Origin: Amoebophrya sp. A120
Taxonomy: Eukaryota; Protista; Dinoflagellata
Direction: 5' to 3'
NCBI GenBank assembly: GCA_905178155.1
Contig: CAJINV010000001.1
Location: forward strand, 11,639,832 to 11,703,831
Length of the DNA stretch: 64,000 nucleotides
Below the pieces are notes generated by a model. It was not told where the DNA came from and ran no database searches. It saw only the letters and a list, made by a program, of their open reading frames with translations. This document shows, piece after piece, positions 1-64,000 of the stretch. The translations under genes and the position numbers were made by a program. How positions within the stretch are numbered: the first letter of the stretch is position 1; each line of letters opens with the position of its first letter.

Positions 1-960
1 CGCGAGCACATCGCGCTTCCACAACATGGAGCGAACCCCTCGAGGTCGGTGCCGAATTTCCCCATCCGGAAAACCGTGCTGCCGCAACCAGTCCCGCGTT
101 TGCTCCTCCGTACCCATGCGCCGACCGGACACGTAAATCACGGCTCGTGCGCTTCCACTACTAGAAGCTTGTGGGGGTGGAGGAACCTGCACATTCGCCA
201 GATCGCCCGTGCCAGAGCTCGATGACGAGGAAGCGTTGCCTGAGTCGACGTCCATGGCGACAGGCGCGGGCGCATGACTATTTCCATCCTTCGCCGACGA
301 GGATAAAATGGCGTCTTTGTGCTCGTCAAACGGCGTCATGCCGCTCCAGGCCCGGAGAAAGGTCCGGCACCAAACGATCGGCTCGTCGAGATGGTAGTAC
401 TCACCATCCAACAAAGCTTCCCAATACGCTGAGCTGCCCTTTTTACCATGAGTCTCCGCGAACTCAATGCGCTTTGTAATATTCGCCACAGTACCATCTA
501 CATCCACAGACAAGAGCTCTTGCCTCCTGCCGCCCCGCGAGCGTGCCCCGCTCGGAGCTGCGTTCGAAAACAAGGACCTGATATTACCCGGTTTGCCGCG
601 ACTGCGATTGCCTTGCTTCCCTTTGTGGTCGGTGGTATGATTGCCGAAGTTCTCCTTCGCGCGCCCACTCTTTGCAGATTTGCCGTGGTTTTTTGCAGAC
701 CCATAGTTTTTCCCCTTGTGGTCGCTGTGATAAGTCTCTAGATACGAATCACCTTTGGCGCTGCCGTGCCAATTCCTGGCATCGGAAGATGTAGTGCCAT
801 ACCCATTTGCAAGCGGTTGTGCATGAGTAGGAGCGGGTGCGGCCCAAAACTGCGCGTCTGCTACCACTGGCGGACCGTCCCAGCCCACGCTGTCGCCCAT
901 CAGCTTTACGTTCACGGCATTAATGTTACCCACTTGTCTACTTGTGTTAGCGTTAATATG
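1..960. repeat. Probable diverged copy (5'-truncated by window edge) of the GC-rich intergenic repeat family
   Basis: No protein-like ORF. Shares short motifs with the 30.3-31.1 kb copy: aacatggagcg at ~23-33 vs ~31080-31090, and cttccctttgtggtc at ~616 vs cttcccactttgtggct at ~30797. Internal duplication ttccc(t/c)ttgtggtcg at ~617 and ~710. Boundaries approximate. Confidence 0.35.
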
Positions 961-1568
961 CACAAAAACAGACGGTAAAAGGAGAGGCAGGTTCTTGTTT
1001 TGAATATGACTTAGTAAGCTCCTTCTGAATAGACGACCTGGCGCGATGTTACAACTAGGGTGCTTGATATCGCGCACCGTGAAAAAACCTCTTTTCAAGA
1101 ACATCCTCGTCAACAACGCACATTCATTTCAGTATCCTACTCGAATTTATAGGTAAGCTAGTCCACTCAAATGCCATCCACTCAACACATCAAATTCGTT
1201 TGTTATCGCGTTTGTTATCGTATTGGTATTTGCCTTGCGCAACCTTTTTCATGTTGCTAAAAGCGATCCACAAAAGCAAAAGGATCGCATTCGCAGAGCC
1301 TCAAATCCAGCTGTTTTATTCAGGCGGATCTTTTAACCACCGGCGGAAGTACATTGCGATCCTCGTTTGCTTGAGGATCATCAACAGCGGCACGAGCCTC
1401 TCCCTCTGTACTTCCTTTTATTACTACAATCGGAACAAAAAACGATCGATCGATGGAAGCCAGCAGGGCGACACCAAATTCAAATGAGGAAACAAATGAA
1501 GTACTTACTTAGAAGGTAAAGGGGAACCGGAACCGCGAGGAACAAAAAATCTTCTGCGCCCACGTTCC

Positions 1569-1655
1569 GCGGATAGCGTGCCTGCTCGCATCAGCACGCG
1601 GCTGTAGCGGATGACGTGCATGCTCGTGCTATCAGCCCGCCGATGTAGCTGTAGC
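1569..1655. repeat. Imperfect tandem duplication of a ~40-nt unit
   Basis: gcggatagcgtgcctgctcgcatcagcacgcggctgta (1569-1606) is followed by gcggatgacgtgcatgctcgtgctatcagcccgccgatgta (1607-1647). Confidence 0.6.
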
Positions 1656-2038
1656 CTTGTGCCGAGACGTGTACTTATTCGCAGCTCTTTCTTTTCTCAT
1701 TCTTTTCTACCTTCCTCCGATGATGTTCATTTTGATGTGTGAAAACACGCAGTGTGCATTTCCTTTTCCGCCTGGTTCTGGATCGAAATGCCAAAAGCTT
1801 CATTTCTATGTCTGATCACCGGCGCGGCGTGAGCACTGTCGCTGCAAGCCAGCCCGGGTTTCGTACATTTCCAACTGCGAAGTTTCGCAAACTCAAGAAA
1901 AGTGCCGCAGTGTTTCCGCAAAAAAATGTGTGTCATACTCCACAGCTGCAGCTGCGACACTCATCCATAATCGTACTGATCACGATTCATTGCTGGTGAA
2001 GCCTGTGACACTAGGACACAAAGAGTCCTCTGCACGTG

Positions 2039-5000
2039 CTACCTCGCCGCGGCCGCAACCGGACGTGGGTGTACGATGTGGGGCTGATGCTGTTGCGCGA
2101 CTGGTGACATGTGCCTTTGGTTGCACTTGAAAAAGGGTGTAAAGACCCCAACTCGCTGTAGACCGAAACCAGCCGTAGAGCTGCTCTTCCGCAAATGCGC
2201 GGGCGAAACGCGACCCGCCACCGGACCGGCCGGACACGTAGCGCCGCCGGCGGAGGGTGACGCGCTAGTTGTCGTGCCGTTTGTGACGTTGCTGACACTT
2301 ATGTTGTTCGACGCCCCGCTGGTATTCAGAGAGTGGGCCGTGCTTTGTAGCCGCATTTTTGGTGGTGGCGCGTACAGGAAGCGCCCGACGGAGCGGCTGT
2401 CGTGATCCGTACCTCGGTTCAGAGGATGTGCATGTGGTCTTTCGCGATCACTGTTGTGTTTGTAGTCCTTCTTGTCCGAAACAGCAACCCGCTTTTCGAG
2501 CGTTTGGAACGTCGTAGTGCAGCGCAAGGGAGACGGGCTCATACCTAAGCGCGTGCGCGGCCAAAGAGACATGTTGTTGTTCGTCCCGCTTTGTGTTCGT
2601 AGCGAAGCAGGGCCGCCCCGGTGTTGCATGCCACCTCTGGTGAGATTTCCCTGAAGTTTCAGTTTTCATTTTCAACCCTTTGCTCGCGTCTTATGGCGCG
2701 CGAGTTACTGTCTGACATATGAAGCTATTTTTCAAAATACCACCCGTCATTCAAAAATAGTCGCAATGCTCATGGCGACAAGGATTGAGTTCCAAACTTT
2801 CCGCTTAACGGTCGTTCGGAAAATCGCCTACTAACTAGTGTAGAAGTAGACTTCCAAAATATTCGACGCAAACAAGTATACCGTTGAGGAAGATGAACTG
2901 CCTCCGGACAGCGGCCCGAGCATGCCTCCAGATCCTGGCGTGCTTGTTGAGTTCAAGCCCGGAGAAGTCAGCATCTCAGCGAAGTGTCGCGCGCCGCCGA
3001 GCATCGTGGGTTTCTCACTCGTCGGCCGTACCTGGTTCGCGATAGGCGGCTGCTGCGCGGACACACTCCCGCTGCCAGTGCTCGTCGACTTTCTGGGTAG
3101 GATCCCCGCGCCGCTCACCAGAATATTGCTCGCGCCACTCTTATTTCCGACTGCTGCGGGTGCGGGAGGTGCAGCCAGGTGTGCATGCTGCGGAAGAATG
3201 CCGCGTGTGTTCCCAGGAACTTCGTGTGCTGGCGACGGCCCTTTTGGCTGCACACTGCTAGTTTGCTGATTTTGTTCCACGATTATGTCGGCGTCACTTT
3301 CATCTTCATCGTAATCGAGTGAGGACGGATTCACGATGTAGCACGGCTTGTTATCCGGGTCCGGGGGAATTGGTGGCGGCAACCTCTCCAACGCGAGAGG
3401 GGGCACCGAGGACGGATGTACAACTTGGGGTCCTCCGTGCTGAAAACCGGAGGCGGGGAAGAGCGTCGTTGCCGCAACGGCGCCTGCCGTTCTAGCGCCG
3501 CCGCTGGTAACCGTTGAGCCAGGCATAGAATTCAGAATGCCGCGATTGCGTAAATTCTTCGCGATCAGACTGCTCGCTGGATGCAGCTTCGAAGACGGAT
3601 CAGAGCACAACTCCTCCTCTTGACTGGCTGACTTTGAGGATGTGGCGACACTGTATCCCGTGTTTTCATCGAGAACTGCCTGTGCGGCGCCACGACGAAG
3701 ACTACGGAGAGCAAGCCGGATCGCAGGCGGCGCACTTACGTACTGGTGCTTCACTTGCAGAGTGCGCAATCGCTCCTCGGTTGTCGCACCTGATTTGAAA
3801 TTATGTTTATGACGGTCACCTTTTCGGTGTCGAAAAACGTACACCTAGGACACATAGTAACATCACTGAATCGATGAACAGTTTCGCACAAGTACCAGCG
3901 CCATCGCTTCCCATCGGCAGCAACGCGTGCATCAGTTCGTCGTGCTGAAAGCGCAGGGTTTCGCCGATTGTGCGGCTGAGAACGATTTTTTCCAGGAGCA
4001 TCTTCAAGCTTGTCTCCCGCTCGTCCGGCCCATGGCACGCTTTGCCGGCATACTGCGCAATCCGCAAAGACTCCAGTTGGTGCAAAACCTGCACAATGTC
4101 TGCTGACAGCTGGTCGTGCACGGGAAGGTACTCCTCCTGCACTAGCTTCAAGAACCTCGAGCTCGTCTCCATGTATTGTCGGCAGTTGCTTCCAAAGCTA
4201 TCTTCGGCTGTGAGAGGCACTCGGGGAAATCTGTTCGCAGCAACCGAGCTTGTTCTCTTCAGCAGCTGGGGTTCGGCGCGCGGACGCTCTGCTTCACACG
4301 CCGGGGCTTGCTGCATGATGTTGTGCGCCTGCAGCTCTTGGTGGCTGAACTCTGCCGGGACACTGGGGCTGGTGGTGCTCTTGTCGCGGATCGGAGCAAT
4401 CTGCGGGCCAGGGTCTGCTAGAACGGGCGACGTTGCCGCAGCCTGCGCTTTGTCGAAAGGAAACGTTGCTCGGGTGCCTTTCTTCGTCAGAGCAGAACCA
4501 GCTCCATACGCGGTTGGATTTTTGGTTCCATTGATGCTGTTGGCATCGTGTCTAGTTTGCGTCGGGTCGTCGTCGTTGACGAGCTCCGGAGACACTAGTT
4601 CAGAGTGTGCTCCTGCTTCCGAATGTTGACCTATGGTTGCTACATTTGACATTGACACCTCCGGTGGTCTTGGTTGGATTTGTGAAGAGGACGGACCACC
4701 AATCACCCCCCGAGAAGCGGACGAGGACGAAGATGGGTGCGCTTGCGCAGGCGCGCCAGTGCTGCTTCCCTGCTGGTCCCTAGTGCTAGCAGTCGTGGAC
4801 CGTTGTTCGTCAGTCGTGCTGGCAGTCGAGAGGTGCTTCACCTGTGCAGCCAGAAGGTCGATCGTGCGCTGCTGCTGCTGTCTTTGCTCCGCCTTGGTGA
4901 AGATGGCGCTCGTAGACGTAGTACCGGTTGCAGTTGTACCTCGAGCAATGTTGCTGCTCCTGTTCCCCCCACTGCCGGCCGCATCTGCTTGCTCGAGAAC

Positions 5001-6875
5001 TAATTCTGCGGGACCTCCCACATCGACTTTGAAGGTTGCGTCGTCAACTACCTCGTTCCCTGGTTCGCAGCTTAGCGCAGAGAGCATGGAGTGCTGCACG
5101 AGCGGGGAGTCACTGATCAAGTGCTGTGGAGAAGAAAACCGGTGGTTCAAACGCAGATTCGCCTGCTCGTTGGTGCGGGTTAGCAAGCCGGAGCCCGCAG
5201 GTCCGGAGGAAAACGCGGGACTCGGGGTGGAAGCGGCGTTCGGTTGCACCTGCTTCGGGAACACGGTCGCCAGTTCCGACAGGGTCTGTAACACAGGTAG
5301 TGCGGCCCGCAATTCCGTCTCGCGGTCCAACCGGAAGCAATACGTGACCACGAGAGTGCTGGTGTGTAGCGCAGCTGCGCCCCGCATCTCGAGCAACCGG
5401 GCCAGGTGAGTGCGGGGTTGCTGCGTCAAAACGGGCGTCGACGTGTTGGTGCTGGCTTTTCTAGCCGCGGGGGCGGCCGCGCCGTTCGTCACGTCGTCGC
5501 GCGCGACTACTTGCAAACACTGTTGTTTGTGGATGTTGCATACATAGTACATATCGTGATCTAGATCTCCTGTCGTGTCTGCAGTCTGACTCAAAGACTC
5601 AGATCGCAAGCCATTCACTTCTGTTGGTGCTGCTCTCCTGCAAGTACCATCAGAACCTTAAAAGTGAAAATGAAAAATCCAGAGCGCCTCCTTGTTGTAC
5701 CTCCATAAAAGCGTGCAGGTTGTGCTGCAGTGACGACGCAATCCTCTGCTGCTTCAAGCTACTTCCGCGCAACCGGGTTGCCGTTTCTGTCGGTGAGTGG
5801 CAGGAAGCGAAAGTGTCGTCGAATGGCAATTCAATGAAGCGGAAGCAGGTTTTCCTGTCGGCGGAGGAAATTTGGAAACACGTTGCGCACTGCGGAGATT
5901 TTCGCATGGCTCCCTGCATGTATATTTGTCGCAGTCGGTCTAGTTCCAGTTGCCCCTGCTCGACAGGCGAAAGGTTCTCCGCAAGCGCCTGGCCTGGGGG
6001 TAGTTCGCCGCGCAGCCTTAATGCGTTCTCCAGAGAAGCGACACGACGAAGGGCGTTACTTGACGCAGCGGGGTTCCCTCCGTTGATAGAAGGACCTGTT
6101 CCGGAGGTGAAATTCCTTGAATTCCACTTGTTGTGTGCCGGGGGGGAGGAAAACAAGCGCCCGACTTTTGAGGTCGCGCCGCTACCACCAGAACTGGTGG
6201 AACTGCTACTCCCGCCCGCCATCTCATTGGGCGGCCCAGCCAGCAGGTCGAACATGCCACCATCGGAAAACTCCACGAAGCTCGCTTCCAGTGGCGTCTT
6301 CTCGCGTTGCGAAGAGGCCGAGGACACAGCGGGAACGCAGAGACAATGCAATGCGCGGGGAAGCAGTCCGTGCTCCGGCAGGTCCGGCGTGTTCCATTTT
6401 CCCTCGACCGTGTGCCTGAGATGGGACATCAGATTTACGTTCTCTCGATCTATCTTAATGTGAACGATATACGTAGCAATCTTCAGTTGTAGAGTGCGAA
6501 GTATATGAAAAGGTCAACTGTAGTACGTTTTCCCCGAACCCGGTGCGCCAAAGAACAGGAAAGTCGCGTTTTTCTGTTCCCGAAGGTGCGGAAAGCAGAC
6601 CCGCTCGAAGACGGCTTCCTGGTTATTCGCGGCCGCGAAAAGACCCGCGACTGGAATGAAGCTGCAGTGTAAGATTTTTTTCCGCTAAAAAATATTCGTT
6701 CTCGCAGGCGGCTTGCGCACAGTCACAGCTATCGCTACGAATCAGTGATGTCAACAAGAAAACTGAAAGCGCACCTGTCGCGAAAGTGAAGCCCGTCATT
6801 CTGCAATCGCACTACATGGTGCTGCGGATCATCGTCTGCTGATACACACCCACGAGCAAAAAGCTCCACCTTCAT
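2039..6875 (-). CDS. Highly divergent kinesin-like protein (N-terminal motor domain, long low-complexity tail), ~1376 aa, 6 exons
   Basis: Exons 6875-6739, 6661-6527, 6415-5701, 5519-3896, 3789-2882, 2650-2039 join in frame through GT-AG introns. Splicing restores the kinesin P-loop context NQEAVFERV...NATFLFFGAPGSGKT/HTVEG. This is followed by GLLPRAL, ASFVEF...MFDLL and HLARLLE...TLVVTYCF...LPVLQTL, equivalent to kinesin GIIPRA, SYLEI...DLL and KLTRLLQ...TLMIA...TLSTLRF. The intron 3 acceptor and the 3' end are least certain. Confidence 0.75.
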
Positions 6876-9800
6876 TGTCCTCGAGGCAACTTGGTAATTA
6901 CTTAATTCGTTCTCCTCGCGGAGACCCTTCTTCTTGATCAATGCAAGGTACACGTGACACGCATGGCAAGTAGGCGTCTCAACTTCATCAAGCTTGATGA
7001 TCGCTAGGCGAAACCAATAGAGCACCTCGCTGGCAGATGATACCCTGTGAGGTCCGCGCCTCCCCGATCTTTCTGAGTAAGGTTTTACTGAAGACAGCGA
7101 AGTCTAAGTTTCCAGTTTATGCTGCGACAACGCCTGTGACCACGGACCTCCACACGAACGGTAAAAAACTTGAGACCGGTGTAGCTGCGCTTCACCAACT
7201 TTGCTCTTTTTGTTCGCCTCGAGATATTTGAAAGCGCGTGCTTTTTATCAACTCAGAATGAAGGACAACCGCTTTTTGCAAGACGAAAATTTGACAGCAG
7301 AGACTAACTCTAAGAAAAATCAAAAATCTCGGTGTTGGATACCGACACGCCGAACAACAAAAGTCATAAGATAATGCGCATTCTTGTAAAGCGCTTGTGT
7401 GCCTTCAGGCGAAGGGATTTCTTATTTTGCAATACTTCCTCGTCGATGACGACAGCGTAAAGATTCAAGACTTTTTAGTCACAACTCTTTCTTTCAAACA
7501 GTGAACACCTTGTCCCTTTCTCAAAACATATTACTAGTATATTTGATACATAACATTGCGATAAAATTCTCCGAATCAGGATAAGTAGCTATTGAGTCGT
7601 AAAGAGCTTAAAATTCGTACTTAAACGTAAAAGACTGAGAAAATTTTCGTTGTGAAGCAGTCTGTCGTAGCAGTCATAAGTGGTTTTTCCTCCTTGTTCG
7701 ACCTAATCTGCAATGCCTCTTCCTACTTCTTTTAGGCCTGCAAATTTGATAACACCTCCGTCCATGCTGCTGCCGCAATGTTGCATAAGCGCATCAAAAA
7801 TTCTAGTTTTTCCATAAAGCCCGTTCAGTCGTGGTGTACAATGAAAGAAATTGAAATTCTTGAAAAAGTCCTGAATAAAATTACGCTCCTCTTTTCACTG
7901 ATACTAGCTCTGCTGTGCACGACAAGAGAGTACAGTACGTGACTCGTAGAAATGGACTCCCACTTGAACTACAAGCTATAGTAACATAATTTGGTTTTTG
8001 GCTTTTCGCAGATTTGAATTTGTCGTTTCTCTTTCTTCTTGCCTACTTTTTCAATAGCAAGATGAAACTGAAAGACAAAAAATTCCTGGGAGTACCTATT
8101 AAGCTACATCTTCGCCTGCTATATTTTTGGTTCGAATTTCGCTCCCGTAAAACAACCTAAAGCATTCTGGTTTTTCAACAGAAATTTGAAAAGGTCGCGA
8201 TTATCGAGTCACGGTCATCGAGTTTTTTATGAAGTTTTTTGTCGGCGTCTATTGGATAGAGGTTTCGTTTTCGCAACACAGAGATGGTAAACGTAAAGAG
8301 TAAAAAGCCCGTTAGAATAATCTTTCCGTAGATCATAATTGTTTTTTCAGACATTCTAGCTCAAAATCTGCCGTATTTCGAGTAATATTTCCGGAGTTCG
8401 GTTGTTTAAGTTACTGAAATAAGAGGCTAAAAATACAAAGCGAAACGCTGAACTTTTTCAATCCAACGAGACGCTACTGAAGATCGATTTTATTCTGGAG
8501 ATGATATCACTCGTTCATCTCACTGACTGTTGTACGAACTGGAAAAACAGCGAACTAGTACTTAAATAAGTTTGAAGGACGAGCCGAGTAATTCTGAAAT
8601 CAGGTCGTCTTTTTTGTGAAGCAGAAAGAGAAGTCGAAGAAGAACCTATTCAATTTGTGTCGAGAACTTTCGCCAGCATCTCGTGAAAAGGAAAATTGTG
8701 CACTTGTAATTCTTGTGCGATTATTGCTACCACTACCTATAGTAAGTTTTTTGAAAGCAACAAGAACCGGTAAAAGAACATCAACATTGCCTGGAGGTGG
8801 AAGGAAATCATGGACTACCATCCCAGAGAAGAAAAAAAGGATACTCCTGAAATAGTTTCATCGTAGTTGTGCACAGGAAGAAACGCTTTCGCCCTCAGGC
8901 CGATCAACCAAAAAAAAGGGGGGAAAAATCGAAACGATAACGAAATAATTTGACAACATACAGAATCAGAATCTTTGATTACCTCGACAATGCGAGTCTA
9001 GGCTCAGTCTAGGTGGTCGGAAGCTTGTCAGGAATTGGAATATAGCCATTGTAAGTGATAAAGATAATGACGTCAAAATTGGCATTTAAAATCGTCGCAA
9101 CGATCTAACGCTGTCTATCCGATAGAAAGCCACACAAGGAAAGTCTGACTTTCTCCGAATTTAGCGATGGTTCTTGAGAGTGTTGGGTGGATGCTCCTAC
9201 GGAGAAGCCGGCTCTAGTGACATATTGAAGAGGTGGGCCCATAGTACATAGAGCAGTCCCGAAATCTAGAATTCTTAGAAATTTTCGGACAGTTTTTGTT
9301 ATTATCCTTTACCTCATAGAAAAGGTGCTTTGTGAGAACTTGTAGAAAGACGTTCGGGTAAGTGAAAGCGTTCTTCTTGCTCTGAGTAATCCATTTGATG
9401 TAGTTGTAACCGTTGGTCCGCGGTCTTCAACGCGACTATGTTCCTGGTTCTCTTTCGTCCCTTCGACCGGGACGGCCGCAAGGACGGATCGGGACAACCA
9501 GAAACGGCGCACGACGTACTTGCTTGATGTATGGATGTGTCAGAGTTGAAATCGACAAAGTTGAAATAATTTGTCATGCATAAAATGGATGCCAGTTGGA
9601 ACCCAGTTTCTAAGTGGCGCATGGCAAATTTCGGTGGTTCCTAAATCCAGTTTGTCATGCTGTTTAGGCAAAGAAGAGCGCTTCTCTCATGCTACTTTAG
9701 CAGCTCGAGCTGTAGCCCCAAACAGGCTTACAATCGGCCGCACTTGCCTGCTCTGCAACACACGTGCCGCGGGTCATGCATTTTATGCATTACAAATTAT

Positions 9801-11192
9801 TTCAACTTTGACGATTTCAAACCTGACGCTTCCATATGATGTTCTTTTTTACTAGGTACTTTTTTCCAACCTGTTTCTCCTCGATCTTCCTACGTCGGTA
9901 GCTTAAATAATGTTTTTTTTCGAAAAAGTTACGAAACCGTCGGTCTTGGATCTTGTCGTTTTCATAAGATTGAATGTTGATGTTCTCTTTCTTGTAATTG
10001 TGTCTTCAACCCGCACAACGGGTTGAGATGCTTTCTGTTTTCCGTTCTTCGAAATCTTCTTTATGGCAAAGGTCACTTTTCATGCGAAAAAACTTTATGT
10101 TGGAACTTCTGATTTACTACTTTCCATTAGATCTAAACTTTATGTTATTTACCTTCGCCTTCATCTGCTTCACTTTCGATAAAATTCAAAATTGCACATA
10201 TGCGGATCCTGATTCTGAAAGTCTTACAAATCGGAATCCCTTTCTCACCTACGCTCGCACCGTGCGCGCATGCTGAATTTTTAATGTGCAGGCAATCACG
10301 TCGTCTTTCATCGGATTGGGGATCAAATCAAGGCAGATCCCTTCTCCCTTCTTCACTTGACAGCTCGGTAACTTGACAGCGACGACGCTCGGTAACTCCA
10401 CTGATTCCCCTGAGGCAGACGCGGCCTTGCTACCCAACTTCTCGTAACGCTCGTTCGTTACCTTGTTGTAGTTTTCGTGGAGACAACATCAATTACAGCA
10501 TCAAAGTGCCCCGAAGATATGCATACACACTAGGTCCACCCAGTCATTGAACATCAGAAAGAATCAGAGGCAAAATTATCAATACCGCGGTTGTCGCGAC
10601 CGTAATGGTATAAGCATCACACTCGGTTACACAACCCATATAGTGTTTGATTGGTGTCGAGTCGCCGACACGCTTCTGCCCGCCGAAAAGGTGCGGGTAG
10701 GCGACGCGGAAAGCCTGTGGTGTGGGTGATTATCACTCTTGCCGCGCTCATGTGAAAGTGAACCGAAGCTCGAGGGAATGACAATAAAGACCTTCTTCTA
10801 TATGAATTAGAGTTTAGCATAATTGTTTTCTCCTCCCTGGGTGGGGCCACACGATAAAGGGCAAAGCAAAGCTAAGGCTTCTGTTGTAAAGGAACCTCCA
10901 CGATGCGGCCATCGAAGCCCTTGGCTCTTGAGTCGCTAATATCCGGAATCTGCCTCTGCTCCGCGTCCTTAAGGTGAAACAACTTCCCCTGCAACTCGCC
11001 GTACACTTTCCCCCTGAAAGTTGTGGTCAAATGTGTTTCGCTTGCCTCACTCTGCCAGTACCAAGCGATCGTAGATGAGAAAGGTAAATAGTATTTCATC
11101 GTTACCATTTGGGCTTGGCCATACTGTAGAGTTTGTCTTTGATAAAAAACCGACGCGGCAACGAACAAAAAAATCTGCCGTGTGGCAACATT

Positions 11193-12757
11193 CTACCAGT
11201 CCTCGAAAAAGCCGCTTTCGATGTTCACCAGGTGTTCTTCGTTCTGTATCTTTTTTTCGCGGACCTCATTGCTGACGAAACTAGATATACAGTTTCTGCA
11301 GAAGATACTCCAAATCCCACTGCAGTGGTACGGCAGAAGCCCTCGGCACACAGGGTTGATACAGTGAGACTCTTTTTCAACCACCGGGCATTCAGTGCAA
11401 TCCTGTGATAATATTTTGACCATGCAAGCATTCATTTGAAGTTCATAGTCCTACTGACAACGTACCGAATCTGAACACGCATTTATTCGAATAATGTTCC
11501 TATCCTATGTATTAATAGTACCTGTCCCTCCATTTCCTTTTTCTTCTTGGCCATGCGGTTCGCGTTAGCTTTGATCTGGTTTTCTTGCTTTTTCATGGCC
11601 ATGAATTGCAATGCTTTCTCCTCCAGAGCCTTGGTGTCCGAGGAAACAACATCGTCAGAATTTTTCAATTTCAGGTCCTTTAGCGTCTCCTTCGCCAATT
11701 CCGCGTTGGCGCGCTTCGCCTCCGCGACAGACCCGCGGTTCGGGGCCACCCATCCATGGTAGTTGAAGTTGTTGTACTGAGCGCGTGTGCCATTATAGCT
11801 GGTGTTCTGGTAGAAGCCCTGTTTGTTGTACGTACTGTATTTATTGTTCGCGGATGACACATACTTCGACTGGTGATGGTGGTGGTGGTGCCCCGCCTTG
11901 CCATTTCCCTTGGCCGTCCTGTTCGTCGGAGCAGCCGGAGTTTTTTCGTGGTAGCTGGTGCCCGCGGAAGAAGCGGGTGGTCCTTGGCTACTGTACGTCG
12001 CCGTGTAGGTGCTGTTTTCAGCCACAGCTGCAGTGGCTCGCTCTTTAACGCCGGCAGCACCCGTCGTGGAAGCGGGGCAGCCAAGAAATTGCTGGTCGGC
12101 GGTTTTCACGTTGGTCTTTGCAGAGGACATGACGTTGCCGTTGGCGCCATTCGTCGTCGCGCAAGGAGTCACCGGCAGGGACAGCCCCGGCGGCGGCGTC
12201 ACCACCGCGCGGACGGAAGATGTCGTGGTCGTGGTTCCGGTCAGACGGAAGGGCGCGGGAGCCGAGATCTGCTGCTGCTCCACCTCAGCAGACACAACCA
12301 ACTGCCCCACGGGAGTAGTACTGGCCGGGCTGGTGAAGCCGGAGGGGTCCGAATCGTTGTTACTCAGCGAGGAGGTGCGGGTAGAGTTCGTTTTGCTACA
12401 ACCGGCGGGCAGAACTGGAATCCCCAACGCAATGGCTGAAGTGGCAGCAGCTCCATGGTAAAACGCGTGGTGCGGGATGTTGGTGGCGGCTGGCCCGCTG
12501 GGGTAGGCGGAACAAGCAACAGCGTTGTTGTAACTGGACAGGTTGTAAGCAGCCTCGTAGTGCGACGCATCGTAGCCGTGGTACATCGCACCAGTGAGCG
12601 ACGTGGTACAACTCCCCGCACCAGGAGCAGTGGCTGAACCCGGGTAGTGGTGCAGATGATGGTTACAGTAATGCCAGTCCTGCTCCGCCGCTTGGTACGC
12701 CGCGGCAGCCGCAGCCGCGTACATCATGTCGCCGGGGCCGGCAAACATGTTGTACAT
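11193..12757 (-). CDS. Hypothetical low-complexity (Ala/Thr/His/Tyr-rich) protein with Cys-rich, zinc-ribbon-like second exon
   Basis: Exon 12757-11522 (donor CAG|GTACTA) joins in phase to exon 11402-11193 (acceptor CACAG|GAT), which encodes CTEC...CINPVC...FCRNC. The gene may continue into further exons below 11193. Confidence 0.5.
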
Positions 12758-13993
12758 ATTGTAATCGAACGTATGAAAACGGAAAATGGTGTGGGTCGTG
12801 CGGCGAACTACTTCGATCTTGTTCGTGAAGCACAAAGCAGATACTTATTCACCCTGCCCAAGAATTGCATTGCAGTTCACCCTTGCTGTAGTGGTCTCAG
12901 TCTTGCAGAGTTGGAACCTTTATTGTCATGTGGCATTGCGCAGCTGCAGTCTCTAGGTGTGGGTGCGTCTGTCGAATCGAGTGTCAATATGATTCCCCCG
13001 TTTTCGACAGTCCTGCAACCACAATGCGCGATCAGTTCAAAATGTCCCAACTGAGACAGACCTACGAATGTTTTTCGTTTTCATACGACGTCGTGGTGGC
13101 AGTGTACTCTTTCTCTTCGTTGTTCTTATCGGCGGAATCGCCGTCGTTTGGATTGGCGCAGGCCCTGTGAGGGAGAACATAGTACCAACAAATGATTTTT
13201 TCGGTCATCAAAACAACACTGAACAAACTTGAACTTCAATACAGTGTTATCCAATCGAAAAAACAAATATGATGTATTATGATTCTTACTTCGCCTCCGT
13301 TTCTTCCGCCGCTGGAGAGGGGTACGCGAAGAACTCCATTTTGGAAAGTAAGTTTTCGATCTGTTTTTCTCGCGGGCTTCTGGAAGTCCAGGTCGTCCTC
13401 GTCTCGTAAGTAGTTGTCCAACAGTATTGATTTTTTGAAACTGCACTCTTCTTGCCGTACTTTTCAGTACAGATCTTAGTCCGCACCTTCGTAAAGCCAC
13501 GGAGCAAGGAAGTTTATTTCCTAGATTTTTTATATTGTATATCAGATTGCACTTCGCGGGAAATGTTGACCCCAACGGCACGGTGCAGGTGGCCGGTGTG
13601 AAGATCATCGTTTTGACCAAGTGCAAAGAACAGAAGACGTGCACCGACGCACACACAAAACAGACCACCACTGACCGGCACAAAGAAGGTCGCAGCTGAT
13701 GGAAAACAAAAAAAGAGAAAAAACTGACCGAGGAGAGAGGACGACTCTGTTGTAGCCGGATGGCAACCTAACGTTTAACAGGCGCACAAATGTAACCAAC
13801 TAGCTGAACACCGCTGTTTCGAAACAATCCATTTGTGTTTACTGGACAGAGTCAGTGTTTAGTTTTTTCTTCAAAAATATAGAAAAAAGTTCACTGGGAT
13901 CCAGTGTCTAGCCCTCTGTTTGGTCTCGCCTGCCTCTAAGCACCGAGAGGGTGTTCATCTTCTGCTTTTCTGCTGATTGCATAGCGAAACCTT

Positions 13994-14021
13994 AAGCAAG
14001 CAAGCAAGCAAGCAAGCAAGC
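13994..14021. repeat. Microsatellite (AAGC)7
   Basis: Seven perfect AAGC units read directly. Confidence 0.95.
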
Positions 14022-14654
14022 AGGCTCTCTTGATTCGCCAGGTCCGGTAGTGAGTATCTAGCTTTGCTCGATTCGAAAACTCTGCAAACTGCTGTGCGTA
14101 ATTGATGTCTTCACAAAAAATGGATATACTTTCTCGGGGGGTCATTTACTTGAGGCTTGTGGTGCTTCTGACTGTTTGGGATACAGAGGGTGATTTCCGT
14201 GAGGCATGATGAGCAGGAGTCGAAACTCGTTTATTATCTTAAAGAGATGAAACGTTATGAATAATGAAGGCTACCATTTTCTGTACAACTACAACACACG
14301 TGAAACACGGTGAGACTATGAAGGAGACAGGATCAAAACATAGGCTGCAATGCAAAAAGCTAATAAAAGCATAAAGGTTGCCACTCCATACATAAAAACA
14401 GGTATGATTGACAAGCTGTTGGAATTGGACATGCCATTGCTTGAAAGGTTTGCGCGACAAAGATTGAAACTGTGACATCAGCATGCTGGTCATCAGTAAA
14501 GCTTCTGGTGGTCTTCTCTTGTTGGTGACTACGAAAATGAAAACAAACAATGAAATCGAAATCAAAGTACAACTTCCGATTGTTGATGTAGATGTTGTCT
14601 GATGCAACCTGTGTGTTGTACACAGACAAGTTGTTGTAGGGAAGTAGGAGCAAG

Positions 14655-15695
14655 TTACTTTCCTATTTTTCCCTTCATGCACTCCAACGCCTTGGCATAG
14701 CCGCCTTTGTCGCCGCTTGACTCGTACGCCTTCATCGCAGCCATGTTTGTCCCTTCGACATTCATCAGGTCACACAACTCGTCCGCTTTGTCCGGTTTGT
14801 TTTCCATCGCGCCGGCAAAGGCCCACTGGCAGACACACCAGTGCTCAATTGGGCACTTTTGATCCGGGTGTTCGTGGCAAGGGTGTTCCTCCCCACACCA
14901 GTTCGGCTGCCCGGTAATCTGTGCAGTTGTTGTATAAATTGATTTTCGACATTCACAAATGCTAAGCACCATAAAACTACTAGAAGTAGAGCCGAGCCTT
15001 ATGTTCCTGTTGTCACATTGCGCTGACAAGTACTGCATCACATCAGCGGGCAAAATTATCGCGAGGACTGACAACTAATAACTTCGTCCAAGCCTCGTGC
15101 CAAAGTCTGAAAATCAAAGCTCCAGTACATAGTTAAGAAGTACATAGCTGTAGAACTTCAAGTCCAGGTAATTGCGACAGATGAAACGGAAACCAAAAAA
15201 CCAAAATGAGATATGCATTTCTTGAAGTGCTTCCTTACAAAAGAACTCAGCACACTGTACCTGGCAGAAGTTTTCGCTGTAGCCCTTCATGTTGATGCAG
15301 ATGTGGTGGCTGCCGGCGTCGTCGTTCTGCTCCGTGCAGTACCCATCGCGAGTGAAGCCAGTCTCGGCTTCGGTGGATTTCTGCGCGCACGGCTGGAGAT
15401 TGTCTCCCTTGATGTTCTTGAAGTTGCCGGAGCCGTGTTGTTCCTCCGTGACACTCTGCCCCGCCGTGATTGTGTGATTTCCCGGGGCCGCGGGTCCGTC
15501 GTCCTGCATGAACACGATTCCGGATTCCTTCCCCTGACCGTGTCCCAGCTTGCGGTCCACAACAGTAGCGGGCTGCAACAGATTCTTGCGGACGTTGTTC
15601 GGGATCACCACTGCCGCGTCGGTCGCAGCCGGGCCAGCGAGAAAAAAACCAGCGACCCGCAGCCCAGCAGCGCACTTCATTGTCTGCAGGAACAT
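14655..15695 (-). CDS. DUF2237-family protein with probable signal peptide, ~232 aa, 2 exons
   Basis: Exons 15695-15261 and 14918-14655 (intron CAG|GTACAG...CACAG|ATT). Motifs NIKGDNLQPC, TGFTRDGYC, GSHHIC, HWCVCQW and EGTNMAA match the DUF2237 pattern (NVLGEPLQPC, TGFFRDGYC, HTVC, RWCLCASRW, ATHERA). The N-terminus is hydrophobic. Confidence 0.8.
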
Positions 15696-16489
15696 GTTGG
15701 TGTAAGACTAAGACTTGGTTGAAACTCGGGGAAGTAGTTGTACGGGAAGCTACAGGGGGTGAGGACAAGAAGGGATGCGGGAGACTGTATTCCTGGCTGT
15801 GCAAAAAAAAAACGAATCGGTAGCTGCATCGGTCTAGCACTATCCAATGACGAAATAAATAGAAGTTTTTTTACTTTACGAGATCAAAATCATACACATA
15901 TCGCTTACGCATACGCGGGACGACGATAACTGATACTGGATTTCACGACTAAACCAGAGGTACGACGTACGGAAAGACGTTTCAAATCACGACATTTCTT
16001 GTACGGAGGACAGGTAGGCACGATAAAGGACTTTTTACCGACACCGATGACAGGACATCACAACGACCGGAAACGAACGCTAAGAATCATACCGATCAGA
16101 AATACACGAATCACCGACCCGAGGACAGAGAGTACCGAGTGCCGAAGCGGATACCGGGGTACAAACCATAGGAAATACCGAGTTTTTTCTCTTGGGTTGG
16201 GCAGTGCTTTTCCTACATGCGCTTGCGGTTTTGTTTCAACCTGAAAAACAATCTACAAACTCTTGATGTGTTTGCGCATCAGCAAAGAAATGTCATGCAT
16301 TTTTTGCATCTACGTCGAAAAAACCATGGAAAATGTGATTGCGGAAATGCTGCGGCCACAACTCTGTGTGTTTGTATATGATTCTTCTTGTTACTTAGCT
16401 TCATTTTTTTCTATGATTTTTCGAATTTCGATTTCAACGAGCAAGGAAGTGGATTCTCGCGCATATCAAAGTGCATACAGCCGGCGAAT

Positions 16490-18811
16490 TTACCGGTCCC
16501 AGGTTGCCAGCGCTCTCCTTTCGTCCTCGTCGGAAGAGTCATCGCCGCAACATGGGCCCGATCCCCGAAGTGCTGTCGAGGGTAGCCGTTTCACCGGAGA
16601 TTGCGAAGTGTAGCTTTGATGGTGGCCACCATAATTCGGTTTGCTCAGTGTTGGCGGCGATCTGTTGTGCCCTCGTGTCGTCGTGTTTTGCTGTTGTACA
16701 TGATGCTCCGGGCGGAACGGATGCTGATGCGGGTCCGGCGACCAATGATTCGAAGAAAGCGCTGCTGCTCTGGTGTTTGTTCCATTTGATGTGCCTGGGA
16801 TCGCTATGTTCACGTGTCCGCCGCCTCCGCGCGTGCGCGTTACGATGGCGGTTGCGCGTGGCCGCCGGGCGGACTCGTTTTCGTCCACGACCGAGACAAA
16901 GCTGGAGAGTTCCAGCTTTCCGTCCTGCTGAGGGAAGTCGAAAAACGTGACGCCTTCGCTGCTGCCAATCAGAAGCCGGGGCCCAGGGAAGCAGCTGGCA
17001 TCGGTGACCTGACCGACCGTGTGGTCGCGCAAGGGCATGGAATAGCTGCTCCGCGGTTGGACCATCTCGTTGGCGTATTCGTCGTGTTTGTTGTACGTGT
17101 ACACCGACAGCGTCCCGTCGATCGCAATAATCGCGAACCGGAAGTCCTCTTCCGCGGTCGGCGCCATCAGCCAGGCGACACTCGCGGCGGACGGTAGGGA
17201 CGCAATGCGCGCGGGTATGCAGTAGATCAAGGTGAACGTCGGGTTCTCAGATCTAACACCCGGGGGTTGGAGAATCCCGCACGCCACGTCCGTGCTGGCG
17301 CCGTCCAGGAGAATGAGACCAAAAGTGGAACTGCCCGAAAAGGATCCGCCGTTAGAGACAGACGAAAATGATTTCACCGCGACGTCAGCAACCTCGGCAT
17401 GATTTGCAATTTTTGCGCGCCGACGAAAATCTTCGGCATGTCGTGGCGAGGCCCCGCGCTGGAGCGGAAAGATCTTCACCGCATTTCCGCGCTGGCGCAA
17501 CGCCCGCCACCGTTCGTGCGGGGCGTACTCGAGTAGTCGTATCCCGCCATCGGAGCAACCCGCGATCGCCCGCGTGCCACCCTCATCGCTTTTCAGTTGC
17601 CTCAAAACAGTGGCCATCACTACTGTCCCCGATGTCGACGTCCCATTTGCGGGCAGGAGCGGCACTTCGCCTGTGACCCGCTGGGAAGTAAGCGAGTATA
17701 GCCAGCACTTCCCCTCCGCACTGCCGAAGAGCAGAATCTTATGAGTTTCGCCATCAAACAGGAGCGCCGTAATTGCCGGCTTATTGTTATTGCCAGCGTC
17801 GATCGTCGGAGAGTTGGACAAGAGATTTGTCGAAGAAGTCGCTGTGGACGGGGACGACGCACTCGCTGTCGTGCCTGTACTATTGCTCGCGCAAATGTCT
17901 GGCAGGTACATGTCTTGCAGTCCCCGCGTTTGTAGACGCTGGTGTGTCTCGGAAATGGTGCCGGTCGCCACGTGCCGCCCCGCTTTCCGGTGCACGATTT
18001 CGCCGTTCTCCAGACCCGCGAACACGTCGGTGGAATCGCTCGCGACGCAATTGATCGCCGACGGCAGACTGACGGACCACAACTGTTCCGAATCCTTGTT
18101 ACCGCCGCGGGCCCGCCACATCGTCAACGCGGAAACTGCCCTCGAGTGGCTACTTGTACTGCTCCGTCCGTTCGACAGCGCTAGCGGTGGCGAGTTGGTC
18201 GGTAGGCTGGACGCCAGCCGCGCAGAAGAGCTATCGGCGGAGCCACCAGTTGTTCCTTCCGTCGCTGCCAGCAAAGTTCCGTCGTCAGAATTGTAGGAGA
18301 ATGCCACCACGTTCTTCGTTCGCACCAGCGCAACCGGAACGGGGAGTGGCACCGCCGCCGCGGCGTTTCGCGCAACCGCCTTTTCGCGCTTCACCCTTGC
18401 CGTTACGGCTTCGAGCTGCAGCAGCCTCTGCACGGGCGCCAACGCCACCAGCGCCGGGCGGTGGCACAATTCCAGGAAGTACTCCTCGAGGTCTTGGGAC
18501 CTCCCCTGCAGGAAGGGCCCGTCGAACCGTCGGGTGGTAGTTTTGGGCGGGAGCGCGGGCAATCGCAGATCGGAGCTCGTGATCTGCTGCAGGCGGTCGT
18601 GCATCGCCTGGACGTCACTGTACCGCACTTGCACCTTGTGGACGTCGGTTCTGTGCGCGTTAGTGTGTATTTCAACTTTCAACGTGTACAACACATATTG
18701 CCGTCCACTCACCCCCGCGGGAAGAACGCCCTGCAGCAAAGACTCAGCCTTTGCCTTCACAATGTCAAAGCGGTCCACGGAGACGGAGAGGCCGGGTGAG
18801 GAAGTAGCCAT
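16490..18811 (-). CDS. PX (phox homology) domain protein with C-terminal WD40-like beta-propeller region
   Basis: Single long ORF. PX signature YVLYTLKV...VRYSDVQAMHDRL...LPALPPK...FLQGRSQDLEEYFLEL is followed by WD-like segments (VFAGLENGEI, LLFGSAEGKCWLY, AIAGCSDGGIRLL). Confidence 0.75.
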   Translation of the reverse strand: MATSSPGLSVSVDRFDIVKAKAESLLQGVLPAGVSGRQYVLYTLKVEIHTNAHRTDVHKVQVRYSDVQAMHDRLQQITSSDLRLPALPPKTTTRRFDGPFLQGRSQDLEEYFLELCHRPALVALAPVQRLLQLEAVTARVKREKAVARNAAAAVPLPVPVALVRTKNVVAFSYNSDDGTLLAATEGTTGGSADSSSARLASSLPTNSPPLALSNGRSSTSSHSRAVSALTMWRARGGNKDSEQLWSVSLPSAINCVASDSTDVFAGLENGEIVHRKAGRHVATGTISETHQRLQTRGLQDMYLPDICASNSTGTTASASSPSTATSSTNLLSNSPTIDAGNNNKPAITALLFDGETHKILLFGSAEGKCWLYSLTSQRVTGEVPLLPANGTSTSGTVVMATVLRQLKSDEGGTRAIAGCSDGGIRLLEYAPHERWRALRQRGNAVKIFPLQRGASPRHAEDFRRRAKIANHAEVADVAVKSFSSVSNGGSFSGSSTFGLILLDGASTDVACGILQPPGVRSENPTFTLIYCIPARIASLPSAASVAWLMAPTAEEDFRFAIIAIDGTLSVYTYNKHDEYANEMVQPRSSYSMPLRDHTVGQVTDASCFPGPRLLIGSSEGVTFFDFPQQDGKLELSSFVSVVDENESARRPRATAIVTRTRGGGGHVNIAIPGTSNGTNTRAAALSSNHWSPDPHQHPFRPEHHVQQQNTTTRGHNRSPPTLSKPNYGGHHQSYTSQSPVKRLPSTALRGSGPCCGDDSSDEDERRALATWDR

Positions 18812-19643
18812 GTTTCTGCGCGAGCAGGTGTGACGAGAAACAAGTAGTTCCAACTTCGATTTCCTTGGAAGCAATATTAAGCTGCCTGCTGAAAAGTCTG
18901 CGGCGAAAGAAAAAAAACTTTACTTTCATGTGCTTTTTTTTGAGTTAGACACGAAACACAGTACAATCTCGTTGGAGCTCTTGCGAGCGAGACAGAGTGA
19001 TTGTGATCCAGAACCAGAGTCCACATACGAACAAACGCGCGCAAGAACGCGATCAAGTTTCGAAGGAAAAATGAACAACTCCGAGGCGAAGCAAAACGAA
19101 AACGGATCATTCAATGCCATGAACAGACCTCGATATCTACGCGTCAGCGACCGGGGCGCAATGCTCTTATTTCACTTGCATGCATAAGCATATAACATAA
19201 AAATCATCGATCTTCACGAGCATCACGGCATCAAGTCGCCGCTCGCATCGGTCAAGCACTAACTAGATCAAGATCATCAGCTGCATCCTGTCTCTCAGCT
19301 GCCTCTCACCGGAGCCTAGCCGTGCGGAACAACACGCTAGTAGAGAGCACACCTACGCGTCCGGATTTTGCGAGTACGCTGAAACGGAACAGAAATGTTT
19401 GGCGAATAAATCGAAGCTCTTGTTGAAAAACTTGCAAGCACTTGATGACTCTGTCTGTACATTCGCATTCGGTTGCGGGGATTTGTGTTCACATTCATTT
19501 ACATATGCTACTCGTGCACGTACTACTGGACTACTGTGTTGCTGTTCGTGAGATGATCTTCATGAATGTCGCGGTCGCTTGTTGATGATATGTTTCTTGT
19601 ATGAAAAGTTGCAGAAAAATCACTCGGACGCCAAATGCGGTAC

Positions 19644-21281
19644 CTACGGTGCCTGTAGAGTGTCAAGATATTGCTCTAATGTGGGGGCGCGAATTTGGTG
19701 TGTCGGGGCATGTCGCAATTCCTTCCAAGGGCAGACATGAAGAAATTGAATCTTTTCTTCGTCGTCGGTTATGAAAGTCATCAGCTCTTTTGCCGTCGGA
19801 ATTGATGGCACCGGTGCTTTTGCGTTTCCCGCTTTCCCTTCGTTCACGGTAGCAGCAGCCTTGGGCCATTCGCCAACCTTTATTGCGTTTGCGCCTGTCG
19901 CGCCAGAGCCTGCCAAATCATCGCAAGCAGGAGCCGTACCTGACACGTCAACATACTTCTCGGTTTGCTCTTTTCGCTCTTGCACCATTGATCGTACGAT
20001 GCGACGAATGGTCGCTTTTTCATCCTCTATTGACGGTGCATTTTGTGCCTGGGCTTTGCTCTGGTCCGCCACTCTTTTCTTGGCGAATAACGTCTCAAAT
20101 ATGTGCCAGCCGACTGCCACGCCGACTGGGCCTATTTCGCTCAGGATGCGGTTCGCAACCTCAAGCTCTTCGCGGGTTCCACTCCCGGAGACGGATACCA
20201 AGCGCACCATATTGCGCATATACCTGGTGAAAAGGCTCAGGTGCTCCTTCCGACTGCGCTGCACGTGATAAGCGTTGTCGGGCTGTTTCTGTTCGGCAGA
20301 CATGCTGCCGTCGGTTGCTTCTTTGCCAGTGTTCATCAACGACTCCGTGCAAGCAGCGCCGCACCAGGGCCAACACAACGCACACCAAGGCTCAGATTGG
20401 TCTGCCGCAGGCTGCTTCTTCTGAGACTGCAGCTCTGGTATTGTATCCGGAGACGCAATGGCGCTGTTGGCTGACTGTGCATCGTGCCAGAGGTAGTATT
20501 TCTTTTTCGCCTGCTTGTGCGGGAAGTGCATGAAGGCTTCCGCGTGTCCGCCGGCTTTTCTCGCTGCTTTCACTAGGACGTCGATGCAACCAGGGGACCC
20601 GGGAACCGGGTAAAACTGGTAAATGCCGCAGGCGCCGACCCGGGCAGCATCCACGAAGAATCGTTCGATCGGATCTGGCTTGGTGGCCTCGACAGCGACT
20701 GCTCGCGGGTCAATTTGGTCTGTGCTTCCGCGGCTTTGGTTAGACGGGGATTGCTTCTGACGTTTGGGAGACGGTTCACTGTCGCCAACGATCTCGTTTT
20801 TGTCGTCCCGGTTCACATTTCCTTCGTTCGTGGTGCCAACGGCGAAAAGCCACTGCAGGGCACTGATTGACAAAATCTGGTCTGCAACCCCGTCCCGGAA
20901 TGGCAACACGGCGCCGAAACAGTCACACAGAACGCGCTCTTCTCGTCGCCTTGTCTTGTCATTGATGCGAAGCATCTCGCTGCTACGATCCAGCCCGATC
21001 ATGTAACTTTGCGGAGAAATTTGTTCCTGGAAACATTTCGTCGACAAGCCGGACCCGCAGCCGAGTTCAAGAGTTACAGGGACTGAAAGGGATTGCCTTC
21101 CTTTTGCAATTCCGTCACTCGATGCTATTTGCTGCTGTACTCGCCGCTCCAAGTGCCACCCAGCGACCTTGGTGAGTTGCTCCTGTGTGTCCTTTGTCTG
21201 CTCGTGATACAATTCGGCGCGCTGGCGGTAGTAAGCGTCGGCCCTACCGAAGGAAATATTTTCAGGTGCTTTCTCAGCCAT
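19644..21281 (-). CDS. BUD23: BUD23/WBSCR22-like SAM-dependent methyltransferase (18S rRNA guanine-N7 type)
   Basis: 545-aa ORF with motifs LELGCGSGLS, IGLDRSSEML, LPFRDGVADQILSISALQWL, QFYP and AKKKYYL typical of BUD23. The C-terminal half is atypical, so it may be a paralogue. Confidence 0.7.
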   Translation of the reverse strand: MAEKAPENISFGRADAYYRQRAELYHEQTKDTQEQLTKVAGWHLERRVQQQIASSDGIAKGRQSLSVPVTLELGCGSGLSTKCFQEQISPQSYMIGLDRSSEMLRINDKTRRREERVLCDCFGAVLPFRDGVADQILSISALQWLFAVGTTNEGNVNRDDKNEIVGDSEPSPKRQKQSPSNQSRGSTDQIDPRAVAVEATKPDPIERFFVDAARVGACGIYQFYPVPGSPGCIDVLVKAARKAGGHAEAFMHFPHKQAKKKYYLWHDAQSANSAIASPDTIPELQSQKKQPAADQSEPWCALCWPWCGAACTESLMNTGKEATDGSMSAEQKQPDNAYHVQRSRKEHLSLFTRYMRNMVRLVSVSGSGTREELEVANRILSEIGPVGVAVGWHIFETLFAKKRVADQSKAQAQNAPSIEDEKATIRRIVRSMVQERKEQTEKYVDVSGTAPACDDLAGSGATGANAIKVGEWPKAAATVNEGKAGNAKAPVPSIPTAKELMTFITDDEEKIQFLHVCPWKELRHAPTHQIRAPTLEQYLDTLQAP

Positions 21282-21629
21282 TTTTTATTCATATTACATG
21301 TTTACAAATGACGCACAGGTGTAACTAATTGATTCGCAACAAGAGCAGAAGTTTGATCTCCATCTCGCTATCATACTATACATAGACTCACAACTGCTGA
21401 GCAAGTAGAACTAGAAGTCGACGGTTGAAAATAGTATACTCATACGAACCAACGGTGCCTGATCCAAAGCAAGGAGAAAGAGAGCGAGTACATGAACATC
21501 CTCATGCGGCTAGATTTCGATCACCTCCGCCTGCATACGCATCATGCCTTCTTATACTCTTGATGTTCCTGCTGTGCGGGTGTTGAAAAATTCAAACAGC
21601 ACACGCTTAGGATCACGGCAGTCCATCGA

Positions 21630-23560
21630 TGCCTGGCCTTGATCTTCAAAAACATTTCTCCATTTCAGTGGAACTCCTTCGACATGGTTGGACTCTTTAG
21701 AACATCGCAGCGGGATTGTCTGTTGTCATCTGATAATCCCATCGCGCGTGTGTATCACGTGACGCGGAAAAGCGCTCCACCCGAACACTACCAACACCGC
21801 TCCCAGCGAGCGTGGCCTCAGCAAGGCACGCCCCCGGACGAAAACATGACTGAGGGAGCAAGGGACGCGGGTGGTAGGGGCAATCACTTTGGAAATGGAA
21901 CCACGGAAAACCACTGGAACATCCTCGAGGGCCGGGCGCAGCCAATAACGCGCCACCACACTGCGCTGCCCCATGGGAAGGGGCGGGGCGGGCCGCGACA
22001 CTACCTAGAAACATGCGCGCGCCCTGTTTTGCTGCAACCCAAGGCAGTGCCACGCGCCAAAGGGCGGGCGCGAGTGCATGCTTGGCCCCCCCTGCGGCCG
22101 GGCGGCTCGCGTTGCCAGAGCAAGCGAGGGAGGCCGGGCGAGCAAACAAATACGCGCGCGGAGACGGGCCAGGCCCGTCGCAAGGGAAGTAAGGGCCAGC
22201 AAAGGAGGCACACCCCCGGAAGATAACACAGAGGGCGCGCCCCACCATCCTGCCGCAATGCCCTAGACCGGGGCGGCGGAGGCCTCGGCGCCATTGGCTC
22301 GCTTCGCCCCTTGCTGCGCCTGCTGCGGGCGGCCGGGGCGGCCAGGTGCGGAGACGGGGCGGCTGCTAGGCTACCACTTTGGCGGCGTAGCCTTTTGCCT
22401 CGGGCGCTTTTTTGGGGGGCGGACCCGCCGGCGGCGTCGCCGGCCGTGTTTTTCGTTGTCATCCGTCGGGCTTTCGTGTTGCCCTCCCACATCATCTCGC
22501 CAAGGGCCCGGCGGGCGTCGCCGCGGACGTGGCGACACCCAAAAGCCCCGCGGGGTGGCTTCCGCGCCAAACCCCCGGGGCCCCTCCGGTTGCGCCACTT
22601 CAAGGTCGCGCCACTTGCTGCACCAAACTACTGCGTGCCCGGGGGCTTCCGCGGCGAAGGGGCCAGCAACTGGGCGCTCTGCATTGCAATGCGCCCGGCC
22701 GGGCCGCCTCGTCTTCCTGCGGAAGCTGCGGAAAACCGGCGCGCGTCTTACTGCCGGGCAGGCGGCCGCATATTTCTGAACGCGGCCCTGCAAAGGCGTA
22801 GGCGTCCCACTTTCTCACACGCCCGAGCTCGGGGCCTCGCCCCCGGGCTGGCCGCGGCGGCACCCCCATAAACATAGGGCCGCCCCCTCGGGGCTGCGGG
22901 GGCAGCGCTTTAGCGCTCGGCAGCTGTCGCAATGGACACAACCCAAAGCGGACGGCGTTGCACGCCCTCCCCAAATTCGCGCGCGGCCTTTGTGGGCCAG
23001 GAAGTGGCGCCCCTGTGCGCCTTCGGCCAGCAGCGCGCGCCAACCCTCGGGCCGCAAAGCCGGGGCAGCCGGCAGGCTGCGGCTGCATACGCGCAGCCGG
23101 CTCGGCTCGCGCCCCTGCGAGAGTCCTCGCATGCCCTTGATGTACTCAGCGCCAAGGCCCCCGCGCAAATGCTTCGCGGCGCCCTCGCGGGATACGAACA
23201 ACGGGCGGCGCCGATTCGAATGGGTAGCCAAGGCGCGCCCGCCCCCTTTCCTACTGCGACCGCGGTGGTTCCTGGTCGAATCTGGCGGAGGGCCAGGTCC
23301 ACGTGATGGAACGGGGGTGAATATGTATCGCCAAGACGGGCGAAATTCCAAGCCGTTCTGCAAATCCCGATAAGCAACAGCCGCGAACACATTTCGATAA
23401 AGTGAACATCAACAAAGAAATTCAAGCACAACCTCGATGAGATCATGGAGGTTCCATCTAATGCACAGGGCAACGCGATTCGGTTTACGCTCAGCATCTT
23501 TATCTGACTGCAACAAGCATTTGGGTTTTCATTCACGTTCGACAGCCCAGCGACCACGAG
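21630..23560. repeat. GC-rich dispersed repeat / possible non-autonomous mobile element (copy A)
   Basis: Abrupt very GC-rich block between BUD23 and NLE1 with no protein-like ORF. It has colinear motif matches to the 30.3-31.1 kb block and an internal imperfect direct repeat (21819-21859 vs 22197-22238). Boundaries approximate. Confidence 0.6.
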
Positions 23561-23612
23561 CTCATCTTGTTTGTTGGAGAAATAACAGGTGGCTACAGGT
23601 CAGACTACAAAC

Positions 23613-25721
23613 TTAGAACCGCCAGATCTTCACCACCCGATCCTTACTTCCCGAACAGGCCTTTGCTCCGTCCTGCGCCCAGTCCACCGCGTAGACTTCG
23701 TCTGCGTGCCCCGGGAGGTCTTTCAGTAACTTTTTCTTGTTGATGTCCCACACTTTCATGGTCGAGTCGCTGGACCCGGAGAGCAACAGGCGCGAGTCCG
23801 CGGACCAGGAAATCTGAAACACCTTTCCCACGTGTCCACGCATTGTGTGCGCGAACCGACCCGTTCTTCCATCCCACAAGCGAATACTTCGATCGAAGCC
23901 CGCACTCGCGATCCACCGCCCGTCTGGGGAAAAGAGTGCCTGGTTGACGAGCTGCTGGTGGCCGGTCAGTCGTTTCTTCTCAAAAGTCGGGTCCAGCGGC
24001 TTCCAGAGGAACATCGTGAAGTCATCGCTGCCGGAAAGCAACCGCTCCCCGCCGGCGACTTGCAACGCCTCCTGATATCGGGCCAGAGCGAGCGTAAACC
24101 GTTGCGGGTTGTTTTCCTCGCAGGCGCTTCGATCGACGTTGGCATTGAGACTAGACTTCGACGCCGCTGCTTGCTTTCCATTTTTCTTGTTTTTGCCGTT
24201 TTTTGCTGCGCCAGCTGTCTTTGCGTTTTTCTGGTTCTTTGTCGCGATGGTCTCTTTCTTCGCTTCCGGAACGGTGGTCGCTGCTGAGGAACTTGGCGAG
24301 GACGCACCAGCTTCGGTCTGCGCTACAGCTTCCTCCTTCTGTTCGACTGCTGCAGTAGTTTGGGCTACCTCCGGGAGTGGTTTGTTCGCACGGTGTTTTT
24401 CCTTCAACTGTGCAATCTTCTTTGGCTCGTAATGACCCGTCCGCAAAATGTAGTCCAAGTTCAGCGCCAGGGAGTTGATCCAGTGGGCGTGGCCCTTCAA
24501 CGTCTTCAAGCAGGATCCGGTGGACGCGCACCACATTTTGATCAACCGATCGCGGCCGGCGGTGTACAGAACACCCCCGGTGTTGCTTCGCTCGCCCGAC
24601 CACCGAATTTGCATGACCGCGGCGGTGTGGCCTCCGAGTGTCAGAACGCAGTTTCCCGTGGTTACATCCCAGATTCGGGCGTCACTGTCTTTGCTCGTCG
24701 AGGCCAGCAGCGGTCGCGTCGGTGAGGTCTTGTTCGCCGGAACGCAGTGCAGTGGCTGCCAGACAAGCGAAGTCACCGGCTCGCGGTGACCGGTCAAGGT
24801 CGCTTTTCTCGCTCCCGTGTACGGGCACCAAACGAGAATCTTCTTATCCATACCCGCGGACGCCAGAAACGCGCCGTCGGGGCTCCACTCGCAACTTAGG
24901 ACGTGGTGCGTGTGGCCTGTGGTGTGATGTGTGCATGCGAGATGAATATTCAGCGCTTTTTAAATTGAATTATGGCCTGCAGGCACGGGCAGCCTGCATA
25001 TGTATGACGAAAAGAACAGTAACAAACCATCACAACATAACAACTCTAGGCGAAAAATGAGAAAAGTTGTACCTTTGAAAACGTGCACACACACTTCTGT
25101 GTTCATGTCCCACAGCCGCAACGTGGTGTCGCCCGACCCCGTCGCCAATAGCGTGCAATCCGGCGAGAACCGCGAACACAACACAGCTTCAGAGTGTCCT
25201 TCCATACTACTGGAACACCTGGTGACTGGCCTCACCTTAAAAATCGCCAGTGGGTAAAAGGTGAGCAGAGCGACCTTTTCCTGCGTGAAATTGTGCACGG
25301 TCAGCTTTTCGATAGCGTCCGCCAGCGTGGCTTTCTCACCCTCCAATGGGACCACGACCGATCTGTCGTCTCCCCGGTTCGCTCCCATTTCAAAGCTGTA
25401 CTGCTCAGGTTCCTCATTCTCTAAAACTTGATTCAGCAACTGATTCAAATCCGCCGTGTTCGCGGTGACCGCAATGTCCAATTCGGGGCCTTGCGGATTC
25501 AACTCCGCGTCGCGAAATTGCAGGATCAGTCGCTGCTGGTTCGCACCACTTGAAGCCATACTTGTCGTGGTCTGCTCGACGCGTCGCTCCTTGCTCGGCG
25601 CGGACGCGGTATTCATCTGGGGTGCATTGTTCTCGGCGGGCCGCTTCAGAGAAGCCTGGGCGTCGACTGCAGGAGCTGCCTGCATCGTCGCTGTCGTGGT
25701 CGCTTCTTGTGCTGCTGTCAT
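23613..25721 (-). CDS. NLE1: Notchless / Rsa4 ribosome-assembly WD40 protein, ~650 aa, 2 exons
   Basis: Exons 25721-25073 and 24916-23613. NLE domain (LNQLLNQVLENEEPEQYSF...FYPLAIFKVRPVTRCSSSMEGHSEAVL) plus WD40 repeats ending LPGHADEVYAVDW...DRVVKIW. Confidence 0.93.
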
Positions 25722-26517
25722 TTTTCTCCTTGACGGGTAAATAGCGATTGATACACTCGTATCAGGAAAAGAGAAGCCAGACAAATTTTGTAAGTAGTCG
25801 ACGTCTGTGGAAGCAAGAAAAAACGTAAGTTGCTCAAGGGATAGGGTTAATAAAGTTTTTTATCTGCTGTCCTTCTACCTACATTCATATCTCTCTTGCC
25901 AATATGCATCCACCTGTGCGTAGAATTTCGCGACGTAGTCAAAAAGTCAAAGCATGATATCACACTGTGGACGATGATCGCGATTAGAGAATTGATCTCT
26001 ACTGAGAGGTTGTTATTCTGATCGTCAAGATCTTTGCCACGAGGACCAATCTGTCAACACAAATAGGACCGCTTCCGCCTTTCATTGGAGTTTGAATTTC
26101 ACGATCACGGGCGACATTGCTTGGAGAACGAGAAAAAGGAAAAGATCGTACGCGCAGGCGTTCTTTTTTGCGTAGATCGACAAGAACCTCGCTTCAAAAG
26201 GACCATCGTCGTTTGCCAGGAAGGCGACTGGAATTGTTGCGATGCATTTATGACGATCCGTGGACACACTTGGACACGAAGCTCAGGGTCTCATGTTGCG
26301 CAATCGCAAATTGTGTGTTGCAGCTTGCTGGTGTCTTCATTTAGTACTACTTACTATGTATACTTTGTTGAAAAAGTAGTCGAATCTATTTTACACACAG
26401 ACACAGAGGCGAAGTCTAGCCGTCGAAGTCGACATCCTATCGCCACGGAAAGGGCATCGAGCAACGGTGAAGGTTTCATTTGGAAAAGATTACCGAAAAG
26501 AAAAGTTCAAAAAGTCA

Positions 26518-29500
26518 TCAAGTTTTGATTTTGCAGAGCGGGTCCGTCGATGCCAGTGTGACCTCAGCTTGCTCTGCAACGCAGAATTCGCTTATTGTCC
26601 CTGCTCGTGGCGCCTTGATTTCTATCGTCGCCTTGTCGCTTTCAATCTCGGCAATCAGTTCGTTCGCTTCTACTTGGTCCCCAGGTTTTTTGACAAAGGT
26701 TACGTAGAGATTGTCACCGTCGAGTGGTGCATTTACCACGATTGTTTCGGAAGCTGCGTTGGCGCTGCTCGTCGTGCTTGCTGCTGCTTCTGCTTTTGCG
26801 CTTGCAGGAGCAGCGGACGACAAGTCAGTACCAGTACCAGACCCCGTCGTCGACGTCGTCTGTACTTCGCAGTCTCCGCTACCAGCGCCAAACCTCCAAG
26901 AACTTTTCCTTTTCGCGTCCCCCACGTCTCCTGCGGTGATTGCTCCGATTCGCTCCAATGCGGTCACAACGTCCTCCGCCTGAAGCAGGCAGTCGCCGAC
27001 GCCGTAGGGGATGTAGACACTCGGGATTGTGCATTCGGAAAAAACGAGGTTCCGACTGTACGGCAGCTTGCGCTTCAAATCGGTCACGACCGGGCCAAGT
27101 AACCCGGCGTTTGGATTCCCGTCGACGACGAGAACGTCGATAGGCTGCTCGTTCTGCAGTTCGGCGCGCAGGTAGTCAACCAGAGCGTTTGGCGTTCGGT
27201 TGTATGAGAGGATGAAGAAATCGCAGTTGACCTGAAAATGATGAATGTTGTACGGAGTGGGAGAAAACGATGTGATACGACATTTCGGCACACATATGTA
27301 AAATCCGAAACTTGAAAGTACTTGTCTTTCACTCGGTCTACTAGTCTAGCATACACTTACATCAACAAAGTTCGCTTTAGTACCTGCTTCTCCTCGACAA
27401 CCTTGGCAGCCATCTTCGCTTCCGGGCCCCATGCGAGAACCACAAGTTTTCGCTTGCTCTTCGGCTTTTCAGCAGTTGATGCGAAGGAAAACTTGACTTG
27501 CAACACATCGTTCAGCCCTATCACGGTTTCCGGCGCCTCCAGGGGGAACTTCCCGTGCAAAAGTTGAAACGCTGCGGTGGGGACCACGCAAATGACCATG
27601 CGGCCCAAGTCGTGCAGTCGCACCATTTCCGGCATGCTGGCCCGAAACGCGTTCATATCGAGCGGCAAAGCCATCACGGTGTTCGCATCGGACGCGAAAG
27701 AGGAGTACTCCGGCGTGTTGTGGTGCTCGCCGACGCGCGCGAGCCAGTGCGCGCGGGTGGATTTTGACCCGTCGGCGTTTTCGATTTCCTGGACATCAAA
27801 CGACGCAATCGAGCCGCCATCAAACATGTAGATCACGTTTCCGTGGGTGCCGGAATCGCAGTACCGGTACGCTGCGTACTTCATGTGGTCTCGGGCGTGC
27901 TCGTTGAAAATTGTGTGCGGTCCCTTGACGAAAACCAGATTGTTTTCCGGGAGAACCGACCGCATCGCGGCGCCCACCTGCATCACCTGCGACTCGTGCG
28001 GGAGAAAGTTCACAAATTTGTCCGTGTGTCTATCCTCGATCAGATTCAGCTCTCCGTACACCCCGCCCCGGCTGTCGGCGTTTTTGTCCTTTTTGTGGTT
28101 CTCCTGGTGGACGTAGCGGCAAGCGCGGTTTTTTTTGTCGGCCTTGTCCATCTCCTGGTTGATGGTGCGCGCAAAAATGTCTGACCCCATCCCGGCGAAC
28201 TCGGCGTGGTTTTTGCTTGTCAAGTACTCCGAAGAGAGGGCGTGAATTTTGCCTTGCTCAGCTCCAAAAACGGTGAGCGCCCCCGGCTGCGACAGCTCCA
28301 CGGCCTCCGCACGGGTGAGCACGTTCGTTCCGCAGATCGCCGCTTCGATCTCGTTTCCAATGGATACGTTCGCGGCTTCCAGGGCTTTTGCGAGGTCTGC
28401 GCCCGTTGCAGTTGGCTCGGAAATGTCCGCGAGCTGGGACAGCAAACACTCCTTCAGCTTGTCAAACTGATCCAAGACGACGGCGTCCGGTGCGGGATTC
28501 TGGTCGTTTGCATGCCCCCCTGGCCGAAAGGGAAAGCGGCATATCACGTAGGTCGGCCGGCCAGTCCGCAGAACCTGGTCCACGGCATTCTGCATCGTGG
28601 CAATGCCTCCCTGCACATCCGGCGCCCAGGAAACGAATCCCTTGTCAATGACACTTTCGTAGCTTGCGAAGCGTTCTTGTAATTTTGCCAAGCCGAAATC
28701 GTCTTCGTTCTCCGTGGCAGCCGGGTGCAAGCGGCTGCTGATGCTCGAATTGTTGGCGTTGACGACGAAAATCAAGGGCATCGGGAACCCGCGCTCGCGC
28801 GCTTCCACGAGATGCGCCACGGCGTGCATTGCGCCATCGGTGTAGAACCCCGTGTCGCCGCTTGCAATGACGGTTACGGGCGGCTGTTTTCCCTCCAGAC
28901 CCATGCAAAACGCCCGAGCGGTTTGCATCTCCAAGTCTCTGCCGAGATCGGTGCTGCCGGTGCTGACGTGCGAGTCGCACGGATAGAATTTTCGTGTCAT
29001 GCCGCTGAAAATGTCCGGATCCTCGGTCCCACTCATGCCTGGAAACGGAACTCGACTGCCCGCGTGAAACTGCATGAAGTGTGCCTTGGCGATGAGGCGA
29101 TGCGCCGTGTCGTTCTTGTAGCCCAGCCGGTACAGCTCTTCCAGCATCAGCGGTGAGCGATAGTAGGTGACAAACCGCAGCGCATCCTGCACGTTTTTTG
29201 TTCCCCGTTTTTCCATGCAGTACTCCGCGAGGCCGGCCGCCAGGTGCGTGTAAATGACGCTCGGGAACAGGCTAGCGCCATTTGCCGCTTTTGCGAAATA
29301 CTTGTGCACGTGCTTGGGGAAGACCAGGTTCGCGAGAAACGAATCCAGTAACGCGGCCCGCGAAGAGGAGGATATGCCCAATTCTGCATTGCTGTTCGTG
29401 CCCCCTGCTTGTAGCGTTGCACTACTAGAAGCCGAACTTGCAACGCTCTGGGCGAGCATCGACTTCCGGCGCGAAACTTCATCCTGCAAAGACGACGCCG

Positions 29501-29930
29501 TGCCGAGAGCAGTCAAATCCGACAGTAGCTCATCGTACACAGCCGTGTACAGCCCGTGGCACTTTCGAATCTGTTTGATGAACTCTTTCTGCGACGAAGC
29601 CTGCTTTGATTCGTACGACCGCAATGGATTTCGGCTGTCATAAAGCGCGGAATGCCAGTCATCTGCAGGAGAATCACGGTGGGCGGAGGAAGAGGATGCT
29701 CTTACCGCACCACGACCGTTAGAACTTGATGACGAGGAACTTGCACTTGCTTCGGGCGAACCTTTCCTTGAAGAAGCCGCTGCAGCAGCGGACGACCAGG
29801 CCCGGTCGTGCACACTGATGAACCCCTTGGAACGGATTATCGCCTGCTCTTTGCACCCATACCTGGGTACGAATTTTCTCCATACCCGAGGACAGGCCAT
29901 TACGTCGTGCCTCCCAGTGATGATTTGCAT
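26518..29930 (-). CDS. Single-chain 2-oxoacid dehydrogenase E1alpha-E1beta fusion with C-terminal lipoyl domain, ~1086 aa, 2 exons, probably mitochondrial
   Basis: Exons 29930-27384 and 27231-26518 (CAG|GTACTA...TTCAG|GTC, in phase). E1alpha: TYYRS, ThDP motif GDTG...LIFVVNANNSSIS (28749-28859) and FRPGGHANDQ loop. E1beta: RGGVYG...FVNFLPHESQVMQVGAAM, GEHHNTPE and VVLAWG. An Ala/Ser/Thr linker precedes the lipoyl domain KKPGDQVEANELIAEIESDKATIEIKAPRAGTI (Lys at 26632-26634). The Arg/Ser-rich N-terminus resembles a presequence. Confidence 0.8.
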
Positions 29931-30259
29931 GCCGCGTTACAGCTGATCTCCCTGCACCATCAACTACATGAAGCCGATGGCGCTCTATCTCCTTTATCTC
30001 CGGGGATCTCGAACTCTTCGGCCGAATCATTAACCAAAACCTATGCTACTCACGCACTAATTTCTTCGGGCGGTATCGAGTGCGAGTGGTAGTACGCAGG
30101 ACAGTCCCGGCGGAAAATTGCGTTGAAGACTCTATCCACCTCCCGGCTCGACTGATGAATCGCTCCCCTCCTCACCTCCTCCTCGTAACACCAAAGTTAC
30201 TTGCCCTCAATCTGCGTCTGCCCTATGTATCACATGCTTTTCCGTCTTGATGTGTGCCC

Positions 30260-31110
30260 GCAGAGCAAATGAACCAATCGGAACAACTCTGAAGCGAATG
30301 GGCTCGCTTCGAGAAAAAAAATGAGGATGAGCTCTCTTGCAATTCGTTCATCGGCAAACCGCCTGTCTGGGCCTGCCGTGGCCCCAATCTGCCGGCGCGA
30401 AGACCACGGGTCAGCAGCTGCGACCACATACACGCGCCAAACTTGCTGCCGACCTGCCACCGGCCTGGCAGTGCGCGAAGGGAAGTAAGTCGCCCGGGAG
30501 GCCCCGGTGGAGCCCATTGGCTTCTGGCCTGCCAGGGAAATGCGCCCAAGCGGCACGGGCCCGCGCCCGCTGTACGTTCTTGCGGGCCGATGCGACCAGG
30601 GAGGGGTCTGCGCCTCTGGCCCCCATGATTCAACAGAGCCGGCGGGGGGCACTCATGCAAGCGCGCCGGCAGGCACTCGCGCCGCCCCCAACTTTTTCCG
30701 CGGGGCGGGTCGCCATTTGGTTTGTCGTTTGATGCTTTTAATTTTGCACACTACGACGACGATAATTCAATTTGGTATGATATCCATGCCGGTGGACTTC
30801 CCACTTTGTGGCTGTGGTTCCGGCAATCTGGCGGACCCGCTGCCCGCTCGTCGACTCCTGCCCGTACCGCAAGGCAGCCAACGAACGCGGCCGGCCAAAG
30901 GTTCCAGAGGCTGCGCCACTGGTGCGCCCGCGCAGCCATTCGACGCAGAGGAGAATGAAACACACACTCAGGGCGGCGATGCCCATGGCCATACCGGCCA
31001 CGAGCTTCCGTAGTTGGCAGCGGCCTCCGCGCCCGGATCGACGGCAAAAAGGCCGCGCTCCGCCATCTTGATCTCTCAAAACATGGAGCGGCCATCTTCT
31101 TCCATTTCTA
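30260..31110. repeat. GC-rich dispersed repeat / possible non-autonomous mobile element (copy B)
   Basis: Shares with copy A, in the same order and orientation: aagggaagtaag (30478 vs 22182), ggaggcc.cgg...ccattggct (~30497 vs ~22278), gtggttcc (30814 vs 23265) and aatctggcgga (30825 vs 23279). Confidence 0.6.
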
Positions 31111-31753
31111 CCTGGTACACACAAACAGCAAACAGCGCACGGCAACATCCACACTCTCACTTAAATTTTTCTCTCGACAAGAACTACACAAGCAGCACAC
31201 GCCTCGCTCCATTAGCACAATTTTGGGATTTGCCTGTGCTCCCTCCCTACTCCAAATGAAGCTCCTCCGCCACCTATCAGAATCAGCGTCATCTACCTTG
31301 AAACATCATCAACACGAAGAGTAGCCGCAGTGGCAGTAGCGAGCAACGCTACATATTCTGGCATGGCAATTCCAGTTTCTTTTTCCGGCTTCATCAATCT
31401 ACCCGTATTTCCGGACACTTGTCCAAAAAAAAGTTCGCAATCGCGAGCGCGTCTTGAAAAAATCTTATGATCAACTTCTCTTTTTACACTGTATTCATAT
31501 TTGGTTACACAAACATTAGAATCGAAGTCTACACGGTAAGAAATCCAATCGCAGTCTTCTTTCGACTTGTAGCTTTATTACAGCTACAACGAAGTAATCT
31601 TTCATCTTTACAAGCATCTTTATCGGGCGGACGCGGATACTGCACAGAAACGCATTTCATCAAAATGTTCGTTCAAGGAACGCGAAACCAAAAACTACTT
31701 GAGGTCCTCGGTTGCCACTTGTTTTAACTGAGTACTTTTTTCTATCACCGACT

Positions 31754-33602
31754 TTAGTTTGCAAAAGCAGGGATTCCGGTAATGGCCCGCCCGAGGACCA
31801 GTGCGTGAATGTCCTGGGTGCCCTCGTAGGTATTCACAGCCTCCAAATTCAATACGTGTGTCATGATTCCGTACTCGTCAACGATTCCGTTTCCGCCCAA
31901 CATGTCTCGGCATTCCCGAGCAATGTGCAGTGCCTGAAAATGGTTCGACTCAAAAGGCAATCGCGACAAAGCTACTTTTCTCACAATATCAAATGCAAGA
32001 GTTGAGAAGATCGGAAAGAGGAAAAACCATCGACCGAAAAGAATCAATCACCTACCAAACAACCGTATTTACATCAACTCAATACCTTCGTGCAGCTGTT
32101 TCGCTTGGCCATGGAGATGAGGTTGCTGTGGAGCTGGTGGTCCTCTTTCATCCTGGTGATCCGCGCTACCAACTGCCTTCCCAACACGATGTCTGTCCAG
32201 GCGTCCGCAAGCTTCTTCTGCAGAATCTGGTTGCTCGCCAACGGTCGCTTGAACATGTGCCGGTCCAACAAATACCGTCTCGCGATGTCCACGCACTCTT
32301 CCGCCGCACCCAACGCGCCCCAGGCGATGCCCAGTCGCGCGGAGTTCAAACAGGTAAACGGCCCCTTCATACCGACGATGTCCAGCATGTTCCCCGCCGG
32401 CACTCTCGCGTTGTCCATCATGATCATGCCCGTTGGGGAGGCACGGAGGGAAAATTTGCCGTCGATCTTCGGCGTCTGCAGCGTCTGTTCACTGTTGTCC
32501 GCACGCTCGATGATGAACCCTCTCACTTTCCCGTGGTGTTCTGGCACGTCTGGATCGTGCACCTTCGCCCACACCATGAACACGTCCGCGATCGGAGAAT
32601 TTGTGATCCAGGTCTTGCTGCCGCTCAGCAACCAGTTGTCCCCGTCCTTCTTCGCAGTTGTCGTCATGCCCGCGGGATCCGAGCCGTGGTTGGGTTCGCT
32701 CAGCCCAAAGGACCCCACAATCTCGCCGGCGGCGAGCTGCGGGAGCAGCCGGTCCTTCAGCGCCTCACTGCCGAAAAGATGGATCGGCCACATCACCTGA
32801 TTTAGAATTAGACAGGACAGTTTTTGGTAATGATAGAGTAAGAGAGCACCTTCGCTTCTGCGAGTTGCTTGACCATTCGCATTTATTTCACATTTCTTGA
32901 ATATTGTAGTCAGCAGTATGTTGTTGAAAAACGTTTCATGCCAAATGCCAAGTCCTATACCAAGCTCGACTGCACACTGAGTGTTGACCGGTAGCCCGAG
33001 TCGCACTTCTCGACTTCTGTGGCGACGAGGCCGTAACTTGTCACCGAAGCGCCGGCGCAGCCGTACTTTTCCGGCAGCACCAGGCCTAACAGCCCAGCTT
33101 TTCCCATCTCCCGGATGATGCCCCGCGTATCACCTTCCTCTCGTCGAAAGTGCTCGCGCAACCGCGGCCGTAGCTCCGTGTCAGTAAACTTCCTGGCTGC
33201 GTCGCGGATGAGTATTTCGCTCTCCGTGAAGGTGTTCTCCAAGAGTAACGGGTCCTGCCAGTGCTCCTCTGGCACCCATTCGAAAGGCTCACTGATAATC
33301 TTCTTCGTGTTCACAGAGGAGGAACTGACTGCGGCGGATGCAGCGGGCGGAGCAGTTGTGTGCATCGCTGGTGGTGCATGTTGCTGCTCCTGCTGCTTCA
33401 CACTGGCGGCCGCGGAGCCGAAACTTCTTCCCGCCGTAGACGGTGTTGGCGTGGAGCTGAAACTGCGTGTTGCCGTACTACCGGTGGAAGTTGTATACTG
33501 GCAATTTTTCCCACCGAAATTGACACTTGACGCGAGCCGGCTCTGCCGGAAAAGACGCGACGCTATGGGTCGCATGGACGAACTAGCAGATGACATCGAC
33601 AT
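31754..33602 (-). CDS. GCDH: Glutaryl-CoA dehydrogenase, mitochondrial, ~510 aa, 3 exons
   Basis: Exons 33602-32961, 32796-32086 and 31933-31754. Motifs [58 protein letters not shown]-like [11 protein letters not shown] and [20 protein letters not shown] are diagnostic of GCDH. A Ser/Arg-rich presequence is present. Confidence 0.95.
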
Positions 33603-34267
33603 CGTATTTCTCGATTCAACTTCAAACACAAACAGACATACACATAGATTATTTTGTCTCCAGAGTTGTCGTAGAAGAACTTAAACCTTGACCTTCAAAA
33701 CGAGGCTGTGTGAGTTGAAGAATTGGTACTTAGATTCTTTTCATGATCACGGGTACTTAAAAACATTCAGGGCAGGAATGCAGGAGGGTAGCCAATTTAA
33801 CCTGTAATATCAAATATGGCGCGGCAGTAGTTTTTGCAATATGTCGAAAAATATCGACAAAGTTGTCTGACGTCAAATCTCCCCTCGTTCTCAACACTCA
33901 CTCTGGAACATGCTTCGCTCCTTCCTGTTCCTTCTTTTTCATGAATCTGTCTCTCAGAGCACGCGCAAGGGCAAGCAAGAAAAAACTATAGTGGACCACT
34001 ACCGATTTCTCTTCGAAAAATTCTCATCTCAGCGAAGACCTCATACTTGCACAGAATCACAATCTGGAAGCGGAAACACCCGGGCCACTAAGTTAGTGTC
34101 GCAAAAATGTCAGTGAAGGTCAACTTTTCTTGCTTGTGTACTGCGAAACAGACTTTGCATTTCTAAGACTTGCACCAACTATGCCGCATCCGGCCAAAAC
34201 CTGTGAGTGCGTGGATCCAGTCCACGAAGATGAAGAACATTCTGTTGTACAAAACGATTTCTTTACG

Positions 34268-36355
34268 TCAGCCATTCTGCAGCGACGGATAGGGATTGGC
34301 GGATGCATTTGCTTCGGCTTCTCGTGCCTCTCTTCTCCTTTCTCGCCATGCACGGTAGCGCGCTCGTCCAAGGCTGTACCAAGCGTCCACCATGAGTCGT
34401 AGCGTGTGGCAATTTTCGGCCAAAAGACCTCGCGCGCTCGTTGCTGTGGTCGCGCCGTCTCGTGGGCTGCTGTCAGAAGTTGCGTCGTTTGCCACAAAAC
34501 TTGACTCGCTTAGCTGGTCTTTATCCTGGTCATCAGAAGTTGCATGCGTCATACCTCCTCCTGTTCTCGCCCTCATGTTCCTCGCTGCCTCTTCTCGCAG
34601 GGCCGCGGCTTCTTGGTGTAGCATCAAAATCCGTTCCTGTGACAGGTCCAACTCCATTCTCTGTTCGTGCACCAGCCGCTCAGCGGTTTGCAGTCCTTCT
34701 TGCAACAAAGCTACCTCGCGCTGAACGTTTTCGGTGTGGAGCAGCTTTTGCCGCAGCGAGGACGCTCCCTGTTCCTGCTTTTTGAGCGCCGCCCGCACCT
34801 CCTCGGCGTCACTGCGTGCTGTTTCCAGCTCCTCGCGCATGTTCTTGACAGCCGAAAACGTGGCCTGCATTAAGCAGTTCAGCTCGTCCGGAGACGCCCG
34901 TCCAGGCCGGCTCGGCGCGGGACCGTCGTAGCTCTGTTTGCTCGAGCCTCCGTGTCGGTAAATTTTCACATCCGACGGAGAGTTGGTCGAGGAGTTTGAG
35001 TTGCGCCTTCTCGGTACGACCGGCGAGCTCTGATCTGCGGTCATTTGTGCGCTAGTATCTCCTGACGATGCCGGTGACACCAGGATGGCGTCGTTGCGAA
35101 CCTGCAGAATCTCGTGCAGCAGCTCCTCAAACCGGTCGCAGCGATCGGCCTTTTCGCGCAGACTGGCCTTCAAAGTGGCGATCATCTCGTCCTTGGCTTC
35201 AAAATCCAGCGCATCCGGTTGCTGGCCGTTCGGCCGCGGCGACCAGGCCGCGGAGCCCGGGGACAGCGACCCTGGTGGACTCTGCTCCCGTTGCAGGTCC
35301 AGCTGCGTGTTCTCATCGCCGAGGTTTACGGACTTGCTGCTCATTGGCGAAGCGGCGGAGAAGTCAGGCACAAACCCGCTCAGTTGAGTGATCGCAGACC
35401 CGAACCACCCGGCGGATTGGTCCTCTACTTGTGAGCTGGTCGCCGGGCCTGAATTTTTGTCTTTGCTTGTCTTTTCCTTCCCCGTCTCGGACTCTTCAGG
35501 CACGACCAGGTCAGACTCCGAGTCTTTGCTTGGATTGCTCCTATCGACAAAGTAGTCGTCGTCACCCGCGATGGCAACCAGAAGATTTTGGTTTGTTTGC
35601 TCTCCCTCTCCGTGGACGACCCTTGGATTCTCATTCTGCGCTTGCTGCTCGTTCATTTCCGCCCCACGACCTCTGGGACCACTGCTTTTAATACCCGGAG
35701 CCGCGCCCCGCTTTTTCTTTTCCGGCGTCAGCGAGCGATTCCGTCGTTTCGTCCGCTCGATGTGCCGTCCCCGCTCTTCGACCAGCTTGTCCATGTTTGG
35801 GTCGGTTAATGGCTGCTCGCGCGCTTCTAATCTTTCCTGCTGCCGCGGCGAAAGCTGCTGTTGGTCCACCACAGCGCCGGTCTGTTTGTCCCGCACCCAG
35901 CGCGCGACGGGCCGTGAGGTGAGCTTCAGAGCTGGCGGATCACTCGAAGATTTGTTTGTCGACAACTGTTGTACTTGTTCCTCCGCTCCTGAGCTCGTAG
36001 TCGTGAGTGATGGTGCGGTGCTGGCAACCGAAGCACCACCTCCACCAAGCCGGTTCGTTGCAGTGCTGGAACTGGACTTCGACTCTTGTTTCGAAACCAC
36101 GCGGGTCGTCAGAGGAGACTGAGCGCTTGCTGCAGCTTCTCTTGTAGGTTCTGGCTGAGACGCGTCGAAGCTTGCGTTCGCGGAAGGAGGACCTTTATCG
36201 CTGATAACTAACCGCGGAGGGTGATGGTGGTGGTGAGGAACCGCTCCTCCAGAAGGCCCGTCTTCGTCGTCTTCGTCGGTTACGGAAGTGGAGTACTCTT
36301 CATATTCAGATTCTGACGCTTCTTCAGGGTCGACACGTTTCACTAGCGTGGACAT
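34268..36355 (-). CDS. Hypothetical coiled-coil protein with Hook-like C-terminal motif
   Basis: 695-aa ORF with an acidic/low-complexity N-terminus, heptad-rich segments, and LRLMVDAWYSLG near the C-terminus. Confidence 0.65.
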   Translation of the reverse strand: MSTLVKRVDPEEASESEYEEYSTSVTDEDDEDGPSGGAVPHHHHHPPRLVISDKGPPSANASFDASQPEPTREAAASAQSPLTTRVVSKQESKSSSSTATNRLGGGGASVASTAPSLTTTSSGAEEQVQQLSTNKSSSDPPALKLTSRPVARWVRDKQTGAVVDQQQLSPRQQERLEAREQPLTDPNMDKLVEERGRHIERTKRRNRSLTPEKKKRGAAPGIKSSGPRGRGAEMNEQQAQNENPRVVHGEGEQTNQNLLVAIAGDDDYFVDRSNPSKDSESDLVVPEESETGKEKTSKDKNSGPATSSQVEDQSAGWFGSAITQLSGFVPDFSAASPMSSKSVNLGDENTQLDLQREQSPPGSLSPGSAAWSPRPNGQQPDALDFEAKDEMIATLKASLREKADRCDRFEELLHEILQVRNDAILVSPASSGDTSAQMTADQSSPVVPRRRNSNSSTNSPSDVKIYRHGGSSKQSYDGPAPSRPGRASPDELNCLMQATFSAVKNMREELETARSDAEEVRAALKKQEQGASSLRQKLLHTENVQREVALLQEGLQTAERLVHEQRMELDLSQERILMLHQEAAALREEAARNMRARTGGGMTHATSDDQDKDQLSESSFVANDATSDSSPRDGATTATSARGLLAENCHTLRLMVDAWYSLGRARYRAWRERRREAREAEANASANPYPSLQNG

Positions 36356-37018
36356 GATGCGTGAGTTATCGCGGGGTCATCAAACTTCAAAGAGACAAAG
36401 GACTCGTATTACCTGATGGATCTACAAGGAAAAACATGGAATGTGGTAAGTAGGCAAGCTGAAGAACAGGACTAGGTAGTGTTCTTCCGCTAGCAAGTTA
36501 GAGGGTATGGGTAGGGGCCTGCAAAGAGTAATCAAGCATTGGTTCTTACATGCGCGGCAACTCGCAAATTTCTGTGCACTTCTTCGAGAAGAATTCCAAT
36601 TCTTTCAGCACGCTCTGTCGTGCAGCAACATCTCCCTCTCTCTTCGCAGCTCCGCATTCCGCTCCATTTGCTGCAGAGGTTCGACTCAAAAAGAATAAGA
36701 AACCGATCGAGATTTGGACGTATAACCGAGAGCATAAACACACTACTTCAGCACCGACCGAATAACGGTCCAAGAACGAATCACCGATCTACGTCTACCT
36801 TCATCTTGATATGAACACGGCAGACCTCTAAATCTAATGCGTTCGCGTCGCCTGGATGAGTTTCCACGTCGATGTCGCAGTTCTCACTATCTTTTTATAC
36901 CAAAAGTACGCACCAAACGTGGTTCGAAAATGGTGGACATGATCGATTTCTGTTTGCAGATTTATTGTGCTTTTCGCCAATCTGTTAAATTGCCTTGTCA
37001 CGGCAGGGCCACATCACT

Positions 37019-40000
37019 CTACAAGTAGTACGTCCTTTTGCGAGGCTGCTGCCACTGAAGCATGCGCAGCTGCTCGAGTTCCGCTCGGGTCATTTGCTTG
37101 GCAGACTGACTGTCTTCGTAAGCCAGCTGCTTCCCGTGACCATCCGAGCCGTCCGGGTGCAGTTCGTCGATGGCCAGATGCTGCACGTCAAGACCGCACC
37201 GCAAAACGAGGAATCGCACGGCAAACGCCGCCGTCAGCGTAAAATCCTGCTTGTCCGTCAAAATGGACGACGAGGTCTTGCTCGAAGCGGTCGCCGCCGG
37301 CGTCGTTTTTACGTTGGTTGACGAAACCAGATCCTGAATATCTCTGGCAGCTTCTTCCAATTTCTCCAGAGTCCAGAAGCTCGGCTCGTTTTCCCCCGTC
37401 CAGTAGTGTGTAAAGTTGGGGTCCGGAACGGGAGAGCGCCCGCTTCTGGTCTCCCGTTCGGCCCACTGCTTCCAGTGCCCTTCCGAATCGTCTTCCGGAC
37501 TCAAGAGCTGACTCACAAGCAAGCGGTGGGGATCTTGGTGTGCCTCGCTGTCGGTTTGCGACCACATGTAATCCTCGTAGCGCGGCTGCACGGGCGAGAA
37601 GCGCGAATCCAGGTAGAGTATGCGTTCCCCGGGTGTCTGGAACTGCTTCTGGGGATAGCGTGGAAGAAAATGGGTCTCCTCCACGTCCCCGTCGTGAAGC
37701 GAACGTGTCAATACCAACGGCAGCAGCTGTTTGCTCTCGCTCTTCTCTTCCCAGAATGATCTCTCGTCCGAATGACGCCCTTCGGGGCTCGATGTTGGTT
37801 CTTCAAAACTGGTAGCGTCCACCGGCTCTGAAAGTAACTCCAGAAGCAGGACAACCACCCGCAAAAGCAACGCCACCGGAACTTTGCCATCTTGACGCAC
37901 TGTTCTCGGAAGTAGACGCCACAGCAGTGCCAAATTGCTTTCGTCAACAGATCCGTTCGAGGCCGCGTCATCACCATCAAGGTATCGCTGGATCCCGATG
38001 GTGAGAAGCGCCATTTTCCCGCCAACTTGCACGATTTTCTTGCCAACGAATTGCATCAGGGAAAAGAAGTTTGCGAGTCGAATGCGCTCGGCCTCTCGCT
38101 TTTCCTTCATGAGGCGCGCAACGTGCACGGCGAGGAAAAGCTCGTCGTCCCCTAGCGTCGCTTGCTTCGCGCGGGGCTTCGTTTCTTCTTCTGCTCCAGC
38201 GCTGGCAGCACATTTTTTCTTGTTAGCTCCCGCGGATTTGCGTAACTCTTTCAACATAACACCCAAACGCTGGTCTCCACGACCAAACTCTTCCTCTAGT
38301 ACCTTGCAGTCCGGATTGTACCGGAAGTAGAGGGAGGAACACTCTTCATTTTCGGACCCGTAAGAAAACGTGAGGTCCCTCCTGCCACTATCGAGCCCTG
38401 CAAGACGACTGTGCATGCCGTCTCTTTGTTCACTCTGCAGGATCAGCTGCCAGAAGAAGATGAAAAGCGGCTCTCCCTCTCGCGAGTACCTGCCCCCCAA
38501 CCCGAGGCCACCGTGCACGAAGGAGTAATCGGTCCACAGGCAGTACGGGCGAGTAGAAGCCGTTCCTTCACTGCTTTTCGCGACGGGTGCGAAGGAGAGC
38601 ATTCCGATCTGTACGGTCTTCGCGAGATAGTCTGCAATCCACTCAAGTTCAGACTGGATCTGTTTGCCCTGTGCAGGCGACAGCCCCATGAGTGCGGCGT
38701 CCTTTTTCAGCAACTGTTCGCAAACGACCTCCTCGTACAAGTAGGTGTCCAGAACGCGCTCGTACCACACGCGATCCCGCCAGCCCTTCCGATACCTCAT
38801 GGGCATGTACTCTGTTACATCGCGCCACGGCGGATAGTGCTCTTTGTCCTCGTCGTCCGTTGAATCTTCTGACTGCCCGTCAGCTTCGTCGGTATCTTCC
38901 GCGGCCGAGTAAACTTCTTCTGCGTCGGAATCGTCGGACACAAACCCGGGCGACATCAACCGAGGCCGCCTTGCTGGAGGCGCAGCTTCCGCGTCCTCTG
39001 TGTGGGTTTTTGTTGGATCCTCCCGCTCTCCGGTGGCAGTGTTTGCTCCTTCGCCCATCGGCACCCCCCGTTGTCTGCGAACATCCGCTGCAGCGTCGCG
39101 CTTTTCGCGCCGCTTCATTTTTCTCAACTTTGTTTTTTTCTTTTTCTGCTCCGCCGCCTCTGCCTTTGCCTCTGGTGATTTGGGCGGTCGCGCGACGTCT
39201 CGGGCCCTTTCTAAGTCGAACAACATCTCTGCCTGTTCAAACCGCCTCTGCCGCAACAGGAAGCCCAGAGAAGAAACCTTTCTGCGCCTCGCCGCTGCAT
39301 ACGCGTCCAAATACGATGTGGCCGCCAGTTTCTTCTTCTTGCTTTCCTCTCCCCCGAGTGTCCTCCACAGTTCTTCTGCTTTCTTCTTCTGCGCACGAGG
39401 CGTCCCGTTCAGTACTCCGGCACAATCCGGGCCACAGTCACGCTCGCAATCTATGTCGTACTTGTGTATCAGGTTCTGGATATCACGGCTGATTTTCCTG
39501 CCGACCAGGCCCTCATGCTTCTGCGCGCTGTACGAGATCGACCTCGATTTCAATATCCTGGTCGGGAAATCCACCAGGTTCACGATTAGAGATCCAAAGT
39601 GGTCGTGTCCTTTGTCGGCAGAAGAAGCACCGGGTCCCGTAGAACTGGCAGATGTCGACTTGCTATCGTCCAGGGTCAAATCCGCCAGTTGCGCGATAGT
39701 TTCTCGTGCGAAAACCTTTTTGCGAAAAGCAGCGTCCAGGTTTTGCAACGGCCGTCCAATGTAGTGGGAGACGCTTTTTTCGATTCGTTTCCGATCCCAG
39801 CCTCGTGCGGTCATTTCAGCGAAAGAGAGCAGAGGATCTTCCGCATCGCCGCCCGTCGCGTGTGGTTTTGAGCTGCTCGCTGACGCGTCGTCAAGTTTCC
39901 GCTTTTTCGCGGGGGGGCTTGAAGGCGAGGCACTCGGATCGGGTGGTGCTGTCTCGTGTGTTTGTTCTCGTGGCAAGAGTGTACTACTGCTGCTCTTCTC

Positions 40001-43000
40001 TGTACTACGAGAGGACTGAACTTCCTGCACGAGCGAGGCGGCGAGCTCGCTTTCATCTAGGAGAATCAAACACACCAGACGCTGAAAGCCATACTCCGTT
40101 GTAGTTGCTCCCATATCAAAAGACTGCCAGTCGTGAGCTATCCGGGCAGCGGACGGGTAGCCGGCGCATCGCAGCGCTCGTCTTCGAAGCAAAATTTGCG
40201 ACACCGCCCTTAAATCCTTCAGAAGGGTGGCGCTCGCGGCCGGCAGACCTGCGAGCGCCTCGGCCTCAATGTCTTGAAAACGCTGCTTTGCACTGAGGTA
40301 GATCTGGCGGCATCTTGCTTCGTACTGGGCCTTTTGCAACTCTTGGAGATCCTTCTGGTTCTCTGCATTCTGGGCTTTCTTAGCACGTTCTTGCTCTTCC
40401 ATCTGCAGGGTTCTTCGGCGTTGCTCCTGCAGAAGTCTCCCGCCCGCACCGGTCTTGCCAATAAGCAAGTCGGCCACTTGATCACGGCAACGCGGCTGCC
40501 CCAAGACCGCCAGCAGAACCAGGAAGCGGTAGATTGCCACTACCGGCGTGTCAGTGAACACTGCGAGAGTGTGCCCTGCGAATTTGTTGACTTTCTTCAA
40601 TAACGCTAGCTCCTCAGTGAACTCGTCGTCCTTTGCTTGCTCCATGTGGTCGCGGATCTCCCGAACAAGCATTTCCGACAACACACCGCCGCACTCTTTC
40701 AGGGCCTTCGAGAAAGTCGAACTCCGCTGCTCGACGAGCAGTCGCAGCAGCTTCCCGTTCTGCGGCGCTGGATTGGTCAGCAGCACTAACAAAAAGCTGC
40801 AGAAGCTGTAGGCCTGCAAAGTCCATTTACTTTCGCCGGCCTCCTGGAAAATGTCGCCCACCTGGTGCAAGATCTTCGCCGCATCAATAACTTGGAGGAG
40901 GTCAGTCGCTGGCTTCCTCTGGAGCATCATGCTCCACAAGTTAAATTCCTTCGGGAAAACGGCGCCCAATCCCGCCGGCTGGGCCTTTGCAAGATGGTAG
41001 CTCCACAGGAACAATGGATTCTCTTGCGGCCATGACATCGCATATTGTCCGGCGGCTTGTTGCAGCTCCTCCCTAACTTTCTCCGCGTTGGATAGGCAAG
41101 ACAAGAGCCTGTTCCACCGGCGCAACGACTCCGTCTGCCTGAAGGGCGGGTGACTAGAGGAGCTCGATGACAACTCGTGGACCCGCGAGACCACCTCGAT
41201 CAAAGTGTCAGGCATCGTCTCGGGTATGTTTGGAATTTTCTGATCGGTCGAGGTCTCGTCGATGTAGGAAACCCACCAAGGGACAAGCTGTTCTCCGCCA
41301 CTGACCGCCTGCTTCTTATTTCGATCTCCGTCTCTCAAAGTCGACGCCACTGGCTTCCCAAGGGCTAACGCGTAGTAATCAAGCGCCAGATCCGCACGCA
41401 CGACGCTTTCCTTCGACTTTCGTGGCATGACCAACGTCTGCAGTGGCGTCATTCCGGTCGAGCTCAACACAGCACCGCAATAAGTCACGACCTTTCCCCT
41501 GCGCTCCAGAATCGCGCTCGGGTCCAGTATGGCTTCGGTGGATGGCGCGGAGTGAAGCGCAACAAAACTCTCTCGCAATCGATCTGTTGTCACGTATTTT
41601 CCGCCGGCGTTCTGGTCCTTTCTGGCCCAGTGCGTCCACCAATGCAGGACCGTCTGGCGGTTGAAATAGCTCGCGAACCACAGCGGACTGGCACCGCAGC
41701 ACATTTCTCTTGCGCTGTCTGCAGCCAGACAGCACTTGTTGTTGTTCTGCGTGCTAGCCTTTGCACATGAAGCGCCAGCACTGCAACTTCTGATCGTGTC
41801 CTCGCCTTCTTCCAGAAGAACTTGCAGTGTCGAAACCGCGCCGCAGGCCGCTGCGAGGGAAACCAAGGCCTCGCCCAGTGTCGTTCCCGGAGTGACAGGA
41901 GCATTTCCACCCTCCACCTTGCTGCACAGGCTCACAGCCGGGAACGGCTGTAGCCTCTGCGTCTCCCTGCGAGACCTCCAAATGCCAGACACCAGAAGTT
42001 GCAGGGCGAAGGCGTCCGACAGCGAACCGGGCTTGAGCGGTTCGCGGCACACGGGGCACTTCTTGTTGCCCGGCCCGCTCCCGGACTCGTTCTTCTGCTC
42101 GCGTGGCAAGTAGAAAAAAGCGAGGGTCCTGCTGCGAATGGGACGCGCGGGAAGCGCATCGTCCAGGTAATCTATGTCGTAAAATTCAAACTCGTTTTCC
42201 ACCGGCGCGTCAGGAGGTTGTACTACAACCGCAGCCGCCTCGTCCTGTCCAAGAACTGCTTCGGCAACCACTGCGGGGCCCGCGCCAGCATCTTCTACTT
42301 GCATATCATTGTTCGCAGCCTCAACGTTGAGAGCGGCTGGAGCAGCTTCTTGCCCCTGTGCCTCGTTTTCGAGGGCCTGTTGCTGCTCGTCAGCGCCGTC
42401 ATCCTCTCCATAGTCACCGAGGCCGTCTTTCCCGATCCGCTTCAAAGTTACGGTTTTTTTCTTCGTCCCGTCGGCTTCTACCGTCGTGATTTGGTTTGTC
42501 ACCTCCCAGACGATTCCGTTTTTGTCCAGCGCGCAAGGTTGCACTAACTCTTGAAACGCACAGGCTCGGCAAAAGCGATGCCCACACAGCGCTCGGTATT
42601 GGTTTTTCTCGGTCAACGTCTCCAAGCAAATGGGGCAGCAATGCTCTTCCGTCTCAGAATTGGTTCCCTTGTTGTGGTCAGCCATTCTCGCTTGGCGCTC
42701 GGAATGCTCCCCGCCGTCCTCAACTTCCTCCTCGTAAAAGTTTTTCGGAATGATTTCGGTGCTTAGGTCTATCCACTTCTCTTGTATCGCCCAGCGAAAG
42801 AAGGCATGGTGGTCGATTGTGAGCAGGAGGAACAGTCTCGGCAAATCCTCGAACATGATACCCGCTCGCGTCATCTTGAACTGTTTCACGATTTCAGTTG
42901 TCGGTTGGGCGAAAGATGTTGAGCTGCGGGACTTTTTCTTCATCTGGGCGGGAGTAGTTCGACAATTTTTTGTTCTTTTCGGGGCTGGACCAGCATCACT

Positions 43001-46000
43001 TTGCTGCTCGTTTTCCTCGTCCTGTACCGATGTCACAGCCGCCAGAGCCAGACTTTGCTGCAAATACAATCGGAACAGGTCTGCCACTGCTTCCTTCATC
43101 GGCTTCACACGATAAATCTTTGCGACGTCGGGCGCGACAAAATTTGCTTTATGCCACGCAAGCACCTCCCTGTACCGGCGGTCCGCGTTTTCTACCGGAT
43201 TCATTTTGCGCATCGTCACCAGGCTGAATTTACTCTCATCCTCCGAGTCCGAACAAAAGTCGTCTTCTCCGCTGGAGTCGCCCGCCGCAATCACGAACCC
43301 GTCATAGGGGAACTTGCGAAGTTTCCGTGGGCGCCAGCGACGAGGCACAAGCAGCAGGTTCCGGGAAATGGTCTCCAGCAGTTTGAGACGCTCACGCTCC
43401 ATTTCGGCGAGAAGCGATGTTTTGAATTTTTCAGACGTATTTTCTGTTACTGGCACCTTGACGCCGCGAACCGTGATAGTTCCTTCTGTTGTCTTGCTAG
43501 CCAAGAAAATGGCCCTCTTGTCAACCTTCTCATGCAGCTGCACGCCCTCCGGATGCAACAGGCGCGCCAAGCGCCTGCGCACCCCGAAGGCGGCACGACT
43601 GCGCAACCCCGACATGTGCAAGTCCACTCTCTCGAAGTCAAGCGACGGGTAAACCATTGATTCGAAAACTGCAACCGTTCTGTACCCGAAGGTACTATCG
43701 CGAATCTTAGAAACTATCGAATGGTACACGCCTCGGCGCTTCTCTTCCTCCTTGTAGCAGCGCAGGAAGGCGGACCAGACGGTGGTTGGGGTCGGCGTGT
43801 CAAACAAGTCCTGCAAGGCGGCCGTACTATCCCTGATATCCTCTGTCACTCGCTGCAACGCTGTGTGGAGCAACTCACGCCGCGCGGCGTCGTGACCGTC
43901 ACCGTCTTTCGCGTGTAGATCTTTCAATAAAGCCTGCAACCGAGCCTCGGCTGTCTTGAACTTTTTCGCCGTGCCCCTGCCTCTGCTCGCAGCTGCGGCC
44001 TTCGCCTCCCTTCGCTGTACCGCAGCGCTGACATCGCTGAGCTTTCGCCCAGTTGCAGTTACCATCTCCGAGTCGATACTGTGGTTTGTCACCTTCACCA
44101 GGTCGGGCAAGCTTTTACACGTATAATTGTTGTTGAGCTGTTCAAGTGAAAAATTTTCGTATGAACCGATCGCTGACGGACTTGCCGAGACGATTTTTGC
44201 TTGCTTTTTGCGCATCTTAAGCATCTTCTCTTCTGCAGCGAGACCCTTGGCCTGGAAGGAAGTTTTGCCCTTCCACGTGCCCGAGTAGAAAAGTTCCTCG
44301 AAAAACTTCTCATCCGATTTGCGCGCACTTGCTGCTTGCTCGGGGTTTGCCAAACCGAGCATGCCGGCAAGTTCGAAAGCGACGGTGGCAGCATTCTCGG
44401 GATGAATATCCGTCACCCCTAGAATGGCAGACTCCCCCAGGTTGATCTTGTTCCCACGGAGCTTGTTTTCCTGAAGAGAGAGAACAAGGGAGCTCCTAAT
44501 CGGCACGTCGAGCACAGGTGCTACCTTGCGTGCGAACCAGAGGAGGGCGTCTGTCGCCCCCATCGCCACAGCCTTGCTGCAGAACCTCACGACAAACTCG
44601 TTCATTAGCGCCCTCTGTCGCCCCATGAAGTCGAGTTCGCCTCCAATTTCTTCATACACGTCCTCTGGGCTCCAGCCATTCGCATGATTTGCCAGGGACA
44701 CACACCGTCGCCAAACAGAATTGTTGCAAAACCGCTTGAAGCTTTCGCTTTCCAGCCTGGAAATGGTATCTGCAAAGTCCACCTCGGCTTCATACTCGGC
44801 CGCGGCAACCAAATTTGTACTACTGGCAGGCATCGAGCGCTTCTTTGATGGCGAACCCGAACCGGGCAGCAAGAATCGAGGCACCGTCGCGATTACGGGA
44901 CCCCACCACGGCGCGCCGCCCCCGATGGCGCTAAAATAACCCTGTAACTTCGTTAAATCGTATAAACACGCGCTTGGATCGTCCTTGTTGCTGCAACAAA
45001 CCGTATTGCCAATCTGCAGGACTCGCATCAAAGGAAACACTAATCGTCGCATGCGCAAGCTCCGTCGACTTGGATCTGCAAGGAGATCGTATAGAGCGCG
45101 AAGCAGGGGCTCGGTGTGAATCGTGTGCTGCTCCTGTGCTTTGCTTCCGGTTGTTTCCACCTCTACTCCGCTCGCAAAACGTTTTTGCAGCTCCTGCGCT
45201 TTTTTTCGGTCTTCTTCAGTAGTCCTATCGCGTTCTAAAGTTACCCATCGGTTTTTTTCCGCTTGTTTACTCGGGTGCGAAGACGAGGTACCAGTCGCGG
45301 TTTCAGCTCTCCAGGTGGTTTCCGCGCCGAGTTTGATGTAGTGAAGCATTCTCGTACATTTGACCATTTCGTAACTCGTGAGAATGTCCCGCACGATGGT
45401 TCGCAATCCGTGTCGGATCGCGTAACTCAGAGCCGTTTCCCCGTCGAACGAGTTTTCGGCCGCGAAAAGCACGCAAGCGAGGTGGGTGATGAGAACTCTA
45501 CCCTCCAGTGTTGTCATGTTTCTCTCGGGTGGGAGTTCGATATGTTCGCAATGGTAACCGAGCAGGTCGTGAGCAAAGAATTCAACAATCTGGGTTTTCT
45601 CAGCCACAACCCCGACGGACAGCAGTGTGTAGTCGTAGAAATCATCGCGATCCTGGGCCGATATCTTTTTTCCGTACACGCAATCCGATAGAAGAGACGT
45701 ACTACCGGTTACAGCCGCGCCGTACGCCAGCAACCGCCACGACCAAGGATCCACGGCACCTTCCAAAACCCGATCCACTTTTTTCGTTGTTTTCGCTCTG
45801 TCCCCAGGATAATCCGTGTTGTTTCCGGCGCTGCTGACATCTCCTCCAGCGTTGTTTTCCGCTGCAACTGCGGGCGCCCCTGCTTGTGGCGGTGCCTCCT
45901 GATGGTGTGCCACTGGTGCATTACTTCCATTTGCTCCATTCGCTGCTGGCGACAACATCTCACTGTCGCCCTGTTCTATGTTTTTCGGAGAATTTTCATC

Positions 46001-46447
46001 CTCGTTCGGCTGAACTCTAGCGCCGAAGCCGAACTCTCCCGCTGTCAGAGTCGTGTGTACGATCGCAAGTTTCGCTTCAACCGCGGCCTTTCCTTCGCTC
46101 TCGTCTGGTGTAGCTTTCTTGCTGCCCGAGGAAGAAGCCGCAGCGGTATCGGCGACAACGTGTGGTGGGGGCCAGAACCCAAGAAAGGCGCCATTCTTCA
46201 AGTCGCAGCGAACGAAAAAGGTGGCAGTCGCAGTTTTTGAAGTACCAGTGGACCACTTGCAGAGCCCCAGCTCCCGCTTGGACAGGGAGGCAACGTCGCA
46301 AACGTAAAACAGCTTGTCGGCCCTCTTGCTTTCATCAGCCACGACGCGCGACGGTCCTTCTTGGTCGCTCGCTTGTTCGCCATCATCGGAAAACGCATCC
46401 CCGATGAGCAGACCCGCAGCCAGCTCCTCAACGTATGGGGCAGCCAT
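37019..46447 (-). CDS. Very large (~3,140 aa) intronless protein with ankyrin-like repeats and a split C3HC4 RING finger
   Basis: 9.4-kb uninterrupted ORF. Ankyrin-like segments DGETALSYAIRHGLRTIVRDIL, GASPLWFASYFNRQTVL and TGMTPLQ. RING CPIC...CGHRFCRAC...(167 aa)...CPVC. Confidence 0.8.
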   Translation of the reverse strand: MAAPYVEELAAGLLIGDAFSDDGEQASDQEGPSRVVADESKRADKLFYVCDVASLSKRELGLCKWSTGTSKTATATFFVRCDLKNGAFLGFWPPPHVVADTAAASSSGSKKATPDESEGKAAVEAKLAIVHTTLTAGEFGFGARVQPNEDENSPKNIEQGDSEMLSPAANGANGSNAPVAHHQEAPPQAGAPAVAAENNAGGDVSSAGNNTDYPGDRAKTTKKVDRVLEGAVDPWSWRLLAYGAAVTGSTSLLSDCVYGKKISAQDRDDFYDYTLLSVGVVAEKTQIVEFFAHDLLGYHCEHIELPPERNMTTLEGRVLITHLACVLFAAENSFDGETALSYAIRHGLRTIVRDILTSYEMVKCTRMLHYIKLGAETTWRAETATGTSSSHPSKQAEKNRWVTLERDRTTEEDRKKAQELQKRFASGVEVETTGSKAQEQHTIHTEPLLRALYDLLADPSRRSLRMRRLVFPLMRVLQIGNTVCCSNKDDPSACLYDLTKLQGYFSAIGGGAPWWGPVIATVPRFLLPGSGSPSKKRSMPASSTNLVAAAEYEAEVDFADTISRLESESFKRFCNNSVWRRCVSLANHANGWSPEDVYEEIGGELDFMGRQRALMNEFVVRFCSKAVAMGATDALLWFARKVAPVLDVPIRSSLVLSLQENKLRGNKINLGESAILGVTDIHPENAATVAFELAGMLGLANPEQAASARKSDEKFFEELFYSGTWKGKTSFQAKGLAAEEKMLKMRKKQAKIVSASPSAIGSYENFSLEQLNNNYTCKSLPDLVKVTNHSIDSEMVTATGRKLSDVSAAVQRREAKAAAASRGRGTAKKFKTAEARLQALLKDLHAKDGDGHDAARRELLHTALQRVTEDIRDSTAALQDLFDTPTPTTVWSAFLRCYKEEEKRRGVYHSIVSKIRDSTFGYRTVAVFESMVYPSLDFERVDLHMSGLRSRAAFGVRRRLARLLHPEGVQLHEKVDKRAIFLASKTTEGTITVRGVKVPVTENTSEKFKTSLLAEMERERLKLLETISRNLLLVPRRWRPRKLRKFPYDGFVIAAGDSSGEDDFCSDSEDESKFSLVTMRKMNPVENADRRYREVLAWHKANFVAPDVAKIYRVKPMKEAVADLFRLYLQQSLALAAVTSVQDEENEQQSDAGPAPKRTKNCRTTPAQMKKKSRSSTSFAQPTTEIVKQFKMTRAGIMFEDLPRLFLLLTIDHHAFFRWAIQEKWIDLSTEIIPKNFYEEEVEDGGEHSERQARMADHNKGTNSETEEHCCPICLETLTEKNQYRALCGHRFCRACAFQELVQPCALDKNGIVWEVTNQITTVEADGTKKKTVTLKRIGKDGLGDYGEDDGADEQQQALENEAQGQEAAPAALNVEAANNDMQVEDAGAGPAVVAEAVLGQDEAAAVVVQPPDAPVENEFEFYDIDYLDDALPARPIRSRTLAFFYLPREQKNESGSGPGNKKCPVCREPLKPGSLSDAFALQLLVSGIWRSRRETQRLQPFPAVSLCSKVEGGNAPVTPGTTLGEALVSLAAACGAVSTLQVLLEEGEDTIRSCSAGASCAKASTQNNNKCCLAADSAREMCCGASPLWFASYFNRQTVLHWWTHWARKDQNAGGKYVTTDRLRESFVALHSAPSTEAILDPSAILERRGKVVTYCGAVLSSTGMTPLQTLVMPRKSKESVVRADLALDYYALALGKPVASTLRDGDRNKKQAVSGGEQLVPWWVSYIDETSTDQKIPNIPETMPDTLIEVVSRVHELSSSSSSHPPFRQTESLRRWNRLLSCLSNAEKVREELQQAAGQYAMSWPQENPLFLWSYHLAKAQPAGLGAVFPKEFNLWSMMLQRKPATDLLQVIDAAKILHQVGDIFQEAGESKWTLQAYSFCSFLLVLLTNPAPQNGKLLRLLVEQRSSTFSKALKECGGVLSEMLVREIRDHMEQAKDDEFTEELALLKKVNKFAGHTLAVFTDTPVVAIYRFLVLLAVLGQPRCRDQVADLLIGKTGAGGRLLQEQRRRTLQMEEQERAKKAQNAENQKDLQELQKAQYEARCRQIYLSAKQRFQDIEAEALAGLPAASATLLKDLRAVSQILLRRRALRCAGYPSAARIAHDWQSFDMGATTTEYGFQRLVCLILLDESELAASLVQEVQSSRSTEKSSSSTLLPREQTHETAPPDPSASPSSPPAKKRKLDDASASSSKPHATGGDAEDPLLSFAEMTARGWDRKRIEKSVSHYIGRPLQNLDAAFRKKVFARETIAQLADLTLDDSKSTSASSTGPGASSADKGHDHFGSLIVNLVDFPTRILKSRSISYSAQKHEGLVGRKISRDIQNLIHKYDIDCERDCGPDCAGVLNGTPRAQKKKAEELWRTLGGEESKKKKLAATSYLDAYAAARRRKVSSLGFLLRQRRFEQAEMLFDLERARDVARPPKSPEAKAEAAEQKKKKTKLRKMKRREKRDAAADVRRQRGVPMGEGANTATGEREDPTKTHTEDAEAAPPARRPRLMSPGFVSDDSDAEEVYSAAEDTDEADGQSEDSTDDEDKEHYPPWRDVTEYMPMRYRKGWRDRVWYERVLDTYLYEEVVCEQLLKKDAALMGLSPAQGKQIQSELEWIADYLAKTVQIGMLSFAPVAKSSEGTASTRPYCLWTDYSFVHGGLGLGGRYSREGEPLFIFFWQLILQSEQRDGMHSRLAGLDSGRRDLTFSYGSENEECSSLYFRYNPDCKVLEEEFGRGDQRLGVMLKELRKSAGANKKKCAASAGAEEETKPRAKQATLGDDELFLAVHVARLMKEKREAERIRLANFFSLMQFVGKKIVQVGGKMALLTIGIQRYLDGDDAASNGSVDESNLALLWRLLPRTVRQDGKVPVALLLRVVVLLLELLSEPVDATSFEEPTSSPEGRHSDERSFWEEKSESKQLLPLVLTRSLHDGDVEETHFLPRYPQKQFQTPGERILYLDSRFSPVQPRYEDYMWSQTDSEAHQDPHRLLVSQLLSPEDDSEGHWKQWAERETRSGRSPVPDPNFTHYWTGENEPSFWTLEKLEEAARDIQDLVSSTNVKTTPAATASSKTSSSILTDKQDFTLTAAFAVRFLVLRCGLDVQHLAIDELHPDGSDGHGKQLAYEDSQSAKQMTRAELEQLRMLQWQQPRKRTYYL

Positions 46448-47169
46448 GATGTTTGCTCGGCGCTCTAAGTGTCTGCGAATCTGGTCCACGATTGATTCTA
46501 CAACGATTGTGACACCGTCATATCGTAAAAATAGGAATTTTTCCTCTGTCTCTGACCTTGTATAGCCGGTTATTGAGTGAGTAAGTAAGTATTTCCGGAG
46601 TTTCTTTCTGAAAGTTTTCTTTCTGAAAGTAGTAGAGGTATGTGAAATTCGCCACGTGTCCTGGTATGTTGGAACTTCAACTTTTCACCTTTGAGATAGT
46701 CATAATCTTTGTTGTTGTTCCGCATGAGCTTACTAGCAAGAACCTTTTTGTATTTCCACTGCAATGCTGTTGAATTGGTAGAGTGAAATAACATTGATTC
46801 CGGACAGGAGGCGCACAACCGATCGAGAAAAAAGGAGCGAAAAAATTTCTGCTCAGCGATTTGGGTTCTGACCGATTATAGCAGGGTCAACAATACTGCG
46901 CACCGATATGTGTGGAGGAAGAGCAGAACCGAATCGATTTTCGTATCTATTTAGAGAGTTACGTACATTTTCACTAGCATCCGAACACCGGCACCCGATT
47001 ATTTTGAGTAACCATTTTAGAACAGTATGTAGATTCCGATCGATTTTGTCCTCGACCAGACGGTTTTCGGCGCAATTCTTAACAAAGGATCTCAGAACCA
47101 TCACCATGCAGTCGTGCGCTTTGAAATTTTGCTCTATTTCTTCGTCCCTCTGGTCTGTATCATCTGCCA

Positions 47170-49015
47170 CTAGGAGTACTTTGGACCAATCTTCTGCGAC
47201 TTTCGGTAGCGACTCTTGTAGACCGTTCTTGCGCAGTTTGTGTGGCCGTCCGTTGGGTAGACATACCGGCCAATCTTTGCCCGTTTCAGGCGGTACTTGA
47301 GCATCATCACCTTCTTGATGTTCCATTCCGGCATGTGTCGGTGCAACTTGCGCTTTACCCCGTTTGCATCCCGGTTCGAGCGCCCAAACCACGTCTTGCT
47401 TGGCATTGCGGGTCGGAGCACAAAGCTATTTTGTGACGCTGCGTCCGGAAAATTTTGTTTGTCCCTGTCGTAGTCATTTTTACCCCGATCACGAGGATGG
47501 GCTAGCTCCGGCCGCTGGAGATCATTTGCTTCTCTTTTGTACAGGGTCTCTTTCCCAACATTGGGGAAACCGAAGTACTCTTGCACGACAGCCGGACCGG
47601 TCAAAAGCATCGCGTACTTGCCCAACGCCTTTGTCTCAAATTCAGGTGACACGTGCTTTGCTTTCAGGGATTGCGTTGCTATGGTCCCCGCTTCCGGCGT
47701 GTAGAACCATTTGCAGAACGGGCGGGGCAGCTTCTGCTCCAGTGGCTTTCGTGAGTCAGCCGCCTGCGCAGCGCGGTCTAGTTCGTTTACGGCGACAAGG
47801 CGCAGCGAGCCATCTGCCGACGCTTTCTGCAACATCTTTCCCGTTTTCTCACCACAAACTTTCACAGCGTGTTGGGAAAAGCTCGTAGTTGGCCTGCTGC
47901 TAGTACTGGAAAACTCGGTTCTTTGTCTACCACCATGCGCACCTGCACTGCTCGCGTTGCAAAACACCACGGTCGGCTCTGCGACGGTATCGAGAACGCC
48001 TTTCATCTGCAAATAGCGGAGCCGGGGACTAGCGGTGCTGCGCCAAGCCGCGCTCGCGTTATTCGCCGCATCCAACTCGCCACCCTGACTGCAGGAAGGC
48101 AAAACGCGGGCGCCCGCGAGCAGTGGCACCAGCCCACCGTCAACCACGGCTTCGCAGTCGAACGAGCGCACGACATCGTCTGAGGCAAAGCGCCAAAGCG
48201 TTTGCGCGATGCGGATGCGTTCGCGCAGATTTGCGAACGACACCACAGCGGGCAAGCTGCTTCCCACACCGTACAGGTGAAAGGCTGGCTCGCTTTCGCA
48301 GTTGCGCGACGTAACTGTTTCATGTTCAAATCCATTTAGCTTAGTCGGAAGACAATAAAATCTCAGTCTTTACTGTATTTTGAAAGATTTTTATGATGTA
48401 GCTCTCACTCTGTCGACTTCAAAATAAACTACTCTATTGATTTCCAAAGATCATACTCATTTTCCGCAGCTCCGTCGCAAGCATTCCGGACTCGAGCGTG
48501 TCGTGGGGCGGAAAGTATCTTTCTATTTGGTCGTGTGCGACCGCGCAATTTCGGGCAACCTGCCGCGCCCGGCATTCCAGGTGAGAGACGACGAGGTGAC
48601 ATCGCGACAGAGCAATCCGATCCGCGATCTCCTCCTCTTCTTTTAGTATGCTCGTGTCAATTGGAATGACACAGCATCCCTGCGACCAGAGGTAGGCTGA
48701 CACCGGCAAAATTTCCACGACGGAACCACAAACAGCAACGCGGCGCTGGTCCACTTGCTGATGTTGCGCTTGGGAAATCAAGGTTGGCGACGGACGAGCG
48801 CTGCTACAACTGCTGGATGAAGAGGATGGCAAGGAAGACGCGCTGCTGCACGAGGAACTCGTGCTCAAGGATCGATGTCTTCGAGATGCATTGGATGTTA
48901 TAGTACCTGCTCCAGGTGCCGTGGGAAACTTTATTTCCACACATCGACCACTGCCTACGCTCCGTGGCGGTGCAGGAATTCCAATCCGAAGCCGAAGCAA
49001 CGGCTGCGTGGCCAT
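47170..49015 (-). CDS. Hypothetical protein, ~567 aa, 2 exons, basic C-terminus
   Basis: Exons 49015-48457 and 48314-47170 join in phase through A|GTATGA...AACAG|TT. No family recognised. Confidence 0.55.
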
Positions 49016-49569
49016 GGGTGGTGTTGGTGTGTGCCGCCTTATTTCAAACGTGATAGATACGGTGGATGCAGAAATGTTTAAGTGCAGAAGGTGCGGAATA
49101 CTGTAAGCTCCTGATCGATTCGAAAGCAACTTGGGAAAAAAACAGCTCGTGAGGATGCCCCCCAGGAAAAAATGTGTCCAAGTTGGAAACGAGATCAAGA
49201 AACGGCGATATATTGATGATCTCTTTTATGGAGTGAGATGCGCCGTCAAAAGAAAAAACACAAGCCTTGTGATCGACACAGATAAATTACTATTCGGCTG
49301 TTGAAACCGAACATGAGCACGTGCAGCACGAAACAATATTTACCTTTCAACATTTCGTTTGAAGTTTGCAGACAAGAAGAATGGTTGGCATTTTGCAAGC
49401 AATCAAAAACAAAGAACGACGAAAATTCCATCTCACCATTTTCAAGTGAAAAGGTATTCTCGTTACGCGATGAAACCAATGCACGTTTGTTAGTAGTTTG
49501 TGCGAAACGTCCAAAACTAAGTAAGTAAAACCTTTATTCTACTGTACGATCAATAAACTGTTAGCAACT

Positions 49570-52500
49570 TCAATCGTCCTCCACCACAGCATCCGGGTGC
49601 GCCTGTCGGAACTCCTGGATTCTCCTCGCCAGCCCTAGATTCGGACGCAGCGTGTTCGGCTGCAGCGGGCGGATCGGTATCGGTAGTTCATCGCCATCTC
49701 CTCGGCGGCGCAGCCGACTGAGGCAGCAGTTGTCTCCCGGATACTCGGTGTAGAAGGAATCGTAGACCACCTCTTCGTGCTGCCCCGGGATGGGCGGCTT
49801 CCCCTTCAGGCGGAACCGCTTCTTGGACAGTTTCGCAAATTCACCCCGCAGCAGCAAGTGCTTTCTGAGCGCGGACAGCTCGTACGAGTGGATCTCTCCG
49901 GGCACGCATACCGGCTCCTCCATGACCTGCAGAGTGATGGGGCAGAGGAAATCCCTCGGAATCTCGCACGGGCGAGGCGTTGCGGGAACGGAATCATTTT
50001 CATCTACCGATCCTGCATTTTGTTCAGTTGCTGGGGGTGCTGCGCTTGCTGCTCTTTCGCGAGCCGCTTCAACAGCCGCTTCGGCAAGACGATTTCTCGA
50101 AGACGCCAACAGCGTGTCCATCACTTTTCCCGTCCACGCTCCGCAATTTGTCGTACTACTGTCAGCACGGCCTCCACACCGAGAAGGAACAGCAGCACCC
50201 GGTCTTCGCCCCGGCTTCGGTTCGCAAAATTTCATGACCAGTTTCCCTAATTTCTTCAGACCTGGAAAACAGGGTCCGCGCTGGTCCCGCTGCTGCCGAA
50301 GCACCGCCTCCACAAACCGCTCGTTTCGCTCATGCTCCTCTCGTCGAATTCGCTCCACATCCACTCCCACCAGTGCGAGAGACGGGTCCTCTAAAAGCGC
50401 TGCGGTCCACCCGTTCCACAATCCTTGCGTTTGCGGCACAAGGTTCCCCAGCAACCGAGCCCGCTCGTCCGTATTGAGAACACTTAGCGGTCCTGGTTGT
50501 GTGGGAACCCCGGTGTTCAACCACGTGACGCGTCGACCATTGGTGTGCAACGTGTCTGATGTCCCGTTGTCTCTGTTGCCCGTGGAGGTCGTAGTTTCTG
50601 GTCCGGGTAAGAGCCCTGGTCCGGTTATGGCGGTGAGGTCAAGCATGGTCGCTATCCGGGGATGCTGCCTGTTTATTACATCCTCCGCTGGTTGCGTCTC
50701 TCCTGCTCGCAAGGCCGTTGTCTGGACCGTGCCACCGGGCGACGTGTTTGATGTAGCTGCGCCCTCTTGATCTCCACCCGTCTGCCCACGCCGCAAATCC
50801 CCGAAGGACGGGAGTGACGGATCTGTTTCTGGACTGCGTTCTGAGATGGGCGACAGTCCGTACTGGCGCTGGCGCTGCTGGAACGCAAACACAAGTGGTC
50901 GCAGCGCGTTCAGCTGAATGTCCAACGCCTGGCCGACCGCGCGCCGAGCATTCACGGCCGCTGCCTCGTCAATGGGATTCAGAGCCGCAAACAGGTCGGG
51001 GTTGGATAGTTGGCGCATTTGGTGCGTGTATTCACGGATCTGGTCCAGTACCCGCGCACGTTCCTGAAATCCATCGGGGCGCATCGCGGCAACCACCACT
51101 CCAAGCTGTAGTGGCGGTGGAGGATTTGGGGCAAACAAATCTGCAACCATGAGCAATGCCCGGTTGAAGCTTACGACGAGCCTCACAATCTCGCGAGCAT
51201 TCATCACGTCATACGGCATTTCCGAACGAGCGACCTCCTCCTCCTGCGCGGACGCAGTTGTCGCGGGATTGTGCACCTCGTAGCCGTGCTCTGCCGCTGC
51301 TTGCTGCATGGCCGCCGCCTGAATCGTCCTTTGGAGAACTGGCTGCGGATTGGTGTAAACGCGGTGCCGCAGCGGCGTGCCGGCCTCAGGATGCCAATCC
51401 GGACTCGCCGAAGCCAAACCGTTCAGGACCGGGAACTGAAAGGAGGTGACTCGGTTTGGTTCCCCCTCGCCTGGAAGTAGCGCCGGGTGATTCGGGTCGG
51501 GGGCGCCTGCAGGCACCATGATCGTCCGCCGTACAACTCGAGGAGGTTGGGTTGGCAGGGTTCTCGCGTCCACCGGGGACGCTTGGCTGCCTGCCGTAGT
51601 AGTTGTAAAAACCCGTTGCGGCACCAGTAAATGAGTGTCAGTACCATCCTCATTCGCATCGGCTGGCGAATTGTTTGGTGTGAAAGTTGTTGGCGAAGTC
51701 TGGGCCCACCAAGCGCTCGCTACTACCTGTTCCATGGAATCGTCTGCATGTTGCTCATCGCGGTGTACGTCGTCTGCTGGCGGCAGCGCAAATGGGTTTG
51801 CTGCAGAAGCGTATGGCTTTGCCCCGGGTGGGGCACTCCCTGGCGTTTGCACCGTTCGCCGACGGACAACGGGCGACGCGGCCGCCGGATCTGCCAGCGG
51901 CGTTGCCGGCGCGCTTTGCACATTCGGGGGCTCGACCCTTTGAAACACGATGCGACTCGGCGATAGCGGTTGGAGATGGCTCGGACCCTGGGTCGAACGG
52001 CTTGTCGCGACCGGGGACTCCGGTACGCCGCGGTTCGAGCGGCCGAACGGCCTTCTCGTCGAGGAATCGCGCGGACTGTAGTCGGGGCTAGGTGGTGGAA
52101 CTCGAATCCCAGACACATTCTGCCTGGATGTGCTTCGCTGTACCATGTTCGGACTTTGGCTGTGCGATGCGGGTGGGGGTACTGGCGGCGCCTCGAATGG
52201 ATTGGTGTAACGCCCGGTGCGAAAAGATCCACCCGCAAATTCGCCTGCTGCACTTGTTGGCGACGAGCTGCCGCCGGTACTGCTTCTTGTGCGTGGCATG
52301 AGCGGTAAAATAGGCCCCTCTGGTACCTGTGCGGGTGCTTCATCGGCGAGCGTTGCCCCACCAGATGATGTTCGTTGTGGAACAACAGCACCCAGGCGTG
52401 GCGTTGTAGTACTTGGCGTTGCAGCCGCTGACGCGCCTCTCCTCGGCGTTCGTGCTCGCAGTTCCGCCTCCGTAGGAGACCTCAGATGCTGCTGCAATCC

Positions 52501-52767
52501 CGTGAAAGAGTCAAAGGACGTAGACCACGTCGCAGGGCTGGAATCTGCATCCGCTGAGGACAGGCCAGTGTCGGAAGACCGGCCGCCTTGCAGAAATTCC
52601 TGGGCGTTACTTTCCAGCACGGGCTGTACATAGGCTGCATAATCCCCCGCGTCAACGCGGGCCGAGGCACGTGACAAAAGCGAAAGGCTGGCAGCAAGAA
52701 ACGCAAACCGCAGCCCCTGAAACGAACGGGGCAGTTGTAATATACAAAACGCAAACAACGATGACAT
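49570..52767 (-). CDS. U-box domain protein (putative E3 ubiquitin ligase) with N-terminal signal-peptide-like segment
   Basis: C-terminal U-box IPRDFLCPITLQVMEEPV...HSYELSALRKHL...LRPNLGLARRIQEF. N-terminus FAFLAASLSLLSRASA-RV is hydrophobic with an AxA-type cleavage site. The middle is a long Pro/Ser/Thr-rich linker. Confidence 0.8.
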   Translation of the reverse strand: MSSLFAFCILQLPRSFQGLRFAFLAASLSLLSRASARVDAGDYAAYVQPVLESNAQEFLQGGRSSDTGLSSADADSSPATWSTSFDSFTGLQQHLRSPTEAELRARTPRRGASAAATPSTTTPRLGAVVPQRTSSGGATLADEAPAQVPEGPILPLMPRTRSSTGGSSSPTSAAGEFAGGSFRTGRYTNPFEAPPVPPPASHSQSPNMVQRSTSRQNVSGIRVPPPSPDYSPRDSSTRRPFGRSNRGVPESPVATSRSTQGPSHLQPLSPSRIVFQRVEPPNVQSAPATPLADPAAASPVVRRRTVQTPGSAPPGAKPYASAANPFALPPADDVHRDEQHADDSMEQVVASAWWAQTSPTTFTPNNSPADANEDGTDTHLLVPQRVFTTTTAGSQASPVDARTLPTQPPRVVRRTIMVPAGAPDPNHPALLPGEGEPNRVTSFQFPVLNGLASASPDWHPEAGTPLRHRVYTNPQPVLQRTIQAAAMQQAAAEHGYEVHNPATTASAQEEEVARSEMPYDVMNAREIVRLVVSFNRALLMVADLFAPNPPPPLQLGVVVAAMRPDGFQERARVLDQIREYTHQMRQLSNPDLFAALNPIDEAAAVNARRAVGQALDIQLNALRPLVFAFQQRQRQYGLSPISERSPETDPSLPSFGDLRRGQTGGDQEGAATSNTSPGGTVQTTALRAGETQPAEDVINRQHPRIATMLDLTAITGPGLLPGPETTTSTGNRDNGTSDTLHTNGRRVTWLNTGVPTQPGPLSVLNTDERARLLGNLVPQTQGLWNGWTAALLEDPSLALVGVDVERIRREEHERNERFVEAVLRQQRDQRGPCFPGLKKLGKLVMKFCEPKPGRRPGAAVPSRCGGRADSSTTNCGAWTGKVMDTLLASSRNRLAEAAVEAARERAASAAPPATEQNAGSVDENDSVPATPRPCEIPRDFLCPITLQVMEEPVCVPGEIHSYELSALRKHLLLRGEFAKLSKKRFRLKGKPPIPGQHEEVVYDSFYTEYPGDNCCLSRLRRRGDGDELPIPIRPLQPNTLRPNLGLARRIQEFRQAHPDAVVEDD

Positions 52768-54002
52768 CCTCTCCTGCTCTACTGTACTGGTCACCAAAAA
52801 CCGGCCCCGTGAAGTCTGTCAACAAAGTGGATAGTGTCTTTGCAGTGGTAGTGCAAAAGTTCAATCAAGATACTTATCATGAAAAAGTGGTTTGAGCCGT
52901 GGCGCAAAAATCGTTTCTTAGCTTGATGCGAAAAACTAAAACCGAAGGAACGCCGATTTGCAGATTTGCCTCGCCAGTTGCGGAGGAGAAAGAGCGACCC
53001 TCTTTAGGCACGTTTATTCCTTTATTGTGATGACTCTATCGACATCCACAGAAAATTCAGTTTCCAAGCTTCGTGTCTCTTGAAAAAAACGAATGATGTC
53101 ATTGAGAGTTGTTGAAGCACTACTCTTTCCCTTTATTTCGCTTCATGACTTTCTTCGTATCTGCAGCCTGTGACCGTCACAATATGATATTTATCGCTAT
53201 ATCCAGTGTTACGACGAAACAGAAACGAGTTGACTGTTGATGCTATCTTCGAGTTGCAACAGCTCTTCTGCAGCAGCTCTACAACATGGCATAGAAACTT
53301 AGATAAATCAGCCTGGATGCCGAGAGGAAAAGAGTGAAACTACTTGGAAAAAATCATAAAGCCCTGGAGTAAACCTTCACACAGAAATTCCAGGGGCGCC
53401 TTTGTTTTCCCTGTGTTCTAGGTGTTACTTACTAACTTACGTTGATTTTCTCTCGCAAAGCTGGTGCAACAAAGAAACTGGGCGTGTTACAACTTACTTG
53501 TCAGGTCTGATCGGAACGTGGAAATGATGCCAACCAAAAGATAACAGGCCTGCCAAACACAGTCCCTTCCTTCCAAACGTGGAATTTACATCTTTCTTGA
53601 TTGGCCAAGGAGCAGTGTGAAGTACAACAAACTAGACTTTAAAGTATTCAAAAAGTTAAAGTAGTTCTCGATCTCGAAAACGAACCATTTGTGATAAGGA
53701 AGAACTGAAGCTCGTTTTCTCGAGTACATAAAAAATGAGGTGATGCTACCGTTTCTCGAGTCACCATGTCGTTTTTTTGGCTTTCTATACCTAACCAATT
53801 CAGGGGATTTCTCTATTGTTACACTATTTTGGTGGATAATGCTTGCGCGCCAAACCGGGGACGAGAGCCGTTCAAATGCCCGGCACATCAAAGTGATTGA
53901 CAGAGCGCTGGAAAAAAAGTTGATATTAACAATTCGTGCACCACTCCCTCGCCTAGAAATTAGTCCGGGCTTCTACGTTGCTACCCTACACCTGGCGGGA
54001 GC

Positions 54003-54656
54003 TCACGCCTTGCACGTCAGACTAGGCGTGTCCTGCGATACGGTGGTGGAACAGGAGGAGATCATACTGGCGTGCGACTTTGTCGTGCTCAGAAACGACG
54101 CTCCGGTGTTACCAGTCCCCTCCTTCTCGTGCATGTTCCTTACGTGGTCGAAAGCTAGGCCGGATTCCAACAGAAACTGCTGCTCGTCCGGCTCCGCAGC
54201 GGCAAACCCGTTGACGTAGCGGTTAGAGAAGGTGCAGGTGAACGGCGTGGACATCGGTTGGTACTCGAACGCGTTATAATTGATGGTGACCAACGAACCG
54301 GCCTTCAAATCTTCCCGCGAAGTTAAAATCATGGTCCGCACGAATTTGGCCTCTTGTCCGGGTGTCATCTTCACACTGGTCGTGAGCAGATGAAACGCGC
54401 AGTTTGGATCGTACGCGTGTTGGCAGAATCGCAAGTCGGATTTCAACGAGTTCCAGGATTCGGTCTCAGAGATCTGGATCGAGTGCATGTCTTTGTCAGG
54501 GATGATCAGGATGTCAGGATCGCAGCGAGCGGACAGCAGCACCTCGCCGGCGACAACGTCCTGGCAAACGTGGAGCCCGGATCCTAATTCCGCCAGTGGC
54601 CCCTCCATGGGCTTCACAACGGTTTTGTTCGGGGCGGAGAAGTGGAAGTCACACAT
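54003..54656 (-). CDS. Small SET-domain-like protein (degenerate)
   Basis: GSGLHVCQDVVAGEVL, FCQHAYDPNC (NHSCxPN equivalent), REDLKAGSLVTINY and MSTPFTC...VNGF. Confidence 0.7.
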   Translation of the reverse strand: MCDFHFSAPNKTVVKPMEGPLAELGSGLHVCQDVVAGEVLLSARCDPDILIIPDKDMHSIQISETESWNSLKSDLRFCQHAYDPNCAFHLLTTSVKMTPGQEAKFVRTMILTSREDLKAGSLVTINYNAFEYQPMSTPFTCTFSNRYVNGFAAAEPDEQQFLLESGLAFDHVRNMHEKEGTGNTGASFLSTTKSHASMISSCSTTVSQDTPSLTCKA

Positions 54657-55391
54657 TTTCGGTCTGTTACTTTTGGATACTTATCGAAGAAGATGTACTT
54701 CACGCACTTTCTTCAATGTGACGCAGCTGCAATTGGCTAGGGCAGTAATAGCTTTGATCTTCAGACTTTCAGTTTCAAAGTGGGTAATCGTGGAAGCGAG
54801 TGGAACAGCAATGCTTCTCTCGGGGGTGATCGGTTGGTGTGCCGACGTTTCGCAATCATGTGATTGCCAAAATAGAAGAGGCAAAGCGGCTAGCTCTTTG
54901 TAGCTCGAGGTTGTGGTTCAAAAGCGTAAAATTGAGTCATGAGAAGATGAAGGTGCTGCTGTTCTGATGCTCGGCGATCAGAAAATTCGGTTGTACTTGT
55001 GATGTAATAGTTGAGGACACAAACTGTGACAGAAGTAAACCGGCGCTAATGCTCCTGATCTAGCTCGTCCTTTCGGTTTATTCCCTCTTTCAGTCATCGC
55101 GACCGACCTTTCGCTCCTGTGTGGATTCCAAAAGCGGAACACTTGTCCTCATCCGTTCGGATGCAGGCCTCGTATAGCAGCCTGAAGCTTTCACGCCTAC
55201 ACTGAGGGCAGAAAGTTTTTACTTGCTTCGTGTTCCTCGCAGGATGGCTAGATAGACATAGAATCGCATTGCTTTATGATAAATCCGTTAAAGATTTCTT
55301 TTCTCTTCGATGGTTTTTACTCGTACGAGAATTGATCCATTCTTCTTCCGTGCGCGGCATAAGAATGCATATTCTGGAATATCAATATTGA

Positions 55392-55473
55392 GATACATCA
55401 ACATCAGGGCACAAGAGGAAAGCAACACTCATCAGCAAGCTCCCCAGGTGCCCTTCACACGGCCGTAAGTATC
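55392..55473 (-). promoter_or_regulatory. Candidate SECIS element in 3' UTR of the glutathione peroxidase gene
   Basis: Minus strand reads GAUAC...CGGC-CGU-GUGA-AGGGCAC-CU-GGGGAGC-UUGCUGAUGAGUGUU-GCUUUCC-UCUU-GUGCCCU-GAU-GUUG-AU-GUAUC. This gives helix I, a UGA/GA kink-turn core and helix II, ~140 nt after the stop. It lacks the usual apical AA. Confidence 0.6.
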
Positions 55474-55614
55474 CAACGAAATACACGTACACCTTCGTTG
55501 TCAATTTTTGCCAGAAATAGATTCTTCCTGCCGTTGCTTGGAAATAGGTAGTCTTCTCCGTCGTGGTTATTTTCACTTGAGTGTACTAGTACTTCCAAAA
55601 TGCTCGACTTCATG

Positions 55615-56557
55615 TTACTTTTTCGCCGCTTTTTTCATCACCGTGCCCGCCTTCGGTTTTGCAACCTTGGGCTTTTCTTCTTTCTTCGGTTTTTCCACAT
55701 TTTCCTTCTTTTTTTTCCCCGCGGCCGCAGACGAGCCCGCAGCACCGGACCCACCCTTCCCAGCACCCTTGGCCGGTGTGATTTTCGGCAGCTTGGCGCT
55801 CGCGTTGGTCGACTTCATGCCGTGGTCTTCCAATTTCGCAGCGAAGGTCCGCGGAGTCCCCGACCTTCAAAGGTGAAGATGTTGAGCGAGAAGTTGATGC
55901 ATTTCAAAGCCGTGCACGAATCAAGTCGACAAAATCCTTTGGACTTTGCCGCGACCTGCAGATGCGGAAAACTGAGCGATAGAGCAAAAAAAGCAGCAGA
56001 CACAAAAAACGTAGATGAAGACCATCGGGTAGTAGCTGCCCGAGACACGAAGAACGCAAAAACTCATAAAAAAAAGGAATTAACGAGATTGAAAAACATG
56101 CATCATGATCATCTTTATACAGAGCGTCCACATATTCCCCGTTTTCCCCGATCATGAAGTAGGTTCCAAAGTTCCACTTGATTGCCTCGAGGCCGCCTTT
56201 CTGCTTTAACCACTTGTACAGAGGGGCGGCGTTGTCTCCGTTCACCTCGATTTTGTCCATCATGAACAACTTGCCGCAGTCGTCCCCCAGGCATTTCTGG
56301 ACGAACTGCTGGATTTCACCGCAGGGCTTGCTCTCCTGCGAACCGAACTGGTTGCAGGGGAAGCAGAAGATCTGCAGGTCCTTCTGGAAGTCAGCTTGCA
56401 AATTCCGCATTTGCTCGTAGTGGTTCATCGTCTTGCCTCACTTGGAAGCGACGTTGACCAGCAGCGCCACCTTCTTTCCGTTCATCGCAGCCTTGAAGTC
56501 GACCGCCTTACCGGCGATGTCCTTCATTCCGGAAAACGAAAAAAGCGTGGTCGCCAT
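55615..56557 (-). CDS. GPX: Selenocysteine-containing glutathione peroxidase with Lys-rich C-terminal tail, ~228 aa, 2 exons
   Basis: ATG at 56557 reads MATTLFSFSGMKDIAGKAVDF...KVALLVNVASK-TGA(56438-56440)-GKT...FPCNQFGSQE...KIEVNG...PLYKWLK...IKWNF. The UGA sits exactly at the catalytic Cys/Sec position. Intron 55865-56120 (CT|GTATAA...GAAG|G) joins to LSGTPRTFAAKL and a Lys/Ala/Pro tail. Confidence 0.92.
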
Positions 56558-57260
56558 TTCCGAGGAGGTCAATCAACCTTACGAAACAGCGAGAAGCAGG
56601 TGCTCAAGTAAGGGGAGGTCGAGGTTGAGTGAAGTTTCGCTTTTCGCGTATACAGCTACCAGGGGAAAAAACGGCTTCTTGTTTTTTACTTTAGGTAACG
56701 AGTAGAGTAGAGCGTCTGTTTGTGAGTGTGACCCGGCAGTGTTACAAAAGCTTCGATAAAAAAGCTTTACCGAAACAAGTATCCTTCACGGTGAAGGTGA
56801 ACCTGAAGAAAGGGAAAGGTGGAAAACACTATATTGAAATCGTAACCGTAAGTTCTTTCGAATGCTTGTTTAGATCCTTCCTGTCTTCTGATACAGATCC
56901 ACAGCAGCTTTGGCCTGAACCTCATCCTTGGAAGTGGAGCACGGGGTGCTTCACCAGAACGATAAAGTTTCGCTCTTGCAGTGTTGTAGGGCTACAACCA
57001 TGCGGATCAACGTTGAAGGGACCTTTTCGTTTTCTCACATGTCAACAGTCATCCACGCACAGACACAGCGCTGTCCATTGATCGCGCGCCCAGATGTCAT
57101 CAAACATGCATTCGTTATGATGTTGCTATGCCTTTCGAACCTTACAAGGAAAAAAAATTCGGTATTTCCGAAACCAAACTTCATTTTTGCATCTACTTTG
57201 TAGATGCTTGTTCTCAGGGTCGGACTTCCAGCCCCCTCGCGCAAGTCCTTATCGCGAAAG

Positions 57261-58736
57261 CTAGAAGGTAACAGCAGGAGCTGCTGCAGATCCAGATTGC
57301 GAGCAGGCATCTACTGCAGAAGTCGGACAGATCTGGCTGACTTCCGGGTTGCAGCTAAGAAGCGAGGCCGGCATCGTCATCATCTGGCTGTCGGTATCAG
57401 GGCCCATGTACCGAAGCGCCACCGCGCGCTTAATGTCTGACTTTTTCGCACGCACAAACAGCTGCACACAGTGCCCGCCTTTGGTCAGCTCCTGTACCTG
57501 CGGTGCTGCCACTCCGCAGGATTCCCCGCTTTCCACGCAGCCACGGGCTACGCACTGGTCCCTCTCCGTGAACAGGCGGCACTGCCCGTGCGTCAAAACC
57601 TGGTTGCCGTCAATCAGCAAGGTCGTCGACGTTTCTGGCTGTTCCGGCGAAACGTCAAACAGGTACGAGCCCGCTTGCAGGACATTCACGGACCCCGAGA
57701 ATCGCACCCACCAAATCAATGGCTCTGCGGCTGCGGTCGGGAGCCAGGTGAGCTGGTTACTCCCCAGCCGGTAGTCTACAAAGGGTGCTCGCGCCACGCC
57801 GTCCACGTTCGCAGGTTTCCAACCGCTTTGCCAATCTGCCGGTTGCGTGGCAGCACTGAAGAACTCCACGGACAGACCGCCTGGATTTAAGTCCGTCTCG
57901 CGGTCGTGCAGCTGGGAGAAATAGAGGCTGTATTTCTCTGCTACCTCATCCCCCGGCGCGACGGGATCTTTGCTACGGTGCGCCTGTGGCATATTGCCGT
58001 ACGTGGTGTATCCGCTCCGGCTCTTCAGTGGGTAGAACGACAGGGGGAGCTTGTCCATGGGGGCAAACACCCGGCGGTCCGGGCTGTCCAGACCTTTCAC
58101 GGGCTGACCCGCGACCACCTTTTTCGTCCCGCCGCCGCACACGCAACAGGCCTGGAGGGGCGAAACGCCCCCGCTCGCGAAGGTGGCGATCCCTTGTGAT
58201 TCCGTCCACCCCGCCCCGGCCTGGCCGTCCTCCGTGCAAAAGTTTTGTGCTTTGTAGTGAGCACACCCCCGACCGCTCGAGTCCGCGAACGTCGCGGGAG
58301 CGTCGTGACACTGCAGCCGAGCGTGCTGTGCGTCCGGAAGGTGGTCCGGAAACCGCTCGGCCACATCGTGCTCCGCGGGGAAGGGAACCCCGAAGCGGTG
58401 CTTCGGCAGGAACACGTAGTCTCCCCCGGGAGCGGAGTTCTCCTGCGGGTGCTTTTCCTCCTCGTGTTCCAGCTCCGACAAAGGTGCAATTGGCTCCAGG
58501 TCGTCCAAAACACGCAGGGGATGTTGCGGCAAGTACGGATTGCTTGTCGGAAAGATCGAACCCTGCAGGGTCGCGTGCGAATAGCTGTCCCACGCGTTCT
58601 CGTTCTTCCTGCTCGACCCCGGGTCGGAAACCAGATCCTTAATGTTGAACTTTGTTGCCAAGACGGGAGCAACAAGATGGGGAAGTTCGCGCACGACCGA
58701 CAGTCCAACCGCGACGGACATGCGCCGTCGTGTCAT
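57261..58736 (-). CDS. Probable secreted/surface protein with Cys-rich module and PA14-like carbohydrate-binding domain
   Basis: Hydrophobic N-terminus, then the module CHD...FADSSGRGCAHY...FC...QACCVCGGG. PA14-like region GLSVEFF...WVRFSGSVNVLQAGSYLF...LLIDGNQVL...LTKGGHCVQL...LRYMGPD. Start codon uncertain. Confidence 0.7.
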   Translation of the reverse strand: MTRRRMSVAVGLSVVRELPHLVAPVLATKFNIKDLVSDPGSSRKNENAWDSYSHATLQGSIFPTSNPYLPQHPLRVLDDLEPIAPLSELEHEEEKHPQENSAPGGDYVFLPKHRFGVPFPAEHDVAERFPDHLPDAQHARLQCHDAPATFADSSGRGCAHYKAQNFCTEDGQAGAGWTESQGIATFASGGVSPLQACCVCGGGTKKVVAGQPVKGLDSPDRRVFAPMDKLPLSFYPLKSRSGYTTYGNMPQAHRSKDPVAPGDEVAEKYSLYFSQLHDRETDLNPGGLSVEFFSAATQPADWQSGWKPANVDGVARAPFVDYRLGSNQLTWLPTAAAEPLIWWVRFSGSVNVLQAGSYLFDVSPEQPETSTTLLIDGNQVLTHGQCRLFTERDQCVARGCVESGESCGVAAPQVQELTKGGHCVQLFVRAKKSDIKRAVALRYMGPDTDSQMMTMPASLLSCNPEVSQICPTSAVDACSQSGSAAAPAVTF

Positions 58737-59504
58737 TTTTTCCGACGCAAAGCTACTATGGCCGCGAGGAACTGTTTGCGTCAAGGTCATTTTCAACGTA
58801 GGAGTCCATCCTGCACTCTGGCGCATTTTTGCGCCACTTCTGTCATCGCCTGGGTCTTGCTGGGCTTCATCCCGCCCACCACAACCGCGATGCACAGGAG
58901 TGAGAATAATGCTAGCGCGAGCCTGCAAGAAAGGGATTATTGTGACATATCTGTTGTCTCGTTCCAATTTGTCAGAAGCATTTCTGGCGCGCACGTGGCA
59001 TTCTCAAAATACTTACGCGCATTTTCGTCCCACACAGACACACTCTCGTCCCTTTATTATTCTTAACTGCGTGTCTCTGTTTCGAATCTCGAGCTATCTT
59101 CGCTGCGGAGTACCTATTGACGACCTGTTGAATCTGGACTCTACCCAAGTACAACTTCGGTCGAACACAATGAAAGAAGATGCAGTGGCTCCAAACCAAT
59201 TGCAGAACCAAACTCCATGTCACATAAATCGTTGTGGATTTTCTTAAAAAAGCGCGATGTGAGTTTTCTTAAAAAATTCGAGCGCAAATTTGATCAAGAA
59301 ATGTTCCGCTTTCGTCAATCGTCAATGTCAATTTCTCATGTTGCATGATAGACCGCTGAATAAAGATAGTAAGTGCACGATATCTCGAGTTGTAGGAATC
59401 TTCCTGTTCGCGTGATGAAGCGAAGGAACCCAGTGTTAATAGCGCATCAAGAACTGGGGCATTATGAGAAGCAAGGAAGATGAACAAGAAAGCGCCCCTC
59501 CCCT

Positions 59505-62500
59505 TTACTTCTTCCCAGCCTTCTTTTTCTTGCCCTTTTCCTCAACTCCGAATTCGGCAAAAAGTGCGTCCAAGTCTTCTTCGTCATCCTTTTTGGCCGG
59601 CTTCTTCTTCTTACCCGCGGGCTTCTTGGCGCTGTCCGCATTGGCTCCCTGCTCGCCCTTGGAGTCGTTTCGGGTGACCTGCTTCTCTGAAACTTGCCAA
59701 GACTGCGGCGGGAAGTTCGCGCTCAGAATAGCGTCCATCTCCGGGTTCGAAAACTTCTTGGAGGCCTTCGCATCCGGCTGTTGGTGCGTCGGGGGCATCA
59801 ACGTTTTCAAACCTGTGAAAAAATGATTGTTGTCAATTGCCTAGGTGGTAAGTAGTTTTGATGCGACGAGCCAGAATGATCCAAACTCAACTGGAGCGAC
59901 AACTACTGTGTTTCATTCAATAGGTCGATATAGAGAAAGAGGTGAGTGTCACTTTCATGCAGCTGTACTACGGTTAGATGACTTTTCGAGACCACTTAAG
60001 TACACGTACCTTTCGAAAGCGCGGTCCGGGCCTTCTTGATCTTGTTTCTCAAGCTGCTGGAGATGCTGAGATTGCTCATGGCTTGCGTCGGGCGGACGGC
60101 CACTTCGAAGAAGTGAAATTTCGTAAACTTGGATGCCAAGAAAGCCACAACGTCCAGAGCGAGTTCCGCACGGGATTCTAAAGTGTCTTCCGTGCCTTCC
60201 GGGAGGGTCTTCAACGTGCCCGCGCGGATCCAGGCCTCGTTGATGACGTCCTCGGCGAGTTCGGCCTTCACTGCGGAAAAGACGGCTTCCAGTCCGCTGC
60301 CGTTGCACTCGTTGTCGTACTGGGCAAGCTGCTCCTCGCGCTGCTTGATGTACTGATCGGTCTGCACCTGCGATAGCTTCTCCTGCTCGGCAGCAGCCTT
60401 CTCACGGGCGGCTTCTTCCTGTGATTTTCGGAGTTTTTAAAAGACATTCATCATCCACTGAAATAAATTGGTGAAGATATCGCAAGACGAAAATAACACA
60501 GCTATCTTAGTGGAAAACGCGGCAAGGGCAATCTGCTTGTTCAGAAATGAGAAATGGGCTAAACATAGTACCTGATGCTTTTTGCGCATTTCCTCAGCCT
60601 TGGCCTTTTGTTCCTCCTGGGCCTTCTTTTCCTTCTCCGCCTCTTTTCGGGCCTTATCCTGCTCCTTCTTCTTGGCGGCTTCCTCCGCCTTCTTCCGCTG
60701 TGCCTCCTCCTGCTTGCGCTTCTCGGCGGCCTGCTTGCGCTTCTTTTCCGCATCTGCCTGTCGCTTGGCTTCCTGCTCCATATCGATCTTCTGTTCCATC
60801 ACTTCGGCGCGGGCATCCGGCTCGTCATCCTCGTCGACAGCCTGCTGGTTCTTGTTTTTTTTCTTGTTGTTCTTCTTGCCACCCTGCTTCTTGGCCGGGG
60901 CGGATTCCTGGAAGGCAGTCGTGTTGTTTTCGGCCGCCGCGTTCTCCACCGGCGGGTCGCACATGACCGGCTCCTCACCGAGCTGCTCACGGATCAAAGC
61001 GCACACCTTCGGGACCTGTTTTTGACAATAGGCAGAAGTTCGACTCGAACTAGACAGATGATGGCATAATTATGTGTGTCGTGTCTACTGGATTTCCTAC
61101 ATCGGTGGACGGTTGTAGTTGGCTGCTGTACTTGCAACTGTGAAAACGAAAACGGAAAAATGCATCCATTCGTAACTAAAAATTACCAGAGCCTCGCCAC
61201 TTTCCAAATCCTTTCCCCGAGCCAGCTCGTCCGTCAGGTCCGCCAACAGCGTTTCCGTCTCCTCGACTGTTTTTGTGGACAGCAGGACCGACTGGAACTG
61301 GTCCGCGGACACGGTTTTCGCATGCTGCTTCGCGAGTGCGCGCAAGTCCCGACGCAAGACCTTCAGTTTGTTCTTCTCCTCCTCCTTGGCCTCCTTTTCC
61401 TTCTTGCGCTTCTCCTCCGCCTCCTTTTCTTCCCGTTCGCGGGCCTCCTTTTCCTCCTTCTTCTTGCGCTCCTCTTCCTCCCGGGCGCGCTGCTTCGCCA
61501 GCTTCCCCTCGTTCTTCTTCTCCCACTGGCGCTGTTTCAGCAGTTTGATACGGGAGTCGTACTTCTCCGCGAGTTCGGCCAGCGTCAACAGCCGCGCGGA
61601 CTCGTCGTTGCGGTACTTCTGGCGGATGCGCGCGTTCTGTCGCTCAATGTACCGCTTCTCCTCGCGGTACTCGGACTTGTCCGGGTCGTCCAGCGCGTCG
61701 TCCCCCTCTTCTTCGATGATCTTCATGTCGAAATCGCGCCACGACTCGAAGTCGCCGGTCCAGAACTTGTAAAAGTCGGTGACCTTTTTCATGTACTTCT
61801 CGAACTCCGGCGTGCCCTCTTCCACCGAAACAAACGCCGGCAGTTGGGGCACCGGCTGCTTCAGGGACCACTTGCTGTTGCGCTGGAACACGTCGTGGAA
61901 GATGTCGTAAAACTGCTGGTCGGTGAGATCCTTCATCTCCGCGAGCTCCTTCTCCTTCGGGATCGTGTCGTCGAAGGGCAGGGAAGAATCGTACTTCCGC
62001 CGGCGGACCGGGTCAGACAGAATGTCGTAGGCCTCCTGCAGCTTCACGAACTCCTTCGCTTTCTGCTCGTCGGAGCCCTTCGTCTGCTTGTCCGGGTGGT
62101 ACACCAGACTCATGTCGCGGAACGCCTTCTTCAGATCCTTCTCCGTCGCGTCGACTTTCACTTGCAAAAATTTGTACAAATCCACGCCCTTCAAGTTGTC
62201 GTCAAGCTGTTATTTTTGTGAAATGAATTTGGAAAAAAAAGTCAATCGCTTTCGCTTGTGCGAAAAAAAGCCGTCGATAGCTCGGTACTAAAACCTTTGA
62301 ATTTTTCGAATTGATTCAATCAAACACAAATCATACCTTGAAGATTCCCGCCTTCGTGAAGCTCTTCGGTTTGTGGCGGTCGCCCTTGAAGCCAGCGGGA
62401 GTGGCCTCGTCGGTGTTCCCCTCGGATTCCACAGATTCGTCAACAACCATGCGTGCCTCTTCCATCTGGGTAAAAAACCCGCGACCGTACGGCTCCATCC

Positions 62501-62612
62501 GCATTGTCTCGACCTTGACACTGGCCGTCGCCGGCGTGTCCTTCTTTTCGAGCGGGAGCGGCCACAACATGGGCAGGTGGGAGGAGGAACTGCTGGACTG
62601 ATCTTGCGTCAT
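59505..62612 (-). CDS. DNAJC2: Zuotin / DNAJC2 (MPP11) ribosome-associated J-protein, ~818 aa, 5 exons
   Basis: Exons 62612-62337, 62206-61187, 61015-60572, 60418-60010 and 59812-59505, all in phase via GT-AG. Motifs EPYGRGF, J domain with HPDK, zuotin homology NSKWS...PVPQL...FYKFW...FESWRDF...REEKRYIERQN, and a charged coiled coil. Confidence 0.92.
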
Positions 62613-63543
62613 TTTGTTTTTTGTTTTTGAATGCAGTACAAACGAAAATGTAAACGTACGTGTAACGAGAACGTCTGAAGCGAAAATATTTTTACGAAGA
62701 ATGCGCGAATGTGTTGATATCTAAAGTTTATTGGCGATATGGATGAAGTTCGGCAATTGGAAATACTATCACGTATTTTCGTTTTGAAAACACATGAACG
62801 AACTCGATTTCCTGTTGTGGGTGACATTTACGAAAAAAAACGATGCAAGACCATTACCGTTAAAGAAGGCTACCTTGAAAAAAATTGAATGTGCTCTCTT
62901 CGCGTGATGTGACTTTTGGAACCATGTCAGAATTTTTGGATCGTCATCTAGTCTGATCGTCTGCGTATTTTGGAGCTGCAGAGAGCTTTAGCTTGAGCTT
63001 GTTGGATGAAGTGCTGAGTAATGCATAAGAATGATCGCATCAGGTGAGACTGATTTCAAGCATGGGTCGCGCAGCACAGATCTTCTGTAACATTTTTTTG
63101 ACTCGTGAATGGTAGATCCCATCTTCAAGCTTGTTGTCTCAGTTCAGAATCATGGAGTACTTAATTAAAAAAGCTTCGGCGGGAAACACATTTTCGTCCC
63201 AATCTGCAAATGCAATCTCGATCTTCGTCCACTTTCGTGGATTTTCTGTGGGTCGATGGTGTTCGCGCACTTTTCAAACCTGATCCTTCAGCAAATTTTT
63301 TTCTACACAGTTCTTTCGTGTCATTTGCAATTGCGCATCTCATCTGAAAACACTGCTACTATTGTACAAGCGTGTTGGCTCTACCAACGAGACTAAGACT
63401 CTGTGAAAAAAAGAAGTTCGTTTGTCGCTAAGAAAGAGGGATACTACGAAAATGAAATCGCAGAAGCATGATTTCGCGAAAGTTCCCAGATTACTCATGT
63501 TAGTGACATGGCAAACACACCAAAGTCGGATCACTGCCTGCTC

Positions 63544-64000
63544 CTACCCAACGTTCGCAAAAATCGGGCAGCAGCATTCTTCGCGCCCCTTCTTCCGATG
63601 CTCCGCTCTCATTTTGATTATTTCCGAGTTTTTTGCGTTGTACGCATCTTGGATCTGCTTTTTGTCCATGCTTACCAAGCATCCGTCTTGAACGGCAGCA
63701 GCTATTCCATGTTGATCGCCAAGTTTCTTCTCCGGATCGCAATTTTCGTAGGCAATTTCGACCGGCGACTTGTGCGCATTTTGGTCCCACAACGTGACAA
63801 GGCGATTCCGGCGCACATCCAGATGAAGCTCGATCGTTTCCTTCGTTCTGTGGTCCGGCCGGGTCACCCGCAAGCAATTCGGATTCACAACTTTCCACTT
63901 TTCTCTTGGATAAGGACCGCCGCCACCTCCATGAAGGGTCAAGCTTTTGTCGGTGGTTGAGGGGCCGCTGAAATCCAACCAGTCCTCCGTAATGTCGAGA
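63544..64000 (-). CDS. Hypothetical protein, 3' part (runs off window end)
   Basis: Open frame from the window end to 63544 with coding-like composition, ending ...EECCCPIFANVG. It may splice further. Confidence 0.5.
   Translation of the reverse strand, partial: LDITEDWLDFSGPSTTDKSLTLHGGGGGPYPREKWKVVNPNCLRVTRPDHRTKETIELHLDVRRNRLVTLWDQNAHKSPVEIAYENCDPEKKLGDQHGIAAAVQDGCLVSMDKKQIQDAYNAKNSEIIKMRAEHRKKGREECCCPIFANVG

Follow-up and report, generated by a model that had tools for sequence, protein, structure and literature searches.

In the 64,000-nt stretch of the Amoebophrya sp. A120 genome analysed here (the window), we identified a gene (26518..29930, minus strand) that carries an E1-alpha-like part, an E1-beta-like part and a C-terminal lipoyl domain in a single chain of 1086 aa and lacks the E2 acyltransferase core of most of its homologues. 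The explanation we favour, and hold to be probable as a whole, is that this E2-less E1-lipoyl chain, predicted to bind thiamine diphosphate, would load its own lipoyl arm and likely use the E2 core of a paralogue. The unannotated three-gene family to which it belongs likely supplies dehydrogenase reactions of the mitochondrion that published work reports as absent. We found no paper describing the architecture of this family, in which both E1 halves, lipoyl arms and an E2 core are joined in a single eukaryotic protein.

The gene model is based on the open reading frames, the spliced translation and transcript contigs. Exon 1 (29930-27384, minus strand, 849 aa) and exon 2 (27231-26518, minus strand, 237 aa) flank a 152-nt GT..AG intron of phase 0 (27232..27383, minus strand) within the E1-beta C-terminal domain, and the spliced frame of 1086 aa contains one stop only. 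The intron had been proposed in an earlier note on this DNA and is confirmed: contigs of all three RNA-like runs from one sample (X1, X4 and X2, called RNA-like because their status is the tool's guess) skip it exactly, whereas genomic contigs of the DNA run X6 retain it. An intron lies at the identical position in the homologous locus L005. Metatranscriptome X5 covers the gene in short stretches only, and the raw-read RNA runs X8-X10, under the same species label, placed 0 reads and have no bearing on splicing. Transcript contigs extend from 30058 to 26325, and a single contig crosses the intron (27918 to 26408/26325), placing the lipoyl exon on the same transcript as the E1 exon; the possibility that it is a separate gene, which the earlier note had allowed for, is thereby ruled out. 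A hidden downstream E2 exon is also ruled out: the transcript ends 110-190 nt past the stop codon, after the lipoyl exon, a Notchless-like WD40 gene comes next, and the window has no E2-core signal. With a profile of the family's own E2 cores, none of the window's six frames rises above -0.3 bits, while control loci reach 277 and 203 bits, in agreement with the earlier observation that no E2 catalytic domain is visible.

The first 90 aa (29661..29930, minus strand) contain 14 Arg/Lys, 6 Asp/Glu, 20 Ser and 14 Ala, and this composition suggests that they are likely a mitochondrial presequence; homologues also have basic, Ser-rich leaders. The E1 part spans aa 185-946, an alpha-beta fusion of about 770 aa. 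Fold, motifs, conservation and HMM alignment delimit an E1-alpha-like diphosphate-binding domain (aa 191-559; 28254..29360, minus strand) with YYR at 256-258, GDTG at 358-361, N393, I397 and RPGGH with H473; here the GDG motif reads GDT, 33 residues before the Asn, and RPGGH matches the R-x-GH loop of BCKDH alpha in the HMM alignment. Fold and alignment place an E1-beta-like pyrimidine-binding domain and the start of the C-terminal domain at aa 578-849 (27384..28199, minus strand), with E610, E646, F675 and GEHHN including H737, where ARVGEHHNT aligns with ARVGAQHSQ of canonical PDH beta. The remainder of the E1-beta C-terminal domain (aa 850-945; 26944..27231, minus strand) is collinear with homologues, including P0019 with its full beta fold. 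An Ala/Ser/Thr-rich linker (aa 946-1010; 26749..26943, minus strand), equivalent to a stretch of low pLDDT in P0019, leads to the lipoyl domain (aa 1011-1086; 26521..26748, minus strand; Pfam PF00364, E 6.6e-12), in which K1049 of ESDKA (codon 26634-26632) is the predicted lipoyl-lysine. A biotin carrier identity of this domain was rejected, given the DKA motif and best NCBIfam matches to E2 lipoyl regions.

The E1 part is missed by sequence profiles, yet its predicted fold matches both E1 subunits. It finds no Pfam family, no NCBIfam family and no PDB sequence at E<=1, and the curated E1_dh and Transket_pyr profiles match neither exon 1 nor any of ten family E1 parts tested. Of the Pfam families that the earlier note had named for checking, only Biotin_lipoyl was found; its view of the chain as strongly diverged and its domain order of E1-alpha, E1-beta, linker and C-terminal lipoyl both hold. 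Modelled with AlphaFold (pLDDT 80.2), aa 191-849 superpose on human BCKDH E1-alpha 1x7z_A (Z 21.4, rmsd 3.7, 306 residues) and, for the exon 1 part, on Geobacillus PDH E1-beta 1w88_H (Z 19.1, rmsd 2.5, 212 residues), and the full-length homologue P0019 shows the whole beta fold (Z 29.1, rmsd 3.0, 311/329) and the alpha fold (Z 24), although identity of the fused E1 part to solved E1s is 9-15%. The Geobacillus E1 residues with assigned roles (Y102a, D173a, N202a, I206a, H271a, E59b, F85b and H128b; PMC2663715) correspond in sequence alignment, not in superposed coordinates, to Y257, D359, N393, I397, H473, E646, F675 and H737, the register of the beta His being H737 in one alignment and one residue off in two others. 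These eight positions are near-invariant across the one-chain family. The alpha and beta folds, YYR, the GDT variant, the Asn, the loop Ile, the RxxGH His and the beta Glu, Phe and His give the chain the features of an alpha/beta-type E1, and the motifs predict that it binds thiamine diphosphate.

Twenty-three proteins are homologous to the E1 part (41-70% identity, E < 1e-99), and every named one is from Amoebophrya, in line with the myzozoan host that the earlier note had guessed. As 18 of them run on into an E2 acyltransferase core (PF00198), the family is one of one-chain E1-lipoyl-E2 enzymes; its E2 cores retain the catalytic His in CHATLTG. This core is absent from the window gene, from L005 and from the orthologue in strain AT5, and the E2-less ending is common to AT5 (P0151-P0153) and L005. 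In the family tree (a quick IQ-TREE that omitted four rows shorter than 330 aa, P0037, P0059 and P0063 being those named, and kept P0034 and P0033), the window gene forms one clade (99) with P0003 of strain A25 and P0151 of AT5, its sister rows (L001, P0006 and P0023) keep three lipoyl domains and the E2 core, and the other Amoebophrya paralogues fall in clades b and c. Judged from sequence, the window gene is a derived, E2-less exception, the core having been lost in its clade only, and Amoebophrya has three paralogues of the fused enzyme, two with an E2 core. Contigs from the DNA run that also contains the window match both E2-bearing paralogues, the matches being short with 30-base loose ends. 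The earlier note had called the chain self-contained; that is unsupported, because the E2-less chain is the exception and E2-bearing paralogues share its genome. The A25 gene model ends before any lipoyl domain, perhaps because the model is wrong there or because this strain has lost yet another part.

A broad bacterial distribution of the family is ruled out: among 301 genomes from the order to which G001 belongs, one has it, and in 401 genomes of the phylum the family profile finds only G001 and two fused-E1 genes, which were matched because the profile includes P0141. A viral origin was also rejected, as none of 45 pattern matches in viral contigs is a relative.

Published surveys leave gaps that such a family could fill. 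Two papers describe Amoebophrya as without PDH, BCKDH and 2-oxoglutarate dehydrogenase, and in one of them its TCA cycle is drawn with a question mark; the remaining TCA genes are all expressed in the free-living stage. Expression of a mitochondrial pyruvate carrier is also on record. In Table S10 of PMC7789003, only E1 is reported missing from PDH ('E1 is missing'), the TCA entry reads 'All dehydrogenase complexes are missing', BCKDH and the route from lysine to glutaryl-CoA are not detected, and lipoate salvage, thiamine-to-TPP and glycine cleavage are all detected. For A120, a pyruvate:flavodoxin oxidoreductase targeted to the mitochondrion is listed, which leaves 2-oxoglutarate, branched-chain 2-oxoacids and a source of glutaryl-CoA unaccounted for. 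The analysis supports a lineage-specific replacement role, as the earlier note had envisaged, but replacement of PDH in particular is the weakest substrate option.

We propose that the fused chain would decarboxylate a 2-oxoacid, load the acyl group onto its own lipoyl arm and likely pass it in trans to the core of an E1-lipoyl-E2 paralogue, giving an acyl-CoA. By analogy with other thiamine enzymes it would dimerize with active sites between chains; the paralogue's E2 core would be trimeric, a separately encoded E3 would reoxidize the lipoyl group, and the reaction would take place in the mitochondrion. Lipoyl arms and cores shared between complexes have a precedent in actinobacterial PDH/ODH (10.1101/2023.02.23.529587). 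Nothing relevant to the proposal was found in PMC6482013 or PMC5653290. The three paralogues together likely stand in for 2-oxoglutarate, branched-chain and 2-oxoadipate dehydrogenases missed by annotation. A more far-reaching version, in which they replaced these three enzymes as a cage-less mixed complex with shared E2 cores, the TCA cycle is complete and an alpha/beta-type E1 acts on dicarboxylic 2-oxoacids, is in our opinion rather doubtful. To our knowledge, decarboxylation of dicarboxylic 2-oxoacids is known only for SucA/DHTKD1-type E1s.

The neighbourhood offers a substrate clue. The upstream neighbour (31754..33680, minus strand), with three exons and its own transcript, is a glutaryl-CoA dehydrogenase (E 1.7e-78 to a solved one), and proteobacteria have such a gene near the fused E1 gene of the nearest family in 8 of 20 cases, at most 7 kb away and in five of them directly adjacent; these observations hint at 2-oxoadipate, the Amoebophrya adjacency being a single instance in a eukaryote, where gene order is weak evidence, and the bacterial family being remote kin (median 32 bits; long branches). 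At the sister-clade locus L004 (12 kb), no long frame was recognised by eye as glutaryl-CoA dehydrogenase. If the chain is active, 2-oxoadipate is the foremost candidate, at somewhat less than even chances; branched-chain 2-oxoacids and 2-oxoglutarate follow as equally possible but less likely substrates, and pyruvate is improbable because of the listed oxidoreductase.

The same bacterial loci bear on where the acyl group goes. An active chain might dispense with the paralogues and pass it to another kind of acceptor than an E2 core, such as a condensing enzyme or an acyltransferase resembling malonyl-transferases: none of the 20 proteobacterial loci has an E2 or E3 gene within 7 kb, and in 10 a malonyl-transferase-like gene lies immediately 3'. 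We regard this as unlikely, since the sister rows and both paralogues keep the E2 core and no such acceptor gene occurs among the 12 reading frames scanned around the window gene. Domain loss after duplication would also suit a non-catalytic or half-active partner, providing lipoyl arms only, like E3BP/protein X, or pairing with a paralogue's E1 part; a heterodimer is conceivable because thiamine sites form where two chains meet. Conservation of all eight catalytic and cofactor positions in both E1 halves across three strains, at an overall identity of 57-59%, makes such a role quite improbable.

The proposal of the earlier note, a self-contained replacement for lost mitochondrial pyruvate dehydrogenase, agrees with the expressed pyruvate carrier, with the alpha/beta-type fold common to PDH (Z 19.4) and with a passage of PMC7789003 in which myzozoans use BCKDH for pyruvate. 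Acetyl-CoA could not be made without an acyltransferase, however, the flavodoxin oxidoreductase is already listed in A120, and with the one-chain family profile canonical PDH alpha reaches 3.9 bits and PDH beta 0.3 bits, so that we give this version slight credence. Slighter still is the case for a thiamine enzyme of other chemistry (transketolase, DXS or acetoin-cleaving type) that retained a lipoyl domain. Transketolases, with SucA-type enzymes interleaved, do head the Foldseek matches, a ranking set aside because those matches have an rmsd of 12-13 A. When aligned more finely, the best matches are E1-alpha and E1-beta (rmsd 2.5-3.7), with DXS at 17-19 A. The DXS and transketolase controls reach -2.6 and -3.0 bits with the family profile, and the E1 part is fused to lipoyl and E2 domains.

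The one-chain family matters in several ways. Amoebophrya parasitizes bloom-forming dinoflagellates and is widespread in the sea, and the family names candidate genes for its dehydrogenase gap, which becomes directly testable. A paralogue with the arm and without the core is a natural test of the need for a megadalton E2 cage, and the family shows how 'gene losses' reported for fast-evolving parasites can come from profiles that fail.

Known systems share parts of this design. Heterotetrameric BCKDH/PDH E1 enzymes (human 1x7z/1u5b, Geobacillus 1w85/1w88) have both folds and the cofactor and catalytic residues in common with the window chain, which differs in joining alpha, beta and lipoyl parts, in its 9-14% identity, in reading GDT for GDG, in lacking an E3-binding domain and in escaping Pfam E1_dh and Transket_pyr. 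Canonical PDH and BCKDH complexes have separate alpha and beta subunits and carry lipoyl domains on E2, unlike this one spliced frame. The E3-binding domain (PF02817) and cage-forming C-terminal tail of canonical E2s were not found in the family members scanned, most family E2 cores ending 12-21 aa after the His motif versus 22-24 in four canonical E2s.

Protists and proteobacteria have a fused E1-alpha/beta of about 770 aa, named 2-oxoisovalerate dehydrogenase E1 (K11381; e.g. Chromera, Hondaea and Diplonema). Of the large families it is the nearest, both in profile scores (120 proteins with a median of 32 bits, versus -3 to 17 bits for canonical controls) and in the tree (98/98), and the first Atlas matches are of this build. 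The family likewise has alpha and beta in one chain but no lipoyl or E2 domain, keeps its Pfam matches and shows HYRH, GEDV and FHTH where the window chain has YYR, HQEN and GEHHN. We found no paper giving its substrate. As exon 1 scores 15.5 bits on its profile (bridging proteins P0103 and P0114, 61-70 bits), the window gene is not a member by score or motifs.

Actinobacterial OdhA/KGD (10.1101/2023.02.23.529587) combines E1 and E2 activities in one chain, as most one-chain family members do, and relies on parts of a neighbouring complex, as proposed for the window chain; within the chain, the E1 domains are arranged alike and superpose at 4.4-5.4 A across some 600-630 residues. OdhA has no lipoyl domain and uses those of E2p, and its E2o core precedes a C-terminal SucA-type E1o (from residue 474), whereas the family order is E1-lipoyl-E2 with an alpha/beta-type E1 and the window chain is the reverse case, arm kept and core lost. 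The SucA control gave no hit with the one-chain family profile. Alphaproteobacterial PDH E1-beta (NCBIfam PRK11892) also bears a lipoyl domain on an E1 chain, N-terminally and with a separate alpha subunit; only the lipoyl domain of the window chain matches this profile, at positions 21-66 (E 1.3e-7).

Exons 1 and 2 of the gene lie on one transcript. Exon 1 (29930-27384, minus strand) has 849 codons, with its ATG at 29930 and an in-frame stop two codons before; a 152-nt GT..AG intron on the same strand separates its end at 27384 from exon 2, whose 237 codons end at the stop 26520-26518. The splicing of this intron (27232-27383), which the earlier note had predicted, was borne out: in three RNA-like runs, all from a single sample, contigs lacked exactly these 152 nt, and genomic contigs of run X6 covered the intron without a skip. 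Transcript contigs extended from 30058 to 26325, and in the RNA-like runs X1 and X4 depth was absent between the gene and the downstream Notchless-like gene (NLE domain and WD40 repeats; 23613-25720, minus strand; intron near 24917-25072). At L005, the second-strain locus (90% DNA identity), the intron position, the stop and the downstream neighbour are all as in the window.

The lipoyl domain of the protein is plain (PF00364, E 6.6e-12), as the earlier note had read it. The exon 1 protein, which that note had assigned to E1alpha and E1beta, had no match in Pfam, NCBIfam or PDB sequences, and searches with a profile made from ten E1 parts, or with the individual members, were equally negative; the assignment nevertheless held in predicted structures and kept residues. 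Using 26 homologues, AlphaFold gave a model of aa 191-849 (pLDDT 80.2, pTM 0.83) in which residues 1-369 matched human BCKDH E1-alpha (Z 21.4, rmsd 3.7) and PDH E1-alpha (Z 19.4), and residues 388-659 matched Geobacillus PDH E1-beta (Z 19.1, rmsd 2.5). The model of the full-length homologue P0019 (pLDDT 83.5) matched BCKDH E1-beta (Z 29.1 across 311 of 329 residues) and E1-alpha (Z 23.9), its lipoyl and E2 parts, outside the structural match list, being assigned from profile matches. Sequence alignment with the catalytic and cofactor residues of Geobacillus E1 named in PMC2663715 gave Y257, D359, N393, I397, H473, E646, F675 and H737 as counterparts, the beta His register being off by one residue in two of three alignments. 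Since these eight positions are near-invariant across the family, the predicted active site looks intact.

Querying with aa 190-849 yielded 23 proteins of 41-70% identity; the named ones are from Amoebophrya A25 and A120, the others being marine metagenome or Logan records. The E2 core (PF00198) is present in 18 of them, and full-length homologues (1120-1435 aa) carry one to three lipoyl domains followed by this core. Among the five without it, P0017 is a single exon of a gene continuing into lipoyl and E2 exons, P0004 is a fragment of the AT5 orthologue, P0018 and P0025 are incomplete, and the gene model of P0003, the A25 orthologue, stops short of a lipoyl domain. Source names, where given, are E2 or 'unnamed', so the E1 part was overlooked. 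The cores retain the catalytic His, with CHATLTG in place of DHRxxDG. Most end 12-21 residues past the His motif, compared with 22-24 in four canonical E2s; therefore, judging from established structures, the cage-forming, trimer-linking tail seems to be missing. An E3-binding domain was undetected in the members scanned.

A quick tree of 31 E1 parts gave three Amoebophrya clades: a (the window protein, A25 P0003 and AT5 P0151; support 99), b (A25 P0018, A120 P0007 and AT5 P0033) and c (A25 P0020 and A120 P0021). Clade a groups (support 100) with L001/P0006, P0017 and P0023, and because all of these keep the core, the tree places its loss on the path to clade a. AT5 P0151-P0153 stop after one lipoyl domain, as does the window protein. 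Some 37 residues of the thiamine-binding motif, present in P0004 of the same cluster, are absent from P0151 (model g15266), probably because its annotation contains a false intron. The DNA run of the window itself has two further contigs with short stretches in common with the gene, and translation of their 30-base loose ends gives peptides that occur in A120 paralogues b and c; by these loose ends, both E2-bearing paralogues are present in the window's genome.

The gene is real, and is a novel variation on a known kind of enzyme. Our data establish one transcript, the domain order, the folds, the kept residues, the clade-specific loss of the core and the presence of the paralogues. In the mechanism we propose, the protein would be imported into mitochondria and dimerise, a 2-oxoacid would undergo thiamine-dependent decarboxylation, the lipoyl group on K1049 would be acylated, the acyl group would pass to CoA at the E2 trimer of a paralogue, and reoxidation would be by an E3 perhaps common to glycine cleavage. 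The nearest analogy is actinobacterial OdhA (10.1101/2023.02.23.529587), where parts are shared across a cage-less mixed complex, although the part missing from the window chain is the opposite one.

PMC9478091 puts a question mark at the 2-oxoglutarate step, and searches of its supplement did not find the two A120 paralogue ids. A mitochondrion-targeted pyruvate:flavodoxin oxidoreductase is among its entries; pyruvate thus has another route. On such listings, three lipoate-dependent steps (2-oxoglutarate, branched-chain and 2-oxoadipate dehydrogenase) are without an enzyme, while three paralogues are without a function, and the window gene is a direct candidate for this gap. A literature search, mostly outside subscription journals and of supplements by keyword rows only, found no paper on the family or its gene ids.

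The next gene upstream (31754-33680, minus strand; three exons, the RNA-like contigs skipping its introns near 31933-32084 and 32796-32959) encodes glutaryl-CoA dehydrogenase, whose substrate is the product of 2-oxoadipate oxidation. In the nearest family, the fused E1-alpha/beta proteins, both plasmid-borne bacterial members inspected adjoin such a gene. Among 20 proteobacterial fused E1 genes from 401 proteobacterial genomes (L016:474-6083; L022-L061), it is adjacent to five and within 7 kb of eight (one cut by the region's edge), and no E2 or E3 lies within 7 kb of any. This shared neighbour favours an ancestry with a dicarboxylic 2-oxoacid substrate, the eukaryotic adjacency having been seen once, and the proteobacterial loci are possibly an undescribed E2-free 2-oxoadipate route. 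A malonyl-transferase-like gene lies immediately 3' of the fused gene in 10 of the 20.

Among 1.84 billion representatives, 119 proteins matched an E1-only profile. Next beyond the core family were P0041 and P0044, both carrying an E2 core, and P0045 (E 1e-65 to 1e-79 for the three); farther out came P0103, P0112, P0114 and last P0141, a member of the widespread fused E1-alpha/beta family (427 hits, with protists from Chromera to amoebae). With a profile built without that family, 120 fetched members, chosen through its best match P0141 and thus biased upwards, had a median score of 32 bits (11-72); scores were 15-18 bits for two bacterial members, canonical alpha, beta and joined alpha+beta controls scored -1 to 17 bits, and the SucA control did not match. 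A 32-row tree, with very long branches, concurs on this kinship (98/98). The fused proteins (P0141, P0154-P0272; about 770 aa) bear the source label 2-oxoisovalerate dehydrogenase, and we found no paper on their substrate.

P0041 (L010:5235-8771) is a full E1-lipoyl-E2 fusion with bacterial genes around it in G001, a marine alphaproteobacterial bin with a PDH and a SucA of its own; of 301 genomes of that bacterial order, one has a gene of this type. It is a candidate for horizontal transfer or for a host-directed protein. Its leader resembles a mitochondrial presequence, and P0044, P0045, P0103, P0112 and P0114 are orphans similar to it.

Elsewhere in the window, the interval 30100-31400 between the studied gene and its upstream neighbour is GC-rich, with no long frame and with low coverage in the RNA-like run X2 around 30473-31206. 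A 3221-codon open frame (37022-46684, minus strand) has a weak RING-type zinc finger as its only Pfam match.
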